NCBI RefSeq assembly: GCF_000737315.1
Contig: NZ_JMCB01000008.1
Span: 248,001-312,000 of the forward strand
From: Hyalangium minutum
GTDB lineage: Bacteria; Myxococcota; Myxococcia; Myxococcales; Myxococcaceae
Direction of reading: 5' to 3'
Length of the DNA stretch: 64,000 nucleotides
Shown here: one piece after another, positions 1-64,000 of the stretch
Numbering within the stretch: position 1 is the first letter of the stretch
How the letters are laid out: every line of letters begins with the position of its first letter
Notes under the pieces: model-generated
Told to the model about the DNA's origin: nothing
Seen by the model: only the letters and a program-made list of their open reading frames with translations
Databases searched by the model: none
Translations under genes and position numbers: made by a program

Positions 1-858
1 CTCCACCCCCACCGGCCCCCCACCGAACTTCTCGATGATGGTGAGCAGAATCTTCCGGTCCATGGAGTCCAGGCCGCTGGCGTCCACGCCGAGCCTGTCG
101 AGCGAGGACCGGGCCAGCTCCAGGGAGATGGTGCCCTCGCCCTCGACCTGGGCGAAGTCGCGCAGGCGGCGCAACAGCCGGTTGGCGATGCGCGGGGTGC
201 CTCGGGAGCGGGTGGAGATCTCCTTGCTGGCGTCCTTGTCCATCGGGATGCCGAGGATGCGCGCCGAGCGGTTGAGGATGAGCTCCAGGTGCTTGGGCTC
301 GTAGTACTCGAGGCGCTCCTGAATCTGGAAGCGGTCGCGGAGCGGCGAGGTGAGCAGGCCCGTGCGGGTGGTGGCGCCGATGAGGGTGAAGGGCGGCAGG
401 TCGATCTTCATCGCGCGGGCGGCGGGGCCCGTGTCGATGGTGATGTCCAGCCGGAAGTCCTCCATGGCCGGGTAGAGGTACTCCTCGATGGCGGCGTTGA
501 GGCGGTGGATCTCGTCGATGAAGAGGACGTCGCGCTCGTTGAGGTTGGTGAGCAACCCGGCCAGGTCGCCCTTGCGCTCCAGGGCGGGGCCGCTGGTGAC
601 GTGGATGCCCACGCCGAGCTCGGAGGCAATGATGTGGGCCAGCGACGTCTTGCCCAGGCCCGGGGGCCCGGAGAACAGACAGTGGTCGAGCGCGTCGCCG
701 CGGCTGCTGGCCGCGAGCACGTAGACTTTGAGCTTCTCGAGGACCTGGGACTGGCCCACGTACTCGTCGAAGGTGCGCGGCCGGAGCGAGACTTCCAGGC
801 GGACATCGTCCCCCTGGACTTCCCCGGACAGCGTCTCGGACTTGCGCTTCGTAGCCAT
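1..858 (-). CDS. ruvB: Holliday junction branch migration helicase RuvB (3' part runs off the window)
   Basis: Manual minus-strand translation from ATG at 858: [10 protein letters not shown]...[13 protein letters not shown], then GPPGLGKT Walker A and FIDEIHR. Confidence 0.95.
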
Positions 859-961
859 GGCGGTGTTCACCCTACCAAGAACGGCGTGTGTGTCGCGGTC
901 CATCTCCTGGCGGCGCTAGACTCGCGCGCCTTGATGGCCGGTGGGCCAGGGGGCGCGCAAA

Positions 962-2200
962 GTGAAGGGTCTCGTCTTCGATCTCTCCATCCCCAAGTAC
1001 GTGCTCGCCAAGGGGATCGGCGGGCTGTACCCGAAGATTCACTACGGACCGGGGAGCTGCCTGTCCCTGAGAGAGCTGCCCTCCCCCACTCCGCCCGGCC
1101 CCGAGTGGGTCCGGCTGAAGCCGCTGCTGGCCGGGCTGTGCGGCTCGGACATGGCCACGTTCTTCTTCAAGGCCAGTCCGCAGTTGGAGCCCTTCAATAG
1201 CTTCCCGGCGGTGCTGGGGCACGAGATCCTCGCCGAGGTGGCGGCGGTGGGCCCGGAGACACGGGGAGTCACAGTGGGGCAGCGCGTGGCGGTGAACCCG
1301 CTGCTGCCGTGCCGGCTGCGAGGCATCCAGCCGCCGTGCAAGCCATGCGCGTCGGGGCAGGAGAACGGGTGCGAGCACACGGCCGAGGGCTGCCTGGCGG
1401 CCGGGCAAATGCTCGGCTACCAGAAGGATCTGCCGGGGGGCATGGGCACGGAGATGGTGGCGCACCCGTCGCAGCTCCACGCCGTGCCGGATCGGGTGTC
1501 GAACAAGGCGGGCGTGTTGGTGGAGCCGCTGGCGGTGAGTCTGCATGCGGTGCTCAAGGCGGGGCTCCGGGATGAGGACCGGGTGCTGGTGATTGGCGGT
1601 GGGCCCGTGGCCTTCGCGGCGCTGTGGGCCATCCGAGCACTGGGGCACCGGAGCCATGTGACGCTGCTGGCGACGGAGGAGTACCAGCTGAAGCTCGCCC
1701 GGCAGCTGGGGGCGGATGAGGCGCTGCGGGTGAAGGATGACGCGGGGGAGGCCGAGGAGGTGGCGCGGCTGACGGGGGCGAAGGTCTACAAGCCCGTGAT
1801 TGGACCGCCTGCGCTGTCAGGAGGCTTCGAGGTGACGATCGACTGCATCGGCAGCGCAGGATCGGTGCAGGACTCGTTGAGGTACACGCGGGCACTGGGG
1901 CGGGTGGTGCTGGTGGGGGCGGCGGGGATTTTGGAGCGGGTGGACTGGACCACTGTGTGGAGGAATGAACTGACGCTGCTCGGTTCGTACGTGTACGGGC
2001 CGGAAAGCTTCCGGGGCGAGCGCAAGCACACCTTCGATCTGGTACTGGAGCTGTTGGCCCGCCGGGAGGGACCGGACCCATCCGTGCTCGTGACACACAC
2101 CTTCCCGCTCTCGCGGTATCGAGAGGCCATCGAGGCAAACCTGGCGCGAGGGCGCTACCACTCTGTGAAGACGGCATTCGACCTGACGGTGACCGCATGA
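962..2200 (+). CDS. Zn-dependent alcohol dehydrogenase (MDR family)
   Basis: GLCGSD, GHE, CxxxxxxxxCxxCxxxxxxxC Zn cluster and GGGPV Rossmann motif; start at GTG 962 (ORF open from 941). Confidence 0.85.
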   Translation: MKGLVFDLSIPKYVLAKGIGGLYPKIHYGPGSCLSLRELPSPTPPGPEWVRLKPLLAGLCGSDMATFFFKASPQLEPFNSFPAVLGHEILAEVAAVGPETRGVTVGQRVAVNPLLPCRLRGIQPPCKPCASGQENGCEHTAEGCLAAGQMLGYQKDLPGGMGTEMVAHPSQLHAVPDRVSNKAGVLVEPLAVSLHAVLKAGLRDEDRVLVIGGGPVAFAALWAIRALGHRSHVTLLATEEYQLKLARQLGADEALRVKDDAGEAEEVARLTGAKVYKPVIGPPALSGGFEVTIDCIGSAGSVQDSLRYTRALGRVVLVGAAGILERVDWTTVWRNELTLLGSYVYGPESFRGERKHTFDLVLELLARREGPDPSVLVTHTFPLSRYREAIEANLARGRYHSVKTAFDLTVTA

Positions 2201-3270
2201 CTCCGAGCTTTCGTCCCCTTCCCTCCCTGACCGCGGCCCGTGCCGAGCAGGTGCCGGGACTCCGCCTCACGCAGCTCCGCCGCGCCGCGCAGGAGGCGCG
2301 CGAGGCGTTCGTCGCCGGTGGACCGGTGACGGCGGTAGCCACGTGCGATTTGATTACGTTCCCGTACCCGGCGCAGTTCGCATTCAGCGGGGCGGCGCTG
2401 TCTCCGGCGCCGTACGTGATGATGAAGAACCGGATGCAGGTGGTGCAGTTCCTGGAGGACGGGGAGCTGCGCACGCTGCTGTTCAACCCGAGCGACTACG
2501 AGCGCGGGATGGCGGCGCCGTTCTTCCGGGGCCTGCGCGAGAAGTACGGGCACTTCGTCTCGGACAAGGTGATGTCCACTCGGCACGGGACGGTGCAGAG
2601 CCACCTGGCGGCACTGGGGCTGAAGCCGGAGGACGTGGACTACATCGCGTTCGACCACCTGCACGTGCAGGACGTGCGCGGATGGCTGGGGGGCGAGGGC
2701 GCGTCGGCATACTTCCCTCGGGCGAAGCTGCTGGTGCAGCAGGCCGAGTGGCTGGGCGCGAAGAACCTGCACCCGATGCAGGCAGCCTGGTACGTGCCGA
2801 ACGGCACGGCGGGAGTGCCCGAAGAGCGGGTGGTGCTGCTGGACGGGGATGCGTGGCTGGGGCCGGGGGTGGCGATTCTTTCCACGCCAGGACACACGCT
2901 GGGGAACATGTCGCTGGCGGTGGCCACGGACCGCGATGTGTTCGTGGTGAGTGAGAACGGCGTGGCGACGGAGAGCTACACGCCGCTGCAGTCGGGGATT
3001 CCGGGAGTACGGACCTTCGCCGAGCACATGGGCATGGAGGTGGTGCTCAACGGCAACACGCGCGAGCACTCGCTGGACCAATACTCGTCAATGGTGGTGG
3101 AGAAGCTGTTCGCGGGGCCGTCTCCGGTGGACGGGGCCTACGTGAACTTCCACCCGTCCTCACTGCTCACGGGTTCCATGCTGGCCCCGGGGTTGTCACC
3201 CACGGTGGTGCTACCGGCGCCGAACTTCGGGGACGTGCGCCCGCCCGCTGCTGCGCGCCAGGCAGCCTGA
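2197..3270 (+). CDS. Metallo-beta-lactamase-fold hydrolase
   Basis: DHLHVQD and TPGHT motifs; ATGA overlap with the upstream dehydrogenase. Confidence 0.7.
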   Translation: MTPSFRPLPSLTAARAEQVPGLRLTQLRRAAQEAREAFVAGGPVTAVATCDLITFPYPAQFAFSGAALSPAPYVMMKNRMQVVQFLEDGELRTLLFNPSDYERGMAAPFFRGLREKYGHFVSDKVMSTRHGTVQSHLAALGLKPEDVDYIAFDHLHVQDVRGWLGGEGASAYFPRAKLLVQQAEWLGAKNLHPMQAAWYVPNGTAGVPEERVVLLDGDAWLGPGVAILSTPGHTLGNMSLAVATDRDVFVVSENGVATESYTPLQSGIPGVRTFAEHMGMEVVLNGNTREHSLDQYSSMVVEKLFAGPSPVDGAYVNFHPSSLLTGSMLAPGLSPTVVLPAPNFGDVRPPAAARQAA

Positions 3271-3680
3271 GCAACGGGGCCACTGGCATCCACAGCTCAC
3301 GGAGGTCGCGAGGCCAGGACTTTTGCCACCCACTGACGAGTGTCTTCCGCCGAAGCGGCATTCTCCTGGTACATCCATGAATCAAACCTTCCCGTGCTGA
3401 TCATGTCGCAGAGTGCAGAATCGGCAGAGAGAAGTTCCGGGACGTCTCAGGGGAAAGCAACAGAAGGCACTTGCCGCGTCTTGAAATCTGGGAGGGCCAG
3501 CAGTCCCCAAGTCAGCGCTCTCCACCCAGGATTCATGCGCATGTGCGTCCGCCCCGTGATGCGAGCGGTGCTGGTTTTGTATGGTGTGGCTTCTGCCTAC
3601 TCTAGCGCGCACCAGCCCTGAACGTGCCGTCCTCGTTACTACCAAACCCTTGAAAAGACTGGGCCTGCTCCCATGCCTCA

Positions 3681-3871
3681 GTGCGAACCCGTGCGCTCTG
3701 GCCCTCCGCCTCGTTCGCCGGAGCTAACCAGTTAGCTCTGAACCTCGGGCCCGCTCGTCACTGCCAACCGGTTGGCACTGTCCCTCCGCCCCGTTCGTCA
3801 CTGCCAACCAGTTGGCTCTGTCCCTCTCCCACTGCCGATGGGTTGGCCCTGGCACCTCCTGGATGCTCTCA
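3681..3871. repeat. Degenerate 40-bp tandem repeat (about 4-5 units) with palindromic core (REP-like)
   Basis: Units start at 3681, 3721, 3761 and 3801, with a fifth at about 3832; cores gagctaaccagttagctc, tgccaaccggttggca, gccaaccagttggc. Confidence 0.8.
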
Positions 3872-3980
3872 CTGCTGCCAAATGCCTGAAGGCGTTCCAC
3901 CTCCTAGGTTGTTTCAAGGGAGACTACCTGTCTGGTCTTCTTTCCCGCCCGGAGGTACCTTCTTGGGAACTTCCCACGCC

Positions 3981-5387
3981 ATGCACCCCTCTACCCTTCC
4001 TCCAGGTTCGATCGTCGGCTCCTGGCGCCTGCTGGGTCTGGCCTCCCAAGGCTCCTTTGGTGCCGTCTTCCGCGCGGAGAGCACCACCGCTCCCGAGTCA
4101 GGCCCCGTCGCTCTCAAGTTCGCGCTCCAGCCAGGGGATCCCCGCTTTGCCCTGGAGGCAGCGTTTCTCTCCCGCATGAAGCACCCGAACTTGCCCCTCC
4201 TGCGGGACTCGGGCGAGTGGCACAGCCCCAGCGGCACGACCTACTCGTTCCTGGTCATGGACTGGGAGGAGGGTCTGCCCCTGTACTCCTGGGCCCGGCT
4301 CCGGCCCCGCTCCTCGCGGGAGGTGCTGCGCGTCCTGGCTCAAGGCGCCCGCGCACTCCAAGCCATCCATTCCGCCGGTGGGCTCCACCGCGACGTCAAA
4401 GGGGACCATTTCCTCGTGCGCCCCGAAGATGGGCACGCCGTGCTGGTGGACTTCGGCTCCTGCACCTTCCGCGGCGCTCCCGTCATCACCCGCAACTCCG
4501 GGCCTCCCAGCACGCCCGAATACCTCAGCCCTCAGTCCCTCGTTCACCAGTGGAGGTTCCGCCGGGATCCCACAGCTCGCTATGAGCCCTCTGTTGCGGA
4601 TGACGTGTACGCCCTGGGCGTCACTGCCTACCGGCTCGTCACCGAGCGTTACCCGCTCATCGCCGACGACGACTCCGGAACGGATGAGGGCCAGGACGAC
4701 TCCCTCCCCATCATTCCCAAACTCGTGCCCGCGGACGTGCTCGTTCAGCTCAGCCCCGAGTTGGCCCTGTGGATCCGGCAGCTGCTGTCCGTGGAGCCCT
4801 CAGCCCGAGGAACTCCGGCGGAGTTGGTCAGGGGCCTGGAGCGGTCGGCGAACACCGAGGGCGCCAAAGCGGACAAGCCCATCGGCCCGATCAGGGCTCA
4901 CTCCGCCCCCAGAAAAGCAATTCCCCAGCAAAAGCCTCCACCTCCCATGCCGAGCCGTGCGCTCCGTTGGAAGGTGTGGTTCGGCGCCACGGCCTTGACC
5001 CTTGTGTTGGTCGCTGGAGGGGGAGGACTGCTCCATGCGCAGATGGAACAATCTTCTTCCTCCGGCCAGCCCCCCACTCTCATGCAGCAGTTCCCCACCG
5101 TGCATGCAGAGACTTCAGGGCTCGGAGAACTTGAGCTCCCGGAACCTCTAAATCCATCCGAGCCCATGCCTCCACACGAGGGGATTAACGCCCCCATCCC
5201 CGATGGTCCCCTCCAAGGCCAGCGCACGCCTCCGTGCAGGAAACCCCTGGTCGAGATCAACGGTGGCTGCTGGAGCCTCGTAGGCAATGAAACGCCTCCC
5301 TGCTCCGACATCACCTATGAGTGGCGGAAGCAGTGCTACCTGCCCTTCATGGCTCCCTCGCGGCCCTTGAACACGAGAGAAAAGTAG
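3981..5387 (+). CDS. Membrane-anchored eukaryotic-like Ser/Thr protein kinase (myxobacterial type)
   Basis: GSFGAVF, VALK, HRDVKG, DFG, DVYALG motifs; one TM helix; Cys-rich C-terminus; likely start ATG 3981. Confidence 0.9.
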   Translation: MHPSTLPPGSIVGSWRLLGLASQGSFGAVFRAESTTAPESGPVALKFALQPGDPRFALEAAFLSRMKHPNLPLLRDSGEWHSPSGTTYSFLVMDWEEGLPLYSWARLRPRSSREVLRVLAQGARALQAIHSAGGLHRDVKGDHFLVRPEDGHAVLVDFGSCTFRGAPVITRNSGPPSTPEYLSPQSLVHQWRFRRDPTARYEPSVADDVYALGVTAYRLVTERYPLIADDDSGTDEGQDDSLPIIPKLVPADVLVQLSPELALWIRQLLSVEPSARGTPAELVRGLERSANTEGAKADKPIGPIRAHSAPRKAIPQQKPPPPMPSRALRWKVWFGATALTLVLVAGGGGLLHAQMEQSSSSGQPPTLMQQFPTVHAETSGLGELELPEPLNPSEPMPPHEGINAPIPDGPLQGQRTPPCRKPLVEINGGCWSLVGNETPPCSDITYEWRKQCYLPFMAPSRPLNTREK

Positions 5388-5433
5388 CTGGCCGTCGAGA
5401 CATTCAGTAGGTCCACAGCAGACGGAGGAACTG

Positions 5434-5661
5434 ATGCAGACCGTGGGGGAAAAGCTCTTCGCTCAAGGGGAGGCCAAGGGAGAGGCCAAGGGCCAAGCCA
5501 AGTACCTCCTCCGGACCCTGGACCGGCGCGGTATTCCCATGGATGCCAAGACCCGTCGGCGCATCCTTGCTTGCAAGGACACCCGCCTGCTCGACCAGTG
5601 GTGTGACCGGGCCCTGACCGCCACCACCCTGGCCGAAGTCCTGGGCGAAGCCTCCAAATAG
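5434..5661 (+). CDS. Stand-alone C-terminal domain of an Rpn/YhgA-like (DUF4351-like) protein
   Basis: GEAKGEAKG repeat, RILAC..LDQW..RA motif; GGAGG RBS at 5424-5428; upstream in-frame relic VGPQQTEEL. Confidence 0.65.
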   Translation: MQTVGEKLFAQGEAKGEAKGQAKYLLRTLDRRGIPMDAKTRRRILACKDTRLLDQWCDRALTATTLAEVLGEASK

Positions 5662-5753
5662 CCCCGCCCGAACGTCTCCAGGTATCCGAAATACCCCGGG
5701 GGGCTCACACAAGCCCCCCATCCGGGCCGCTCTGGTGCTATCTGTCCCGGGCC

Positions 5754-8700
5754 ATGGCCCAGCCCCTTTTCGCTACGGTCCCCAACGAGATCGACTTCCC
5801 CGCCGACGAGCGCCGCATCCTCGCCTTCTGGAAGGAACGCCGAATCTTCGAGCAGACGCTCGAGGGCCGGGACGCTGCCCCTCCCTTCATCTTCTACGAG
5901 GGCCCGCCCACCGCCAACGGCCTCCCCCACAACGGTCACGTCCTCACCCGCGTCATCAAGGACCTCTTCCCTCGCTACAAGACCATGCGCGGCTTCCGCG
6001 TCCCCCGCAAAGCCGGCTGGGACACCCACGGCCTCCCCGTCGAGGTGGAAGTCGAGAAGGAGCTCCGCATCCACGGTAAGGCGGAGATTGAGCGCTACGG
6101 CGTCGAGCCCTTCACCCAGCGCTGCATCGAGTCCGTCTTCCGCTACACCAATGAGTGGGAGCGCCTCACCGAGCGCATCGGCTTCTGGGTCGACCTCCCC
6201 GACGCTTACGTCACCTACCACCGCTCCTACGTCGAGAGCGTCTGGTGGGCCCTCGCCGAGCTGTTCCGCAAGGGCCTCCTCTACCAGGGCCACAAAATCG
6301 TCTGGTGGTGGCCCCAGGGCGGAACCGCCCTCAGCTCCGGCGAAGTCGGCATGGGCTATCGCACCGTCGATGACCCCAGCGCCTACGTCGCCTTCCCCCT
6401 GAGAGGCCAGCCCGACACGGCGCTCCTCATCTGGACCACCACCCCCTGGACACTCCCGTCCAACATGTACGCCGCCGTGAACCCCTCGGTGGACTACGTC
6501 ACCGTGGACGCCGGCGACCGCAAGCTCATCATCGCCGCAGCCCTCCGCGAGGAGCTCGCCAAGAAGCTCAAGAAGGACCTGCCCATCCTGGAGACCCAGA
6601 AGGGCAGCGAGCTCGTCGGCCGCCGCTACTTCCCGCCCTATGACGTCTACTTCCAGCGCGCCGGCTCCACCGAGCTGCCCCTGAAGGCCGGAGGCTCGGA
6701 CTCGCCCGCCTGGCGCGTCATCGCCGCCGACTTCGTCACCCTCACCAGCGGCACCGGCATCGTCCACATCGCCCCCGCCTTCGGCGAGGACGACTACAAC
6801 GCCTTCCGCCAGGAGCGCACCCGCTTCACCCAGCCCGACGCCCTCGAGATGTTCTGCGCCATCCGCTCGGATGGCACCTTCTCCGACGACTTCCCCGGCA
6901 TTGCCGGCAAGTTCGTCAAGGACGCCGACAAGGACATCTCCCGCGCCCTCAAGGAGCGCGGCTTGCTGGTGCTCATGGAGCAGTACAAGCACGAGTACCC
7001 GTTCTGCTGGCGCGCCGATGACGACCCGCTCATCCAGTTCGCCCGCCCCGCCTGGTACATCCGCACCACCCAGGTGAAGGACCAGGCCATCGCCAACAAC
7101 CGCGCCGTCAACTGGGTCCCCGAGCACATCAAGGAAGGCCGCTTCGGCGACTTCCTCGCCAACAACGTGGACTGGGCCCTCTCCCGCGAGCGCTACTGGG
7201 GCACCGCGCTCCCCCTGTGGATCCACTCGGAGACGGGCGAGGTGGAGGCCATCCCCTCGCTCCAGGCCCTGCGCGAGAAGCCCGGCAGCAACCTCGCCGC
7301 CGTCGAGGCCGAGCTCAAGGCCTTCCTCGCCCAGAAGCCCGGTGCCACCACCGCCGAGCACCTCATCGTCCACAAGCCGTGGATCGACAAGGTCACCTAC
7401 GAGAAGCCCGGCACCCCCGGCCGCTTCACCCGCGTGCCCGAAGTCATCGACGTGTGGTTCGACTCGGGCTGCATGCCCTTCGCCCAGTGGGGTTTCCCCC
7501 ACGCCCAGGGCTCGCGCGAGAAGTTCACCCAGGCCTTCCCCGCTGACTTCATCTCCGAGGCCATCGACCAGACGCGCGGCTGGTTCTACTCGCTGCTGAT
7601 GATCAGCACGCTCGTCTTCGATGAGGAGACGCAGAAGCGAGAGAACATCCTCCCGTCCCACGGCTGGCCGCACCCGTACAAGAGCTGCATCGTGCTCGGC
7701 CACGTCTCCGACAAGGAGGGCAAGAAGGAGTCCAAGTCCAAGGGCAACTACACCCCGCCCGAGATCATCCTCGATGAAGTCCGCATGGACTTCGCCGTGC
7801 TGGATGACAAGGCCGCCGGCGTCAACGGCGTGGCCGGCGAGGCGCTCATCGCCCGCGAGGACCTCGAGGGCCTCGACATGCAGGAGGGCGTCAAGGTCCA
7901 GGTGTTCCGCCCGGATCAACCCGGCACCGCCCTCACGCTCACGGTGAAGGCCCACAAGAAGCTCAAGCGGCGCGTGCTGCTGCTGGCGAAGAAGGACCTG
8001 GAGGCGCTGAGCGTGGCGCCCTCGGCCAAGGGCGCGGATGTCATGCCCGTGGAGGTGCCCCGCCTGGCTCCCTCCGAGCGCGTGGTGCTCAAGGACCCCG
8101 CCTCCAAGGCCCCCGGCGCGGACGCCTTCCGCTGGTTCTTCTACGCGGCCAGCCCCACCTGGTCCAACACGCGCCACTCGCTGAGCAACGTGCGCCTGTT
8201 GCAGAAGGACTTCCAGGTCAAGCTGCGCAACGTCTACTCGTTCTTCACCATCTACGCGAACATCGACGGGTTCTCGCCCGCCACCGGCAACCCGGACGCC
8301 TCCGAGGCCCCGTGGCTCGCCATCCGCAAGAGCCAGGGCTGGCGCGAGCCCAAGGTCCGCACGGTGTTGGACAAGTGGATCCTCTCCGAAGTGCAGCTCG
8401 CCCTGCGCGACACGGCCCGCCACCTGGACGGCTACCACGTCTATGAGGCGGCCCAGCGGCTGGTGGCGCTCGTGGACGCGCTCTCCAACTGGTACCTGCG
8501 CCGCAGCCGCGACCGCTTCTGGGCTCCCGGCCTGGAGCAGGACAAGCTCGACGCGTACTACACGCTGTACGAGGCGCTCACCGCCATCGCCTCCATGTCC
8601 GCGCCCTTCATCCCCTTCTTCGCCGAGGAGATGTGGCTCAACCTGGTGCGCCGCCCCTGGCCGCACTCCCAGCCGGAGAGCGTCCACCTGGGCCGCTTCC

Positions 8701-9485
8701 CCGACGCCGACGAGCGCCTCATCGACGAGGGGCTCGCCGCGGAGATGGGCGCGGTGCGCGAGCTGGTGTCCCTGGGCCTCAAGGTCCGCACCGACAACCG
8801 CCTCAAGGTCCGCCAGCCCCTGTCCCGCGTGGACGTCATCCTCGCGCGCTCGGAGCTGAAGGAGCGCGTGGCCGTCTACAAGGAACTCATCGCCGACGAG
8901 CTGAACGTCCACGAGGTGCACTTCCTCGAGGCCGGCCAGGAGACGGACGTGGTCCGCTACAAGGTCCGCCCCAACCTGCGCGCGGTGGGCAGCCGGCTCG
9001 GGCCCAAGCTGGCGCCGGTGCGCAAGGCGTTCGACTCGGCGGATGGCCGCATCCTCCAGCGCGAGCTGTCCCTCAAGGGCATGGTCTCCATCACCGTGGA
9101 CGGCGAGCGCATGGCGTTCCCCGCCGAGGAGCTGGAGGTGCTCGTGGAGGCCAACCCCGGCTTCGCCGCCGCAGGCGCGAGCGTGGGCGTGGTGGTGCTC
9201 TACACCGAGCTGACCGAGGCGCTGGTGGACGAGGGCCTCGTGCGCGAGCTGCTCGCCCGCGTGCAGGCGGCGCGCAAGGACATGGCGCTGGGCTATACGG
9301 ACCGCATCCGCCTCTGGGTGGACGGCGACGCGCGGGTGCTCCGGGTGACGCAGGCCTCCAAGGAGTTCATCTCCCGCGAGACGCTCGCCTCCGAGCTGAA
9401 CGTGGGCCCCGAGGGCCTCACCGGCAAGGAGGAGGAGTTCAACCTCAACGGCCTGCCCACGCGCATCCGCGTCGAGCGCGCCTGA
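5754..9485 (+). CDS. ileS: Isoleucine--tRNA ligase, type 2
   Basis: FYEGPPTANG, GWDTHGLP, WTTTPWTLP, DWALSRERYWG, DQTRGWF; signature variants HNGH and KESKS. Confidence 0.95.
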   Translation: MAQPLFATVPNEIDFPADERRILAFWKERRIFEQTLEGRDAAPPFIFYEGPPTANGLPHNGHVLTRVIKDLFPRYKTMRGFRVPRKAGWDTHGLPVEVEVEKELRIHGKAEIERYGVEPFTQRCIESVFRYTNEWERLTERIGFWVDLPDAYVTYHRSYVESVWWALAELFRKGLLYQGHKIVWWWPQGGTALSSGEVGMGYRTVDDPSAYVAFPLRGQPDTALLIWTTTPWTLPSNMYAAVNPSVDYVTVDAGDRKLIIAAALREELAKKLKKDLPILETQKGSELVGRRYFPPYDVYFQRAGSTELPLKAGGSDSPAWRVIAADFVTLTSGTGIVHIAPAFGEDDYNAFRQERTRFTQPDALEMFCAIRSDGTFSDDFPGIAGKFVKDADKDISRALKERGLLVLMEQYKHEYPFCWRADDDPLIQFARPAWYIRTTQVKDQAIANNRAVNWVPEHIKEGRFGDFLANNVDWALSRERYWGTALPLWIHSETGEVEAIPSLQALREKPGSNLAAVEAELKAFLAQKPGATTAEHLIVHKPWIDKVTYEKPGTPGRFTRVPEVIDVWFDSGCMPFAQWGFPHAQGSREKFTQAFPADFISEAIDQTRGWFYSLLMISTLVFDEETQKRENILPSHGWPHPYKSCIVLGHVSDKEGKKESKSKGNYTPPEIILDEVRMDFAVLDDKAAGVNGVAGEALIAREDLEGLDMQEGVKVQVFRPDQPGTALTLTVKAHKKLKRRVLLLAKKDLEALSVAPSAKGADVMPVEVPRLAPSERVVLKDPASKAPGADAFRWFFYAASPTWSNTRHSLSNVRLLQKDFQVKLRNVYSFFTIYANIDGFSPATGNPDASEAPWLAIRKSQGWREPKVRTVLDKWILSEVQLALRDTARHLDGYHVYEAAQRLVALVDALSNWYLRRSRDRFWAPGLEQDKLDAYYTLYEALTAIASMSAPFIPFFAEEMWLNLVRRPWPHSQPESVHLGRFPDADERLIDEGLAAEMGAVRELVSLGLKVRTDNRLKVRQPLSRVDVILARSELKERVAVYKELIADELNVHEVHFLEAGQETDVVRYKVRPNLRAVGSRLGPKLAPVRKAFDSADGRILQRELSLKGMVSITVDGERMAFPAEELEVLVEANPGFAAAGASVGVVVLYTELTEALVDEGLVRELLARVQAARKDMALGYTDRIRLWVDGDARVLRVTQASKEFISRETLASELNVGPEGLTGKEEEFNLNGLPTRIRVERA

Positions 9486-9513
9486 CAGGCAGAGCCAAGG
9501 CCCAGGGGCTCGC

Positions 9514-10872
9514 TCAGGGAGTCGCGAGCCGAGCCCCAGGGCCCTCCAGCGGGAGAATCCAGGGCCGGGGCGAGAGGCTGTACCGGTACGCCGCCAGGTC
9601 CACCGTTGGGTCCACGAGGAGTTGGCGGGGCCGCCCGTTCAATCGGACGGCCACCCAGGCTCGCACTTCCACTCCGGGTTGTCCCTGGCGCGCGTACTCC
9701 TCCGAGACGTGACGCGCGAAGGTGGCCAGCATGTCCGGGTGGGTCACCATCCGGTACGCCTGCTTGTCGGTGAGGTAGCGCAGCGGCTCCACCTCCCAGC
9801 GCTCACCGGAGGCTGGATCCGTGGCCTCGAAGCGCGCGTGGGCCCGCTTCTCCATGATCTTCATGTGCCAGGAGAAGAGGAACCCCTCCTCGTTCCAGAG
9901 CACTGGCCCCGGGTAGAGCCAGTGCCGCAGCGGCACCAGCACCTGCACGGTGAAGTGCACGCACAGCAGCACGGTGAGCCACGCCGCGGGCCGCCGCTCC
10001 AGCGCGGGCGCTGGGCTCTCCGCCGTGGGTGCAGACAGCGTCCCCGTACGAGCCCACGCAAGCGCCCGACGCGGCCAGTCCGGCTCGAAGAACAGGAGCA
10101 GCAGCGAGGCCGCCATCCACGGGAACACGCCGATGTTGAGCAGCAGCCCCGTCATCAAATGGAAGGACAACAGGGCGGCATAAGCCACCGGCCGCGTGCG
10201 CCTCCACAGCATGAATGGAGGGCCTAGCAGCACGACGAGCATGCCTCCCCAGCTCGCCCCGAGCGCCAGGACGGGCAGTGGCACCACGGGTGCCAGCGCA
10301 CGGGCCACCGGAGTGCCATCCAGCCACTGCACCAGGGGCTGGCCGTGGAGCAGCCAATCCGGCTGAAGCTTCGCCATCCCCGAGAAGGCATACGCCACCA
10401 TCAGCTGCGCGCGCAGCGTCCACAGGCACCAGGCGGGCACGGTGTCCCGGCGCAGTTCCGGGCGGCGCCGTGCATCCAGCGACCAGAGCCCCTCCAGCGG
10501 CATCAGCGCCATGAGGAAGGCCAGCAGGCACGCCAGGTAGTAGTGGTTCAGGTAGTGCGTCCGGTCCAGCAGCTGGACGTACGAGAACCCCACGGCCAGC
10601 ACGAGCATGCACGCCCGGTAGAACAGGCCCAGCATGACCCCCACCGCCGCCACCCCCAGCACGGCAAAGAGGGCGTACATCCCCACGGCCGACAGAGGCT
10701 TCACCCACCCGAACCCGGGAAACGTGAAGAAGAAGGAGGGAGCCACGTAGTAGGCGTGGATCCACCCCTTGAGGAAGTAGCGCAGGATCGCGGCGGCCAT
10801 GACCGCGCCGAAGGCGATGCGGAGCACCGCCAACGAGGCCACGTCCACGGGCCGAAGCAGCCACCGGGGCAT
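9514..10872 (-). CDS. HTTM-domain / vitamin K-dependent gamma-carboxylase-like membrane protein
   Basis: SLAVLRIAFG, YLNHYYL, AKLQPDWL, WNEEGFLFSWHMK, LNGRP motifs; multiple TM helices. Confidence 0.85.
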   Translation of the reverse strand: MPRWLLRPVDVASLAVLRIAFGAVMAAAILRYFLKGWIHAYYVAPSFFFTFPGFGWVKPLSAVGMYALFAVLGVAAVGVMLGLFYRACMLVLAVGFSYVQLLDRTHYLNHYYLACLLAFLMALMPLEGLWSLDARRRPELRRDTVPAWCLWTLRAQLMVAYAFSGMAKLQPDWLLHGQPLVQWLDGTPVARALAPVVPLPVLALGASWGGMLVVLLGPPFMLWRRTRPVAYAALLSFHLMTGLLLNIGVFPWMAASLLLLFFEPDWPRRALAWARTGTLSAPTAESPAPALERRPAAWLTVLLCVHFTVQVLVPLRHWLYPGPVLWNEEGFLFSWHMKIMEKRAHARFEATDPASGERWEVEPLRYLTDKQAYRMVTHPDMLATFARHVSEEYARQGQPGVEVRAWVAVRLNGRPRQLLVDPTVDLAAYRYSLSPRPWILPLEGPGARLATP

Positions 10873-10875
10873 GCG

Positions 10876-11517
10876 TCAGTCGAAGTCCGAGTCCCCGCCA
10901 CTGCCCGTATCGCCCAAGCATCCACCGCCACCCGAGGGATCCGTGCCGCGGTCATTCTCCTCGTCGTGGCGCACCTGGAACTCACACACCAGCGAGGTGC
11001 CGTCCTCGAAGAACAGCTTCAGCGTCGTCGACAGGCGGTTCTCCACGAAGGTGACGACCCGCTCCAGCGTGCCTGTCCGCAGCTTCGGACGAAGGCCCTG
11101 GGTCACCAAGTCCCAGTGCTTGATCTCGGGCGAGGGCGCGGGGATGAACCCTCCCGTACCGCCTGTACCACCATCCGCGCCGCCCGTGCCGCCATCCGTA
11201 CCGCCCGGGGTTCCACCGGGAGCCACCTCGCTCGGCAGGTTCAGCTCCACGCCTCCCGAGAGCACCGAGGAGCGAGCCACCACCGCGCTCATCACCACCT
11301 TCCGCTGGCCAAAGCTGACGGAGAGGATGTCCTCATTGTTGAGGTAGTTGATGGCGTAGAAGCTCTCCGGATCGATCTCATCCGACACCGCCAGGTTGCC
11401 GATGAACCCCTCGCAGCGCCCCGACGACGTGGAGGCGCGAGAGCAGTCACAGCGGCTGGTCATCATGACCAGGGCCATGAGGGAGAGAATCAGGTACGAC
11501 CGCGAGGATTTCTTCAT
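10876..11517 (-). CDS. Hypothetical exported/lipoprotein with Gly/Asp-rich linker
   Basis: MKK start, hydrophobic signal ending near RCDC, DGGTGG repeats, acidic C-terminus; 3-nt gap to the HTTM gene. Confidence 0.6.
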   Translation of the reverse strand: MKKSSRSYLILSLMALVMMTSRCDCSRASTSSGRCEGFIGNLAVSDEIDPESFYAINYLNNEDILSVSFGQRKVVMSAVVARSSVLSGGVELNLPSEVAPGGTPGGTDGGTGGADGGTGGTGGFIPAPSPEIKHWDLVTQGLRPKLRTGTLERVVTFVENRLSTTLKLFFEDGTSLVCEFQVRHDEENDRGTDPSGGGGCLGDTGSGGDSDFD

Positions 11518-11602
11518 GGTGGGGGGGCCTGGGTGCTCGGGGAGTGGCAACGCCACGAACCGGCAGTATTGGGTGGAAGAGAAGCCGCGGTCCAGAGGAG
11601 GC

Positions 11603-12214
11603 TCAGGCCCCCGAGCGCAACACCTTGAGGGCCTCGCGGAACAGCGCCTGGAAGGCGGCCTCGGGCCCCAGCCGCTCTCCGGCCATCTCCGCGGCCTTCT
11701 CCGCCTGCGGCGCCTTGTAGCCCAGGTTCAGCAGCGCCGAGACCAGGTCCGCCATGGGCCCCGCGGCCGGAGGCGGCGTCACCGCGCCCTTGGCCACGGC
11801 CTCCAGGTGGAGCGTCTTCACCTTCTCCTTGAGCTCCAGCACGAGCCGCTCGGCCGTCTTCTTGCCGATGCCGTGAATCTTGGTGAGCCGCGCCACCTCT
11901 TCCTTGGCGATGGCCACCACCAGCTCCGGCACCTCCATCCCGGACAGCACGGTGAGCGCCAGCCGCGGCCCCACGTGCGACACCGAGGTGAGCAGCAGGA
12001 ACATCTCCTCCTCGCCTCGAGTGAGGAAGCCAAACAGCTCGAAGGCGTCCTCGCGCACCACCGTGCGCACGCGCACCTGGACGGGCTGGCCCTCCGCGGG
12101 CAGCTTCCCCATCGTCAGCGTGGAGAAGAAGACACGGTAGCCCACCCCTCCCACGTCGATGATGGACTCGTCGAGGCCCTTCTCCTGCAGGGTTCCGCGC
12201 AGTGCCGCGATCAT
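11603..12214 (-). CDS. ruvA: Holliday junction branch migration protein RuvA
   Basis: MIAALRG, DVGGVGY, VSHVGPRLA, GIGKKTAERLVLELK, ALLNLGY. Confidence 0.95.
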   Translation of the reverse strand: MIAALRGTLQEKGLDESIIDVGGVGYRVFFSTLTMGKLPAEGQPVQVRVRTVVREDAFELFGFLTRGEEEMFLLLTSVSHVGPRLALTVLSGMEVPELVVAIAKEEVARLTKIHGIGKKTAERLVLELKEKVKTLHLEAVAKGAVTPPPAAGPMADLVSALLNLGYKAPQAEKAAEMAGERLGPEAAFQALFREALKVLRSGA

Positions 12215-12792
12215 CGCGCCTCCGGGCGCCGGTAGGACGGGCTCAGCCGATCCGCGAGGAGCGCCGCCGCGCCCTTGCGGCCCTTGGCGCGAGCCCCGCG
12301 AGAGCTGCCCGCGAGCAGGCCCGCGGCCCGGCCCTGGTTCAAGTGGCACAGCGCCACCGCGAGGGCGTCGCTGGCATCCGCCCGCTCAATCTCGTCGAGC
12401 CTCAGCAGGGAGCAAACCATGCGAGCAATGGCGTCCTTGCCGTCCGCGCCGCCCGCGCCCACCGAGCGCTTCACCTTCGCCGGCGGGTACTCGTACACGG
12501 GCAGCCCCGCCTGGGCCGCCGCCAGCAGCGCCACGCCTCGCGCGTGCCCCAGCACCAGGGCGCTGCGTGCGTTGCGGAAGGTGAAGACACCCTCCACCGC
12601 CACCGCCTCGGGCTTGAGGTGGCGCAGCGCGCCCGTCAGCTCGGCGTGCAGCACCATCAGCCGCTCGTGCAGTGGGGCGTTGGGGTCCACCTTGATGACC
12701 CCATGGGCCACATGGGTGAGCCGGCCCCGCCGCTCCTCCACCACGCCATAGCCCATGAAGCGGCTGCCAGGATCGACCCCTAGGACGCGCAC
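12211..12792 (-). CDS. ruvC: Crossover junction endodeoxyribonuclease RuvC
   Basis: VRVLGVDPGS, AVEGVF, LGHARG, DASDALAVALCH; ATGA overlap with ruvA. Confidence 0.95.
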   Translation of the reverse strand: MRVLGVDPGSRFMGYGVVEERRGRLTHVAHGVIKVDPNAPLHERLMVLHAELTGALRHLKPEAVAVEGVFTFRNARSALVLGHARGVALLAAAQAGLPVYEYPPAKVKRSVGAGGADGKDAIARMVCSLLRLDEIERADASDALAVALCHLNQGRAAGLLAGSSRGARAKGRKGAAALLADRLSPSYRRPEAR

Positions 12793-12824
12793 GTTCCTCT
12801 CCACCACCCCAACGAAACAGGTGT

Positions 12825-13574
12825 TCAGCCTTGTAACGCGTCCATCAACGCCTCGTCGATCTCGAAGTTGGCGTGGACGTTCTGGACGTCGTCGTTGTCC
12901 TCCAGCGCGTCCATCAGCTTGAGCATCTTCTTGGCGTTCTCGCCCTCGAGCTTCACCGTGTTCTGCGGGAAGAAGCTCCACCTCTGCTCGCCCAGCTTGA
13001 GCCCCGCCGACTCCAGGCTGTTGGCCACCGTGTGCAGGTCCACAGGCGCCGTGCGCACCTCGAAGCCGTCCGTTCCCTGGTTGATGACGTCCTCGGCGCC
13101 GGCCTCGATGGCCTTCTCCATCACCTGGTCCTCGGAGGGGCCCGGCTTCACGGCGATGACGCCCTTCTTCTGGAACATCCAGCCGACCGCGCCCTCGGCG
13201 CCGAGGTTGCCTCCACCCTTGTTGAAGAGGATCCGCACGTCTCCCGCGGTGCGGTTGCGGTTGTCCGTGAGGCACTCGACCAGGACAGCCACGCCGCCGG
13301 GGCCATAGCCCTCGTACATCACCTCTTCGTAGCTCTCGCCCTCCAGCTCGCCGGTGCCCTTCTTGATGGCGCGCTCGATGGAGTCCTTGGGCATGTTCGC
13401 CTCGCGCGCCGCGGCGATGGCGACGCGCAGGCGGGCGTTACCGGTGGGATCCCCGCCGCCCAGGCGGGCCGCGACGGTGAGCTCCTTGATGACCTTGCTG
13501 TACAGCTTGCCCTTGGTCGCGCCCATGGCGGCCTTCTGGCGCTTGATCTTGGACCATCGGTTATGACCGGACAT
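12825..13574 (-). CDS. yebC: YebC/PmpR family protein
   Basis: MSGHNRWSKIK, YEGYGPGG, LEDNDDVQNV; directly upstream of ruvC. Confidence 0.95.
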   Translation of the reverse strand: MSGHNRWSKIKRQKAAMGATKGKLYSKVIKELTVAARLGGGDPTGNARLRVAIAAAREANMPKDSIERAIKKGTGELEGESYEEVMYEGYGPGGVAVLVECLTDNRNRTAGDVRILFNKGGGNLGAEGAVGWMFQKKGVIAVKPGPSEDQVMEKAIEAGAEDVINQGTDGFEVRTAPVDLHTVANSLESAGLKLGEQRWSFFPQNTVKLEGENAKKMLKLMDALEDNDDVQNVHANFEIDEALMDALQG

Positions 13575-13637
13575 GGCGGGGCAACTTCTCCCCTAACCCC
13601 ACCCACCGAGTCAAACCCCGAGTCGAACGGCCAGGGA

Positions 13638-15131
13638 CTACGCCTCGGCTTGGAGGGCGCGGGACTTGCCCTCTTCCCGGCGGCGGGCCGCAGGCTTCGG
13701 GAAGTGCAGGATGACGGGGACGCTCTGCACGGGCTTGGACGCCTCGGCGGCCGCGCTCTCGTCCACGGTCTCCTGGGCCTGAACCGGAGCCGGCTCCGGA
13801 TCCACCGCCGGAGTTGCCTCGGCCACCGGAGCCGCCTCGACCGTCGGAGCCGCCTCGGCCGCCGGAGCCGCCTCCGCCTCGCGCTCCGCCGCCTCTTGAA
13901 CCCGGGCCTCGAGCGCCTCCGCCGCACGCTCCTCGGACTCGTGCGCAGCCACCTCACGCGCGACCCGGGCAGCCTCGGCCTCCGCCGGCTCAAAGAAGCG
14001 CGGCGCATCCAGCGAGCGCTCCCGCTCCTCGACGCGGCTGGCGGGCACCAGCACCCCCAGCACGAACAGGTGCATCGCCGCCTCGAACGCCACCACCTCG
14101 GGCAGCCGGCACTCCAGCAGCACCGCGCGCACCGTGCGCCGCCCATCGAAGAGGCGCACCAGGGCAATCACCTCGTCCGGCAGCTCGGAGAGGTGCTCGG
14201 CCATCCGCGCGAAGTCCACCGTGAGGCGCGCCGCCAGCGGCACCCCCACCTCGCGCAGCCGCTCGAAGCGCTCCAGGGCGGGCAGCACCTCGGCGCGAAG
14301 GAACGCCCGGTCCATCAGCAGCGAGCCCCGGTGCAGCTCGGGGCCAAAATTCACGCCGAACACCCCGCTGCCGAAGGCCAGCAGGCGCCGGAAGCCCAGC
14401 ACGCCCCGCTCGCCCTGGAAGGCCGCGTCCACCACGCGCCCGCCGCGGAAGGCGAAGAACCCGTCCCCGCCGTCCTTGAGCACCACGCGGCCCGAGCGCG
14501 CACCGGCCAGCAGCGCACGCGCAATCTCCGTCAGGGGCAGCCGCGCCGAGTGCGCCTCGTACTCACTCTCCCCCGTGCGCCGGCCCGCCTTGAGCCGCGC
14601 CAGGGCCACCACGTCCTGCACCATCACCGGCTTGGCCAGGTAATCGTCCGCGCCCATGTTCGCGGCCAGCTCCGGGTGGAACGACTCGCGGCGGCTGGCC
14701 AGCAGGAACACCGGCACCTGCGCCGTGCGCAGCTCCGTGCGCACCAGTCCGCAGAGCGTGAAGCCGTCCATGCCCGGCAGCTCCGTCTCGGAGACGATCA
14801 ACCCCGGCAGCACTCCACCCGGCGCCAGCTCCTCGCGGGCGTCCTCCGCCGAGCCCACCAGCGCCACCTCGAAGCCCGCCTCGGACAGGGCCGTCCCCAG
14901 CTCGGAGCGGTACTGCGCCTCCGGCTCCACCAGGAGCACGCGCAAACGCCTCGCTTTCCGGCTGCGAGGACTGAGTCCGCAGGCGGAAGAGGCTGGCTCA
15001 AGAATGGTCGCGCGAGGGGAACGGGCGGCCATGGGGGGCTCCAGGAGGCGGGTGAGGAAACGTTCGATTATCGGCTCAAACGGTAATAATCCGGGATAGT
15101 GGAACTGCTTTTCATCATGACGCGATCTCAA
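13638..15131 (-). CDS. Atypical receiver domain + DUF4388-like protein
   Basis: Receiver fold (LLVEPE, IVSETELPGMDG, GADDYLAKP) with Asp-to-Glu changes; FRGGRVVDA segment; start uncertain. Confidence 0.7.
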   Translation of the reverse strand: MRSRHDEKQFHYPGLLPFEPIIERFLTRLLEPPMAARSPRATILEPASSACGLSPRSRKARRLRVLLVEPEAQYRSELGTALSEAGFEVALVGSAEDAREELAPGGVLPGLIVSETELPGMDGFTLCGLVRTELRTAQVPVFLLASRRESFHPELAANMGADDYLAKPVMVQDVVALARLKAGRRTGESEYEAHSARLPLTEIARALLAGARSGRVVLKDGGDGFFAFRGGRVVDAAFQGERGVLGFRRLLAFGSGVFGVNFGPELHRGSLLMDRAFLRAEVLPALERFERLREVGVPLAARLTVDFARMAEHLSELPDEVIALVRLFDGRRTVRAVLLECRLPEVVAFEAAMHLFVLGVLVPASRVEERERSLDAPRFFEPAEAEAARVAREVAAHESEERAAEALEARVQEAAEREAEAAPAAEAAPTVEAAPVAEATPAVDPEPAPVQAQETVDESAAAEASKPVQSVPVILHFPKPAARRREEGKSRALQAEA

Positions 15132-15139
15132 TCTGTAAG

Positions 15140-15158
15140 AAAGTCCCTGGAGGACTTT
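15140..15158. promoter_or_regulatory. Inverted repeat in a divergent intergenic region (possible operator)
   Basis: aaagtcc-ctgga-ggacttt in an AT-rich spacer. Confidence 0.3.
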
Positions 15159-15243
15159 TTTATTTTGGAACTCCAGGCTGTCCGGAATTGAGCGTCAGCG
15201 GAGGAAAGGTCGACGACTCCCGGCAGGCGCGTAAGGTGGGCGC

Positions 15244-15903
15244 ATGAAGCGCCCAGTCTTACTGCTGGCCCTCGTGTTCGCTCTCCCGGTCCCCGTGGCT
15301 GCGCAAGGGGCGGCTCCAGCCCGCGAGGAGTGGTCCTTTGGGACGGTGGTGGCCCCGGCCATGCTGCCGGAGGGGGCCTCCTCCGTGTACGGCTACATCG
15401 GTGTGCCCGAGATGGGAGGGGGCTACCGGCAGGGACTCTCCCTGTTCGAGATCGAGGCCCGGGGGCGGCTGGACTACTTCCGGCTGGCGGGCATCCTGGA
15501 AGTCGGGGCGCGCAAGACGGTGGTGAGCGACGGGCCCACGACCATCGCTCCCACGCTGAGCCTGGGGCTGGTGTTCAACTCGGGCAGCGCGTACCTGGAC
15601 GCGGACAACTTCGGCGGAACCCTGGTGCGCATCACCCCGGGGCTCATCATCGGCTGGCGGGTGGCGGACACGGTGATGCTGCTGGGGCTCTTGGACTTGC
15701 CGGTGGACCTGGGACTGGACCCCACGGGGGCGCGGCGGTTCCAGGCGCTCACGGGCGGAGGGGCGGAGTTCTACCTGGGCTCGGGGATTTCGCTGCTCAC
15801 GGCGGGGCAGATCGGCGTGGAGAGCTTCAAGGCGCCGCTGAAGGACAATGAGGTGCGGCTGGGCTACCAGGTGCGGCTGGGCATCGGCACGCGGCTGTTC
15901 TGA
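15244..15903 (+). CDS. Hypothetical outer-membrane beta-barrel-like protein
   Basis: Signal peptide, alternating beta-strand pattern, C-terminal Phe. Confidence 0.6.
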   Translation: MKRPVLLLALVFALPVPVAAQGAAPAREEWSFGTVVAPAMLPEGASSVYGYIGVPEMGGGYRQGLSLFEIEARGRLDYFRLAGILEVGARKTVVSDGPTTIAPTLSLGLVFNSGSAYLDADNFGGTLVRITPGLIIGWRVADTVMLLGLLDLPVDLGLDPTGARRFQALTGGGAEFYLGSGISLLTAGQIGVESFKAPLKDNEVRLGYQVRLGIGTRLF

Positions 15904-15921
15904 GACACGTCCCAGCCGCGC

Positions 15922-17298
15922 TCACGTGAGCCCATAGCGCTCGAGCTTCTTGAGCAGCCCCTGCCGGGAGAGCCCGAGCGCCTCGGCGGTATGGGTGCGG
16001 TTGCCATGGAAGCGGCGCAGGGCCTCCTCGATCTCCCGGCGCTCCAGGGCCTCCACCTTCTGCTGGAGCGTGGTGGCCCCTGGGGCGGGCGTGCGCGGAC
16101 GATCGCTGCCGGTGAAGGACAAGTCTTCGGGCTGAATCTCGCGCCGCTCGCCCGCGAGCACGGAGGTGCGCTGCATCTCATGGCGCAGCTCGCGCAGGTT
16201 GCCGGGCCAGGGGTGCGACAGGAGCGCCTCGGTGGCGGCGTCCGAGAGCTGCCGGGCGCGGCCATCCGGGCACAGGTGAGCACACTGGTTGAGGAAGTGC
16301 CGCGCGAGCAGCGGCAGATCCGCGGTGCGCTGGCGCAGGGGCGGCAGGTGCACCTCCACGCCTTTGATGCGCCAGTAGAGGTCCTCGCGGAAGGTGCCGG
16401 CCTGCTGCATCGCTCCGAGGTCCTTGTTGGTGGCGGACAGGCAGCGCACGTCCACGCGCGAGGGCCGATCCGCGCCGACGGGGAGGATGTCCCCCGTCTC
16501 CAGAGCGCGCAGCACCTTCACCTGGAGCGAAGGCGTCATGTCGCCGATCTCATCGAGGAAGAGCGTGCCGCCGTCGGCCTCGGCGAACAGACCACGGTGG
16601 TCCCGCGTGGCGCCGGTGAAGGCGCCCTTCACGTGGCCAAAGAGGGCGCTCTCCAGCAGGTTCTCGGGGAGCGCACCGCAGTTGACGGGGATGAAGGGCC
16701 CGGCGTGGCGGCGGCTCTTGAGGTGAATGGAGCGGGCGAGCAGCTCTTTACCGGTGCCGTTCTCGCCGGTGATGAGGACGGGGAGATCGCTGGCGGCGAT
16801 GCGCTCGGCGAGCGAGACGGCGGAGAGGAACGGCGCGCTCTGCCCCACCATGGCGGTGTCCCCACCGGCGCGGGCGAGCGAGGACTGCAGGGCCTCCACC
16901 TGCCGCTCCAGGGCGACGCGGGCCAGGGCACGCTGCACCACCACGAGGAGCACGTCCGGATCCACGGGCTTGGTGAGGAAGTCGTAGGCGCCCAGGCGGA
17001 TGGCCTCGAGCGAGTGGCGCGTGTCCCCCGCGCCGGAGACGACGATGACCTTGGTACCGGGCCGTGCGGCCAGCAGCGCGCCGAGCTGCTCCAGCCCAGC
17101 GGACACGCTGCCATCCGGCGGGAGCATCAGATCCAGCAGGACGAGGGGAAACGCGCGGGCCTCCACTGCGGCGCGGGCGGAGGGGCGATCCGCGGCCTCG
17201 ACGAGCTCATGGCCCGCGTCACGCAGCAGCCCGCCATAGACCTTGCGAAAGGCCGCGTCGTCATCGACGAGGAGCAGCGGAGGGAGAGAGGGGCTCAT
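15922..17298 (-). CDS. Sigma54-dependent Fis-family response regulator (NtrC-like)
   Basis: LLVDDD receiver, GENGTGKE, GAFTGA, WPGNLREL, C-terminal HTH. Confidence 0.92.
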   Translation of the reverse strand: MSPSLPPLLLVDDDAAFRKVYGGLLRDAGHELVEAADRPSARAAVEARAFPLVLLDLMLPPDGSVSAGLEQLGALLAARPGTKVIVVSGAGDTRHSLEAIRLGAYDFLTKPVDPDVLLVVVQRALARVALERQVEALQSSLARAGGDTAMVGQSAPFLSAVSLAERIAASDLPVLITGENGTGKELLARSIHLKSRRHAGPFIPVNCGALPENLLESALFGHVKGAFTGATRDHRGLFAEADGGTLFLDEIGDMTPSLQVKVLRALETGDILPVGADRPSRVDVRCLSATNKDLGAMQQAGTFREDLYWRIKGVEVHLPPLRQRTADLPLLARHFLNQCAHLCPDGRARQLSDAATEALLSHPWPGNLRELRHEMQRTSVLAGERREIQPEDLSFTGSDRPRTPAPGATTLQQKVEALERREIEEALRRFHGNRTHTAEALGLSRQGLLKKLERYGLT

Positions 17299-17314
17299 GG
17301 CAGCAGATCCTGGT

Positions 17315-17548
17315 TTACTCCGGCAGCGGTGCCTGACGCGGCGTGCCCATCAGCTCCAGCGTGCGGGCGGCCACACGGATGAGGGTCTGGGCGCAGGGCT
17401 CACAGCCGCCCCCACAGCACACGGGCCAGCGGCCCTCGGGGTTCCTCAGGAGCGGCCGGACCGAGGACCGGTAATACGAGGGCAGCTTCAGCTCCTCACT
17501 GGCGCGGGTGAGCGCGGCTTCGAGCGGAGAATCGGAGGCGTCGGACAC
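17315..17548 (-). CDS. Small Cys-rich oxidoreductase-like domain protein
   Basis: CCGGGCEPC motif; short gaps to both neighbours on the same strand. Confidence 0.6.
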   Translation of the reverse strand: MSDASDSPLEAALTRASEELKLPSYYRSSVRPLLRNPEGRWPVCCGGGCEPCAQTLIRVAARTLELMGTPRQAPLPE

Positions 17549-17555
17549 GCCCTGT

Positions 17556-19457
17556 CTATAACCCGCTCGAGCCCCCCGCGCCCACGGCCGTCACCGCCAC
17601 ACAGGCCTGGCGCTCGGTGACGCCGCGCAGCTCGGCCTCGAAGCGCGTGGCATCCAGGCGCTCCTCGCGGATGCGCTCGGCGATCTCCGGGTGCTGAAAG
17701 AGGCTCTCCAGGAGGACCACCTGCCCTCCCCTCGCCTTGCCCTGCAGGCGCGCCGCCAGGTTCACCGTGCTCCCGAAGAGATCCAACCGCTGGTTGGCGC
17801 GCACGGCGAGGCACGGGCCCTCGTGGAGCCCCACCTTCAAGCGCAGCCCATGGTGGCTGTGGAGCTGCTCCGTCTCGCGCACCATCTGCAGGGCCGCCGC
17901 GAAGGCCTGCCCGGCGCGAGGAAAGGCGGCCATCACCGCGTCCCCCATCGTCTTGAGCACCGCGCCCTCGTGGCTCGCGACGGCCCGCGCCACCGTCTGG
18001 AAGTGCTGCTCGATGAGGGCGAAAGCCCGCGCATCGCCGATCTGCTCATAGAGCGAGGTGCTGCCCGTGAGGTCCGTGAACAGCACCACCATGGAGCCGA
18101 TGGACAGCTCCATCCCCACAGCCGGGGCCTCAGCGGAGAACAGGCTGTGGAAGTCCGGCACCGCGAGCACGTCCTTACCGAGCGCCGCCTCGGGCAGCCA
18201 GTCCACGCGCTCGATGGCGAACTCCTCCTCGCGAGGCGTGTCATTGACGAGCAGGAGTGAGACCCCCGACCCCTCCGCCGTGCCCTCCGCAGGAGCCACC
18301 GCGAGCGTCTGGGGGCCCAGCGTCACCTGGAGCCGGGCGCCGGGCTTCACGGGGAGCGCGGTGCGGTAGCGCAGCATGGCCGTGCGCAGGGCATAAGCAC
18401 TGTCCGGCAGCTCCAGGGACACCTCCCGTCGGCTGTGCGGAGCGACGATGAAGTTCGCCCGCACGTGGGGCCGGAACCAGGGCGAGCCCGCGCTGTACGT
18501 GCCCGGAGCCAGCATGCGAATGGCCGGGCTCACCCGGAAGATCGCCTCCACGTTCGACGCGAAGTCCAGGCCGAAGGAGCGGTCGCAGTCGACGCAGTAG
18601 CCCTCGCGCTTCAAGCCGTCGAGGTTGGGCACCTCCTGCACGCCCTCGCGGCACATGGGGCAATCCAGCTGCCACTGGAGCTCATAGAGCCCCGCCCTCG
18701 CCGCGTGCAGGAAGGCCTGAAGCACCTCCCGCCGCTCGAAGTCCCAGGTGCTCGCGAGCTCGAACGGGCGGATCTGCCGCAGCTCATCGTCGAAGGCCTC
18801 CTGGATGAAGCGGACCATGCGCTCCCGGAGCTCGGGCTTGACCGGAGCGCTGGCGAAGCGCTGCGCCCGGAGCTGGAGCTCCTTGTCCAGCACGAGCCCT
18901 CGGAGACCAAACGCCGATCCATCCGGCTCCAGCTGGCCGAGCAGGTGCCGCAGCTGGATGACGGCGGGCTCCGGGCCCGGCTCCAGGGAGACCTTCATCC
19001 GCGCACGCATGAAGAGCCGAGCCAGGGCATCGATGTAGAGCTTCAGCCCCTGCTCGAAGGCCTGGATGAGCCGGCCCTCGACGCGCGAGTCCAGCGGCTT
19101 GTCCGCCTCGGCGTACACGGTGACGGAGACGCGGGAGCCCCCGGGCACGGACTGCAGCTCCGCGCGGATGCCGCTCTCGCGAATGGGGCCGGCCAGGTAC
19201 CGGCGCAGGGCGTGGATGAACTGGCCCTCCACCCACTCGCCTCGCTCCAGCCACTCGGCCTCGCCCCAAGACTGGTAGGCGTGACCGATGCGGGCGCGGA
19301 CTTGCTCGCTCTCGGCGCCGAGCATGCGGTAGCGATAATCGGTGGGATTCATGCCCACGATCCGGTCCCACCGGTTCGTATCCGCGACGAGCCCCCACAC
19401 GAGCTCGGGGGGCGCGGGCAACTGACGCTCCTGGGTTCGGGAGTACTGAATCGCCAT
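17556..19457 (-). CDS. SRPBCC + Zn-ribbon (DUF5939-like) + class III adenylate/guanylate cyclase
   Basis: APPELVWGLVADT, CPMC/CVDC, LFTDLTGST, KTMGDAVMA, DLFGSTVNLAARL; likely start ATG 19457. Confidence 0.88.
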   Translation of the reverse strand: MAIQYSRTQERQLPAPPELVWGLVADTNRWDRIVGMNPTDYRYRMLGAESEQVRARIGHAYQSWGEAEWLERGEWVEGQFIHALRRYLAGPIRESGIRAELQSVPGGSRVSVTVYAEADKPLDSRVEGRLIQAFEQGLKLYIDALARLFMRARMKVSLEPGPEPAVIQLRHLLGQLEPDGSAFGLRGLVLDKELQLRAQRFASAPVKPELRERMVRFIQEAFDDELRQIRPFELASTWDFERREVLQAFLHAARAGLYELQWQLDCPMCREGVQEVPNLDGLKREGYCVDCDRSFGLDFASNVEAIFRVSPAIRMLAPGTYSAGSPWFRPHVRANFIVAPHSRREVSLELPDSAYALRTAMLRYRTALPVKPGARLQVTLGPQTLAVAPAEGTAEGSGVSLLLVNDTPREEEFAIERVDWLPEAALGKDVLAVPDFHSLFSAEAPAVGMELSIGSMVVLFTDLTGSTSLYEQIGDARAFALIEQHFQTVARAVASHEGAVLKTMGDAVMAAFPRAGQAFAAALQMVRETEQLHSHHGLRLKVGLHEGPCLAVRANQRLDLFGSTVNLAARLQGKARGGQVVLLESLFQHPEIAERIREERLDATRFEAELRGVTERQACVAVTAVGAGGSSGL

Positions 19458-19748
19458 GAGCCCAGCGTACCCCCTGGGCTCTCGCCTGTGTGAGAGAGCT
19501 TGCTTGACTCGCGTACAGAGGCTCTCTACCGTCTCCAAGACGATGCTTCTCTTCTGTGCCCGCTCCATGACGTTCGCCTGCGGCTGTTGTTGCCGCGGCG
19601 TACGCTGTTAGCGCTGGCGTGAAGAGACCGCTCCCGCTGTTCCCCTGAGCCTCTGCCGCCGACGCCGCTGGCCCCACGCCAGCGCCCGCGCGTCCGCCGT
19701 GCTCCCCGCCCAGTTCCCCGCCGTCCCCCCGCATGTCCTGGAGTGCCC

Positions 19749-20831
19749 ATGCCCATCACCCGCCTCGAACCCCATGATGACTACCTGCGCGTCCACTTCA
19801 CTCCGGGAGAAGGACCTCGCCACGCCGACTTCCACTGGTTCTGGCTGCGGCACAACTCCGAGCTGGACCGGCACCCACTCACGAACGAGCGCATCGTCTG
19901 CTCGTCGGAGCTGCCGCTCGATCCCCAGCCCAAGGCCGTGCGCATCGGCGAGGGCGCGGATTCCTTGGACATCGACTGGGGCGACCGGGCCGACGGCAAG
20001 GTGAGCCGCTACGCCTCCACCTGGCTGCAGGCCCATGCCTACGCGGCCGAGCGCGAACCCGCGCCCCCGCCCCCGTCGGATCCGGCCACCATCACCGTGG
20101 ACTCCCACACGCTCGACGAGCCGCTCGGGCCACGGATCCGAAGCACGCTGGCGCGCACGGGGCTTCTGGTGGTGAGGGGGTTCGGGCTCGACACGGAGGC
20201 GATCATCCAGACGTTGGAGCGAGAGGGGCTCTCCGTCATCGGCACGCACTTCGGGCGCATCGAGGATCTGCGCACCGACAACACGACGAACCAGAACACG
20301 GACCAGCTTGGCTACACGGACAGCGCCATCCAGCTGCACACGGATCAGCCCTTCCTGGAGCGGCCTCCTCGCTACCAACTGCTGCACAGCCAGCAGCCCG
20401 CAGAGACGGGCGGAGAGAACTTCGTGGTGGATGCGCTGGCAGCGGCGAACCACCTGGCCGAGCTGGATCGGCCGGCCTTCGAGCTGCTGCGCACGGTGCC
20501 GGTGACGTTCCACCGGAAGCAGAAATCCTTCGAGAAGGTGCTCGTGTCGCCCATCCTGGACTTCAGCGCGCCGGGAGGCTTTCGCATCCGGTACAGCTAC
20601 TTCACGCTGGCGCCGTACCGGCGGCCGTTCGCGGAGATGGAGGCGTGGTACCGGGCGTACAACCGCTTCGCGAAGCTGGTGAGGGACGAGCGCCACCAAT
20701 ACCGGTTCCTGCTCCGGGAGGGCGACTTCCTCATCTATGACAACTGGCGGATGCTTCACGCGCGGACGTCGTTCACCGGGGCGCGCTGGGTGCGAGGCGT
20801 CTACTTCGATTCCGCCCCTCTGGCGGCCTGA
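19749..20831 (+). CDS. Fe(II)/2-oxoglutarate dioxygenase, TauD/gamma-butyrobetaine hydroxylase-like
   Basis: N-terminal WLRHN..DRH segment, HTD iron motif, DNWRMLHAR. Confidence 0.85.
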   Translation: MPITRLEPHDDYLRVHFTPGEGPRHADFHWFWLRHNSELDRHPLTNERIVCSSELPLDPQPKAVRIGEGADSLDIDWGDRADGKVSRYASTWLQAHAYAAEREPAPPPPSDPATITVDSHTLDEPLGPRIRSTLARTGLLVVRGFGLDTEAIIQTLEREGLSVIGTHFGRIEDLRTDNTTNQNTDQLGYTDSAIQLHTDQPFLERPPRYQLLHSQQPAETGGENFVVDALAAANHLAELDRPAFELLRTVPVTFHRKQKSFEKVLVSPILDFSAPGGFRIRYSYFTLAPYRRPFAEMEAWYRAYNRFAKLVRDERHQYRFLLREGDFLIYDNWRMLHARTSFTGARWVRGVYFDSAPLAA

Positions 20832-20891
20832 CCTCGGTAGTCTGCTCCCGCCGCCCTCCCCTCCTGGGAGGGCCGAGTCACGGGAGAGCAC

Positions 20892-22004
20892 ATGGACGTT
20901 CGTGCAGCGGTCGCGTTCGAGGCGGGCAAGCCCCTGAGCATCGAGACAGTGCAGCTCGAGGGCCCCAAGGCTGGAGAGGTTCTCATCGAGCTGAAGGCCA
21001 CGGGTGTCTGCCACACCGACGACTACACGCTGTCCGGGAAGGATCCGGAGGGGCTCTTCCCGGCGATCCTCGGGCACGAGGGCGCGGGGATTGTGGTGGA
21101 CGTGGGGCCGGGGGTGACGTCGGTGAAGAAGGGCGACCACGTCATTCCGCTGTACACGCCCGAGTGCCGGCAGTGTGAGTACTGCCTGTCCCGGAAGACG
21201 AACCTGTGTCAGGCGATCCGGTCGACGCAGGGCCAGGGGCTGATGCCGGACGGGACGAGCCGGTTCCGGATTGGGAACCAGCGCATCCACCACTACATGG
21301 GGACGTCGACGTTCGCGCAGTTCACGGTGCTGCCGGAGATCGCGGTGGCGAAGATCCGGGAGGACGCTCCTTTCGAGAAGGTCTGCTACATCGGCTGCGG
21401 GGTGACCACAGGCATCGGAGCCGTCGTGTACACGGCGAAGGTGACGCCGGGGAGCAAGGTGGTGGTGTTCGGCCTGGGAGGCATCGGGCTGAACGTGGTG
21501 CAGGGGGCGCGGATGGTAGGGGCGGACATGATCATCGGGGTGGACATCAACCCGGGGCGCAAGGAGATGGCTCAGCGGTTCGGGATGACGCACTTCGTGA
21601 ACCCGCGCGAGGTGGGGGGCGACCTGGTGAAGTACCTGGTGGACCTGACGAAGGGCGGCGCGGACTACAGCTTCGAGTGCATCGGGGACGTGAAGGTGAT
21701 GCGGCAGGCGCTGGAGTGCTGCCACAAGGGCTGGGGCGAGAGCATCATCATCGGAGTGGCGGCGGCGGGGCAGGAGATCAGCACGCGGCCATTCCAGCTG
21801 GTGACGGGGCGGGTGTGGAAGGGCTCGGCGTTCGGCGGAGCGCGAGGGCGCACGGACGTGCCGAAGATCGTGGACTGGTACATGGAGGGGAAGATCCAGA
21901 TCGATCCGCTGATCACGCACATGGTGCCGCTGGAGGGCATCGGCGAGACGTTCGACTTGATGCACCGGGGCCAGTCCATCCGCAGCGTGGTGAAGTACTC
22001 ATGA
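20892..22004 (+). CDS. frmA: S-(hydroxymethyl)glutathione dehydrogenase / class III alcohol dehydrogenase
   Basis: [35 protein letters not shown]. Confidence 0.95.
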
Positions 22005-22852
22005 CAGTGCCGCTGACGTTGCTCTCGGAGCACCGCTGCTTCGGCGGCACGACGGCGTTCTACAAGCATGCCTCGGAGGCGTGCGGGGGCGAGATGCGCT
22101 TCGGCGTGTACGTGCCCCCGCAGGCGGCGACGCGCAAGGTGCCAGTGCTCTACTACCTGGCGGGCCTCACCTGCACGGAGGAGACATTCCTCATGAAGGG
22201 AGGGGCGCAGCGGGTGGCCGCGGAGCTGGGGTTGATGCTGGTGGCGCCGGACACGAGCCCTCGGGGGGCGGGCTTCCCGGGGGAGACGGACTCGTGGGAC
22301 TTCGGCGTGGGAGCGGGCTTCTACGTGGATGCCACGCAGGCGCCGTGGTCCTCGCGCTACCGGATGTTCACGTACGTCACGAAGGAGCTGCCCGAGCTGG
22401 TGGGCGCGCACCTGCCGGCGCGCATGGACCGGGAGGGCCTCTTCGGACACTCGATGGGAGGCCACGGGGCGCTGGTGTGCGCATTGCGGCAGCCGGGGCG
22501 GTACCGCTCGGTGTCCGCGTTCGCGCCCATCTCCGCGCCGATGCAGTCGCCGTGGGGCCACAAGGCCTTCGGCGGCTATCTGGGGCCGGATCAGGAGAAG
22601 TGGCGGGAGTGGGATGCGAGTGAGCTGATGCGCAAGCAGCGAGCCCCGCTTCCTCCGCTGCTGGTGGACCAGGGGACGAAGGACAAGTTCCTGACGGAGC
22701 AGCTGCGTCCGGAGTTGTTCCAGGACGCCTGCGCGGCTGCGGGCCAGTCCCTGACGCTCAGGAAGCAGGAGGGGTACGACCACGGCTACTACTTCGTGTC
22801 GACGTTCATGGAGGACCACCTGCGCCACCACGCCGCGACACTGAACGCGTAG
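22001..22852 (+). CDS. fghA: S-formylglutathione hydrolase
   Basis: [25 protein letters not shown]; ATGA overlap with frmA. Confidence 0.95.
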
Positions 22853-22866
22853 AAGGAGCGCCATCC

Positions 22867-23850
22867 ATGGTCACGACCGTCTCGCAGCTCGAAGCGTGCG
22901 TAGGGGCACCGGCCCTGCCGGTGAAGATGAAGCAGATTGACCACCTGGACCCGCTCGCGCGGGCCTGGGTGGCGGCGAGTCCGCTGGCGGCCGTGGTCGT
23001 CGCGGGTGCTCGGGGAATCTCTGTCACGCTGGCGGGCGGGGAGCCTGGGTTCATCAAGACGGAGGAGCGAGCACTGTCGCTGAAGCGCGAGCTGCTCGAT
23101 GGGCCCTTCGAGGCCAGCCCCGGAGATGGCGTGGCCCTGCTGAGCTTGGTGCCGGGCACGACCGAGACACTGCGCATCAACGGACGGGTGACGGCCTCTG
23201 ACACGGAGCTTCGCATTGCCGTCGAGGAGTGCTTCGTCCACTGCGGCAAGGCGATGATCCGCTCATCCTTCTGGGCACCGGAAGCCAGCGCTGCGGGAGA
23301 GGCCCTGGCCACGGCGCGCTTCTGCGTGCTGGCGACGGTGGACGCGGCGGGCCACGCGGATGCGAGCCCCAAGGGGGACCCGAGAGGGTTCCTGCTGCAG
23401 ATCGATGAGCGCACGGTCGCGCTGCCGGATCGTCCGGGCAACAAGCGCGCGGATGGGCACCGCAACGTGCTGGACAGCGGGAAGGCGGCGCTCCTGGCGC
23501 TGACGCCGGGGCAGCCCAAGGTGGTGCGCATTCAGGGAGCGGCCCGGCTCACCGCCGAGGAGGCCCTGCTGTCGCGCATGGCGGTGGACAACAAGAAGCC
23601 AATCATTGCGACGTTGCTCGACATCCAGGAGCGAGCTGAGTTCGCCTCCGAGGCACTGGTGCGCGCCCGGCCCTGGGCGCCCGAGCGAGTGCCAGCCCCA
23701 GGGAAGTGCCCGACTCCGGCGGAGCTGCTGGCCGCCCACGTCAAGCTCAACAAGACCCAGGGCCTGGCAGCGACGGCGGTACGGCTCGCGGTAAGGCCCT
23801 CCCTCGTCAACCAGGGCCTCGCGCACGACTACCGCATCAACCTGTACTGA
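22867..23850 (+). CDS. Pyridoxamine 5'-phosphate oxidase-like protein (tandem FMN-binding split barrels)
   Basis: ETLRINGR, HCGKAMIRS, DASPKGD, LPDRPGNKRAD. Confidence 0.8.
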   Translation: MVTTVSQLEACVGAPALPVKMKQIDHLDPLARAWVAASPLAAVVVAGARGISVTLAGGEPGFIKTEERALSLKRELLDGPFEASPGDGVALLSLVPGTTETLRINGRVTASDTELRIAVEECFVHCGKAMIRSSFWAPEASAAGEALATARFCVLATVDAAGHADASPKGDPRGFLLQIDERTVALPDRPGNKRADGHRNVLDSGKAALLALTPGQPKVVRIQGAARLTAEEALLSRMAVDNKKPIIATLLDIQERAEFASEALVRARPWAPERVPAPGKCPTPAELLAAHVKLNKTQGLAATAVRLAVRPSLVNQGLAHDYRINLY

Positions 23851-23880
23851 GTGCGGAGCAATATGACTCGCTCATGGATA

Positions 23881-24255
23881 ATGCGAGGTGTCTTGTTTCT
23901 GGGTCTATCTGCCACTCCAAGCGCGGCGCAGGCCCCTGACTGCCAGAACACTTACGACTGTTGTATCAAGCGCAATCTAGCCAATCCAGAAATCTGCGGC
24001 GCCAAGCCTACGCCAAGTCCGCCCAAATCCACTCCCGAGCGGCCACCTACTCCTCCACTTTTGCCTCATCAGGGCGAAGCCAAACGCCCTGTAAACAAAG
24101 AGCGTTGTCTTGATTCCTGTGCCGCGGGAGGACAGGTGTTCATCCAGTTCTGCAACGATATCAAAGACGCCCAAACACGCGCTGCGTGCTTCTCGAAAAT
24201 CAACGAGAGCGAAACAAGCTGCCGCAACTTCTGTTTCAATTATTTCGGTGGCTAG
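23881..24255 (+). CDS. Small Cys-rich exported protein (candidate toxin)
   Basis: Signal-like N-terminus, CxxxxxCCxxxxxxxxxxC segment, Pro linker, six-Cys C-terminal domain; more AT-rich than core genes. Confidence 0.55.
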   Translation: MRGVLFLGLSATPSAAQAPDCQNTYDCCIKRNLANPEICGAKPTPSPPKSTPERPPTPPLLPHQGEAKRPVNKERCLDSCAAGGQVFIQFCNDIKDAQTRAACFSKINESETSCRNFCFNYFGG

Positions 24256-24266
24256 AGGCCCACGAC

Positions 24267-24698
24267 ATGCCCACAGAAACCCGCCTCCCGCGAGGCACAA
24301 AGCCATCAGGCCCTATCATGGCAGAACGTCGCCTAGAGCTGACAAATAGGCCAGGTAAACATGCCATCGTTCGTGTCCGAAAGCCCGCCAGGGACTCAAA
24401 GACTGGGAACTATAAGTGCAGTGTCGAGTGGGTCCACCCAGAGGAGCGGGAGTTGTTCGAACTCTGGGGAATCGACTCAATGCAGGCTCTTCAGTTGGCA
24501 ATCCGTGCTGCTGGGGAATTGACCAAAATCCATGAAGAAAACCTGCGTTGGAGTGGTGGGCTGGAAGGGTATCTCGGATTCCCCAAGTTTTATCCAGAGC
24601 ATCTCCCCAAAGGGCTCTTGCAAAAGCTTGAACGCATGATCGAACGAGAACTTGCCGCCCACATGCGAAAACTTGAGCTGGCAGCGAGGCGCCGCTGA
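24267..24698 (+). CDS. DUF6968-like hypothetical protein (candidate immunity)
   Basis: WGIDSMQALQLA motif and GYLGFP; follows the Cys-rich gene after 11 nt. Confidence 0.55.
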   Translation: MPTETRLPRGTKPSGPIMAERRLELTNRPGKHAIVRVRKPARDSKTGNYKCSVEWVHPEERELFELWGIDSMQALQLAIRAAGELTKIHEENLRWSGGLEGYLGFPKFYPEHLPKGLLQKLERMIERELAAHMRKLELAARRR

Positions 24699-24794
24699 GA
24701 ACCGTCAAACGTCAAACCTTGGGCCCCATGAGAGTACTTCCCTCACCAGGGACCTAGAATCGGCCCATTGTTCCGCCGCGCCCTCGGTTGGTAG

Positions 24795-25541
<747 letters not shown>

Positions 25542-25548
25542 CGCCCCC

Positions 25549-25594
25549 CTATCCCCGCACCTCCACCTCGCGCACCTCGGGAGACACCTCCCGG
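25549..25594 (-). repeat. Displaced copy of the rtcA 3' end (left direct repeat)
   Basis: Minus strand encodes REVSPEVREVEVRG*, identical to the RtcA C-terminus at 30192-30237; 41/46 nt identical. Confidence 0.9.
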
Positions 25595-25691
25595 TCTGGA
25601 AACCCGCTAACCTAAGCACGCGACGGCGCAAGCAGGCGGACAGAGCCGACGGCTCTCGGAGCGGTAGTACCCAGCGTAGACTGCACTGAGC

Positions 25692-26360
25692 ATGCACCGT
25701 CTACTCCTGTTCCTCCCGCTCGCCACTGTCCTGGGTTGTGCCTCGCCGGCCCCCAGAACGTACTCCCAAGCTGTTCCTGGGCCTGCCTTCCCTGCCCCAC
25801 CCATGGCCCCAGTGGGACGAGGGGCGCCCGTGGTGGGGCAGCCTGGCGCGCAGCAGCCTCAGCCCTACCCCCGAAGCCCCCACACGCGCCCGCTGCCGCC
25901 CGCTGCCGAGCCCGGTCTCTGGGCGGGGGACGAGCCGAGGGCGAGCCGCTCGAGCAAGCCACGCCCACCAGAACTCTTCGGGGTGGCGCTGCCTAGCTTG
26001 CCCATCTCGGACACGCAGTTGGACGTGGGCCCCGCACGCGCCTGTGCAGAAGAATGGCGCCTCGCGCTCCCTGGAACGGGGTTGGATGCACGGGTACAAG
26101 CCCTCCGACAGCCAGCTCGGCAATGCATGGTGGCGCGCATGTTCCTCTTCTGCACGAGCGTCGTCGCGGAGTTGGACGACATCACCACCGAGGATGGCGT
26201 GGTGGTGCTGCAAGCGAGGCGAATGCGGGAGAACTTCCAGCGGGGCGCAGAGCGCTTTGCTCGGGAGTCGTGTGACGGGACGCAGTGGACGGCCGAGTAT
26301 CGCCGACTGTTGGACGCTCTCGCCGCCGCTCTCATCGCCCAAATGCACAGGTCAGAGTAG
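25692..26360 (+). CDS. Hypothetical lipoprotein
   Basis: Lipobox VLGC, Pro-rich region, Cys-containing helical C-terminus. Confidence 0.65.
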   Translation: MHRLLLFLPLATVLGCASPAPRTYSQAVPGPAFPAPPMAPVGRGAPVVGQPGAQQPQPYPRSPHTRPLPPAAEPGLWAGDEPRASRSSKPRPPELFGVALPSLPISDTQLDVGPARACAEEWRLALPGTGLDARVQALRQPARQCMVARMFLFCTSVVAELDDITTEDGVVVLQARRMRENFQRGAERFARESCDGTQWTAEYRRLLDALAAALIAQMHRSE

Positions 26361-26372
26361 GTATCAGACCCC

Positions 26373-26564
26373 ATGACGACTCCCAGCGATCCTCCTCCTG
26401 AGTTCGTTGCAGAGGCCCTGCAGCGCGTCCACGAGGGCATTCAAGAGAAGTTGGCGACAATGCCCCCAGAAGAGGGGCGCAAGTGGCTGGAACGTCTCTT
26501 GGCTAGGTTCATGGGCAACCCGGTGATCATCGAGACTCCAAAGCCCGGCGACGATGGAGAGTGA
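26373..26564 (+). CDS. Small hypothetical protein
   Basis: 63-aa ORF 12 nt downstream of the lipoprotein. Confidence 0.45.
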   Translation: MTTPSDPPPEFVAEALQRVHEGIQEKLATMPPEEGRKWLERLLARFMGNPVIIETPKPGDDGE

Positions 26565-26674
26565 GGGGAGCCGCACGGTGTGACAGGTGCATGGGCACCC
26601 GGAGCGGCCCCTTTCTGGCGCCCTACCCGCCTCCCAGAGTAGGGTCCCTGACGCCCTACCCGTCAGGAGGCCTC

Positions 26675-28084
26675 ATGCACGAAGACCTGCCCTCCCTCAG
26701 CTCGACCGTGGGCCCTTGGCGCATCCTCGATCGCCTCGACTCAGGCTCTTATGGGGTGGTGTTCCGAGCACAGCGCGCCGCCTCACCCGAGTCCCCGCCT
26801 GTGGCGCTCAAGGTCGCCAAGTGGCCTGAAGACCCTCGCTTCGAGAGAGAGACCGAGGCGCTCCAGCGCAGCCACCACCCGTCCATCCCTCGCTACGAGG
26901 ACAGGGGGGTGTGGACGAGCTCGACGGGCGAGAACTACCCCTACCTGGTCATGGAGGCGGTGGAGGGCTCCACCCTCTACGAGTGGTTCCGGCAGCAACC
27001 GCGCTCCAGCTTGGACGTGCTGCGGGTAGTGGCGCAGTTGGCAGGGGCCCTGACCTCCGCGCATGGCCGAGGCGTCATCCACCGCGACGTGAAGGGAGCC
27101 AACATCCGCGTCACTCCCGAAGGCCGTGCGGTGCTCCTGGACTGGGGAAGTTGCTGGTTGCCCTCGGCCCGGTCCTTGACGGACACGCCAGCGCCCCCTG
27201 GAACCAGCGCCTATCGCCCCCCCGAGCAGCGAGGGTTCATCTACGCCCACCGCAAGGACGTAGATGCACGATGGGCGTCTCGTCCCTCGGATGATTTGTA
27301 CGCCCTCGGTATCACCCTCTACCGGCTTGTCACGGGGACCTACCCGCCTCCGTGCACGGACGGCATAGGCCTCGTGGAGCGAGAGCTACTCAAGCCCTCG
27401 GTACTGGCAACGGTGAGCCCCGCTCTTGAGGCTCTCATCCTGCGGCTGCTCTCCGACGAACGAGCTGCTCGGGGCACTGCGGGGCAGCTCATGCGCGACG
27501 CCTTGCGGTTGGTGCATGCAGGAGGGGTTGACCCGCAGAAGCCCATCCTCTCTCTCCTATCCAGAAGCTCCGCCGCAGAAGACTGGAGCTCTTCGGACAA
27601 CAGCTACGACGAAGAGGACATCTCCGACACTGACCCGGCGCCCATACGGCGTGAGGGCTGGCTGCCCCCCATTTCTCCTACCTGGGCTCGTCTGTCTGTC
27701 ATGGGCTGCGCCGCGATGGCCTTCGTGTTTCTTGTAGTGTGCCCCGAGCCAAAGCAGCCGCCCCCGGCATGGCAGTCAACGCTCGAGGAGGTGGCACCAT
27801 TCGCCCCTGACGCGGGAATCGGGGAAGAGGCCCTGACGAGCGTTCAGAACGTCCCCAGCGTGGGACAGCCGAGCAACTCGTTTGGCAAGTCCATGCCCAA
27901 AAAGCCTTTTCCAGGTCAGCGCCGCCCACCGTGCGAGCGCGGAGAAAGGGAGATCAACGGCAGTTGCTGGGTGGAAATCGGAAGGGAGACGCCACCGTGT
28001 GGTGACAAGATGTATGACTACGAGGGCTACTGCTACAAGCCGTCCGTTGACATGCCTCGTGGTCCAACTTCCGGAGAACCCTAA
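26675..28084 (+). CDS. Membrane-anchored Ser/Thr protein kinase (paralog of 3981-5387)
   Basis: GSYGVVF, VALK, HRDVKG, DWG, DLYALG; GGAGG RBS; shared C-terminal GQRRPPC..EINGSCW..PPC..CY. Confidence 0.88.
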   Translation: MHEDLPSLSSTVGPWRILDRLDSGSYGVVFRAQRAASPESPPVALKVAKWPEDPRFERETEALQRSHHPSIPRYEDRGVWTSSTGENYPYLVMEAVEGSTLYEWFRQQPRSSLDVLRVVAQLAGALTSAHGRGVIHRDVKGANIRVTPEGRAVLLDWGSCWLPSARSLTDTPAPPGTSAYRPPEQRGFIYAHRKDVDARWASRPSDDLYALGITLYRLVTGTYPPPCTDGIGLVERELLKPSVLATVSPALEALILRLLSDERAARGTAGQLMRDALRLVHAGGVDPQKPILSLLSRSSAAEDWSSSDNSYDEEDISDTDPAPIRREGWLPPISPTWARLSVMGCAAMAFVFLVVCPEPKQPPPAWQSTLEEVAPFAPDAGIGEEALTSVQNVPSVGQPSNSFGKSMPKKPFPGQRRPPCERGEREINGSCWVEIGRETPPCGDKMYDYEGYCYKPSVDMPRGPTSGEP

Positions 28085-28085
28085 G

Positions 28086-28649
28086 CTAGACCTCCTCGAA
28101 CCTCGTGCCCGTGGCTCCCATGCGCTCCAAGGCATCCTTGATCTCCCCGGAGACGATCAGCGAACTCCGCCACCCCTCAAGACGGAACACCCGAGTGCCT
28201 CCCACTTTGCTCTTGTCGATGCGCAGATCGCGTACGGAGGCATACTGGCCGACCTTATGAGGGACTCCGTCCTCGTGCGTCCAGAGCCGAATGCGGGACG
28301 CCTTCTCGTCGATACAGCGAATCAGGCGTGTGGCCACGAGGATGAGGTACTGATCCGGATGGCCCTCCACGTCCACGGGGATCAGTTGCACGTCGTCCGG
28401 GGCCAGCTCCGCGAACATGGACGCGACCCGGACATGGACCACCGGGACGCTGACGTTCGCTTCCGTGTAGTCCAGTGGCTTGCCCGCGATCTCAACGGGG
28501 ATTCTCAAGCGTTCCTGGAGATGGACGGGTTCCCCGCGCCTGAACATCCTGTCGTCCACCTTCTGTCCGTAACTGTCTGTCGGCGTGTCCAGGTGCCAGC
28601 GATGCGGGAAGGTCACCTTGTCGGATAGCTCGAAATAACGCTTGGCCAT
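28086..28649 (-). CDS. Imm11/DUF1629-like immunity protein (SitI7-like)
   Basis: PVVHVRVA, LIPVDVEG, RLIRCIDE, RVFRLEGW, IVSGEIK; directly downstream of the AHH toxin. Confidence 0.8.
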   Translation of the reverse strand: MAKRYFELSDKVTFPHRWHLDTPTDSYGQKVDDRMFRRGEPVHLQERLRIPVEIAGKPLDYTEANVSVPVVHVRVASMFAELAPDDVQLIPVDVEGHPDQYLILVATRLIRCIDEKASRIRLWTHEDGVPHKVGQYASVRDLRIDKSKVGGTRVFRLEGWRSSLIVSGEIKDALERMGATGTRFEEV

Positions 28650-28670
28650 GGCCTCCATTTAGCGCGGGGG

Positions 28671-30023
28671 CTACTGGGTGACGAGTTGGTTCAGTTCTGC
28701 TCCAGGGGTGGCAATCTGCTTGGCTAACGCTCGGAGTGCTCCAGTCAACGCCTGACGGCACTCGACGACGGTGCGACAGGTTTCCGTGGCCTCGGTCAGT
28801 TCCTTGAGGATGATCTCATGATACCGCTCGGGGTGCGGTCCGTAGTGTCCCGATAGAGGCATCTTGTTCGCCGGGTCATCTAGCGACATTCCCGCCTTGG
28901 CGAAGATTGCTCGGAACCTTGGCGTCCACGGGCCCCCGCGCGCGGTGGACGTGTCGTTGCAGATGGTGGCGATGTGGTGCGTCTCGACGCAAGGGCCCTT
29001 GCCGCGACTGGGCTGCGCTGCCATGGCCACGGCGTTGGCGGGCAGCGTGATGCTCACGCCCTCGGCCGTGACCGCGATCTCCTCCATAGCCCCCAGCGCG
29101 GGCAGAGAGATTCCTGCTTGCCCCTCGGCCTGCATGGCCACCTGCGCCGAGCCGGGCAGCGTCGGCACCTTCGCAGCGAACAGTTGCGCCGTCGAGCCAA
29201 TGGCCGCCACCAGCAGCATGGCGAACGCGCGCGCTGCCTCTCGCCCGATGATCTTTCCGAAGCGCTCGCCCGCCTCGCGGATCTCCTCGAAGGTGGTTGC
29301 GGCCTTCGCCGCCTCCGTTAACTCAGCCCAACCCGTCACGAGGTTGCGGAGCGTGTCATAGCCCACATACAGCAGCATCCCGACGCCCAGCACCGCCACC
29401 AGCGCCGGAGCCACGGGATTGAGGAGCATGATCAACAGCATGGAACCCAACGTCCACAGGGCCGCGCTCATGAGCGCGCGAAATTCCACCATCTCACCCA
29501 GCGCATTCTTCATCTCGTCCAGCACCGGGCTCTTGCTCATCGCCAGTGCCCAGACGTAACGGCCTTGCATGTCCAGGTAGCGCCCTTCCACCAGCGCGCC
29601 CCCGAGACAGTCTCCATAGAAGTGGTAGGCGCTCTGGCACCAGAGCCGATAACGCTCCGCCAGCTCCAGATCCTCTTTCGTCAACGTGCCGTCCCAGGGC
29701 TCGCCGGGCCCTGCTGGCACCAGCTTCTTATCCCGCTGGAGGTAGAGGTAATTGCCGCTCTGCGGATCCATCTGAAACGCCTTTTCCGCCGTCTGGCGCG
29801 GAGTGCCTGTCAGCCGAACCTCGCGCGCAAGGCGCTTTACGGCCTGCTGGAACTCCTCTTCCTCCAGTTCCACTGGTTGCAGGTCAGCGGTGCGGGGAAC
29901 ATGGACGACGGCCTTGCCCTGGCCAGTGTCCTCCACGACGGAGACCCGAGGGATGCTGCTGCACCCCACGAGCAACACGAGGAACAGAGCTTCGGCCTTC
30001 CAGACCATCCGCCATGGCAGCAT
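28671..30023 (-). CDS. Polymorphic toxin lipoprotein with C-terminal AHH nuclease (SitA7-like)
   Basis: Lipobox LLVGC; C-terminal THHIAT...LDDPANK...HYGPHPERYH. Confidence 0.82.
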   Translation of the reverse strand: MLPWRMVWKAEALFLVLLVGCSSIPRVSVVEDTGQGKAVVHVPRTADLQPVELEEEEFQQAVKRLAREVRLTGTPRQTAEKAFQMDPQSGNYLYLQRDKKLVPAGPGEPWDGTLTKEDLELAERYRLWCQSAYHFYGDCLGGALVEGRYLDMQGRYVWALAMSKSPVLDEMKNALGEMVEFRALMSAALWTLGSMLLIMLLNPVAPALVAVLGVGMLLYVGYDTLRNLVTGWAELTEAAKAATTFEEIREAGERFGKIIGREAARAFAMLLVAAIGSTAQLFAAKVPTLPGSAQVAMQAEGQAGISLPALGAMEEIAVTAEGVSITLPANAVAMAAQPSRGKGPCVETHHIATICNDTSTARGGPWTPRFRAIFAKAGMSLDDPANKMPLSGHYGPHPERYHEIILKELTEATETCRTVVECRQALTGALRALAKQIATPGAELNQLVTQ

Positions 30024-30191
30024 GTGTCACCCCTTCTTGCGAGGAGGTGCTCAGGGTAGAGGGCAGCCACGGAGAAGAGGAGGAGCCGCCGGGTGACGCC
30101 CGTGCATCGCCTACGCCCCCCCTACGGGGGCAGCCTCCCTCCCAACACTGACGCCTCGACGCGTAATGCCTGAACGCTCCGTGTCAGGCCT

Positions 30192-31208
30192 TTATCCGCG
30201 AACCTCCACCTCGCGGACCTCGGGAGACACCTCGCGGACGTCTACCTTCACGTCCAAGAAGTGCGCGAACGTGTCGAGCTGCGTCACCGCGTGCCCGTCC
30301 AGCGGCAGCGTGCGGAACGTGCCTCCTTTCGCCAGCGCCAACAGCAGCAACAGCTGGTCGCACAGGTGCTCGCCCACCGGCACCTCCGCGTCCAGGTAGC
30401 GCTTCACCTCCGCCGCCGCGTTCCCCGCCACCTCCTCCGCTCGCACGCCCCGCTCCCCGAAGGCCGTCACCACCTCCGTCACGTGCTCGCTCTCCACCTC
30501 CAGCGTCAGCACGTTCCCCGGCCCCTGCGTGCGCTTCAGCTCCTCCGTCCGCAGCTCGTTCGGCTTCCACTTCAGCGCCTGCTCCACTGTCGCCAGCTCC
30601 CGCTTCGCTACGTCGAACGGAATCATCGCAATCAGCGCCGTCGCCTGCCGCCGCACCACCCTCCCCCGCTCCAACAGCGTCAGCGGCTTCAGCGGCGCCG
30701 GCTCCACCTTCACCTGGAACTTCCCCCCTCCCGCCGGGAAGAACCCGTGCCGCTCCAGCACCGCCTCCACCTTCGGCCCCATCCGCCCCACCAGCGGCAG
30801 ATACGACTTCTGCAAGAAGTCGAACGGCGGCGCCAACGGGTTGTGCGTCCCGCCCTCCAGCCGCAGCGTCGACGGCCCGCTCGCCACCATCAGCGCCGGC
30901 AGCACCGTCTGCAACACCAGCGTCGCGCTCCCCGCCGTCCCCACCGAGAAGAAGTAGTTCCCCGGCGCCAGCGTCCGCGGCTTGAACGTCAGCTCCCGCG
31001 AGCCCAGCTCCGCCCCCGTCACCTCCGCCGCACCTACCTCCGTCGCAGCCTTCACCGCCGTCAGGTGCTGCCGCAGCAGCCCCGGCTTCTGCCGCCCCGC
31101 ACGAATGTTCACCATCTGGAAGGGCGTCCCTGTCACCAGCGACAGCGCCAGCGACGTGCGCAGAACCTGTCCGCCCCCCTCTCCCTTCGAACCGTCGATC
31201 CGAACCAT
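30192..31208 (-). CDS. rtcA: RNA 3'-terminal phosphate cyclase
   Basis: IDGSKGEGGGQVLRTSL, PGLLRQHL, GTAGSATLV, GGTHNP, GEHLCDQL. Confidence 0.96.
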   Translation of the reverse strand: MVRIDGSKGEGGGQVLRTSLALSLVTGTPFQMVNIRAGRQKPGLLRQHLTAVKAATEVGAAEVTGAELGSRELTFKPRTLAPGNYFFSVGTAGSATLVLQTVLPALMVASGPSTLRLEGGTHNPLAPPFDFLQKSYLPLVGRMGPKVEAVLERHGFFPAGGGKFQVKVEPAPLKPLTLLERGRVVRRQATALIAMIPFDVAKRELATVEQALKWKPNELRTEELKRTQGPGNVLTLEVESEHVTEVVTAFGERGVRAEEVAGNAAAEVKRYLDAEVPVGEHLCDQLLLLLALAKGGTFRTLPLDGHAVTQLDTFAHFLDVKVDVREVSPEVREVEVRG

Positions 31209-31238
31209 GTCTCTGTCCCTCGAAATGCCAAAAGTAGC

Positions 31239-31296
31239 GGCGCCCGCTCCCCCATCCTAGCGACCGTTTCAACCGGTCTCGGGGGGAGCGGGCGCC
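31239..31296. other. Nested stem-loop in the rtcB-rtcA spacer
   Basis: Perfect 15-bp arms 31239-31253 and 31282-31296 enclosing a 5-bp stem (31262-31266/31274-31278) with a 7-nt loop. Confidence 0.6.
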
Positions 31297-31344
31297 TCGA
31301 ATGTCGCTATCCCGGCATGGCCACCTCGCGCACCCTGTCCGGGC

Positions 31345-32571
31345 CTAGCCCTTCACACACACCACCTGCCGCAGCGTGTGGACCACCTCCACCAGGTCCG
31401 CCTGCGCCGCCATCACCGCATCGATGGGCTTGTACGCAGCCGGCGTCTCGTCGATCACGTCCACGTCCTTGCGGCACTCGATCCCCGCCGTCGCCTTCGC
31501 GTGGTCCTCGAGCGTGAAGCGCTTCTTCGCCGCCCCGCGCGACATCACCCGGCCCGCCCCGTGGCTGCACGAGTGGAACGCCTCCGCGTTCCCCTTCCCG
31601 CGGACGATGTACGAACGCGCCCCCATGCTGCCGGGGATGATGCCGAGGTCCCCCTCGCGCGCCCGCACCGCGCCCTTGCGCGTCACGAAGCAGTTCTTCC
31701 CGTAGTGGTGCTCACGCGCCACGTAGTTGTGGTGGCAGTTCACCGCCGCGTCCTTCAGCCCGAACGCCGGCAACAGCTGCGAGGCCCGCAGCGCCGCCAC
31801 CACCGAGTCCAACATCAACTGGCGGTTCGTCGCCGCGTACTCCTGCGCCCACTCCACCGCCTGCACGTAGTCCTCGAAGTGCTCCGTCCCCTCCGGCAGG
31901 TACGCCAGGTCCGCGTCCGGCAGGTGGATGAAGAAGCGGCGCATGTCCTCCTTCGCCAGCTCGATGAAGTGGCTCCCGATCCGGTTACCCACCCCGCGCG
32001 AGCCGCTGTGCAGCATCACCCAGACGTTCTGCGACTCATCCAGGCACAGCTCGATGAAGTGGTTCCCCGTCCCGAGCGTCCCGAGGTGCCCCAGGTCCGG
32101 CCCACGGCCCAGCCGCGGGTGCTTCTCCAGGATGGCGTCGTAGCCGGGCTTCAAGCGCGCCCACGCCTCGCGGTGCGTCGCCGGAGCGTCCTGCCAGGCC
32201 CCGCGATCATTGCGGCCCCCGTTGTCCGTGCGGCCGTGCGGCACCACGCGCTCAATCACCGCGCGCACCGGGGCCAGGTTGTCGGGCAGCTGCTCGGCGC
32301 GCAGCGTCGTGCGCACCGCGATCATCCCGCAGCCGATATCCACACCCACCGCCGCCGGGATGATGGCGCCCACCGTCGGCACCACGGAGCCCACCGTCGC
32401 ACCGTACCCGCGGTGCACGTCCGGCATCACGGCGATCCACTTGTGGATGAAGGGCAGGCCCGCGAGGTTCTTCACCTGCTGCTTCGCCTCGTCCTCGAAG
32501 GGGACGCCGACCGTCCACGCCTTGATGGGGTTCTTCCCCTCGTCCGACAACACCTCGTAGCTGCGATTCAT
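31345..32571 (-). CDS. rtcB: RNA-splicing ligase RtcB
   Basis: MPDVHRG, VGVDIGCG, LGTGNHF, HSGSRG, CHHNY, SCSHGAGR, YKPID; likely start 32571. Confidence 0.96.
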   Translation of the reverse strand: MNRSYEVLSDEGKNPIKAWTVGVPFEDEAKQQVKNLAGLPFIHKWIAVMPDVHRGYGATVGSVVPTVGAIIPAAVGVDIGCGMIAVRTTLRAEQLPDNLAPVRAVIERVVPHGRTDNGGRNDRGAWQDAPATHREAWARLKPGYDAILEKHPRLGRGPDLGHLGTLGTGNHFIELCLDESQNVWVMLHSGSRGVGNRIGSHFIELAKEDMRRFFIHLPDADLAYLPEGTEHFEDYVQAVEWAQEYAATNRQLMLDSVVAALRASQLLPAFGLKDAAVNCHHNYVAREHHYGKNCFVTRKGAVRAREGDLGIIPGSMGARSYIVRGKGNAEAFHSCSHGAGRVMSRGAAKKRFTLEDHAKATAGIECRKDVDVIDETPAAYKPIDAVMAAQADLVEVVHTLRQVVCVKG

Positions 32572-32626
32572 GGCCTTGCCTTCCGTTCGTTCGCCCAACC
32601 CATGTGCCGGGCACGACGGGGGATAG

Positions 32627-32642
32627 AGCAGCCGCCGTGCCA
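32627..32642 (-). promoter_or_regulatory. Sigma54 -24/-12 promoter of rtcBA
   Basis: Minus strand TGGCACGGCGGCTGCT; divergent rtcR alongside. Confidence 0.85.
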
Positions 32643-32710
32643 GCCCTCTCCGAGGGAGGCGCGCTCCCAGCTGGCCGATTCCTTATCCTTGGAGATAAAC
32701 TCGTATCCGT

Positions 32711-34354
32711 ATGGCGAAGACACAGGCACGCAGGACGGTGGTCATCGGGATGCTCGGGACGACCATCGACCAGGGGCAGGGCCCGAGGCGGTGGGAGCGG
32801 TGGCGCCCCACGGTGGCGATGTGTCAGCAGGAGGACCTGTTGGTGGACCGGCTCGAGCTGCTCTATCCGCCCTCAGCGGGGGTGCTGGCCGCGACGGTGA
32901 CCGAGGACATCCAGCAGGTGTCTCCGGAGACGGAGGTGCGCGGGGCCGTGGTGGACATCCGCGACCCGTGGGACCTGGAGCAGGTCTATGGCGCACTGCT
33001 CGACTACGCGCGGAAGTACCCCTTCCAGCCCGAGCAGGAGGACTACTTTGTCCACATCACCACCGGGACGCACATCGCGCAGATCTGCATGTTCCTGCTG
33101 GTGGAGAGCCGGCACATCCCCGGCCGGCTGGTGCAGACCTCACCACCCTCGGGCCGGGACAAGGGGCTGGGCGGCGCGGGGGGGCACACGCTCATCGACC
33201 TGGACTTGTCGAAGTACGACAAGCTGGCAGCGCGCTTCCAGCAGGAGCAACGCGAGGCCCTCTCCTTCCTGAAGGCGGGCATCGACACGCGCAACCCCGC
33301 GTTCAACCGGCTCATCGAGCGCATCGAGCAGGTGGCAATGAGCTCGCGTGCACCGCTGCTCATCACCGGGCCCACGGGGGCGGGCAAGTCCCAGCTCGTG
33401 CGGCGCATCTACGCGCTGAAGAAGGCGCGGCGGCAGGTGAGCGGGCCCTTCGTGGATCTCAACTGCGCCACGCTGCGCGGGGATGGAGCCATGTCCGCGC
33501 TGTTCGGCCATGTGAAGGGGTCCTTCACGGGAGCGGTGAGCGATCGGCCTGGGCTGCTGCGGCAGGCAAACGGGGGCGTGCTGTTCCTGGACGAGATTGG
33601 CGAGTTAGGCGCAGACGAGCAGGCCATGCTGCTGCGAGCGCTGGAGGACAAGCGCTTCCTGCCGGTGGGCTCGGACAAGGAGGTGGAGAGCGACTTCCAG
33701 CTCATCGCGGGAACGAACAGGGATTTGCAGGCCGAGGTGGAGCGCGGGCGCTTCCGGGAGGACCTGCTGGCGCGCATCAACCTGTGGACGTTCCGGCTGC
33801 CTGCCCTGCGCGAGCGCCCCGAGGACATCCCGCCGAACCTCGTCTACGAGCTGGACCAGGCCTCCCAGGCGCTGGAGCTGCGGGTGACGATGAACAAGGA
33901 GGCGCAGGAGCACTTCCTGCGCTTCGCCACCTCATCCGAGGCGCGCTGGAGCGGCAACTTCCGGGACCTGAACGCGGCGGTGCTGCGCATGGCCACGCTG
34001 GCCTCGGGTGGGCGGATTACGCGGGAGGACGTGGACGAGGAGCTCACCCGGCTGCGCGCACAGTGGACGAGGGGGGCCTCTCCCGCCTCTGCGGGTGCGG
34101 TGGATCTCGTGGCGGAGGTGCTGGGCGCCGAGCTGGCAACGGAGCTGGACCGGTTCGATCGGGTACAGCTCGCGGATGTCATTGCCGTGTGCCGACAGGC
34201 CCGCACCTTGTCGGAGGCCGGGCGCGTGCTGTTCGCGCAGTCCCGCGCGCGCAAGGCGAGCACCAATGACGCGGACCGGCTGAAGAAGTACCTCACCCGC
34301 TTCGGGTTGGACTGGAGTGACGTCTCAGGCCGGAGATCTCCCGAAGCCGCCTGA
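32711..34354 (+). CDS. rtcR: RNA repair transcriptional activator RtcR (CARF + sigma54 AAA+)
   Basis: RWERWRPTV, HITTGTH, GPTGAGKS, GSFTGA, WSGNFRDL; divergent from rtcB. Confidence 0.95.
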   Translation: MAKTQARRTVVIGMLGTTIDQGQGPRRWERWRPTVAMCQQEDLLVDRLELLYPPSAGVLAATVTEDIQQVSPETEVRGAVVDIRDPWDLEQVYGALLDYARKYPFQPEQEDYFVHITTGTHIAQICMFLLVESRHIPGRLVQTSPPSGRDKGLGGAGGHTLIDLDLSKYDKLAARFQQEQREALSFLKAGIDTRNPAFNRLIERIEQVAMSSRAPLLITGPTGAGKSQLVRRIYALKKARRQVSGPFVDLNCATLRGDGAMSALFGHVKGSFTGAVSDRPGLLRQANGGVLFLDEIGELGADEQAMLLRALEDKRFLPVGSDKEVESDFQLIAGTNRDLQAEVERGRFREDLLARINLWTFRLPALRERPEDIPPNLVYELDQASQALELRVTMNKEAQEHFLRFATSSEARWSGNFRDLNAAVLRMATLASGGRITREDVDEELTRLRAQWTRGASPASAGAVDLVAEVLGAELATELDRFDRVQLADVIAVCRQARTLSEAGRVLFAQSRARKASTNDADRLKKYLTRFGLDWSDVSGRRSPEAA

Positions 34355-34413
34355 GGCCTGGCGGCGCGGCATGGCTCGAGCCTGTCTGCTTGTCTGACAG
34401 GTTGGGCCAGACC

Positions 34414-36138
34414 TCACGGGGTGCGGAGGAGAAACGCGAAGACGGCGCCCGTTCCCTGGCCCCCCTCGTACCGGAGTTCCGCGCCCATGGCCCGGGCGAG
34501 CCGGCGGCTCAATGCCAGCCCCAGCCCGACTCCGGGCCCGGACTCCGCCGCGCGCTCGGAGGACTTCGAGAAGGGCTCGAAGAGGCTCTTCGCATCCGTG
34601 CGCGAGACTCCTTGCCCATGATCGGCCACGACGATGGCGAGGCGTGAACCCCGGCGCTCGGCGCGGACATGAATGCGCGTGTCTTCCGCGCCGTGCGCGT
34701 ACTTGCACGCGTTGTCCACGAGGTTGAAGAGCACCTGCTCCGCGGCGGAAGGCTCCACGCGCACCTGAGCGGCTTCGAGCGCTTCCGGGAGCTCCAGCAC
34801 CAGAGACATCCCCGCCTCCCGAGCCCGCTCCTCCGAGCGCCCCAGGCTGTCTCGCAGGAAGCCCCCGAGCGCCAACGGCTCCGCGGCCTTGGGCGAGCGC
34901 TTGCGCTCCAGCCTCGCGTACGCGAGCACGTTCTCCACGAGGTGGGCGAGCCGATTGGACTCCCGCTGCAGCGTCTCGTAGTAGCCTCGGCGCTGCGCCT
35001 CGTCCGTGACCATGCCCTCGGCCAGCATCTCCGCGTACATCCGGAAGGTGGTGAGCGGCGTGCGCAGCTCGTGGGTCACGGCGGAGACGAAGGCCGCCCG
35101 GCGCTCGCTCAAGGAGAGGGCCCCGAACAACAGCAGCCCCACCGCCACGAGCGCCACCACGAGCGCGCTCCACGCCACCACGAGGCTCCAGATGACAGGA
35201 GAGCCCCCGGGAGGTTCCGCAGCCGGAAGCGCCCCTGGAATGAGCCGCACCGGCAGCGAGGCGAGGCGGCGCTCCAGGAGATCTCCCGCGCCAGGGGGTA
35301 CCCGCTCGAGCACCGCGGCCGGTAGCAAGTCCGTCACCTCCGCCAGCAACAGGGATTGAATCCGCGCCCAGTCCAGCCACGCCCCCTGGACTTCCACCCC
35401 ACCTCGCTCCCGAGTGACTTGGCGGACCAACAGGAGCTCGTCCCCCATCCACACCGGGACCATGGGAGACACCTGGACCTCCTGCGCCGTGGGCGCCACG
35501 TCCTCCGGAGCCTCGCCGGGCATCTGGAGATAGGCTGCGTTCCCGATGGCCTGCATCTGCCGCCGGTTGAACTCGATGGCGCTCGGCTCTCGCGCCGCGA
35601 TGACCGTCTCGGGAGAAGGCGTGCCCGTCTCGAGTTGAAGCAGGACCCGGCGGTCCAGGCGGGCTTGCAGCTCCGCGAGGCGCGCACCGTACTGCTGGAG
35701 CTGCTCGCTCCGGGCGCCCGCAGTCAGCGCCAGCGTGTGCTGTCCTCCCACCGGAACCTGGGGTGAGCGCAGGGGTCCCCTCTCCTGGAAGGCGAAGTGC
35801 AACCGCACCTCGTCCGGCGTCCCGTACAGCAGCGGCGAGGCAATGCGCGCCGCCGCAGGCCCGGGCGCATTCCCCTCCTGAGCGAACACATGAAGCGGGA
35901 CGTAGAACGGCTCCCAGGCACTCACCACCCGGGTGCTCTCCTGCGCCAGGAGCCTCGCGAGCCGCCCATCCATGCGCCAGAGCGCCAGCCGGACGCGCTC
36001 CTCCACCCGGCTCTCTGCCCGAGTCTGCGCCTCCGCCCGTTCGAGCCTCAGGGTCGTGACACTCAGCCACCCCAGCGCCCCGCACGCCAGCGCCACGCAG
36101 GCCGCCAGCGCCATCCACGTGGGCATCGTCCGCCTCAC
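34414..36138 (-). CDS. Sensor histidine kinase
   Basis: HELRTPL H-box, NLVDNA, DHGQG, GLGL; GTGA overlap with the response regulator. Confidence 0.9.
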   Translation of the reverse strand: MRRTMPTWMALAACVALACGALGWLSVTTLRLERAEAQTRAESRVEERVRLALWRMDGRLARLLAQESTRVVSAWEPFYVPLHVFAQEGNAPGPAAARIASPLLYGTPDEVRLHFAFQERGPLRSPQVPVGGQHTLALTAGARSEQLQQYGARLAELQARLDRRVLLQLETGTPSPETVIAAREPSAIEFNRRQMQAIGNAAYLQMPGEAPEDVAPTAQEVQVSPMVPVWMGDELLLVRQVTRERGGVEVQGAWLDWARIQSLLLAEVTDLLPAAVLERVPPGAGDLLERRLASLPVRLIPGALPAAEPPGGSPVIWSLVVAWSALVVALVAVGLLLFGALSLSERRAAFVSAVTHELRTPLTTFRMYAEMLAEGMVTDEAQRRGYYETLQRESNRLAHLVENVLAYARLERKRSPKAAEPLALGGFLRDSLGRSEERAREAGMSLVLELPEALEAAQVRVEPSAAEQVLFNLVDNACKYAHGAEDTRIHVRAERRGSRLAIVVADHGQGVSRTDAKSLFEPFSKSSERAAESGPGVGLGLALSRRLARAMGAELRYEGGQGTGAVFAFLLRTP

Positions 36139-36839
36139 CCCGGCCCCCTGCTCGCGAAGCGGTACCCCTTGCCCCTCACCGTCAGCAAAATCCGCGGCTC
36201 CTCCGCACTGTCTCGCAGCTTGTCGCGCAGCCGCGCCACGTGCATGTCCACCGTCCTCGTCCGCGCCAGGCTCGCGGGCAGGCGCCACACCCGCTGCAGC
36301 AGCTCATCCCGCGACACCACGCGCTCCCGGTTCAGCGAGAGGTAGCGCAGCAGCTCGATCTCCTTCTCGGACAGCAACTCCGTCGCGCCATCCTCGAACC
36401 GCAGCTCGCACTTGCGCAGGTCCGCCACGCCTCCCTCGAACCGGATCTCCTCCACATCCAGCGGCCGCTCCGCGCTCCGCCGCAGCACCGCCTCCACCCG
36501 GGCCAGCAGCTCCTTCACGCTGAACGGCTTCACCACGTAGTCGTCCGCGCCCCGCCGAAGCCCCTGCACCCGGTCCTCCTCCTGTCCCCGCGCCGTCAGG
36601 ATGATGACGGGCAGCGTGGGCCGGGCCTTGCGGGCCTCGGCCAGCACCTCCAGCCCGTCTCCTCCCGGCAGCACCAGATCGAGCAACAACAGGTCGAAGC
36701 TGTCCCGCGTGGCGCTGGCGAGCGCGTCCTTGAAGGTCCCCGCCTCCAGCGGCACGTAGCCCTGGAACCGGAGCGCATCCACCACGCCCCGGCGGATGGC
36801 CGGGTCGTCCTCCACCACGAGTACGCGACGGGCAGGCAT
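36135..36839 (-). CDS. OmpR-family response regulator
   Basis: VVEDD, LDLVLPGGDG, KPF, winged helix TVRGKGYRF. Confidence 0.92.
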   Translation of the reverse strand: MPARRVLVVEDDPAIRRGVVDALRFQGYVPLEAGTFKDALASATRDSFDLLLLDLVLPGGDGLEVLAEARKARPTLPVIILTARGQEEDRVQGLRRGADDYVVKPFSVKELLARVEAVLRRSAERPLDVEEIRFEGGVADLRKCELRFEDGATELLSEKEIELLRYLSLNRERVVSRDELLQRVWRLPASLARTRTVDMHVARLRDKLRDSAEEPRILLTVRGKGYRFASRGPG

Positions 36840-36860
36840 GGCGCCTCCATCATCTCCCAG

Positions 36861-38618
36861 TCAGCGCCAGAAGCTGACTTCATAGGTGAGCGTCTTGCGC
36901 TCGCCCGGCTCCAACGTGAGCGTCCAGTCGATTTCACTGTGGCTGTTCACCGCCGCCAGCCGGCTGCCGCCCCAGTCCTCCGGCCGGAAGTCGTCCACCT
37001 TCACGCGGCCGCCGCCCGTCACGGCCTCCGCCTTGCCGCCCGTGGACAGCCGGATCCGCAGCGGGGTGCGCTCGCCGCGGGGGTTGGACAGCGAGATCGT
37101 CCCCTTCTTGCGGATGAGCGCATAGCGGCCTCGGTTGCTCTCCAGCGCATCCTGCTTGCGCTCCAGCTCCACCTCCTCGTGCAGCGCGCGCACGTCCGTG
37201 GCCACCGTGAGTGGGAGCAGCGTGTCGCCCCCGCGCGGCGTGTAGGTGAGCAGCTCCTGGGCCTGAGGCACCTGCCCCCGCATCACCAACACCGGCCCCG
37301 TGGTCCACGGGAACTTCGTGCCGTTCTTCAGCTCGAGCTGGTGCCACACCTCCGCCCGCGCGAGCCGCAGCGGCGACGGGCTCCCCATCGACCCTCGAGA
37401 GCTCCCGTACTGCACGGTGTCCGAGTCGTTCTCATCCCGGCGGACCTGCACGTCGAGCGTGTAGAGGTCCCGCGCCGGCACCTCATCGCTCCACAGGGGC
37501 ACCACCGCCCGAGCCCCCTTGGGCAGATCCATCGCCGCGAGCGGGTGGATGAAGAAGTCCGGCGACTCGGCCTGCCCGCCAAAGTCTGGGAGCTGGGGAG
37601 TGCTGCTCACCTCCTCGTCACCCACGCCTCCTCGCCACTCGCCCGCGCGCTGCGTGAACATGGCATTGCTCAGGTTGTTCATCTGGCCCATGAGCGAGGG
37701 AGCGGCCTGTGCCAGCGCATTGCGCACCATGCCCTCCAGGGACAACGGCGAGGCCACGTCCCGGAACCGGAAGTTCGGCACTCCGACGACCAGATCGAAC
37801 GGTGCGCCCCGGATGTCTTCCAGCTCGTTCACCAGCTCCGCTTGGAGCGCGAGCGCCCCGGGCCCACCCTTCTTCGCCTCGAAGCGGTAGGTGGGGACCC
37901 AGCGAAGGCCTGGCGTGAAGTAGACGATCCGGACCGTGAGCGCCTTGCCTGCGGCCTCCTCGCCAAAGTCGAGGGCCAGCCGCTTGCGCCGCTCCTTCAC
38001 GCGGACCTTCCGCTTGCACTCCAGCGAGAGGTCCGCCCCGGACACCCGCTGGATGTCCTTGCCCGCGAGCACCACCGTCCCGCGCTCCGGCACCGAGAGG
38101 GCGACCACCTGGCCCAGCGAAGGCGCCCCGAGCACGAGGACAGGCTCGAACGCGGAGGAGCGCGCGGAGAGCGCTGGTGAAGGGGCGGAGGGCTGCCCCG
38201 CGGGAAGGGGGAGCACAGTCCCGGTCAGCGTCACCTTCTCGAGCTCGACGGTGACGCGCTTGCCGGGGTTCGCCTCGAGGATGGAGGCCGGATCCAGGCA
38301 GGTGCCGCGCTCCTCCCGCTCCACCTCCTGCTCACGCCACTCCGCGCGCATGGAGCGCAGGGCGGGACCGCGATCGCTCCAGGCCCAGAACGTGCCGAGC
38401 ACCGCGCTGTCCGGTACCTCTTCCGTGAACGTGACGCCGCGAGCGTCCGCGGTGGCCTTCGCCTGCTTGACCAACAGGGCGTATCCGTCCTTGAAGACGA
38501 CGACCCGCTCCGTCTGGAGCGTGAGCCCGCCTGGGCTCGTCTCCCCTCGCCGCTCCGCGCCTTCCGCCGCGCACGCACTCAGCAGTGCGGCAAGGCCCCA
38601 CACGATTTTGTGACGCAT
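36861..38618 (-). CDS. DUF4139/DUF4140-like lipoprotein
   Basis: Signal ending LSAC, ERVVVFKDG, YFTPGLRWVPTY, WTLTLEPGE; likely start 38618. Confidence 0.7.
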   Translation of the reverse strand: MRHKIVWGLAALLSACAAEGAERRGETSPGGLTLQTERVVVFKDGYALLVKQAKATADARGVTFTEEVPDSAVLGTFWAWSDRGPALRSMRAEWREQEVEREERGTCLDPASILEANPGKRVTVELEKVTLTGTVLPLPAGQPSAPSPALSARSSAFEPVLVLGAPSLGQVVALSVPERGTVVLAGKDIQRVSGADLSLECKRKVRVKERRKRLALDFGEEAAGKALTVRIVYFTPGLRWVPTYRFEAKKGGPGALALQAELVNELEDIRGAPFDLVVGVPNFRFRDVASPLSLEGMVRNALAQAAPSLMGQMNNLSNAMFTQRAGEWRGGVGDEEVSSTPQLPDFGGQAESPDFFIHPLAAMDLPKGARAVVPLWSDEVPARDLYTLDVQVRRDENDSDTVQYGSSRGSMGSPSPLRLARAEVWHQLELKNGTKFPWTTGPVLVMRGQVPQAQELLTYTPRGGDTLLPLTVATDVRALHEEVELERKQDALESNRGRYALIRKKGTISLSNPRGERTPLRIRLSTGGKAEAVTGGGRVKVDDFRPEDWGGSRLAAVNSHSEIDWTLTLEPGERKTLTYEVSFWR

Positions 38619-38699
38619 GTTGCTCCTTCCCTCTCGGTGACGGGAACAGTACGAATCCAGGGCGTCGCCGTGGGTAACCCGAACGTAACGAGCACGGCC

Positions 38700-39185
38700 G
38701 CTCCCAGACTGCTCGCGAGGGACCTCTTCTCGGATCCGAGCGCGAATATGCGCGGCGCCTCGGGGGATGTGAGAAGCGTCTGGAACGCTTTCGCTTCCCA
38801 GTTCCGCTGGGTGGCGGGCGTGGCGGGCAACCACGACACCTTCGGCACGTCTCGCGAGCGCGAACGGTTCCTCCAGCAGCCCGGCCTCTACCTGATGGAC
38901 GGCGAGGTGCATGAGGTGGATGGGCTTCGGCTCGGCGGCGTCAGCGGCATCATTGGCCGGACGGACAAGCCAGGGCGGCGCGCCGAAGCGGATCAACTGA
39001 AGCGCATCCAGGGCGTGCTGCGCCAGGAGCCAGAGGTCCTCGTCCTGCACGAAGGCCCCGACTTTCCTCCAGGGGACCTCCGAGACAACTCCGCCATTCG
39101 TGAAGCCGTCGAAGCACGGGAAGAACTGCTCGTCGTCTGTGTGCTCAACGTCGACGCTCGCGCCGTGCTCCTGGTCAAGGCCTGA
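38700..39185 (+). pseudogene. Metallophosphoesterase fragment
   Basis: RDLFS..RGASGDV, VAGNHD, LVLHEGP present; N-terminus and final GHxH motif absent (VVCVLNVD). Confidence 0.6.
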
Positions 39186-39711
39186 CCGCGTTGCTGGCTT
39201 TGCTTCGGTGCAGGCCGTAGATGCGCAGTTCGAGCCCATGGAACGCCCATGTGCGCTCGAACGTCTCGCCCAGCCGCTCGGCGACGCGGATGGAGAGAGC
39301 GTTCTCCGGGTGAATGACGCTGATGAGGTGGTCCACGCCCAGGACTCGAAACGCGGCGTTGATGGAGGCTCGGCCTGCCTCGCTCGCGAAGCCCCGTCCC
39401 CAGCACGCCCGGTGCAGCATCCATCCCACTTCGAGCTCTGGCCATCCCTCGGGCTTCCAGAGCCCCACCCGGCCGATCAGCTTCCCCGAGGCCTTCTCCT
39501 CGACGGCCCACATGCCGTAGCCCCGGAGCTGCCAGTGCCCCAAGTGGGTGGCGATGACACGCCACGTTCCCGCCCGGTCCAGCGGCTTGAACTCGCCGAT
39601 GAAGCGCATCACCTCCGGGTCCGCGCAGATCTCCGCGAACGCGTCGAGATCCGACTCCCGGAACTGCCGGAGGATGAGACGCTCCGTCTCCATTTCCAGC
39701 GGCATCGCCAT
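39175..39711 (-). CDS. GNAT family N-acetyltransferase (RimJ/RimL-like)
   Basis: ETERLILR, LEVGWML..WGRGFASEA, ENALSIRVAERLG. Confidence 0.88.
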   Translation of the reverse strand: MAMPLEMETERLILRQFRESDLDAFAEICADPEVMRFIGEFKPLDRAGTWRVIATHLGHWQLRGYGMWAVEEKASGKLIGRVGLWKPEGWPELEVGWMLHRACWGRGFASEAGRASINAAFRVLGVDHLISVIHPENALSIRVAERLGETFERTWAFHGLELRIYGLHRSKASNAVRP

Positions 39712-39757
39712 GGCGTTCTCCCTATGTCCTGCGTGAACCCCGTCGCCGACGGGGTGC

Positions 39758-41362
39758 TCAGTCTCGGGCCGCGACGGCCATCACCGTCTGGGCCTTTGGC
39801 AGCTCCACGTCGAAGCGGGCCCCTCCGGTTTCCGCGCGCCCGGCGGTGATTCGCCCGCTGTGCCGCTCCACGATTCCCCGCGCAATGGCCAGCCCCAGCC
39901 CCGTCCCCGGTCTCGGTCCCTCGCGCTTTCGGCCCGTCACGAACGGCTGGAACAAGCGTGGCAACAGCTCGGGTGCGATGCCCGGCCCATTGTCCTCGAC
40001 CACCACTCGCACCCGTTCTCCCTCCTGGGAGCACGTCACTCGCAGCTTCTGGGATGGCACCTCCCGCAGCGCCAGCAATGCGTTCTCGAAGAGCACCACC
40101 AGCACCTGGGACAGCTGTGCTTGATCTGCTTCCAGCTCGATCGCCTCTCCGTCCGGCTGCTCGAAAACCACCTCCGGCGCCAACGCTCCCAGTCCCTGCC
40201 GCGCTGTCGAGTACGCCAGCGCCACCGTGGCCCGCAGATCCACCTTGCGCAGCTCCAGCGGCCTCGGGCGGCCGTAGCGGAGGAGCTCGCCCACGAAGTG
40301 GCTCGCTCGATCAATCTGCTCTCTCATCGCCGCGATGGCCTCGGGATCCGTCCCCTTGCGCTCCAGCAGCTTCAGGTGCGCCCCAAGCACCCCCAGCGGG
40401 TTGCGCACCTCGTGGGCCACCGCCGACGTGAACTGTCCCAGCTCCGCCAGCCGCGCCGCCTGGTCCGCCCGCTCCTCCTGCTTCACCAGCTCCTCGGCCA
40501 GCTCGCTCGCCGCCGCGCGGCCCTTGATCAGCCGCCGGCCGAGCCACTCCTGGAAGCCTTGCCGCACCGGCTCGAAGGCCAACGCCGCCAGCGCCAGCAG
40601 GAAGAACGCTCCCACCCGGTACTCCCTGAGGTAGGGCTCTCCGCTCCCCGCCATCAGCGTCAACACCCCGAACAGGAACCCCGCTGACAGCACCGCCGCC
40701 AGCGCCGAGTACAACAGGCTGCGCTCCAGCAGCCGCCGCTCACTCTCCGCCTGGAGCCCGCCAATCACCTGCGCCAACACCAGCAGCCCGCCCAACACCA
40801 GGTACATGCCGAACGGCAGCGCGTACCCTCCCGAGAGCAACGTCGCGTTCGTGATGCCTCCCAAGTAGGTGAGCACCCCGGCGATGCCCACTCCTCGCAT
40901 CAAGGGCCGCCGCTCGGGAGGTGCCACCCGGTACTCGCGCACCAGGTGCACCAGCGGCACCGTCATCGCCACCACCGCCAGGCCCATCGCCGGCCAAAAC
41001 AGGGGGCCTCGGGTCATCGCCAACGGCCCGTAGAGGACATTGGGCTCCACCACGCCCAGCACCGTGAGCCCCAGCGCCACGAAGTACGCGAAGACCACCA
41101 GCCGGTACGAGCGCTGCCCCGTCACGTTGTACGCCGCGTGGAGAAAGCCCGCGGCCGTGAACGTTCCCACTGACACGAGGCGCTCGCCCAGCCACGCCGT
41201 GCGCGGCATGCACAGCATCAGCAGCGTGCCGCTCCAGGCCGCCACCGTCAGGCAGTACAAGGCCAGCCCTCGCGCGTTCCGCGCACGCAGCGAGGCGGTG
41301 AAGCACAGCAGCAGCGCCACCGAGAGCACTGGCACGAGGCTGTAGGCGAAGAGGGGCCCCAT
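39758..41362 (-). CDS. Multi-TM sensor histidine kinase
   Basis: About 8 TM helices, AHEVRNPL, FENA, DNGPG, GTGLGL. Confidence 0.88.
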   Translation of the reverse strand: MGPLFAYSLVPVLSVALLLCFTASLRARNARGLALYCLTVAAWSGTLLMLCMPRTAWLGERLVSVGTFTAAGFLHAAYNVTGQRSYRLVVFAYFVALGLTVLGVVEPNVLYGPLAMTRGPLFWPAMGLAVVAMTVPLVHLVREYRVAPPERRPLMRGVGIAGVLTYLGGITNATLLSGGYALPFGMYLVLGGLLVLAQVIGGLQAESERRLLERSLLYSALAAVLSAGFLFGVLTLMAGSGEPYLREYRVGAFFLLALAALAFEPVRQGFQEWLGRRLIKGRAAASELAEELVKQEERADQAARLAELGQFTSAVAHEVRNPLGVLGAHLKLLERKGTDPEAIAAMREQIDRASHFVGELLRYGRPRPLELRKVDLRATVALAYSTARQGLGALAPEVVFEQPDGEAIELEADQAQLSQVLVVLFENALLALREVPSQKLRVTCSQEGERVRVVVEDNGPGIAPELLPRLFQPFVTGRKREGPRPGTGLGLAIARGIVERHSGRITAGRAETGGARFDVELPKAQTVMAVAARD

Positions 41363-41395
41363 TTCCCGGCCACTTTGACAGAACCCGCGCCGGTG

Positions 41396-42061
41396 TCAGC
41401 CCGCCGCGAGCAGCCCCTCCGTCACTTCCTCCACGCTCGAGGCCACCGACTGGAGCAGCTCCACCAGCTCCGCGTCCGGCCGCCCCGCGAACTTCAAGAG
41501 CTGCAGCCGCGAGCCCATTTCCTCCAACTGCAACACCACCCGCTCCAGGTCCGCCGCCGTCCGCTCCCGCATCGCCACCAGCCGCTCCATGTTGCGCAGC
41601 CGCGCCTGGACGCTCTGCACCCGCGCGTCCTCCGGTGGCAGCCCGCGCCGCGCCAGCGACTCCAGCTGCTCGGAGGCCGCCGCCCGATCGAACTCGGGCG
41701 TGGCCAACAGCCTGTCCATCTCCGCCACCCGCGCCTCCATCTTCCCCACCGCGTCCACCAGCCCGCGCAACCGCGCCACCTCGGGGCGCAGCACGTCCGC
41801 CGCGAGCCCCTCCACCTGGCTCAGCGCCCCCACCAGCCGCTCCCTCGCGGCCCGGGCCGGAGGCGTCACCGCGGCCGTGGGACTGGCGCGCGCCGGAGCC
41901 AGCAGGAACGGCGCGTACACGGGCCAGAAGAACACGCCGCTCACGAAGGTGACGGCCCGCTCGCCGGGGCTTCGGCCCTCGGCCCGGAGCACGAGCGCCA
42001 CCGCCACCACACCGCCCAGCAGCAAATACAGGATGCAGGTCTCGACGACGCCCATGGCCAA
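41396..42061 (-). CDS. Hypothetical membrane-anchored coiled-coil protein
   Basis: Two N-terminal TM helices, long helical C-terminus. Confidence 0.65.
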   Translation of the reverse strand: MAMGVVETCILYLLLGGVVAVALVLRAEGRSPGERAVTFVSGVFFWPVYAPFLLAPARASPTAAVTPPARAARERLVGALSQVEGLAADVLRPEVARLRGLVDAVGKMEARVAEMDRLLATPEFDRAAASEQLESLARRGLPPEDARVQSVQARLRNMERLVAMRERTAADLERVVLQLEEMGSRLQLLKFAGRPDAELVELLQSVASSVEEVTEGLLAAG

Positions 42062-42068
42062 GCCCTCC

Positions 42069-42806
42069 TCACAGGTATGCGCCGAGCGCCTCGCCCAGCC
42101 GGTACAGCGCCACCGGCGCCACCACGCTGTAGACGCCGCCCCAGCACAGCACGAGCCGCTTCAGGAAGTTGCCCCGCCGCTTGTGGGTGATGGGCAAGTG
42201 CTCGGCCAAGTCACAGAAGCCCCGGTACACGGCCCGGATGCCCCACAGCCCCACGCCGAACGGCAGGCACAGGCCCGCGAAGAGCGCGGTGCCCGGCTCG
42301 TCGAACACGCCCACCACCGTCCCCAGCAGCCACGCCGCGTAGAACGGGAGCACGCCCAGCAGCAGCACGGACATGGTCGCCTGGGCTCGCAGCGCCTGCG
42401 CCGTCACCACCCGGAACGAGGCGTCCAGCCCCGACAGCTGCGTATAGAAGTAGAAGGACGGCAGGCAGATGCACAGCGCCCCGAGGAAGGCGCCTATCAA
42501 CGCCAGCGGCATCCACACCACTGGGTTCCCCGCCTGGTACCAGGCCAGCGAGGTGTCCGGCTCGAACATCCCTGCGGCCAGTCCCAGCACCACTCCATGA
42601 ATGGTGAGCCCCAGCACCGAGAGCGCGAGGAGCTTCTGAATCACTTCGGGCAGCCCCGCCTCGTCTCGCATCAGGCGGTGGAGGCGCGTCTCTCCGCGCA
42701 GGATGAGATCGAACATCCCCGGCACAGGCCCGGGACTGGGCACGGGGTCCGGCTTGAGCTCGGGAGCTGGGAGCACAGGAACATCGAGGGTCGAAGCAGC
42801 GTCCAT
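42069..42806 (-). CDS. Hypothetical polytopic membrane protein
   Basis: About 5 TM segments; CLPSFYFY motif resembling the neighbouring gene. Confidence 0.65.
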   Translation of the reverse strand: MDAASTLDVPVLPAPELKPDPVPSPGPVPGMFDLILRGETRLHRLMRDEAGLPEVIQKLLALSVLGLTIHGVVLGLAAGMFEPDTSLAWYQAGNPVVWMPLALIGAFLGALCICLPSFYFYTQLSGLDASFRVVTAQALRAQATMSVLLLGVLPFYAAWLLGTVVGVFDEPGTALFAGLCLPFGVGLWGIRAVYRGFCDLAEHLPITHKRRGNFLKRLVLCWGGVYSVVAPVALYRLGEALGAYL

Positions 42807-42821
42807 GGCAGCCTCCAGCGC

Positions 42822-43430
42822 TCAGGCGTCGAAGTGGAAGAGGGAGAAGAGCGTCATCAGCTCCGCGCCGATGACACCCACCAGGGCCAGCCAGAGCGTG
42901 GCGTAGGCGCGGCTGCGCTCGGGCTCGAGCGCCTTCATGGTCCGCAGGAATACGTCCACCATGCACACGCCCACGCCCGCGAACACGGTGAGGTTCACCG
43001 CCAGCCGCACGAGGCCGTACGGGAGCGCCAGCCCGAAGAACCAGGTGATGGGGATGCTCGCCAAGAGCGCCAGCGAGCCGAAGCTCACCGTGGAGAGCGC
43101 CGCCAGCAGTGTGGTGGACGCGTCCAGCTTCGAGCCCAGCGCCGAGTTGAGGATGTAGAGCGCCGGCAGCGCGAGCGTCCACGCCAGCCCCGCAGCCACC
43201 GGGGCCTTGAGCAGCCCCGCCAGCATCCCGCCCCAGCCCTCGTGCAGCCTCATCACCAGCCCGTAAGCGGCGATGCCCAGCACCGCGCACATCAACAGCA
43301 CGGGGAAGACAATCGGGTTCGGGCCAGGGGCCAGTCGGCGATCCCTCCAGCGCGTGGTAAACTCCTCGGGTCGGCGCAGCGCCACGCCCACCTCGTGGAG
43401 GGCGGTGCTCAAATCACGGCTCAGGCTCAT
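42822..43430 (-). CDS. Hypothetical polytopic membrane protein
   Basis: About 5 TM segments; ALPALYIL..LG and SIPITWFF motifs. Confidence 0.65.
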   Translation of the reverse strand: MSLSRDLSTALHEVGVALRRPEEFTTRWRDRRLAPGPNPIVFPVLLMCAVLGIAAYGLVMRLHEGWGGMLAGLLKAPVAAGLAWTLALPALYILNSALGSKLDASTTLLAALSTVSFGSLALLASIPITWFFGLALPYGLVRLAVNLTVFAGVGVCMVDVFLRTMKALEPERSRAYATLWLALVGVIGAELMTLFSLFHFDA

Positions 43431-43459
43431 GGGGTGTTCCTCCTCTGCCTCACCCCCTG

Positions 43460-43475
43460 AGCACCCGCCGTGCCA
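43460..43475 (-). promoter_or_regulatory. Sigma54 -24/-12 promoter
   Basis: Minus strand TGGCACGGCGGGTGCT, 29 nt upstream of the ATG at 43430; one base different from the rtcB promoter. Confidence 0.75.
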
Positions 43476-43699
43476 TGAGCCCCAGGGCCTCGAATCACGG
43501 GGTTGGCGCCGCCGCTGTCACCGCCGTTGACGGTGGATGACACCGCGCTTGACGCCTGCACGCCCCGCCACCAGGGAGACAGAAGCGGACCGGCGGATCG
43601 CCTCTGTTCCCGTTCACATCCGGACATTCTGGTCCAAGCCATCCCGGCTAATGCCGCTCAGGGGTAGCGACTCGGATGGGGGGCTGCCGCGCCTGCGGA

Positions 43700-44065
43700 T
43701 GCGGCGCAGCAGGCCGACGGCCTCAGGCCAGCCGAAGCCATGGCGCCGCAGCACCTCGCCCCCCCAGTCAAGGCTGATGTGTACGCCCGCGTGCTGCTCG
43801 AGGTGCACGGCAAGACGCGCGCACGTCCAGCGCGCGAAGGCGTAGCCCTGCTGTCGCGGGTCTCTCTCCATGGCCTTGAGGAGCAACTCCACCGCCGTAG
43901 ATGTCAGCGGGACGGTCGACCCGGATGTGGACGGGCCTCCAGCAACTGGCCACCCTCTTGGCGCCACCTTCGGCGCCATGCGTGCACCGCCCGAGGAATG
44001 CCCCCAGGGTTTTACCCACCTAGCCAGCGCTCTGGCCGCCGGCCAACAACAGAAGGGCTGAAGCG
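43700..44065 (-). mobile_element. IS630-like transposase relic (HTH/winged-HTH part, frameshifted)
   Basis: ALLLLAGGQSAG*VGKTLG, then in another frame ERDPRQQGYAFARWTCARLAVHLEQHAGVHIS...LRRHGF; no DDE domain or intact ORF. Confidence 0.6.
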
Positions 44066-44291
44066 CGCGGTGCCACTCCCTGCTGCTCGTGCGGCGGACC
44101 AGTCCTGCCAGGGAGCGCTGCTCCCCCGGCAGTCAGATGCACTACTTGGCCGGACCTCCTTCGGCGTACGCTGCTCACCACTGTCGCAGCGTACCCCTAA
44201 ACGAAATTACTTCGCTTGGCTTAGCTGCCCCTCCTTTGCCTCTCTGCACCAGCCCACCGCCCAGTAAGAGTGCTCCCATTCCGCCTATACT

Positions 44292-45452
44292 TTAAGGCGC
44301 GCTCGGCGCGGGCGGCAGATAGTTCTGTGTCGAGCGAGCGGATGCAGGCGAAGGACAGAAGTGACGGAAGTCACAGGCATCGCACGTCGCATCGTCTCCA
44401 CCGGCAGGCCAGTGGGCAACTATCGTCCCGTGCTGCGCTTCACGTGCGACGCACGACTCGATGTTGACGACGACGTTATCGAAAGCGCCAACGGCGGCAT
44501 CGATGCTCGGCTGGGTGATGGGGACAATCCGGATCGCCCGCTGCAACCTGAAGGCCGCCGAGAATGAGGGAACGGCGGCCCCAGGGCGCCATGTCCGCAG
44601 TTGATAATCGTCCGGCGAGCCCGAAAGAGGCCGTACATCCGTGCGCCCCTGGTTGACCTCTCGCTGGAGCTGACTGATTCCCGACGGAGCGAGCTCGTTG
44701 ATGTAGAGCAGAACTCCCGCCACGACAGGAGCGGCGCCCGGCTGCCGGGACCGGAGCCAGGCGTACATCTGCAATTGCCAGTCGCCTTGGGTCCAGTACT
44801 CATCATCCAGGGCGGGCCGCCGCGAGCCTTTGTAGTCGACGATGATCTCAGCGCCAGCAGGCAGGTTCGGCACGGCGGCACGGACCGCGTTGCAGATCAT
44901 ATTATTCGTCGTGGCGGTCACCGTCACGGACGACAGCACGTCCATGATTCCGTGAAGCTCGTACATCTGGGCGCGCGCCCGTGCCCCTTGCGGCATGGTG
45001 AGCGAGCGCGTACCGATGACCCGCTCCTCCGCGGAACGGATGAGCGGGAACAGCTCGGGACCGATCTCGTTGACCGCCCGCTCGGCCCGTTCGTACGCGG
45101 ACTCGCGCAAGTTCCTGCTTCGTGGGCTCTTTCCCGCTGCGGCGAGCGTTGCCTCGACCAGGTCCCCGATTGTGCCAATATCGTTCGCGGCACGGTTCGG
45201 AGCTGGGCTGGTGTTATAGGGAGTCGGCGTACAGGGCCAGGGGAAGGGCGGGTGGCTGGCTAGCCAGGTCCGGTACGCCGTCTCCATCACGCCGTGGATG
45301 AACTCGCCGAACCACATCTGGACAGGTCGGGAGGGCGGTAGAGCGCTGCCGTTTTGATAGCGGTACTGTAGCCCGCACCTCATGAATGAGAGCAGATCTC
45401 CCGTAAGCGAGTAGTTGGGAACGAGCTCGGGCTCTCGGCGTTGTTGAAGCAT
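44292..45452 (-). CDS. PD-(D/E)XK nuclease, RecB/AddB/Cas4-like, with 4-Cys Fe-S signature
   Basis: N-terminal FMRCGLQYRY, FGEFIHG, HGIMDV, IVDYKG, QLQMYAWL, C-terminal CDACDFRHFC. Confidence 0.85.
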   Translation of the reverse strand: MLQQRREPELVPNYSLTGDLLSFMRCGLQYRYQNGSALPPSRPVQMWFGEFIHGVMETAYRTWLASHPPFPWPCTPTPYNTSPAPNRAANDIGTIGDLVEATLAAAGKSPRSRNLRESAYERAERAVNEIGPELFPLIRSAEERVIGTRSLTMPQGARARAQMYELHGIMDVLSSVTVTATTNNMICNAVRAAVPNLPAGAEIIVDYKGSRRPALDDEYWTQGDWQLQMYAWLRSRQPGAAPVVAGVLLYINELAPSGISQLQREVNQGRTDVRPLSGSPDDYQLRTWRPGAAVPSFSAAFRLQRAIRIVPITQPSIDAAVGAFDNVVVNIESCVAREAQHGTIVAHWPAGGDDATCDACDFRHFCPSPASARSTQNYLPPAPSAP

Positions 45453-47917
45453 CAGATCAGCTCCAGCGGGATGTTGTTCGCCTGCGGAGGATGGCGTCGG
45501 CCCGAGTACGGAGTCCTCCAGGCCCAGGTGCCGTCGGCCCTCCAGAAGGTGGCGGTATGGCGGATGCTCGTCGAGTACTGCAGGCAGGTGTCCAGGCCAA
45601 CGAGAAGCAACGCGGACTGAGGCCGACTGTAGGCGACATAGTAGAGACGGATCAGATCATCGAAGGTGCGTTGCAGGGCGGTGCGTTGCAAACGGAGCGT
45701 GCCAACGGAGCAGGGCTGGGACAGATCATCCTCCAGGTGAGTGACATTGCTCGGCTGGTCGGGGAATCGCCGGAACCGGGTCTTCGCATGGTTGGTCTTG
45801 AAGTCCGAGCCGACGTCCACGATGACCAGGGGAAACTCAAGCCCCTTGGCTTGATGGATTGTCATCATCGCGAAGCGATCCCGGGGTATGCTTGGCATGA
45901 TCTCTTCATCGACGTCGATCGAACTCTCGGCGATGGGAGCGAAGATGTCTCGTAGGGCGTTCTCCACGCTGATGCGATCGTGCTGCCCTGAACCGTGAAG
46001 CACCAACGCGCGGTAGGGCGAGAACGTCGCCGATTGCGAGATGGCGCGGGTCACCGCCTCCAAGTGCACCTGCCCCTCGGGGTCATCGCGCAGGCTTGGG
46101 AACCAAGCAAGGAGCGTGAAACAGAGCTCTAGGATCGGCCACTCACGCGGCCACGGTTTGCCAGACTGAGACTGACGGCGCCCCCAGGCCATGACGAAGG
46201 CAGACAGGTCATGTGGTTGCACTGGCGGAGGGTTCGTGCCGGCATACTGAGTGTAGGCGACGCGAAATGAGCCCAGATACTGCTGGGCCTCGCCGCGCAG
46301 GCGCATTGTGCTCTGCAACGCCGATCCAGGATCTAGGCACTCCAGCATCGCTCCCAACAACTGCTGGATCACGGGAATGTCGCGGAGCGCTTGCCCTCGT
46401 GGGTTGAAAACGCCGACGTTCCTTGAGGCCAACTCCCGCCGAAGCTGATGAGGAAGCCGGGCCCGGGGAGTCGAGCCCATGAACCCCGAGGTGAACTCGT
46501 TCACGGAGTGCGCTAGGAGCACAGCATCGCCGAAGTCTCCTCCCTGAGGTGCTTTGGCTACGGTCACCGGCCCCATGGCTCCGCTAACGACACGTCCATT
46601 TCCACGGAACACGTCATGGAGGAAGGCAGCGAGGTGCGTCGCCAGTGTCGGGACATCTGACCGGAACATGCCCAGCACCCGCGCTCCGTTGGAAGGGAGA
46701 TGGGCCTGTATCGCCGGTTTGGGAGGCTGGACGCGTGCGGGCGAGAAGTCAGGATCGTTAACGATGAAGGAGTTGAAGAAGGAGACGATCTCGGGCGTGG
46801 AGCGGTAGTTCGCGATGAGATCCAGTCGCTGCGCGGCGACGTTGGGCACCACGGTGGCGAGCCGCGTCCGAAAATCCCGGAAGAGTTCCACTGTGGCGCC
46901 GCGGAACCGGTACAGGGACTGATCGTCATCACCCACAACCGACAGGGACGCGTTGGATCGCCGGAAGAGCTCGAAGTAGATGCTCTCTTGGAGGAGGTTG
47001 GTGTCCTGGTACTCGTCCACAAGAATGGCACGGACGACATCCGTGAAGCGCGCAAGGCGTCCAGTCCGTAGCCGCTCAAGAAAGGCCTGCTCAAGTAGGG
47101 CGAAGTCCAGGCGGTTGGTGTCCCGCAGGTGCTGCACATAGGCGCCATATCCCCGGACCAGCAGGGCGCGGGCCCCGGTGTGCGTCGGCAGTGTCTGGAA
47201 GGTGGGGAGGTCGATGATGTCGTGCGCGAAGCGATCGAAGATCGGGCGCACGCTGCGGATGAGTTCCCCCACATTCCCCGGGGCAGTGCCGTCAAAAGTG
47301 AAGTTCGCGAGGTAGCCGGCGACTGCGGGATCGATCGTACCGGTGTTGTAGACCGTGTTGGTGAGGCCGCGGCGGTGCATGAGCGCATCCGCCGCGAACC
47401 CCTCGAGCAGGGCGGGAGCAGGGTCCGTGGCCACGCGCAGCGTGCGCAACGCGTCCTCACACAAACTGTCGAGAGTTCCCGTCACGAAACGGTTGACGTC
47501 AACTTGGGCTAGGTGAGGTTGCAGTTGGGAAGGACCGTGCTGCCGCAGATAGCCCACCAACTGGAGCCCCCACTCGATGAGCCGGGTGCGAATCTCCGCC
47601 GCAGCCTTCTTCGTGAACGTGGTAAGCAGCACATGCTCGGGCAGAAGACCGTCGACGATGACGAGCCGGAGTGCCCGGAGCACAAGCACGGTTGTCTTAC
47701 CGCTGCCTGGACCCGCGACAATCTGAAGAGGCGTCGCGGGAGGGTGGAGAATGCACGCCTCCTGCTGTGCATCCGGTGCGGGAAGACGGCCTGGCTGTGG
47801 CCGGAACCGGGGAATCGCGAAGCGGATGGCAGGGATGAAGTCTGTGATGGGCAGCAAGGCAGGAGATCGGCGTGAGAGGTGCGCGAAGGCACGGAAGTCG
47901 TCCTGATTATGACACAC
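45452..47917 (-). CDS. UvrD/Rep-family SF1A DNA helicase
   Basis: AGPGSGKT, TFTKKAA, VDEYQD, GDDDQSLYRFRGA, NYRST, MTIHQAKGLEF, YVAYSRP; true start may be TTG 47857. Confidence 0.92.
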   Translation of the reverse strand: MCHNQDDFRAFAHLSRRSPALLPITDFIPAIRFAIPRFRPQPGRLPAPDAQQEACILHPPATPLQIVAGPGSGKTTVLVLRALRLVIVDGLLPEHVLLTTFTKKAAAEIRTRLIEWGLQLVGYLRQHGPSQLQPHLAQVDVNRFVTGTLDSLCEDALRTLRVATDPAPALLEGFAADALMHRRGLTNTVYNTGTIDPAVAGYLANFTFDGTAPGNVGELIRSVRPIFDRFAHDIIDLPTFQTLPTHTGARALLVRGYGAYVQHLRDTNRLDFALLEQAFLERLRTGRLARFTDVVRAILVDEYQDTNLLQESIYFELFRRSNASLSVVGDDDQSLYRFRGATVELFRDFRTRLATVVPNVAAQRLDLIANYRSTPEIVSFFNSFIVNDPDFSPARVQPPKPAIQAHLPSNGARVLGMFRSDVPTLATHLAAFLHDVFRGNGRVVSGAMGPVTVAKAPQGGDFGDAVLLAHSVNEFTSGFMGSTPRARLPHQLRRELASRNVGVFNPRGQALRDIPVIQQLLGAMLECLDPGSALQSTMRLRGEAQQYLGSFRVAYTQYAGTNPPPVQPHDLSAFVMAWGRRQSQSGKPWPREWPILELCFTLLAWFPSLRDDPEGQVHLEAVTRAISQSATFSPYRALVLHGSGQHDRISVENALRDIFAPIAESSIDVDEEIMPSIPRDRFAMMTIHQAKGLEFPLVIVDVGSDFKTNHAKTRFRRFPDQPSNVTHLEDDLSQPCSVGTLRLQRTALQRTFDDLIRLYYVAYSRPQSALLLVGLDTCLQYSTSIRHTATFWRADGTWAWRTPYSGRRHPPQANNIPLELI

Positions 47918-47999
47918 TCAGGCAGGCAACCACTGAGTCTAATTAGTCTGCGCTCCCGCTCGGGGCCGCCAGCCCCGTGCAGCCAGGAGTTCACGTCCC

Positions 48000-48863
48000 G
48001 TGCGGTACTTCATCATGGTCGCAGCCGGAGCCGCCCTCTGGGGCTTCTGGCCGCTCTTCCTGCACCCGGCTGGCCTCTCCGGTGTCCAGAACGCGTTTCT
48101 CGCCATGGCCACCATGGCGTTGATCTCGCCCTTCCTCCTGCGGCGCGAGTCCCTGAAGGACCGACGGGCCACGCGGGCGCTCGTCCTCATGGGGGTGGCG
48201 GACGCCCTCAACGTGGCCCTCGTCTTCGCCGCCGTGAAGCGTGGCCCCGTGGCCATCGCCATCCTCACGCACTACCTGGCGCCCCTGCTGGTGGCGCTGA
48301 CGGCGCCCTGGGTCATCCGCGAGCGCCGCTCCCTGCGGGCCCTCATCGGCGCTCCCCTCACCTCACTGGGCCTGGGCATGCTCATCTGGAAGCCGGGCGA
48401 GGACTTCTCCGGGTGGACGGCGGTGCTCGGCGGCGCCAGCGCCATCTTCTTCGCCGCCACCGTCTTCTGCGCGAAGGAGGCCGCGCGGGCCTGGTCTCCC
48501 ATCGCCGTCACCTCCGTTCACTCCGCAGTGGGCGCGCTCACCCTGCTGATCCTCTTCAGGGGCAGCGCCCTGCCTCCCATCGAGGTGCCCGTGCTGTGGG
48601 TGCTCGCGGGCGGCGTGGTGAGCGGGCTGATCGGCAACGTCCTCTTCAACCAGGGCATGCGGCACATCCCCACCTCCACCACGGGCGCGCTCACCTACCT
48701 GGAGCCCCTCACCGCCACCGTGCTCGGGTGGCTCGTCTTCCACGAGGCGCTCGGCCTCTGGGGCCTGCTGGGAGGAATCCTCGTCCTGACCGTGGGGGTC
48801 TGGGTCGCAACGGAGCCCCGCACCTTGGGTTCGCCTTTACCATCAATTTCTGGTACTCCTTGA
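48000..48863 (+). CDS. DMT/EamA family transporter
   Basis: About 10 TM helices, two EamA repeats, LTYLEP motif. Confidence 0.85.
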   Translation: MRYFIMVAAGAALWGFWPLFLHPAGLSGVQNAFLAMATMALISPFLLRRESLKDRRATRALVLMGVADALNVALVFAAVKRGPVAIAILTHYLAPLLVALTAPWVIRERRSLRALIGAPLTSLGLGMLIWKPGEDFSGWTAVLGGASAIFFAATVFCAKEAARAWSPIAVTSVHSAVGALTLLILFRGSALPPIEVPVLWVLAGGVVSGLIGNVLFNQGMRHIPTSTTGALTYLEPLTATVLGWLVFHEALGLWGLLGGILVLTVGVWVATEPRTLGSPLPSISGTP

Positions 48864-48934
48864 ATCCCGAAGCTCCCTGTTATGTAGTATTAGAGGGTTT
48901 ATTCTAGGAGACCCTCTCTTCCACGTCGTGCCGT

Positions 48935-49492
48935 ATGGAACCCTCCGTCGACAGCCGGGACTATCGCGTCCTCTTCTTCTGCCCCGCCTCCCACGCCCGT
49001 GTGGAGCGCATCGAGGCGCCCGTCCGTCGGCTGCTGTCTCGCATCCAGGCGCCTCCGGCGGATCTGGTGCAGCTCGAGGAGGCCGGCACGCTGAACGAGG
49101 CCGGGTGGAAGGTCTTCATGGTGCGCTCGATCGGTGAGCGCTCCGCAGCCCACGCGCTGGCGGCGTACGTGAGCGAGGTGACGTGCTCGCTCGCCGCGGA
49201 GCTGGATGCGGAGGTGCTCGGGCTCTACATCGACGTGACGGGAGACTCGGCGCGCATCTGCCGGTGTGGCCCGGAGGACGGGCCGGAGACGTTCGCGGGC
49301 CGCCGCCACGTGGCGCTGGGCCGCACCGCTGAGTGGCTCGAGGTGTCGCCGGCCGCTCTCTCGGCCCTCTTCCAGGTGGACATGCCGGACGACTACGAGC
49401 CGGACGCCGAAGACAGGTACGTGGAGCAGAAGCTGCGCGAGGCCCGCGAGTTCATGGAGCAGTACCGGCGGGGGAACAAGATCAGCACATGA
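48935..49492 (+). CDS. Hypothetical protein
   Basis: 185-aa ORF with host-like codon bias between two + strand genes. Confidence 0.6.
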   Translation: MEPSVDSRDYRVLFFCPASHARVERIEAPVRRLLSRIQAPPADLVQLEEAGTLNEAGWKVFMVRSIGERSAAHALAAYVSEVTCSLAAELDAEVLGLYIDVTGDSARICRCGPEDGPETFAGRRHVALGRTAEWLEVSPAALSALFQVDMPDDYEPDAEDRYVEQKLREAREFMEQYRRGNKIST

Positions 49493-49508
49493 GGTACATG
49501 CTTCGGGC

Positions 49509-50090
49509 ATGAGGTCTCGTACCCCGCCGGATCTCGCGGGCCGCTGCCCGCGGTGTTACCTGCCCACGCGGCTGTGCCTGTGCGCGCAGGTGCCGCAGTT
49601 GGACACGCGCACCGAGTTCCTCGTCATCCGGCACAACAAGGAGAAGGAGAAGTCCACCAACACGGTGCGGGTGGCGGCGCTCGCGCTGGTGCGCTGTCAG
49701 GTGCTCACGTACGGGGCGCCCGGCGAGCGGTTCGACGCCTCGGTGCTCGAGAGCCCCGACACCTGGCTGCTCTTCCCGGACACGCAGCCGCCCGAGCCCC
49801 AGGCGCCTCCGCCCAAGCGGCTCATCGTGTTGGATGGGAACTGGGGACAGGCGCGCCGCATGGTCCAGCGCCTGCCCGCGCTGCGGAAGATGCCGGGCCT
49901 GGCGCTGCCTCCTCCTCCGCCAAACACGCGCCGGCTGCGCCGCCCGCCCAACCCGGACGGCATGTCCACGCTGGAGGCCATGGCCGGAGCCGTGGCGCTG
50001 CTTGAGGGCGAGGAGCTAGCCCGGCAGCTCTACGCGCTGCACGAGCTGATGATCGACCGGGTGATGGAGAGCCGCGGGCGGCTCGGGTAG
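49509..50090 (+). CDS. DTW-domain tRNA-uridine aminocarboxypropyltransferase
   Basis: RCPRC..LCLC, HNKE..KSTNT, DTWLLFP, LDGNW, MSTLEA. Confidence 0.88.
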   Translation: MRSRTPPDLAGRCPRCYLPTRLCLCAQVPQLDTRTEFLVIRHNKEKEKSTNTVRVAALALVRCQVLTYGAPGERFDASVLESPDTWLLFPDTQPPEPQAPPPKRLIVLDGNWGQARRMVQRLPALRKMPGLALPPPPPNTRRLRRPPNPDGMSTLEAMAGAVALLEGEELARQLYALHELMIDRVMESRGRLG

Positions 50091-50105
50091 CAGCGGCCGG
50101 GAGGC

Positions 50106-51515
50106 TCAGCGGACCTTCTTGAGCTCCTCGGCGAACGGCCGGGGCTCCAGGAAGCCGGTGACGCGGGGGTTCTTGAGAATCTCTCCGCCGGAGGACACGA
50201 AGGCCACGGTGGGCAGCCCCTGCACGCCGAAGCGCTCCATGAGCACATCGAGCGCGTCCTCGCTGTTAGTCGCGTCGATCTTGATGTTGAAGAAGCGCTC
50301 CGACTCGGAGATGACCTCGGGGGCCGGGTAGGTCTCCCGGTCCAGCTCCTTACAGGCCGCGCACCAGTCCGCGAAGAAGTCGATCATCACCGGCTTGCCG
50401 GCGGCGCGCGCCGAGGCGAGGGCCTTCTCGAACTCCTCGGTCGAGAAGGTGGCCTGCTTGGCGGGCATGACATGGTGCCATTCAAAGGTCGGCGCCTTGG
50501 GCAGCTCCATCCAGCCGAGCTTCACCCAGAGGGCTCCAGCGGGAGTGGTGTCCATCACACCGATGCGGACGGTGATGGCGATCACGACGAGGGCCACGCC
50601 CACGGCCTTGATGACGAACTCGCGCGATCCGGACTTGAACGAGAGGTGAATGGCGCCCACGAGCACGCCCAGCGCCGCGAACGCCCCCGCGAGGAGCGCG
50701 CCCGGCGTGCGCCCGAGCTGCGCCGCCGCCGCCTTCACCGTGTCGCGGGCCCACGGGAACGCATCCCGCAGGTAAGAGATGGCAAGCGCTACCAGGACGA
50801 TGCCCAGCACGCTCTTCACCCACTCCATCCACACGCCGCCGCGAGGCAGGCGCACGGTGAAGACGCCGATGAGGAAGAAGGGCACGCCGATGCCCAGCGC
50901 GTAGACAAAGAGGAGCGCCGCGCCCAGGCCGGTGTTCGCCGTCTTCGCCACGAACGCGAGCAGGCCGGTGAGCACGGGGCCGGTGCACGGCGCTGCGAGG
51001 AACCCGGACACGCTGCCCATGAGGAACGCGCCCGCCACGCCCGCGCCTCCCACGGTGGTCAGCCGCTGCTGCATGCTCGAAGGGAGCGCCAGCTCGAAGG
51101 CGCCGAACATGGAGGTGGCAAGCACCAGGAGGAACACCGCCAACCCCGTCACCACGGCAGGGTTGCCCAGCATGGAACCGAAGGCCTGCCCCGTCTTGGC
51201 CGCCAGCACCCCGAGCGCGCTGAACACCACGCCCATGCCGATGATGTACGAGGACGTGAGGACCAGCGCCTTCGCCCGCCCCTCGGCCTTCCGAGCGCCG
51301 AAGACAGAGACGGTGATGGGAATGAGCGGGTAGACGCAAGGCGTCATCGCCGTGAGGAGGCCGCCGAGAAAAACGACAGCGGCCCCCGTCAGCAAGCTGC
51401 CGGAGGCCAGGAACTGCGTCGCATCCAGCCCGAGCCCTGGGCCGGTGGGCATGAGCCAGGGGACCACCACCACGGCGATGCCGCACACTGCGGCGAGAAT
51501 CCCAACCTTCTTCAC
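50106..51515 (-). CDS. DsbD/CcdA-like disulfide reductase with C-terminal thioredoxin domain
   Basis: TPCVYPLIP, APCTGP, DFFADWCAACK. Confidence 0.9.
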   Translation of the reverse strand: MKKVGILAAVCGIAVVVVPWLMPTGPGLGLDATQFLASGSLLTGAAVVFLGGLLTAMTPCVYPLIPITVSVFGARKAEGRAKALVLTSSYIIGMGVVFSALGVLAAKTGQAFGSMLGNPAVVTGLAVFLLVLATSMFGAFELALPSSMQQRLTTVGGAGVAGAFLMGSVSGFLAAPCTGPVLTGLLAFVAKTANTGLGAALLFVYALGIGVPFFLIGVFTVRLPRGGVWMEWVKSVLGIVLVALAISYLRDAFPWARDTVKAAAAQLGRTPGALLAGAFAALGVLVGAIHLSFKSGSREFVIKAVGVALVVIAITVRIGVMDTTPAGALWVKLGWMELPKAPTFEWHHVMPAKQATFSTEEFEKALASARAAGKPVMIDFFADWCAACKELDRETYPAPEVISESERFFNIKIDATNSEDALDVLMERFGVQGLPTVAFVSSGGEILKNPRVTGFLEPRPFAEELKKVR

Positions 51516-51572
51516 GGCTGACGTACCTCCTGTGCCTCCCGCCCTCCTTATATACGCCAGACCGAGGGCCGG

Positions 51573-53363
51573 TTACTGCGGCTGCTGGGCGGGGGTGGGA
51601 ATCTTCAGGCCCGCAGAACGCGCGAGCCCCATCACCCCTTCCACCGCCGCGGCGATGTAGCCGAACGGATTGGCACCATCCACGGCGGTGACGTGGACCT
51701 CGCCCATCTTCTGTTGGAAGGCGGCCGCCACCTGGGGGAGCTGGTTGGCGAGCGTCATCTGGATGACCTCTGGGCTCAGCGTGTTCTCGATCTCGCGCAT
51801 CGTCCGGGCGCGCTGGAGTTCCAGCTCCTGCGTCACGGTGAGCTTCTTCGTCTCGAACTCGGCGATGGCCAGCTCCGCCTCGGCGATGGCGCGGCGGGCC
51901 TGAGCCACCTGCACCTGGGCCTTGAGCCGCTCCACCTCCTGCATCGTCGTCGCCAGTTGGCCCTCGTGCCGGGCGGCAGCGGCCTCCTGCTCGTTCCGGA
52001 TGCGCTCCATCTCGGCCTGCTGCTCCTGGCGCATGCGCTCCAGGGCGGCCTCGGCCTGCGTGACGGCCATCTGGCGCTCGTGGGCGAGTTGGGCCTCGGA
52101 CAGGGCGCGGTCGTGGGCAAGCTTCGCCTCGGCCATGCGCGCCTCGCTGGCCAGTTGTTCCATCTTCGCGGCCTCATCGGCCTCCTCGCGGCGCTTGCGC
52201 AGCTCCAGCTCGGCGTTCAGCTTGCTGAGGGACAGCTCGCGCTCGGCGTTGGCCTGACCCTGCTTGAGGTTGCGCTCCTGGAGGAGCTTCGCCTCGGCCA
52301 ACCGCGCCTCGGTGGCGAGCAACTCCAGCTTCGCGGACTCGTCGGCCTGCTGCTTGCGCTGGCGGACCTCGTATTCCGCGTTGAGCTTGCTCAGGGTGAC
52401 TTCGCGCTCGGTGGCCACCTGCCCCTGCTTGAGGGCGCGCTCCTGGGCGAGCCGGGCCTCGGTGACACGGGCCTCGGAGGACAGCTCCTCGAGCCGGGCC
52501 TGCTCCTCGGTGACGGTGCGCTTCTGGCGGACCTCCTCGTCTGCGGCGAGCTTCGTCAGGGCGATGGCGCGCTCGGCCTCGGCCTCCTCGCGCCGGAGGA
52601 AGCGCTCCTTGGCCAGCTCCGCCTCGCGGGCCTGCCGCTCCTGCTCGCGGCGATAGCGGGCCTGCATGTTCTCGAAGACGGTGGAGCTGAGCACCCGGAC
52701 GTCTTGAATCTCGATGGTGTCGATGACGACGCCCCAGCCGGCGTCCGTGCTGTCATCGAGTCGGCCGCGGCCAGAGACCACGGGGGCAATCTCTCGCATC
52801 AACTCGGTGGCGATGCCCTCCTTGCGCTTGGTGAGGCACTCCTCCACGGAGAGGTTGGCCACCAGGCGGCGGGCGGCACCGACGAACATCTCACGCAGCA
52901 GGCCCTGCAACTTCTCGGAGGCGCGCTCCGGGAAGGAGAAGTTCAGCATCCGGAACGCCACCAGCGGATCCACGATGCGGTACACCGCGAGGCCCGTCAC
53001 TGACACGCCGACCTTCTCGCTCGTCACCTGGTCCGCGGTGAACTGGAGCCGCTGCACGCTGGTGGGGACGATGGCCACCGCGTCGCCGGGGAACTTGAAG
53101 CAGCTGGCGCCCTGGCCGGAGACCTCCCGGACGCGGCCGCGGCGCATGTGGATGAGGAACTCACTGGGGCGCGCGGTGATGAGGCCCCACTTCTTCATCT
53201 TCTCGGGGTCCTCCTCCGGCTTGCCAGCCCGCCAGCCATGCTCGTAGCGCGTGCCATTCAGGTCGTTGGAAGCCCCCTCGGACACCAACTGCATCCGCGT
53301 CTCGGTGCCGTTGACCCCATTGCTGCTGCCGCTCATCCGGTTCCGCTTCTCGCTGGCGCTCAT
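51573..53363 (-). CDS. SPFH/flotillin-like protein with long repetitive coiled coil
   Basis: WGLITARPSEFLIH, FTADQVTSEK, IDTIEIQDV; AEA-rich repeats; start uncertain. Confidence 0.75.
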   Translation of the reverse strand: MSASEKRNRMSGSSNGVNGTETRMQLVSEGASNDLNGTRYEHGWRAGKPEEDPEKMKKWGLITARPSEFLIHMRRGRVREVSGQGASCFKFPGDAVAIVPTSVQRLQFTADQVTSEKVGVSVTGLAVYRIVDPLVAFRMLNFSFPERASEKLQGLLREMFVGAARRLVANLSVEECLTKRKEGIATELMREIAPVVSGRGRLDDSTDAGWGVVIDTIEIQDVRVLSSTVFENMQARYRREQERQAREAELAKERFLRREEAEAERAIALTKLAADEEVRQKRTVTEEQARLEELSSEARVTEARLAQERALKQGQVATEREVTLSKLNAEYEVRQRKQQADESAKLELLATEARLAEAKLLQERNLKQGQANAERELSLSKLNAELELRKRREEADEAAKMEQLASEARMAEAKLAHDRALSEAQLAHERQMAVTQAEAALERMRQEQQAEMERIRNEQEAAAARHEGQLATTMQEVERLKAQVQVAQARRAIAEAELAIAEFETKKLTVTQELELQRARTMREIENTLSPEVIQMTLANQLPQVAAAFQQKMGEVHVTAVDGANPFGYIAAAVEGVMGLARSAGLKIPTPAQQPQ

Positions 53364-53570
53364 GTGTTCGCCCTCCGTGCCGAGGCACAGTGCAGAGATG
53401 CGGCCAAGTCCCAGTTTACGTGGTTCCAGGCACTTACCGGATGCGGGTGTTCCAATCTGGAGCGGCTGCCTCGGAACAGGGCAGGAGCAGGCGCTCCAGA
53501 CTGGAGCGATTCCGACAGGTTGAGCCAAGGTGGCCCATGGCAGTCTGTGAGTACCTCCTCTTACCCAGGA

Positions 53571-54086
53571 CTACGGAGCAAAGGGGTAGCGCGCCAGGAC
53601 CTTGCCCTCGGGGGAGACGGCGTACAGTTCTGCCCAATCCGTCTCAAGGCTGAAACCTTCAGGCACAACCCACCCGCACTTATCCATCCGCTGGTTGATG
53701 CGGACGATGTACATGCCTCCTCCTTCGCCTACGACAACCTCTAGTCCCTTGGGCGAGTAGCCGCACCCCTTGGAACCCTCCTTTTCGAACCGTGCCAACA
53801 GGGCCTGAAGGGCAGCATGCGCCGCCAGGACTGCAGGGGCATCCAGCGTCGTCAGCAGACGTACATCTTCGGGCCAGCGAACGCCCCCGGCGATGATGGG
53901 CTTGCGCGCAGGGACTCCTGCATTTGACCGTGAACTGACCGGTGAGACACCCTCCATTCCCGCGTCAGGGCTGGCCGGAGTCGTACCAGTGGTTCCTGCA
54001 TCCAGTCCCCCAAGACTGGGCTGGGGAGTTCCTGCTCCGCCCCCTCCCAGGAGCGACAAGAGCAACAAGAACGGATGAAGTCTCAT
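53571..54086 (-). CDS. Exported hypothetical protein (paralog 2; candidate immunity)
   Basis: Signal peptide; GGVRWPE...CGYSPKG...DKCGW...ELYAVSPEGKVLARYP. Confidence 0.7.
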   Translation of the reverse strand: MRLHPFLLLLSLLGGGGAGTPQPSLGGLDAGTTGTTPASPDAGMEGVSPVSSRSNAGVPARKPIIAGGVRWPEDVRLLTTLDAPAVLAAHAALQALLARFEKEGSKGCGYSPKGLEVVVGEGGGMYIVRINQRMDKCGWVVPEGFSLETDWAELYAVSPEGKVLARYPFAP

Positions 54087-54148
54087 CAGGCGGCTGTCCT
54101 CATGCGAGGTTTTGATACCAATCGGCCAGTCCGATCAAGAAGCACCTT

Positions 54149-54802
54149 TCAACCTTTCCCAGACTCAATTCTTGCCCAGGCCTCATTCAACTCGCGAGTA
54201 ATCTCCACAGCCAACTCCTTGAGTCTCGGCCCAAGCGAATCCACCTTATCCGGGTGATACATCAACAGCAGTTTATGATACGCTTTTTTAGCCTCAGCCT
54301 TGGGAGTTCCTTTAGGCACACCAAGAACATCCCAAGGTGTCCGAACTTTGCGCCGTTCCTTCTCATCATCAGCGGAGGCGGTGCTCGCCTTACCCTTCTT
54401 TTCATTACCAGTTTTCTTGTTACCGCTTCGAGACTGGCGAGTTCCTTCGCGCTCTTTATCACCGCGCGCTGAACGACCTCCCCTTGCCGCCTGTTCAGGC
54501 TCTGCATCTACCGAAAAAACGAGAACATACTTCCCGATCCAAACCTCATCCGAAGGCCTTAATGGTGTCCACGCGGTAACCCGCTTACCGTTCACATAGG
54601 TTCCATTGGTTGAGCCCGAGTCCCCCACCATCAACTTGCCTCCGGCAAAGAGCACTCGACAATGCTCCTTGGAGACATTGTTTTGCTTCAAGATCACATC
54701 ATTCTCAGCAGCACGGCCAATCACAATCTCATGCCGCTGAAAGGCTCTCTCAATACTCCGTGCGCCTCCTATTGTCCCCACTCGGACGCGGATTCCGGAC
54801 AT
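54149..54802 (-). CDS. FHA domain + C-terminal J-domain protein
   Basis: IGR..NDV..VSKEH, DSGSTNGTYVNG; PWDVLGV..AYHKLLLMYHPDK; AT-rich. Confidence 0.85.
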   Translation of the reverse strand: MSGIRVRVGTIGGARSIERAFQRHEIVIGRAAENDVILKQNNVSKEHCRVLFAGGKLMVGDSGSTNGTYVNGKRVTAWTPLRPSDEVWIGKYVLVFSVDAEPEQAARGGRSARGDKEREGTRQSRSGNKKTGNEKKGKASTASADDEKERRKVRTPWDVLGVPKGTPKAEAKKAYHKLLLMYHPDKVDSLGPRLKELAVEITRELNEAWARIESGKG

Positions 54803-54858
54803 ATTCACCTCATCGCTTCATGCACCATGAACACTCTTTCTTCCACTCCGCCTTCGAA

Positions 54859-55374
54859 TTACGGCGAATAGGGGTAGCGCGCCAGAACCTTGCCCTCGGG
54901 AGACACGGCGTACAGCTCGAACCAGTCCATCTCAGTGCTGAAACCGGGAGGAACCTTCCATCCGCACTTGTCCATTCGCTGCTCGATGCGAACAAGGTAA
55001 AGGCCGTCTCCTTCGCCTACGATCAGTTCCAAGCCTTTGGGGGAGTATCCACAGCCCGATTCCCCCTCCTTGGCAAAACGTGCCAAGAGGTGCTGCAACG
55101 CGGCATGGGCTGCCACAATCGCGGGGGCGTCCAATGTCGTCAGGACCTTAACGTCCTCTGGCCAGCGAATGCCTCCAGCAATCACGGGCCTACGCGCTCG
55201 GATCCCACCATCGAGGACCGTGCCGCTGGACGCTCCCCCACCGATTCCTCCCGCATCCCTCCCCTGCTCAGTAGCAATTCCACCATCCGCTCCTGTCTGC
55301 GGAGGCCTGGGGACCTCGGTTCCACCATCCGACAGGAGTGAAACAAGCAAGAGGATATAATGGGGCTTCAACAT
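54859..55374 (-). CDS. Exported hypothetical protein (paralog 1; candidate immunity)
   Basis: Signal peptide MLKPHYILLL; C-terminal domain closely matching 53571-54086. Confidence 0.7.
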   Translation of the reverse strand: MLKPHYILLLVSLLSDGGTEVPRPPQTGADGGIATEQGRDAGGIGGGASSGTVLDGGIRARRPVIAGGIRWPEDVKVLTTLDAPAIVAAHAALQHLLARFAKEGESGCGYSPKGLELIVGEGDGLYLVRIEQRMDKCGWKVPPGFSTEMDWFELYAVSPEGKVLARYPYSP

Positions 55375-55397
55375 GAAAGTGCTCCAAGGGACTAACA

Positions 55398-56151
55398 TCA
55401 ATACCAATCCACTAAGCCAGGGGAGCAACTCGGAGGAAGAGCTTGATCGGGATAAAGAGCGATGGAGAAGTTGGGCGTGCATCTTGCTTGAAACATCCAC
55501 TGCTGCTTGCCTTCATGCCACTTGAACACGTCGCCCGCTGAGTTCCACTTGTAGAAGCGCGGTTCATCCGCGTGCCCCGTGGCGAGCCAGGCCCAAGCCA
55601 ATGCCCATTCCCCCTGGCTATCACTCACTCCCTTTCCTTCAGGAGTGACGCCGTATCCGACCATCACCCAACCGCCTTCGGGTGCTCTTGTGGCCGGAAA
55701 CGTCAGCAGATCCCTGCTGCTCGCGAAGAGGCCACACGGGTGGTTGTGTGCGTAGCCAAAGACGGGCAAGCCCCTTCCGAAATCATCATCCTCCACTCCG
55801 CCAAAGGGCGGCTTGCACGCGTTCTTCTCTCCTACCAGCCTCCGGATGGGCCAAGACACGCGCCAGTCATGAGGTGTCTTGTAAGTCGATGGCCCCAGGC
55901 AAGGTCATCAAGGACTTGAGCATGGGCAGCACCAGATCATCCGGCACGGCCGTCGCGGCCGACAGCACAGCTGGGACATGGGGCCAAGGCCCACGCACGA
56001 CCATCAGGTTCCTGTCGTTCTCCAGAACAGGCAATTCTCCCTGAACGTAGTAGAGCCGAGCACCGGTGCATGCCCCCATCAGGCACAGCACAAGTCCCCA
56101 CAAAAACCCTGGGCGGCGATGAGGAGGGCTCTTTCGCCTGGGAAGTAGCAC
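55398..56151 (-). pseudogene. Disrupted lipoprotein with JAB/MPN-like metal motif
   Basis: Lipobox LMGAC in one frame ending at TGA 55867; second frame carries YAHNHPCGLFASSRD (HxH-x6-SxxD). Confidence 0.55.
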
Positions 56152-56355
56152 GGTGAGCGAGCCTATCTTCCGTTGACTGCTGGGCAAGAGGCTCCTGCGC
56201 GGCCCGTTCCCCCTTCTATCTCTCTGAGGTGCCCAAAAGCCCAGGTCCGCATGTTCGAACGTCCGGTGAGGCACCAAGCCTCCGTGCAGCGGCTGCACGA
56301 AACCAGGACGAAGCCCACGCATCCGTGCTTAGAGGGGAGAAAGTCACCCGGAGGT

Positions 56356-56468
56356 CAGGTCCACACATGTGGACCTGAAGCCCCCTGGAAGGTCCGGCGA
56401 TGTGGACCTGAGCCCCCTCAGAGGTCCACATATGTGGACCTCCCACCGACGGACCCCTCAGGTCCATC
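56356..56468. repeat. Tandem palindromic repeat (AGGTCCACAYATGTGGACCT), 3 full copies plus a partial
   Basis: Copies at 56356-56377, 56390-56410 and 56421-56442, separated by agccccct-containing linkers. Confidence 0.8.
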
Positions 56469-56524
56469 CAGGGATGCACACGCAGCGGCCCTGATGTTCC
56501 CTTGACCGGGAGTGGCTCGCTTTA

Positions 56525-56549
56525 ATATTAGACCGTTCTGGTCCACATT
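56525..56549. promoter_or_regulatory. Candidate Rrf2/IscR-type operator upstream of iscS
   Basis: ATATTAGACCGTTCTGGTCCACATT with GAC-N7-GTC dyad, 38 nt before iscS. Confidence 0.5.
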
Positions 56550-56587
56550 GGTGGGACAATGTAGGCCTGCGGGAAGGTTCGTCGAGA

Positions 56588-57949
<1,362 letters not shown>

Positions 57950-57958
57950 GGAATATCC

Positions 57959-58366
57959 ATGGCTTACAGCGATAAGGTCATCGAGCACTACGAGAACCCC
58001 CGCAACGTGGGGACGCTGGACAAGAACGATCCCAACGTCGGCACCGGCCTGGTCGGCGCCCCGGCGTGCGGCGACGTCATGCGCCTGCAGCTGAAGATCA
58101 CCGACGAGGGCATCATCGAGGACGCCAAGTTCAAGACGTTCGGCTGTGGCTCGGCCATCGCGTCGAGCTCCCTCGTGACGGAGTGGGTCAAGGGCAAGAC
58201 GGTGGACCAGGCGATGACCATCTCCAACAAGGACGTGGCCAAGGAACTGTCGCTCCCGCCGGTGAAGATCCACTGCTCGGTGCTCGCCGAGGACGCCATC
58301 AAGGCGGCCATCGAGGACTTCAAGAAAAAGCGCCAGGAGCGGCAGACGAAGCAGTCCGCGTCCTGA
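57959..58366 (+). CDS. iscU: Fe-S scaffold IscU
   Basis: YENPRNVG, GAPACGD, FGCGSA, KIHCS. Confidence 0.97.
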   Translation: MAYSDKVIEHYENPRNVGTLDKNDPNVGTGLVGAPACGDVMRLQLKITDEGIIEDAKFKTFGCGSAIASSSLVTEWVKGKTVDQAMTISNKDVAKELSLPPVKIHCSVLAEDAIKAAIEDFKKKRQERQTKQSAS

Positions 58367-58403
58367 GCTGGGCCCCGAAGCGCGGGCCAGGAGACGTAGC
58401 GTG

Positions 58404-58808
58404 ATGAGCGAGCAGACGACCTCACAGACCCAGCAGCCCTCCGCGGCGTCTGCCCCTGCGCCGACCGGCAAGCCGGCAGGCAAGGGCATTATCCTCAGCG
58501 ACGGCGCGGTGAAGCGGCTGCGCGTGCTGCTGGAGCAGCGCCAGACGCCCGAGGCGGGCCTGCGCCTGGCCGTCAAGGGAGGGGGCTGCTCGGGGCTGCA
58601 GTACGCCATGGAGTGGGCGGAGAAGCCGCGCGAGCGCGACAAGGTGTTCGAGCGCGACGGCGTCCGCGTCTTCGTCGATCCCAAGAGCTACCTGTACCTG
58701 ATGGGCACGGAGCTCGTTTTCGAAGAGACCCTGATGGGCTCCGGCTTCAAGCTGCAGAACCCGAACGTGAAGGGCGCGTGCGGCTGCGGCGAGAGCTTCA
58801 CCATCTAG
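58404..58808 (+). CDS. iscA: A-type Fe-S carrier IscA
   Basis: GGGCSGLQY, NPNVKGACGCGESF. Confidence 0.95.
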   Translation: MSEQTTSQTQQPSAASAPAPTGKPAGKGIILSDGAVKRLRVLLEQRQTPEAGLRLAVKGGGCSGLQYAMEWAEKPRERDKVFERDGVRVFVDPKSYLYLMGTELVFEETLMGSGFKLQNPNVKGACGCGESFTI

Positions 58809-58909
58809 CCCTCTGGCGCTCCCTGCCCAGGAGGGCGGCCAGGCCCCTCCTCCGCCGGCACCCTCCTCGTGCGTAACTTCCTCTTTTCGCCCGCCAGGAG
58901 TGTGGACAC

Positions 58910-59542
58910 GTGAAGTGCTGGAACTGTGAGAAGGACACGGCCGGACGGGCCTTCTGCCCCGCCTGTGGGAAGATCGCCGCTCGGCCCCCGGGGGCCACGC
59001 TCTTCGAGGTCTTCTCGATGAAGCCGGGCTACGACGTGGACATCCCCGTGCTCGAGCGGCGGTTCCGCGAGCTGTCGCTCCAGCTGCACCCGGATCGCTT
59101 CGCCCAGGCCGATGCCCGTGAGCGCCGCCTGTCGCTGGAGCAGACCACCACCCTCAACGAGGCCTACAAGACGCTCAAGGACCCATCGCGCCGGGCCTTC
59201 TACCTGCTCAAGCTGCACGGAGTAGACCTGGACCGCGAGGACACCGGCACCCTGAAGGACATGCCCCCCGAGTTCCTCGAGGAAGTCATCGAGCTGCGCG
59301 AGGAGCTGGAAGGCGCCATGCACAAGCGGGATTTGACGCGGGCCCAGGCCATGGCGGTGGACGTGACGTCGCGCCAACGTGAGGCACTGCACGAGGCCGC
59401 GGACGCCCTGCGAGCACTGCACCAGGACGGCAGCAATGAAGAGGAGCTGGTGAAAAAGGCATCGCACGCGCTGGGGCGGGTGCGGTACTTCACGCGCTTC
59501 CTCGAGCAAGTAGAGGAGTTCGAGGAGGAGGCGGTGGTTTGA
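58910..59542 (+). CDS. hscB: Co-chaperone HscB
   Basis: CWNC..CPAC Zn module, HPDRF J-domain, RRAFYLL. Confidence 0.93.
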
Positions 59543-61386
59543 GCAAGAACGGCTATCTGCAGATCCATGATCCCCTGAAGCCCAAGGGGTACGCGGTGGG
59601 CATCGACCTGGGGACCACGAACTCGCTGGTGGCCTCGGTCATCCAGGGCAAGCCCCGCTGCCTCTCGGTGGACGACGGCGACGCCATGCTGCTGCCCTCG
59701 GTGGTGCACTACGCGAAGGAGGGAGGCGTCGTGGTGGGCGCGCGGGCCCGGAAGCTGGCGGCCGAGCACCCCACCGACACCATCATCTCCGTGAAGCGCT
59801 TCATGGGCCGCAGCCCGGAGGATCCGGAGACGCGCAAGCTGGGCCACTACCAGTTTGCCGACGGCCCCGGCCGCGTGGTGCGCTTCCAGGTGGCGGGCGG
59901 CCAGCCGGTGACGCCCATTGAGGTGTCCGGGGAGATCCTCCGGGCGCTCAAGCGCCGCGCCGAGTCTCACTTCGCGGGCAAGGTGGAGCAGGCCGTCATC
60001 ACCGTGCCCGCCTACTTCGACGATGCCCAGCGCCAGGCCACCAAGGACGCGGGGCGGCTGGCGGGGCTCGAGGTGCTGCGCCTGCTGAACGAGCCCACCG
60101 CGGCGGCGCTGGCGTACGGCCTCGACAAGGGCAGCCAGGGCACCTTCGCGGTGTATGACTTGGGCGGCGGCACCTTCGACATCTCCATCCTCAAGCTGGT
60201 GGAGGGCATCTTCGAGGTGAAGTCCACGGGCGGAGACTCGGCGCTGGGCGGCGATGACTTCGATCGCGCCATTGCCCAGCGGGTGCTCCAGGCTATGGGC
60301 GAGAGCTCGCCCTCCCCTTCCCTCGTGGCGGAGCTGCTCGCCGCGGCCCGGAAGACGAAGGAGGCCCTCACGGACGCTCCCGAGGTGGAGCTCGGGGTGG
60401 GCAGCCACCGGCAGGTCATCCGGCGCGAGGACTTCGACGCGTGGATCCAGCCGCTCATCCAGAAGACGGGCATCGTGTGCCGGCGCGCGCTGAAGGACGC
60501 GGGCGTGACGGCGGCGGAGCTGGACGGCGTCATCTTGGTCGGCGGGGCCACGCGCGTGCCCGCGGTGCGCCGGTACGTGGCGGAGCTGTTCGGCCGCGAG
60601 CCGCTCGGTGACATTGACCCGGATCAGGTGGTGGCGCTGGGCGCGGCGGTGCAGGCGGATCTGCTCACCAACACGGATCGCCAGGACGAGGTGCTGCTGC
60701 TGGACGTCATCCCCCTGTCGCTGGGGCTGGAGACGATGGGCGGCATCGTCGAGAAGCTGATTCCGCGCAACTCCACCATCCCCACCGCAGCGGCCCAGGT
60801 CTTCACCACGTTCAAGGACGGGCAGACGGGCCTGGACGTGCATGTGCTCCAGGGCGAGCGCGAGGCGGTGGAGGACTGCCGCAGCCTGGCGCGGTTCCGG
60901 CTCTCGGGCATCCCTCCTATGGCGGCCGGCATCGCGCGCGTGGAGGTGCGCTTCCAGGTGGACGCGGACGGCATCCTCTCCGTCACCGCCCAGGAGCAGA
61001 GCACCGGCATCAGCCAGAGCATCACCGTGAAGCCCAGCCACGGGCTCACGGATGAGGAAGTGGAGCGGATGCTGCTCGACTCCATCGACTACGCGGAGCA
61101 GGACATCCAGATCCGTCAGGTCCGCGAGCAGCGGGTGGAGGCCGAGCGGGTGCTGATGGACGCGGCCAAGCAGCTCGGCGAGCACGGCGGCCTGCTCCAG
61201 GACGGCGAGCGGGCAGCCATCGAGGCGGCGATAGAGCGAGTGCGGGAGCTGGCGAAGGGCGAGGACTCCCACGCCATCAAGGAGGCCATCCACGCCCTGG
61301 ACGAAGTCTCCCGGTCGTTCGTGGAAAGGGTGATGAACCAGGCCATCAGCCAGGTCGTCGCCGGGCATTCCGTGGAGGAGTACTGA
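59539..61386 (+). CDS. hscA: Fe-S chaperone HscA
   Basis: [33 protein letters not shown]; isc operon context. Confidence 0.93.
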
Positions 61387-61387
61387 G

Positions 61388-61765
61388 GTGCCGAAGGTCC
61401 ACTTCAAGAGCCCCCTGGACGACGTCACCGTGGAGGTGAAGTCCGGGGCCACCCTGCTGGAGGCCGCCGAGCAGGGCGGCGCTCACGTGGGACATAGCTG
61501 TGGCGGGGTGTGCGGGTGCTCCACGTGCCACGTGTGGATTCGGAAGGGGCTGGATTCACTCTCCGAGCAGTCGGACCCAGAAATGGACCGGCTGGACATG
61601 GGGTTCGACGTGCGCCCCTACTCCCGGCTGAGCTGCCAGACAGAGGTGGGCTCGGAGGACATCCAGGTGGAGATCACCGAGGAGTCCCTCACCGCGTACA
61701 TGGATGAGAACCCCGCTCTTCGGCACCAGCTGGAGGCGGCGGGGAAATGGCCGCTGAAGAAGTGA
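61388..61765 (+). CDS. fdx: 2Fe-2S ferredoxin
   Basis: HSCGGVCGCSTCH, RLSCQ. Confidence 0.93.
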   Translation: MPKVHFKSPLDDVTVEVKSGATLLEAAEQGGAHVGHSCGGVCGCSTCHVWIRKGLDSLSEQSDPEMDRLDMGFDVRPYSRLSCQTEVGSEDIQVEITEESLTAYMDENPALRHQLEAAGKWPLKK

Positions 61766-61842
61766 TGTTGGAGGAGTCGGTTCCGCTTGACGGGGGCGCG
61801 CCGGTTCCCTATATGTCCGCCCCCACAAGCGACGCCCCACCT

Positions 61843-61926
61843 GCCCAGGTGGTGGAATTGGTAGACACACTAGATTCAGGGTCTAGCGCCTGCAAGGGCA
61901 TGGAGGTTCGAGTCCTCTCCTGGGCA
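61843..61926 (+). tRNA. tRNA-Leu (anticodon CAG)
   Basis: GCCCAGG/CCTGGGC acceptor stem, ctaga-TTCAGGG-tctag anticodon arm, long variable arm, GGTTCGAGTCC T-arm; CCA not encoded. Confidence 0.95.
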
Positions 61927-61930
61927 CACG

Positions 61931-61968
61931 AAGGGCCCCGGCTTCATCGCCGGGGCCCTTTTTCTTTT
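61931..61968 (+). terminator. Rho-independent terminator
   Basis: aagggccccggc-ttcatc-gccggggccctt followed by a T-rich run. Confidence 0.8.
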
Positions 61969-63068
61969 CACGGGGCCACGGGCTCCACGGCGTCGTGGGC
62001 CACGTGGTGGGCGGCCTCGCGGGCCAGACTGCCACCGCGCCGCAGGTCCTTCAGGCGCAGCTTGCGCTGGTGGACGGAGATGGCGCCCACGGTGACTTGG
62101 CTGAAGACCGTGCCCAGGTGGGTCAGCGCGGAGAACGCGGCCGCATCCGCCTCCGAGGCCCCCAGGCTCCGGGCGGCCCAGCTCGTGACGAAGTAGTAGA
62201 GCCCCAGGCCTGCGGGCACTCCCGGCAAGGACTGCCCAAGCGCGATGGCTCCCAGGACGACCGCTCCGGCGAAGAGGCCTCCGGGGATGCCCAGGCCGTG
62301 CAGCGCCATGCCGTAGCCGATGGCGGGCGCCAGGACAGGCCCCACGGAGTAGAGCAACGCTACCGCCGTGCCCCGGAAGCTCCGAGCGGTGCTGAGTCCC
62401 TCGGCCAGGTGCAGAAGCAGGCCCTGCAGGCGGGGCAGTTGGTGCCGGCGGTGCAAGGCGTGGGCGAGCGGCCGTGAGTAGTGGGCCAGCAACACCACCA
62501 GCGCGACCAGGCCGATGCACAGGGACACGGCCACCTTCAGGGCTCCGGCGAATTGGGCCATCGTCTTCCCGAAAGGCCCCAAGAAGGACAGGGCCACGAG
62601 CAGCATCAGCGCGGCGAACTCCAGCAGCTTGCAGACGGCCACGGAGCCCAGGCTCTGCAGGAAGGGCAGCTGCTGGGTCCGGGAGAGCAGGAACGAGCGG
62701 ATGATGTCACCCAGCTTCCCGGGCAGCGCGTTGTGCGTGAAAGCGCCGATGGCCACCAGGTGGTAGCGCTCCTTGAAGGGCACCTTGCGCTGGAGCGTCT
62801 GCTGCCACTGGAGCGCGCGCAGCGGGATGATTGAGGCGGACAGCAGCATGAACGGGATGAGCCACACCATGTGGCCCGGCAGCTCGCGGAAGAACTCCCG
62901 AAGCGGGAACCGGGGCACCAGCAGCGGGCCCTCCCCGCGCAGGTTCCAGTGGAAGAAGGCCGTGGAGATCAGGACCGCGGAGACCCCCACGCCCACCACG
63001 CCCAGCAGCACGTTGAGGACCGCCCCACCCCGCTCCCCCCGCTGCCCCCAGGTCCGGGTCTCAGGCAC
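61968..63068 (-). CDS. Lysylphosphatidylglycerol synthase TM-domain (flippase-like) protein
   Basis: RALQWQ, NALPGKLGDIIR, LPGVPAGLG; multiple TM helices. Confidence 0.8.
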   Translation of the reverse strand: MPETRTWGQRGERGGAVLNVLLGVVGVGVSAVLISTAFFHWNLRGEGPLLVPRFPLREFFRELPGHMVWLIPFMLLSASIIPLRALQWQQTLQRKVPFKERYHLVAIGAFTHNALPGKLGDIIRSFLLSRTQQLPFLQSLGSVAVCKLLEFAALMLLVALSFLGPFGKTMAQFAGALKVAVSLCIGLVALVVLLAHYSRPLAHALHRRHQLPRLQGLLLHLAEGLSTARSFRGTAVALLYSVGPVLAPAIGYGMALHGLGIPGGLFAGAVVLGAIALGQSLPGVPAGLGLYYFVTSWAARSLGASEADAAAFSALTHLGTVFSQVTVGAISVHQRKLRLKDLRRGGSLAREAAHHVAHDAVEPVAP

Positions 63069-64000
63069 GGTATGCCTCCGAGAGGCGCTGGTGCAGGCGC
63101 ACGCAGTGGCTCAGTCCAGAGAGATCCACGGGCGCCTCGCTTGGCCAGCAGATCGTACTGCACGTCTCCGTGCGGGTGAGCCCGCCATGCGAGCCGAACT
63201 CCCAGGCGAAGCCCACGGTGGCCCCCGGCTCCACCGCCTCGCCGAAGAGCACCATGTCTCCGGCGGTACGCAGGTGCGGCAGCTCGCGCAAGTAGTCGGC
63301 CACGGCGCGCCGGCAGAACTCCCCTGCGAGCGGTGCGTTGGCCACCTCGTCCGGACCGAACACCTGGCCCTTCACCAGCGCCACCGCCGAGTTCCCTCGC
63401 CTCAGCGCCACAATCCCGATGTCCGGGTGCCGCGAGGCCCGGGCGAGCACCTCCCGGTGGTGGGCCACCAGCTCGGCGGCCTCGAGCGGCGTGTGCTCGC
63501 GCGTGAGGTAGACGTGCGCGAAGTTTCCGCACTCCATGACCACGGGCGAGTCCGTTCCCCGGGGTGCTCTCGCGGCGCCCGGCGCGCGCCCATCCAGCAG
63601 CCCACGCTCCACATCCGCAGCCAGGGGCACCGGCGCTCCCCGGAGGAGCATGTCCTCCAGGTGCTGGCCCTGGCGCTTCTCGAACGGGAGGCTGCCCACG
63701 TGGCCGTGGTCGGTGAGGAGGACGACGTCGTAGGGGTGCTCGACGGCGCGGCCCATGGCGTACAGCTCGGCCAGGTAGGCGTCGACACGGTGCAGCTCCG
63801 CGATGGCCTGCGCGGAGCGAGGGCCGCGCCGGTGCGCCACCTCATCGAAGTTGCCGAAGACGAGGTAGATGGCAGGCACGCCCCGCACCATGTCCACGAG
63901 CGCCTTGGTGTGCGCGAAGCTCCAGCCCAGCCGCTGCAGCATGACCCGGCTGAGGAGGAAGCCATGCTCGTGGCGCCAGTCGCCCAGGGCTCGAGCCCAC
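63061..64000 (-). CDS. Alkaline phosphatase/phosphodiesterase-superfamily protein (5' end outside the window)
   Basis: FDEVAHRRGP, LLTDHGH, GSHGG motifs; frame open to the window end. Confidence 0.75.
   Translation of the reverse strand, partial: WARALGDWRHEHGFLLSRVMLQRLGWSFAHTKALVDMVRGVPAIYLVFGNFDEVAHRRGPRSAQAIAELHRVDAYLAELYAMGRAVEHPYDVVLLTDHGHVGSLPFEKRQGQHLEDMLLRGAPVPLAADVERGLLDGRAPGAARAPRGTDSPVVMECGNFAHVYLTREHTPLEAAELVAHHREVLARASRHPDIGIVALRRGNSAVALVKGQVFGPDEVANAPLAGEFCRRAVADYLRELPHLRTAGDMVLFGEAVEPGATVGFAWEFGSHGGLTRTETCSTICWPSEAPVDLSGLSHCVRLHQRLSEAYRA

Follow-up and report, generated by a model that had tools for sequence, protein, structure and literature searches.

Some genomic islands insert at the 3' end of a tRNA, tmRNA or protein gene and leave that gene restored. 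In the T6SS clusters of Vibrio cholerae, effector-immunity modules are displaced sequentially, one end of the exchanged DNA being homologous and the other illegitimate, and homology-facilitated illegitimate recombination (HFIR) was proposed for the orphan immunity arrays of these clusters (Kirchberger et al. 2017, PMC5361080). Rhs and CDI systems, too, were described as displacing C-termini and as having orphan toxin-immunity modules (Jackson 2009, Poole 2011 and Koskiniemi 2014, as cited in PMC5361080). Myxobacterial genomes carry sitAI cassettes at 25–80 loci each, often horizontally acquired (Vassallo et al. 2017, PMC5562445; 2021, PMC8546572).

We analysed a 64-kb stretch of Hyalangium minutum DNA (the window), and a locus within it resembles each of these systems in part. 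As in V. cholerae, toxin and immunity DNA lies beside a conserved anchor in a mosaic, integrase-free locus that keeps orphans (PMC5361080); their counterparts here are an orphan SitI6 gene, a DUF6968 gene and stacked 3'-end remnants. Unlike in V. cholerae, the anchor is no part of the toxin delivery system but either rtcBA, a housekeeping operon for RNA repair, or the gene for S-formylglutathione hydrolase (FGH); outer-membrane-exchange SitA lipoproteins take the place of T6SS effectors, and the gene whose end is duplicated in the scar does not encode a toxin. As in Rhs and CDI systems, an incoming 3' end would take over and the resident end would persist downstream as a remnant; however, the displaced tip in those systems is a different toxin domain of a toxin gene, whereas here the encoded peptide is the same for both rtcA ends, with rtcA as a bystander. 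Genomic islands likewise present a direct repeat of a gene 3' end around accessory cargo with the gene intact, but the H. minutum locus lacks an integrase, its boundaries vary, one of them lies inside another gene and its cargo is composite. As in the described sitAI cassettes (PMC5562445; PMC8546572), an immunity gene follows that of its SitA5 lipoprotein toxin, which combines an escort domain with an AHH nuclease; the H. minutum pair differs in lying in a chromosomal hotspot without mobile-element genes, with ends trimmed relative to paralogous copies.

Table 1 Features of the FGH–rtcA region, in window coordinates
Feature	Position	Strand	Remarks
Hypervariable interval between conserved convergent gene ends	22853..30191	.	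FGH stop 22852, rtcA stop 30192
PNPOx-family gene	22867..23850	+	Pfam PF01243
ORF134	23851..24255	+	homologue is a 128-aa gene of L082
DUF6968 gene	24186..24698	+	Pfam PF22302
Orphan SitI6 (double-CXXCG) immunity gene	24825..25541	+	NCBIfam TIGR02264; C-terminus LATR
Copy A, dead 46-nt 3' end of a second rtcA allele	25549..25594	-	SitI6 stop codon 7 nt away
Illegitimate joint	25595..25610	+	2 nt 'TC' (unassigned), then the 14 terminal nt of another SitI6 allele, TGGAAACCCGCTAA (ending ETR, stop)
Older remnant from 3' end of a DUF6968 gene	25615..25652	+	upstream of lipoprotein gene
Lipobox ORF, 222 aa	25692..26360	+	signal peptide end ..VLGC
Small ORF, 63 aa	26373..26564	+	conserved beside lipobox ORF in L081 and L087
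Ser/Thr protein kinase, 469 aa as annotated	26675..28084	+	Pfam Pkinase
sitA5–sitI5 module with 139 nt upstream	28086..30162	-	2.08 kb
Imm11 immunity gene (sitI5)	28086..28658	-	start 12 nt downstream of SitA5, same strand
SitA5 AHH toxin	28671..30023	-	NCBIfam NF050093 and Pfam AHH
Native rtcA-proximal spacer	30163..30191	-	short hairpin (GCCTGA..TCAGGC); L005 homology
Intact rtcA; last 46 nt (30192–30237) are copy B	30192..31208	-	Pfam RTC and RTC_insert

The host strain is H. minutum DSM 14724. Nucleotide homology to the relatives L001–L005, L082, L083 and L087 stops on the left at 22845–22853 and restarts on the right at 30174–30202, and the G+C content is 0.54–0.66 across much of 23800–30200, compared with about 0.69–0.71 in the flanks. 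The flanks themselves are 85–95% identical to those of relatives on the FGH/PNPOx side (95% to L087 over 21855–23851) and 81–93% on the rtc side, and thus offer long homologous anchors on both sides. Between them lie SitA/SitI kin-discrimination toxin-immunity genes, kinases and orphan immunity genes. In Hyalangium-clade relatives the FGH–rtcA interval measures 2–5.5 kb and holds different genes, among them SitA6/SitI6 pairs, DUF6968, kinases, an M23 peptidase and an MFS transporter; the variable cargo that was sought is therefore present. No fixed element end was found in the interval, and a search for similarity of the island to phages or plasmids found none. Neither the ORFs nor the profile matches of 22853–30191 fit an integrase or recombinase, the first-pass annotation having noted the lack of an integrase between the repeat copies; each long ORF belongs to another family or is a conserved non-recombinase gene.

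On the right, RtcA (338 aa; Pfam E-values 1e-75 for RTC and 7e-16 for RTC_insert) is 85–96% identical in amino acids to that of the Hyalangium-clade relatives L001–L005, L038, L064, L082 and L083, and copy B is its true 3' end. RtcB and RtcR adjoin it in an rtcBA operon with divergent rtcR. L005 homology extends 18 nt beyond the rtcA stop codon, where an equivalent hairpin is found. On the left, the PNPOx-family gene has 95% nucleotide identity to L081 and L087 and no match in the interval of L001–L005. Positions 23862–24694 align with L082 1722–2555 at 82%; the NCBI annotation calls just a 39-aa fragment of ORF134, which is possibly decayed. The DUF6968 gene, with homologues in the same interval of L003, L082 and L087, is likely an orphan immunity-type gene.

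Copies A and B are identical at 41 of 46 nt, and the minus-strand translation of both is REVSPEVREVEVRG followed by a stop codon, the C-terminus of RtcA. All five differences fall at codon position 3 (CGG/CGC, GTG/GTC, GTG/GTT, CGG/CGC and TAG/TAA in the stop codon); the probability that five random substitutions in such a stretch would all be synonymous is about 7e-4. The first-pass annotation had described this purely synonymous repeat, and direct reading of both coordinates bore it out; the genes between the copies are likewise those it had placed there (lipoprotein, small ORF, kinase and AHH toxin-Imm11 pair). A degenerate pattern with three mismatches allowed, run over the 64-kb window with shuffles as control, found copies A and B only, against none expected, so that the 46-mer is not the dispersed multi-copy repeat that had been considered. 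Beyond the stop codon on one side and −46 on the other, the similarity breaks off sharply. Copy A lies outside any gene, with an in-frame TAG five codons upstream and no start codon, and each of its states also occurs in working rtcA alleles of relatives. As the differences are all synonymous, both ends appear to have diverged while functional, in different lineages, which supports their derivation from two different functional rtcA alleles. To this extent the earlier proposal, that the incoming end came from another functional rtcA allele, holds, but the 46-mer identities do not show which end was incoming, and their identity matrix was uninformative as to which parent was the recipient.

The SitI6 gene beside copy A (360.7 bits against TIGR02264, cut-off 100) has a dN/dS of 0.22 relative to L081. 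It is an orphan because its toxin gene is missing: a SitA6 (TIGR02269) gene was not found in the window, where ORF134 and DUF6968 lie upstream of SitI6 instead, while such a gene precedes SitI6 in L004, L064, L081 and L083. In L004 and L083, SitI6 together with the real rtcA end is collinear with positions 24824–25594, at 72% and 85% respectively, and in each case 25594 is the exact last position of the alignment. These two relatives also supply the empty site, since in them SitI6 is followed by convergent rtcA and no remnant is present.

On the other side of the joint, homology to L087 begins exactly at 25597 and runs to 28431 at 92%. L087 carries an intact SitI6 gene ending TGGAAACCCGCTAG, and after it the same spacer, lipoprotein, small ORF, kinase and Imm11 gene, inside which its contig ends, without an rtcA remnant. 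The far end of the island, previously read as an element border, thus falls 14 nt inside a gene that is intact in L087. The 14-mer occurs three times in 1.53 Mb, at the SitI6 stop codons of L004 and L064 and in the window. This remnant belongs to the LETR type, whereas the SitI6 gene resident in the window ends in LATR and has only 77% protein identity to the SitI6 of L087. The partners at the joint, rtcA at −46 and SitI6 at −14, are unrelated sequences with no clear microhomology, a CCGG/CCCGG match being offset by a few nucleotides; the joint in L081 shows about 3 nt (CGC). The window and L087 also retain the distal ~38 nt of the older DUF6968 remnant, which in L081 is 59 nt long and aligns with the DUF6968 3' ends of the window and L082.

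The lipobox ORF matched no family and has about 30 homologues, all unnamed; its product is 92% identical to that of L081 and 90% to that of L087. With dN/dS values of 0.32 and 0.38 relative to a relative, this ORF and the 63-aa ORF are probably real genes. The kinase belongs to a large, fast-diverging Hyalangium paralogue family resident in the FGH–rtcA interval, and its closest relatives (66–94% amino acid identity) all lie between FGH and rtcA, in L081, L082, L083 and L087. Its gene is mosaic, because the 3' half is 90–98% identical to L087 compared with 44–81% to L081.

The SitA5 product matches SitA5_escort (NF050093) over residues 13–280 (315.6 bits, cut-off 160) and Pfam AHH over residues 334–437, and its N-terminus, ..LFLVLLVGCSS, contains a lipobox cysteine as read by eye; by these features the AHH lipoprotein is a predicted SitA5-family polymorphic toxin. 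The module has nucleotide identities of 93%, 88% and 87% to L078, L080 and L079, three unrelated loci. It is absent between kinase and rtcA in L081 and L082, where the kinase adjoins rtcA, and the pair therefore arrived separately. The 4.6 kb between the repeats is thus not the single element that had been suggested. Paralogous copies of the module reach 120–170 nt further upstream and 60–90 nt further downstream, so that sitA5–sitI5 has no fixed cassette ends.

We consider it likely that copy A is an rtcA fragment of a second allele that marks a single non-homologous joint, at 25594–25597, where two versions of the neighbourhood were spliced by HFIR. The joint, the two parental arrangements, the separate history of sitA5–sitI5 and the variability of the interval are shown by the comparisons, while HFIR as the mechanism, the way in which the DNA came in and the sequence of steps are inferred. 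The left parent would have carried DUF6968, SitI6 and then convergent rtcA, as L004 and L083 do, and would have been cut 46 nt inside rtcA; its exact allele, with the SitI6 of the window beside an intact rtcA, was not found among the relatives, and L081, L083 and L004 approximate it. The right parent, modelled on L087 with SitA5 and rtcA presumed to lie beyond its contig end, would have carried SitI6, lipoprotein, small ORF and kinase, followed on the opposite strand by SitI5, SitA5 and rtcA, and would have been cut at SitI6 −14. The second crossover would be ordinary homologous recombination in a conserved flank, and because it would accompany one non-homologous joint, the event as a whole would be HFIR, with DNA from a related Hyalangium. 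Selection would then favour products with rtcA, SitI6 and the lipoprotein-kinase operon intact. With the crossover in the rtc operon, 4.6 kb would enter with a new rtcA end, which comes near the earlier reading, minus the element; with the crossover in FGH/PNPOx, a 1.7-kb segment of ORF134, DUF6968 and SitI6 would enter, with 46 nt of donor rtcA as a passenger.

Independent rtcA-end remnants are found in three other lineages: 77 nt in L081, joined to DUF6968 at −59, ~86 nt in L064 and ~55 nt in L069, where the cargo is a single PLD-helicase-DUF3427 gene. That four lineages have a breakpoint in the last 46–86 nt of rtcA could reflect a site preference, which simple HFIR with selection does not predict. 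This recurrence would also suit a site-specific island, in which an attP mimicking the rtcA 3' end replaced that end and displaced the original, the integrase being lost later or supplied in trans; so would a direct repeat around cargo at the 3' end of a restored gene, and toxin/immunity and defence cargo typical of islands. The remnants, however, differ in length (46, ~55, 77 and ~86 nt) and in partner sequence, so the att boundaries are not the same. Such an island is largely refuted by L087, where the SitI6 gene that holds the distal end is intact, and the block is composite, with sitA5–sitI5 missing in L081 and L082 and a kinase and lipoprotein that are ordinary residents of the interval in relatives. 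As an integrase in or beside the interval and phage or plasmid similarity are all absent, the element with its own replacement end envisaged in the first-pass annotation finds no support, and we regard a site-specific island as very improbable.

Somewhat more credible, though still unlikely, is a circle made of 46 nt of donor rtcA and the cargo, closed illegitimately at SitI6 −14 and integrated by a Campbell-type single crossover on the 46 nt, which it would duplicate. It would yield the exact architecture seen, including the rtcA −46/SitI6 −14 joint, and dispense with a second crossover. Yet a 46-nt stretch with 11% mismatch is expected to be a very inefficient substrate for RecA-type recombination, long anchors of 85–95% were available on both sides, and a circle would first have to form, a further step of which there is no sign. 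We place least weight of all on a rearrangement inside one chromosome, in which the SitI6/rtcA junction was duplicated locally in tandem before the copies diverged and took up insertions between them. Such an origin would fit an rtcA end and a SitI6 end that belong to one junction, but a dead copy should gain random changes and not five synonymous ones, the LETR remnant does not match the LATR resident gene, itself diverged from the L087 gene, and the right-hand arrangement exists alone in L087.

The splicing of two neighbourhood versions by HFIR remains our preferred reading. The earlier view of rtcA as a hotspot survives in part: the comparisons support a recombination hotspot adjoining the rtcA end and gathering kin-discrimination cassettes, but not the integration of a self-inserting element. 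The H. minutum scar would add a good example to those already available for a process that is known.

Proteins identical to the RtcA and the toxin of the window are encoded on a single public contig, JMCB01000008.1 of GCA_000737315.1, from Hyalangium minutum DSM 14724. The interval between the S-formylglutathione hydrolase gene (FGH) and rtcA holds kin-discrimination genes along with genes of other kinds. By its NCBIfam match, the AHH protein belongs to the SitA5 toxin family and, likewise, the double-CXXCG protein to the SitI6 immunity family, and SitA toxins are lipoproteins that are moved between myxobacterial cells via outer membrane exchange, with six known families and 25–80 sitAI loci per genome (PMC8546572). 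The label of kin-discrimination cassette used in the first-pass annotation is therefore apt. The SitI6 gene has no SitA6 partner and is thus an orphan immunity gene. No recombinase-like open reading frame fits anywhere in 22853–30191, and the 4.6 kb between the two copies of the rtcA end has no similarity to phage and plasmid records. ORF134 is 82% identical in nucleotide sequence to a 128-aa gene of the related locus L082, but the NCBI annotation lacks a full-length call for it. Because it runs into the listed start of the DUF6968 ORF, probably one of the two start sites is wrong, or the gene is decaying.

Genes and repeat copy of the FGH-rtcA interval and its flanks (window positions)
Feature	Position	Strand	Evidence or location
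ADH3	20892-22004	+	
FGH	ends 22852	+	
PNPOx	22867-23850	+	
ORF134	23851-24255	+	
DUF6968	24186-24698	+	
Double-CXXCG protein, SitI6	24825-25541	+	NCBIfam TIGR02264, 361 bits
Copy A (rtcA-end fragment)	25549-25594		between double-CXXCG gene and lipobox ORF
Lipobox ORF	25692-26360	+	
63-aa ORF	26373-26564	+	
Ser/Thr kinase	26675-28084	+	
Imm11	28086-28658	-	
AHH toxin, SitA5 family	28671-30023	-	escort-domain model NF050093, 316 bits (cut-off 160)
rtcA	30192-31208	-	
rtcB	31345-32598	-	
rtcR	32711-34354	+	

The end of rtcA is present twice. Copy B (30192–30237) forms the genuine end of an RtcA of 338 aa with the Pfam domains RTC and RTC_insert. Copy A is a dead fragment, because it lacks a start codon and an in-frame stop lies five codons upstream of it. 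Direct reading of the sequence confirmed the repeat as it had been described: the two copies differ at 5 of 46 positions, all five differences fall at third codon positions and are synonymous, and both copies encode REVSPEVREVEVRG* on the minus strand. In a simulation, the probability that five random substitutions between the copies are all synonymous was ~7e-4. The similarity breaks off abruptly at both limits, namely the stop codon and position −46. Further copies of the 46-mer were sought in the 64-kb window by a degenerate search allowing up to three mismatches, which returned copies A and B only, against a chance expectation of none. The rtcA end of L082 matches copy B at 43/46 and copy A at 41/46 positions, too few sites to assign the recipient parent. 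The synonymous-only divergence shows that the two rtcA ends evolved as parts of working genes, in different lineages.

A candidate third partial copy at 31307–31334 (24/28 nt to copy A) was rejected, as it belongs to a stretch of the rtcB-rtcA intergenic region that is conserved in the relatives. In this intergenic region (31209–31344, minus strand) lies a very stable hairpin (−68 kcal/mol, z −3.6), GGCGCCCGCUCCCCCC...GGGGGGAGCGGGCGCC, with a U-run after it. Its conservation is strong in L001–L005, L038, L064 and L083, and Rfam returned no match for it; the hairpin could act as an internal terminator or attenuator, or be an RNA tied to the Rtc system. No RNA gene other than a tRNA-Leu(CAG) at 61843–61927 was detected in the window.

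Seventy-five rtcA loci were fetched for comparison. DNA homology of five Hyalangium-clade loci (L001–L005) to the window ends at the stop codon of FGH (22845–22852), a gene that is 85–86% identical to its relatives at the DNA level. Homology returns at the rtcA stop codon or shortly beyond it (30174–30201) in the same five loci and in L038, L064 and L071. Between these limits the relatives carry 2–5.5 kb of differing content, including SitA6–SitI6 pairs (L004 and L064, and also L081 and L083), SitI6 alone (L005), DUF6968 (L003), kinases of the paralogue family of the window kinase (L001, L002 and L005), an MFS transporter with a Kelch protein (L002), an M23 peptidase and an IS-like ORF (L038). 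In L038, from Hyalangium versicolor, the IS-like ORF lies after rtcA (11793–12773) and has weak HTH_32 and DDE_3 matches; FGH is absent within 10 kb, which breaks the synteny of this locus. Three Archangium loci carry 1.2–1.5 kb of extra DNA inside the rtc cluster, between rtcB and rtcA (L011 and L021) or between rtcR and rtcB (L022), and thus other junctions of the operon also accept insertions.

Alternative alleles of the interval resolve the joint behind copy A to the base pair. The segment 24824–25594, comprising SitI6 and copy A, is collinear with SitI6 followed by a real, intact rtcA end in L004 (72%) and L083 (85%), and both alignments end exactly at 25594; these two loci represent the "empty-site" arrangement. 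Past 25594 come TC and then the 14-mer TGGAAACCCGCTAA, which occurs three times in the 1.53 Mb of fetched sequence. Its other two occurrences are the stop-codon ends of SitI6 genes in L004 and L064. The 14-mer encodes ..ETR*, and the window's own SitI6 ends in ..LATR*. The lipobox ORF, used as a query, retrieved L087, a Logan contig of 6 kb that ends inside Imm11. It carries, in order, FGH, PNPOx, DUF6968 and an intact SitI6 ending ..TTGGAAACCCGCTAG, followed by the same spacer as in the window, the lipobox ORF, the small ORF, the kinase and Imm11, with no rtcA remnant on the contig. Positions 25597–28431 are 92% identical to L087, starting exactly at the 14-mer; identity is 95% over 21855–23851 and only 79% over 24263–25530.

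Collinearity with L004 and L083 up to 25594, together with the match to L087 from 25597 onwards, identifies the window as a splice of two alleles. The left part is that of a "SitI6 then convergent rtcA" allele, cut 46 nt inside rtcA, and the right part that of an L087-like allele, cut 14 nt inside its SitI6. The known loci only approximate the left parent, and no clear microhomology was found at the joint. Downstream of the SitI6 remnant lies an older DUF6968 3'-end remnant (25615–25652), common to the window and L087 and present in a longer, 59-nt form in L081. The remnants are layered like strata.

The DNA to the right of the joint is itself composite. The SitA5–Imm11 pair with 139 nt upstream (28086–30162) is 87–93% identical to copies at three unrelated loci (L078–L080). 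Beyond the module, these copies also share 120–170 nt upstream and 60–90 nt downstream; fixed cassette ends are therefore lacking. All of the kinase's closest relatives are found in the FGH-rtcA interval, and in L081 and L082 the kinase abuts rtcA directly, without an intervening SitA5–Imm11 pair. The window has an intact kinase C-terminus, and here the pair is inserted after the kinase stop codon and ahead of a short hairpin that closely follows the stop codon of rtcA. The toxin pair therefore came in a separate event.

Several further observations concern these genes. The 5' half of the kinase gene is equally close to L081 and L087, and its 3' half is 90–98% identical to L087 and only 44–81% to L081. 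Against L081, dS is 0.62 for the kinase and 0.13 for the lipoprotein ORF next to it. The pattern points to a breakpoint of homologous recombination within the kinase gene. Elsewhere in the window, at 3864–5345 and 15961–16908, are another kinase of this broad family (37% aa identity) and another RtcR-like sigma-54 activator (also 37% aa identity). A repeat of ~130 nt after sitI5 in L080 (11970–12105) occurs ~15 times in 5 kb of L078 (14800–20100), partly spaced at 412 nt. A metagenome scan with the lipoprotein ORF returned only three distant, uninformative contigs.

Homology-facilitated illegitimate recombination (HFIR) of DNA from a related Hyalangium is the best explanation of the joint, because the joint unites unrelated sequences, no recombinase is present, and both sides offer long conserved anchors. 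The event would have combined a single homologous crossover in one of the flanks with one illegitimate join. A crossover in the rtc operon would bring in the 4.6 kb and a new rtcA end; a crossover in FGH/PNPOx would bring in the 1.7-kb ORF134–DUF6968–SitI6 segment, to which 46 nt of rtcA from the donor would be a passenger. Selection would retain only those products that preserve rtcA, SitI6 and the lipoprotein-kinase genes, and visible breakpoints would hence be concentrated near gene ends. The same model has been proposed for orphan immunity arrays in the T6SS clusters of Vibrio cholerae and for Rhs C-terminal displacement (PMC5361080).

The first-pass annotation had instead read the 4.6 kb as a toxin/kinase island integrated into the 3' end of rtcA. 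Integrase-driven insertion is contradicted by the L087 arrangement, the variable boundaries and the composite cargo. The 4.6 kb is not a mobile unit. What stands of the earlier interpretation is the hotspot for kin-discrimination cassettes, since interval contents differ among the Hyalangium-clade relatives, and the second functional rtcA allele as the origin of the divergence, since this is synonymous only. A circle integrating via the 46-nt homology would yield the observed architecture, but it depends on very short, mismatched homology. Tandem duplication within the genome leaves unexplained both the synonymous-only divergence and the foreign SitI6 type. The 46-nt repeat is a recombination scar.

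Three further lineages have independent remnants of the rtcA end, each lying downstream of rtcA in direct orientation. The remnant of L081 (~77 nt) is joined to DUF6968 at −59 and has six nonsynonymous changes. That of L064 (~86 nt, of which 8 nt lie beyond the stop codon) is decayed, with ORF289, SitI6 and SitA6 as cargo, and that of Pyxidicoccus L069 (~55 nt) accompanies a single PLD-helicase-DUF3427 gene. Remnant lengths and partner sequences differ across all cases. The helicase gene, complete in L069, is represented in L048 only by its last ~96 nt (11018–11112) beside the rtcA stop codon, another 3'-end remnant at the rtcA border. The L087 arrangement shows the window joint and the L081 joint to be independent events. 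Inheritance of copy A from the event behind the L081 remnant, followed by local rearrangement, was considered and rejected; it left unexplained the lack of decay in copy A, with no nonsynonymous change against the six in L081.

In four lineages (H. minutum, L081, L064 and L069) a breakpoint falls within the final 90 nt of rtcA, which could hint at a site preference. We consider it improbable that the last 50–90 nt of rtcA are a preferred, reused breakpoint at which a specific site-directed process captures cassettes. If true, integrase-less toxin-immunity and defence cassettes would be captured at the convergent rtcA end, by a trans-acting recombinase recognising the rtcA-end sequence or at a site made fragile by transcription or replication at the rtcA terminator, and this would exceed neutral HFIR debris filtered by selection.

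Myxobacterial sitAI toxin-immunity loci, of which there are dozens per genome, define kin. To our knowledge, sequence-level descriptions of their movement outside prophage-like elements are few, and the rtcA locus offers a base-pair-resolved example. It is a new, well-resolved case of a process that is itself already known. For annotation, such repeats should not be called att sites without checking alternative alleles. In the FGH-rtcA interval, Hyalangium lineages exchange SitA5/SitI5, SitA6/SitI6, kinases and orphan immunity genes through homologous recombination; illegitimate joins occur occasionally and leave behind stacked 3'-end remnants, here of rtcA, SitI6 and DUF6968. These remnants are a readable record of past exchanges, and the history of the locus explains the accumulation of orphan immunity genes.

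Follow-up and report, generated by a model that had tools for sequence, protein, structure and literature searches.

Two adjacent genes in the 64-kb stretch of Hyalangium minutum DNA analyzed here (hereafter the window) encode a UvrD-like helicase and a stand-alone Fe-S nuclease, and we consider it fairly probable that the two serve as an alternative restriction module in Dpd-type 7-deazaguanine restriction-modification (R-M) systems, the window copy of the pair being an orphan. A preliminary description of the locus had proposed a self-contained, undescribed two-gene defence system. This part of the proposal did not hold up, since other genomes, from various phyla, have the pair attached to the named Dpd machinery, as recognized by the PADLOC models for DpdA, DpdB and DpdC. 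The Dpd system is reportedly encoded by dpdA-K in Salmonella Montevideo. DpdD-K are SNF2, DEAD/YprA and PLD proteins.

Results

The helicase gene occupies positions 45452..47917 on the minus strand, where the open reading frame (ORF) yields 821 aa counted from a GTG at 47917. The start is uncertain: counted from an in-frame TTG (47857) the protein has 801 aa, which agrees with the N-terminus typical of the family (MIPLxDFIP) and with its usual length of 795-812 aa, and from the sequence this is likely the true start. Pfam UvrD-helicase recognizes the ORF at 3.8e-43, with 148.6 bits where 23 is the cut-off, and AAA_19 and UvrD_C match as well. All helicase motifs are intact, including GPGSGKT, VDEYQD, GDDDQSLYRFRGA, TIHQAKGLEF and YVAYSR, and the columns of Walker A (47693..47713), motif II (47003-47020), motif III (46895-46933), motif V (45833-45862) and motif VI (45623-45640), all on the minus strand, are invariant in the helicase-family alignment. 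The AF2 model (pLDDT 88.6) finds its best Foldseek matches in UvrD, PcrA, Rep, AddA, RecB and AdnB, with UvrD at E 1e-25. The presence of motifs Q, I, Ia and II-VI together with the four-subdomain 1A/1B/2A/2B fold places the protein among SF1A helicases of the UvrD/Rep/PcrA family, in agreement with the preliminary description.

The nuclease gene (44292..45452, minus strand) encodes 386 aa and matches Pfam PDDEXK_1 at 1.9e-12, above the gathering score. The sequence elements earlier reported for a RecB/AddB/Cas4-type nuclease of about this length are all present, namely an N-terminal cysteine (Cys26, within 45363-45383), a C-terminal CxxCx5C motif (CDACDFRHFC, 44355..44384), IVDYKG (44826..44843, carrying D205 and K207) and QLQMY (44763-44777), to which YELHGIMDV (44937-44963) can be added; all lie on the minus strand. 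The cysteines, four predicted Fe-S ligands, are invariant in the nuclease alignments, and the other three motifs in both of them. Across 64 homologues D170, D205, K207, Q225, Y229, C25, C356, C359 and C365 do not vary, where the cysteines are numbered by the 385-aa alignment query. The arrangement D...D/ExK, QxxxY and Cys-X(n)-CxxCx5C identifies a RecB-family Fe-S PD-(D/E)XK nuclease of the AddB/Cas4/Dna2/Exo5 type. The core of its AF2 model has pLDDT >90, and Foldseek ranks the AddB nuclease domain 4cei_B first (E 2.5e-4); a sequence search of the PDB returned no match. The nuclease lacks a model of its own in PADLOC v2 and drew only weak Cas4 matches there. The extreme C-terminus carries an APxAP tail (44295..44309, minus strand) in which P382 and P385 do not vary among 64 sequences, and which is possibly a docking peptide. 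The first 45 residues of the nuclease are invariant as well and may, with this tail, contribute to an interface with the helicase.

The two genes are joined by a TGATG (45450..45454, minus strand; reads ctgatcTGATGctt), in which the helicase TGA and the nuclease ATG have one common base, 45452, as originally noted. Most related loci have the same overlap or a gap of at most 10 nt, the genes are neighbours in essentially every locus examined, and the pairwise distances of helicase and nuclease are correlated (r = 0.81). Helicase and nuclease are thus one co-inherited unit.

This unit is a recent arrival. Its GC3 is 0.75 in both genes versus 0.85-0.95 (about 0.9) in the flanking genes, as expected from the milder codon bias remarked on previously, and its GC content is 0.633 versus 0.676 for the window. 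Beside it lies a 121-aa ORF (43614..43979, minus strand) with matches to HTH_33 (Pfam, 5.3e-8) and HTH_32; because only these N-terminal transposase domains are present, the ORF is a truncated IS630-type relic, consistent with its earlier reading. In a close relative with about 90% nucleotide identity the site is empty of the pair: positions 5608-9929 of the relative's locus (L094) align with window positions 39198-43553, and positions 9947-15848 with 47944-53906. The pair therefore rides on an insertion of approximately 4.4 kb (43554..47943), which comprises the IS relic, a spacer, the nuclease and the helicase and is flanked by a 202-aa gene (42822-43430) and eamA (48000-48863). A repeat search around the pair revealed no convincing terminal inverted or direct repeats bounding a transposon, and the junction alignment with the relative shows only a partial repeat of target sequence. 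With Corallococcus aberystwythensis the window has the cassette alone in common, amid unrelated flanks and with transposases nearby. The IS630-type transposase beside the C. aberystwythensis copy is not detectably similar to the relic in the window, and nothing therefore indicates that one insertion sequence carried both. As the preliminary description had proposed, the window genome gained the pair horizontally.

The dN/dS values of the pair against the C. aberystwythensis copy are 0.089 and 0.059 at a dS of about 0.52, and the window pair is under strong purifying selection. These values (0.06-0.09), together with two intact ORFs that keep every catalytic motif, speak against the idea that the locus has lost its function and is a decaying piece of what IS activity spared of a Dpd island. 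Such decay does occur in the family, as in Nannocystis exedens (L011), where the helicase is split into three ORFs, and the window has a truncated transposase adjacent to the pair and no partner genes; even so, we regard this explanation as highly improbable for the window copy, which is a recently inserted and probably functional cassette of the defence type.

In a collection of 185,579 species genomes the pair was found at 79 loci in more than 15 phyla, with nuclease identities to the window protein of 44-94%. It is not a phage or plasmid gene family, as the INPHARED phage collection contains no match to the pair, IMG/VR one contig with a match, and plasmids 3 of 72,556 records. Its surroundings elsewhere are rich in defence and mobile elements, as anticipated, and include TIR proteins, DUF499/DUF1156, toxin-antitoxin pairs, HerA, relaxases and insertion sequences. 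A gene of the DpdA family of DNA transglycosylases lies within 10 kb of the pair in 59 of 80 loci. In 37 of those 59 a DpdC-DpdA fusion (DUF6884 plus TGT in Pfam) is situated upstream on the same strand, 32 times directly, with minimal spacing, and five times with an insert of 0.5-3.8 kb in between. Planctomycetales bacterium 10988 (CP043547, locus L016) offers an example of the apparent three-gene operon of fusion, helicase and nuclease. Another 18 loci have the pair beside a dpdC-dpdB-dpdA-que (queCDE) cluster. PADLOC scores for the neighbours reach 1e-156 for DpdA (2e-98 for the fusion), 5e-130 for DpdB and 1e-77 for DpdC, and DpdD and DpdJ were also recognized, although the canonical restriction genes dpdD and dpdJ occur in only about six loci. 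Searches of the pair itself with PADLOC, NCBIfam and Pfam models turned up no named system apart from generic GajB and Cas4 matches; its neighbours elsewhere belong to the named Dpd system.

Some observations fit this linkage less well. Nuclease distances correlate with DpdA distances at only r = 0.49, and myxobacterial dpdA-dpdB loci without the pair exist. There are also 21 loci without dpd genes (nine of them cut by contig ends), and orphan pairs recur in Corallococcus, Archangium, Polyangium, Bradyrhizobium and Leptospiraceae. Tblastn searches with all cluster members found no DpdA, DpdB, DpdC, QueC, QueD, QueE, DpdD or DpdJ in the 64-kb window, and no Corallococcus protein is named among the best 120 homologues of a myxobacterial DpdA. 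The recurrence of orphans, which are under purifying selection, sits uneasily with an enzyme expected to attack the unmodified DNA of its own host. We also considered a stand-alone, modification-independent two-gene defence, in which the pair would sense and degrade foreign DNA through free ends, replication intermediates or nicks, as proposed for Gabija or Hachiman, and the dpd linkage would reflect island clustering or synergy. Orphan pairs are intact and recur in several phyla, some of them among TIR and other defence genes, the cassette has moved by itself between two Corallococcus genomes, and co-evolution is tighter within the pair than between the pair and DpdA. However, the frequency of DpdA near the pair, the 32 fusions directly upstream on the same strand, which look like an operon signature rather than loose island clustering, and the lack of any comparably recurrent defence family among 122 neighbouring ORFs make this explanation unlikely.

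Discussion

As the preliminary description had argued, the pair is at odds with AddAB/AdnAB, with Gabija and with CRISPR Cas4, and the PADLOC and NCBIfam scores agree. Like AddAB, AdnAB and RecBCD, it couples an SF1A UvrD-like motor with a RecB-family nuclease, here with the four-cysteine Fe-S arrangement of AddB; unlike AddAB and AdnAB, it consists of separate polypeptides (about 800 and 386 aa) without a second, inactive helicase lobe. On the helicase, the NCBIfam model addA_Gpos reaches 126.7 bits, far short of its cut-off of 707.65, and no AddB model recognizes the nuclease. Moreover, AddAB is vertically inherited housekeeping machinery, whereas the pair is sporadic and mobile. Gabija is likewise a two-gene module with a UvrD-family helicase, and the best PADLOC matches of the helicase are GajB models (1.7e-31), but the match spans the generic helicase core only, and GajA is an OLD/TOPRIM ATPase nuclease whereas the partner here is a PD-(D/E)XK Fe-S protein. 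No GajA lies beside the window pair, whose neighbours are the PD-(D/E)XK nuclease, the IS relic and eamA. With CRISPR Cas4 the nuclease has its superfamily and cysteine ligand pattern in common, yet it is twice as long and scores 16.2 bits with TIGR00372 against a cut-off of 65, and no cas domains were present in the flanking genes scanned.

A further precedent, compared by description only, is the coupling of a pfam12705 Cas4-like nuclease to a UvrD-like helicase. UvrD-Cas4 fusions occur together with type III R-M or Dcm/Vsr, and unfused UvrD and Cas4-like genes form an operon, mostly in Clostridiales, for which no defence context was seen and a deazaguanine link is unmentioned (Hudaiberdiev et al. 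2017, PMC5704561). Our set also includes members from Clostridiales and Pelotomaculum. Unlike the pair, the fusions are not associated with DpdA. We found no publication that links UvrD/Cas4-like pairs to dpdA.

As for the canonical Dpd system, homologues of the pair have genes for bona fide DpdA, DpdB and DpdC and for preQ0 synthesis as physical neighbours, the islands are equally patchy and horizontally transferred, and the common logic is a modification module accompanied by helicase and nuclease genes. The pair differs in that it is not homologous to DpdD-K and usually replaces them; among the PADLOC matches listed there was no Dpd model, and the best 25 of 51 helicase matches were to GajB and RTasHel. 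Also, many pair loci have the DpdC-DpdA fusion without DpdB, and the window copy is without any dpd gene.

The pair could instead be an accessory to modification or repair chemistry, with the helicase using ATP to open DNA as DpdB does in Salmonella, the nuclease handling nicked or abasic intermediates of base exchange, and orphans serving in generic AddAB-like repair or recombination. Since DpdB is absent from loci with the fusion, the helicase could indeed serve modification rather than restriction, and DpdA requires an ATPase, for which a helicase-like activity has been speculated (Gedara et al. 2023, PMC10164549). The AddB-like fold of the nuclease and the UvrD/AddA-like fold of the helicase would suit such a role, as would the repair function suggested for the unfused UvrD and Cas4-like operons (PMC5704561). 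However, the 18 cluster loci have two or three copies of DpdB in addition to the pair, the distribution is very patchy and tracks horizontal transfer, unlike that of repair genes, and the window pair sits on an insertion adjoining an IS relic. Furthermore, the pair is the sole non-modification component in most loci, which would leave an R-M-like island with no other candidate for restriction. We therefore judge an accessory role to be quite improbable.

We favor a restriction module in which the pair would be a co-evolving machine built from a UvrD-type 3'-5' SF1A motor and a separate AddB-type Fe-S RecB-family nuclease, perhaps functionally akin to a split, minimal AddA/AddB. Encoded downstream of a same-strand DpdC-DpdA fusion, mostly in an apparent three-gene operon, or by a dpdC-dpdB-dpdA-queCDE cluster, it usually stands in for the canonical dpdD-K restriction genes. 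DpdA, with DpdC, would place dPreQ0/dADG on host DNA, the helicase would load on DNA and translocate at the expense of ATP, and the nuclease would destroy DNA that is unmarked. If DpdA and DpdC mark and the pair degrades what is unmarked, then the pair is the restriction half of an R-M system; its proteins would be expected to form a complex, to restrict unmodified DNA and to confer a phage or plasmid phenotype. A type IV, modification-dependent role was rejected because 32 loci encode the pair directly downstream of, and on the same strand as, the self-modifying DpdC-DpdA fusion. In the window, the module came on the insertion with an IS630-type element and without dpd or que genes, leaving an orphan effector module that might depend on modification enzymes encoded at another place in the genome or act alone, for example only on DNA ends.

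More tentatively, the DpdC-DpdA fusion, the UvrD-like helicase and the AddB-like nuclease could constitute an undescribed minimal three-gene deazaguanine R-M system. The translocating helicase-nuclease might read 7-deazaguanine as 'self', either as a Chi-like stop or as an inhibitory mark, with no need for sequence recognition. A helicase-nuclease of this kind would have to enter DNA somewhere, for instance at an end, and the host could for this reason tolerate orphan copies like that of the window, which would still guard against linear invading DNA. We regard this proposal as possible but rather unlikely.

Restriction by the canonical Dpd island calls for eight proteins (DpdD-K) whose workings are little understood, and the nuclease that restricts is, to our knowledge, not established. 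A restriction side apparently cut down to a single SF1A helicase with a single Fe-S nuclease would be helpful for learning how Dpd systems restrict DNA. Because the marking side is also cut down to a single DpdC-DpdA fusion in 37 of 80 loci, fusion, helicase and nuclease would give a three-gene model for sensing of the 7-deazaguanine mark. The practical message of the window pair itself is more modest, as the pair does not amount to a system of a new kind. A helicase-nuclease family without a PADLOC v2 model joins the list of defence-associated genes, and such effector modules are seen to move by themselves and to persist as orphans.

The helicase and nuclease genes

Two minus-strand genes of the window form the cassette: an ORF at 45452..47917 encoding a UvrD-type SF1A helicase, with Pfam matches to UvrD-helicase (3.8e-43), AAA_19 and UvrD_C, and an ORF at 44292..45452 encoding a 386-aa PD-(D/E)XK nuclease (PDDEXK_1, 1.9e-12). 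The helicase carries its full motif set (GPGSGKT, VDEYQD, GDDDQSLYRFRGA, TIHQAKGLEF and YVAYSR) and is intact, as the preliminary description had claimed. That account's stand-alone nuclease of about 386 aa also holds, with YELHGIMDV, IVDYKG, QLQMY, Cys26 and CDACDFRHFC all present, as does its overlap of stop and start codons, in which the helicase TGA shares base 45452 with the nuclease ATG (TGATG). The two proteins fit the definitions of an SF1A helicase and of a RecB-family Fe-S nuclease, respectively. Translation of the helicase may begin at an in-frame TTG (47857), giving 801 aa, rather than at the GTG (47917), because the TTG start better fits the N-terminus and length of the family.

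The helicase, predicted with a pLDDT of 88.6, is structurally similar to UvrD, PcrA and Rep as well as to the motors of AddA, RecB and AdnB; the predicted nuclease (core pLDDT >90) is closest to the AddB nuclease domain (E 2.5e-4), with AddA, MGME1 and Exo5 next. Invariant across 64 sequences of the nuclease are its four Cys, its catalytic Asp, Lys, Gln and Tyr, its first ~45 residues (45318-45452) and its C-terminal APxAP tail (44295-44309); these two ends rank among its most conserved parts. The same two ends have the lowest AlphaFold2 confidence, a combination that would suit partner binding or Fe-S-dependent folding.

Acquisition of the cassette

Both sides of the cassette are collinear with a close relative's metagenome contig (L094) at ~90% nucleotide identity (L094 5608-9929 aligns with window 39198-43553, and L094 9947-15848 with 47944-53906); in L094, only ~190 nt lie between the 202-aa gene and eamA. 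Relative to this contig, the window thus contains an insertion of ~4.4 kb (43554-47943) comprising an IS relic, a spacer and the helicase and nuclease genes. The relic, a 121-aa ORF downstream of the pair (43614..43979, minus strand), retains only the HTH domains of an IS630-type transposase, and GC3 is 0.75 in each cassette gene versus 0.85-0.95 in neighboring genes; the adjoining IS630 relic and the weaker codon bias first proposed are thus both evident. One other copy, the only one found in Corallococcus, lies in C. aberystwythensis and shares the cassette alone (window 47928..44292, 87.4% nucleotide identity), with unrelated flanks and, again, adjoining transposases. Together with the insertion relative to L094, this cassette-only homology upholds the proposed horizontal acquisition. 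Comparing the window and C. aberystwythensis copies gives dN/dS values of 0.089 (helicase) and 0.059 (nuclease) at a dS of ~0.52, and strong purifying selection has kept the cassette.

A second region that differs from the relative (window 34358-39198, L094 1962-5608) holds ORFs at 34414-36288, 36135-36839 and 36861-39239 in the window, and a PatA_N protein, a 460-aa protein and an acetyltransferase in L094. Identity to L094 falls from ~90% to 70-74% in a low-GC patch at 53900-56100 (GC 0.57 at 54-56 kb), which encodes an FHA-DnaJ protein (54149-54808, minus strand) and several ORFs without a Pfam match. A polymorphic toxin-immunity pair (28086-30023, minus strand) consists of a 450-aa toxin (28671-30023) that ends in an AHH nuclease domain of the HNH/EndoVII superfamily and, after it, an Imm11 immunity protein (28086-28658), next to a Ser/Thr kinase gene (26561-28084); GC3 in the ~24-30 kb stretch around it is 0.76-0.81, lower than in the rest of the window.

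Distribution and comparison with known systems

Homologs of the nuclease fall into more than 1,368 clusters, with unusually high cross-phylum identity (55-80% among the matches listed) that is paralleled by the helicase. Among 185,579 species genomes scanned, 79 loci came to light, distributed over Myxococcota, Planctomycetota, Bacillota, Acidobacteriota, Chloroflexota, Latescibacterota, Poribacteria, Alpha-, Beta- and Gammaproteobacteria, Cyanobacteria, Nitrospirota and other phyla. This very patchy spread is of the type that horizontal transfer produces. The family is rare in plasmid records and essentially absent from the phage collections searched (INPHARED, IMG/VR). One Planctomycetia genome has two tandem copies of the pair (L021 7586-14377), and the helicase of Nannocystis exedens, broken into three ORFs (L011 6268-11167), is probably a pseudogene.

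AddAB/AdnAB, Gabija and CRISPR Cas4 had been judged poor fits, and they are: the proteins are unfused and score far below the AddAB/AdnAB equivalog cut-offs, no GajA lies beside the window pair, and the nuclease reaches 16 of the 65 bits required for Cas4, with no cas genes among the flanking genes scanned. The nuclease has no counterpart among the PADLOC v2 models. Fusions of UvrD and Cas4 have been described in type III R-M contexts, together with an unfused UvrD and Cas4-like operon, mostly in Clostridiales, that was judged not defence-related (Hudaiberdiev et al. 2017, PMC5704561). This operon may be the same family as our pair, but no deazaguanine link was drawn there.

Association with Dpd genes

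We called and clustered the ORFs of 80 loci, namely that of the window and the 79 from the scan. Helicase and nuclease are neighbors in essentially all of them, and their pairwise distances are correlated (r = 0.81). A third protein cluster is found in 59 loci, in two forms. The ~580-aa form is encoded upstream of, and in the same direction as, the helicase, directly adjoining it in 32 loci and separated by a 0.5-3.8 kb insert in 5 more; by Pfam and PADLOC models it is a DpdC(DUF6884)-DpdA(TGT) fusion (DpdA model, 2e-98). The ~430-aa form, in a larger cluster beside the pair in 18 loci, is DpdA itself (1e-156). The same models identify surrounding genes for DpdB (5e-130), DpdC (1e-77), QueC, QueD, QueE, a YhhQ-type transporter and a HAD hydrolase. 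The canonical restriction genes DpdD and DpdJ are present in only ~6 loci. The other 21 loci are without dpd-type genes, and contig ends cut 9 of them. Among 122 further neighboring ORFs, none belongs to a family that recurs to a similar extent; 7 are HerA-like ATPases, and the others are heterogeneous. The contexts examined are rich in defence and mobile elements (TIR proteins, DUF499/DUF1156, toxin-antitoxin pairs, relaxase and coupling protein genes, recombinases).

Several arrangements differ in detail. The fusions (for example, L013 5839-7584, and 36 other loci) have no DpdB within 10 kb in any of these 37 loci; Salmonella DpdA activity requires DpdB (PMC10164549). We found no description of such fusions in the searchable literature. 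In Latescibacterota and Poribacteria, a ~633-aa protein without a Pfam match and a ~608-aa HerA-like (DUF87) ATPase lie between fusion and helicase or just upstream (L031 3822-7546; L033, L049, L058; L027 and L029 at ~3900-5900), which may be a five-gene extended variant. A ~320-350-aa protein without a Pfam or PADLOC match sits beside the pair or dpd genes in at least ten loci (including L013 4838-5791, L016, L034, L038, L042, L060, L068, L073 and L075), accompanied in several by a HAD-family hydrolase; in Sorangium (L007), a HAD hydrolase and a DprA-like gene precede a pair without nearby dpd or que genes (an orphan). The 38-kb plasmid NZ_CP014001 of Picosynechococcus sp. PCC 73109 (L091) carries, besides a pair copy, a TGT-like gene between two DEAD/DEAH helicase genes (13147-18718), surrounded by PIN and AbiEii toxin-antitoxin modules, possibly a separate defence module based on TGT.

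Discussion

Dpd is a known 7-deazaguanine restriction-modification system in which DpdA and the ATPase DpdB swap DNA guanine for preQ0, DpdC turns preQ0 into dADG, and DpdD-K give restriction (PMC10164549; PMC5699537). Genome mining has revealed dpd islands without the restriction operon, including those of Archangium and Acidovorax (PMC11888242), two genera that are represented, with the pair, in our locus set. The most economical reading, in which we place moderate confidence, is that Dpd-type modification has an alternative restriction module in this pair, given the one-strand gene order, the replacement of dpdD-K, the invariant nuclease active site and the defence-island and horizontal-transfer behavior. 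The smallest form would be a three-gene system of DpdC-DpdA fusion, helicase and nuclease. The pair is not itself canonical Dpd: it has no homology to DpdD-K, and the window has no dpdA. Of the original proposal, horizontal acquisition stands, and relatives of the pair do lie in defence-rich surroundings; a self-contained unknown system does not stand, with DpdA-type genes within 10 kb of the pair in 59 of 80 loci.

No Dpd or Que genes are detectable in the 64-kb window, and its copy is a recently inserted orphan member of the family. In the nuclease tree it groups with C. aberystwythensis and the Archangium and Nannocystis orphans, together with a Fimbriimonas locus and a Myxococcota MAG locus in which dpdC-dpdA-dpdB adjoin the pair; orphans are polyphyletic overall. 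Some myxobacterial dpdA-dpdB loci lack the pair, so the modification half and the pair can be unlinked. The main observation not easily accommodated by a restriction role is that orphans persist under purifying selection. This persistence keeps two alternatives alive, namely that the pair acts in defence independently of modification, or that it takes part in modification or repair chemistry.

Full-text literature searches turned up no account of UvrD/Cas4-like modules in Dpd islands. The window copy itself contributes less to the value of these findings than do the cross-genome link to Dpd and the minimal three-gene architecture.
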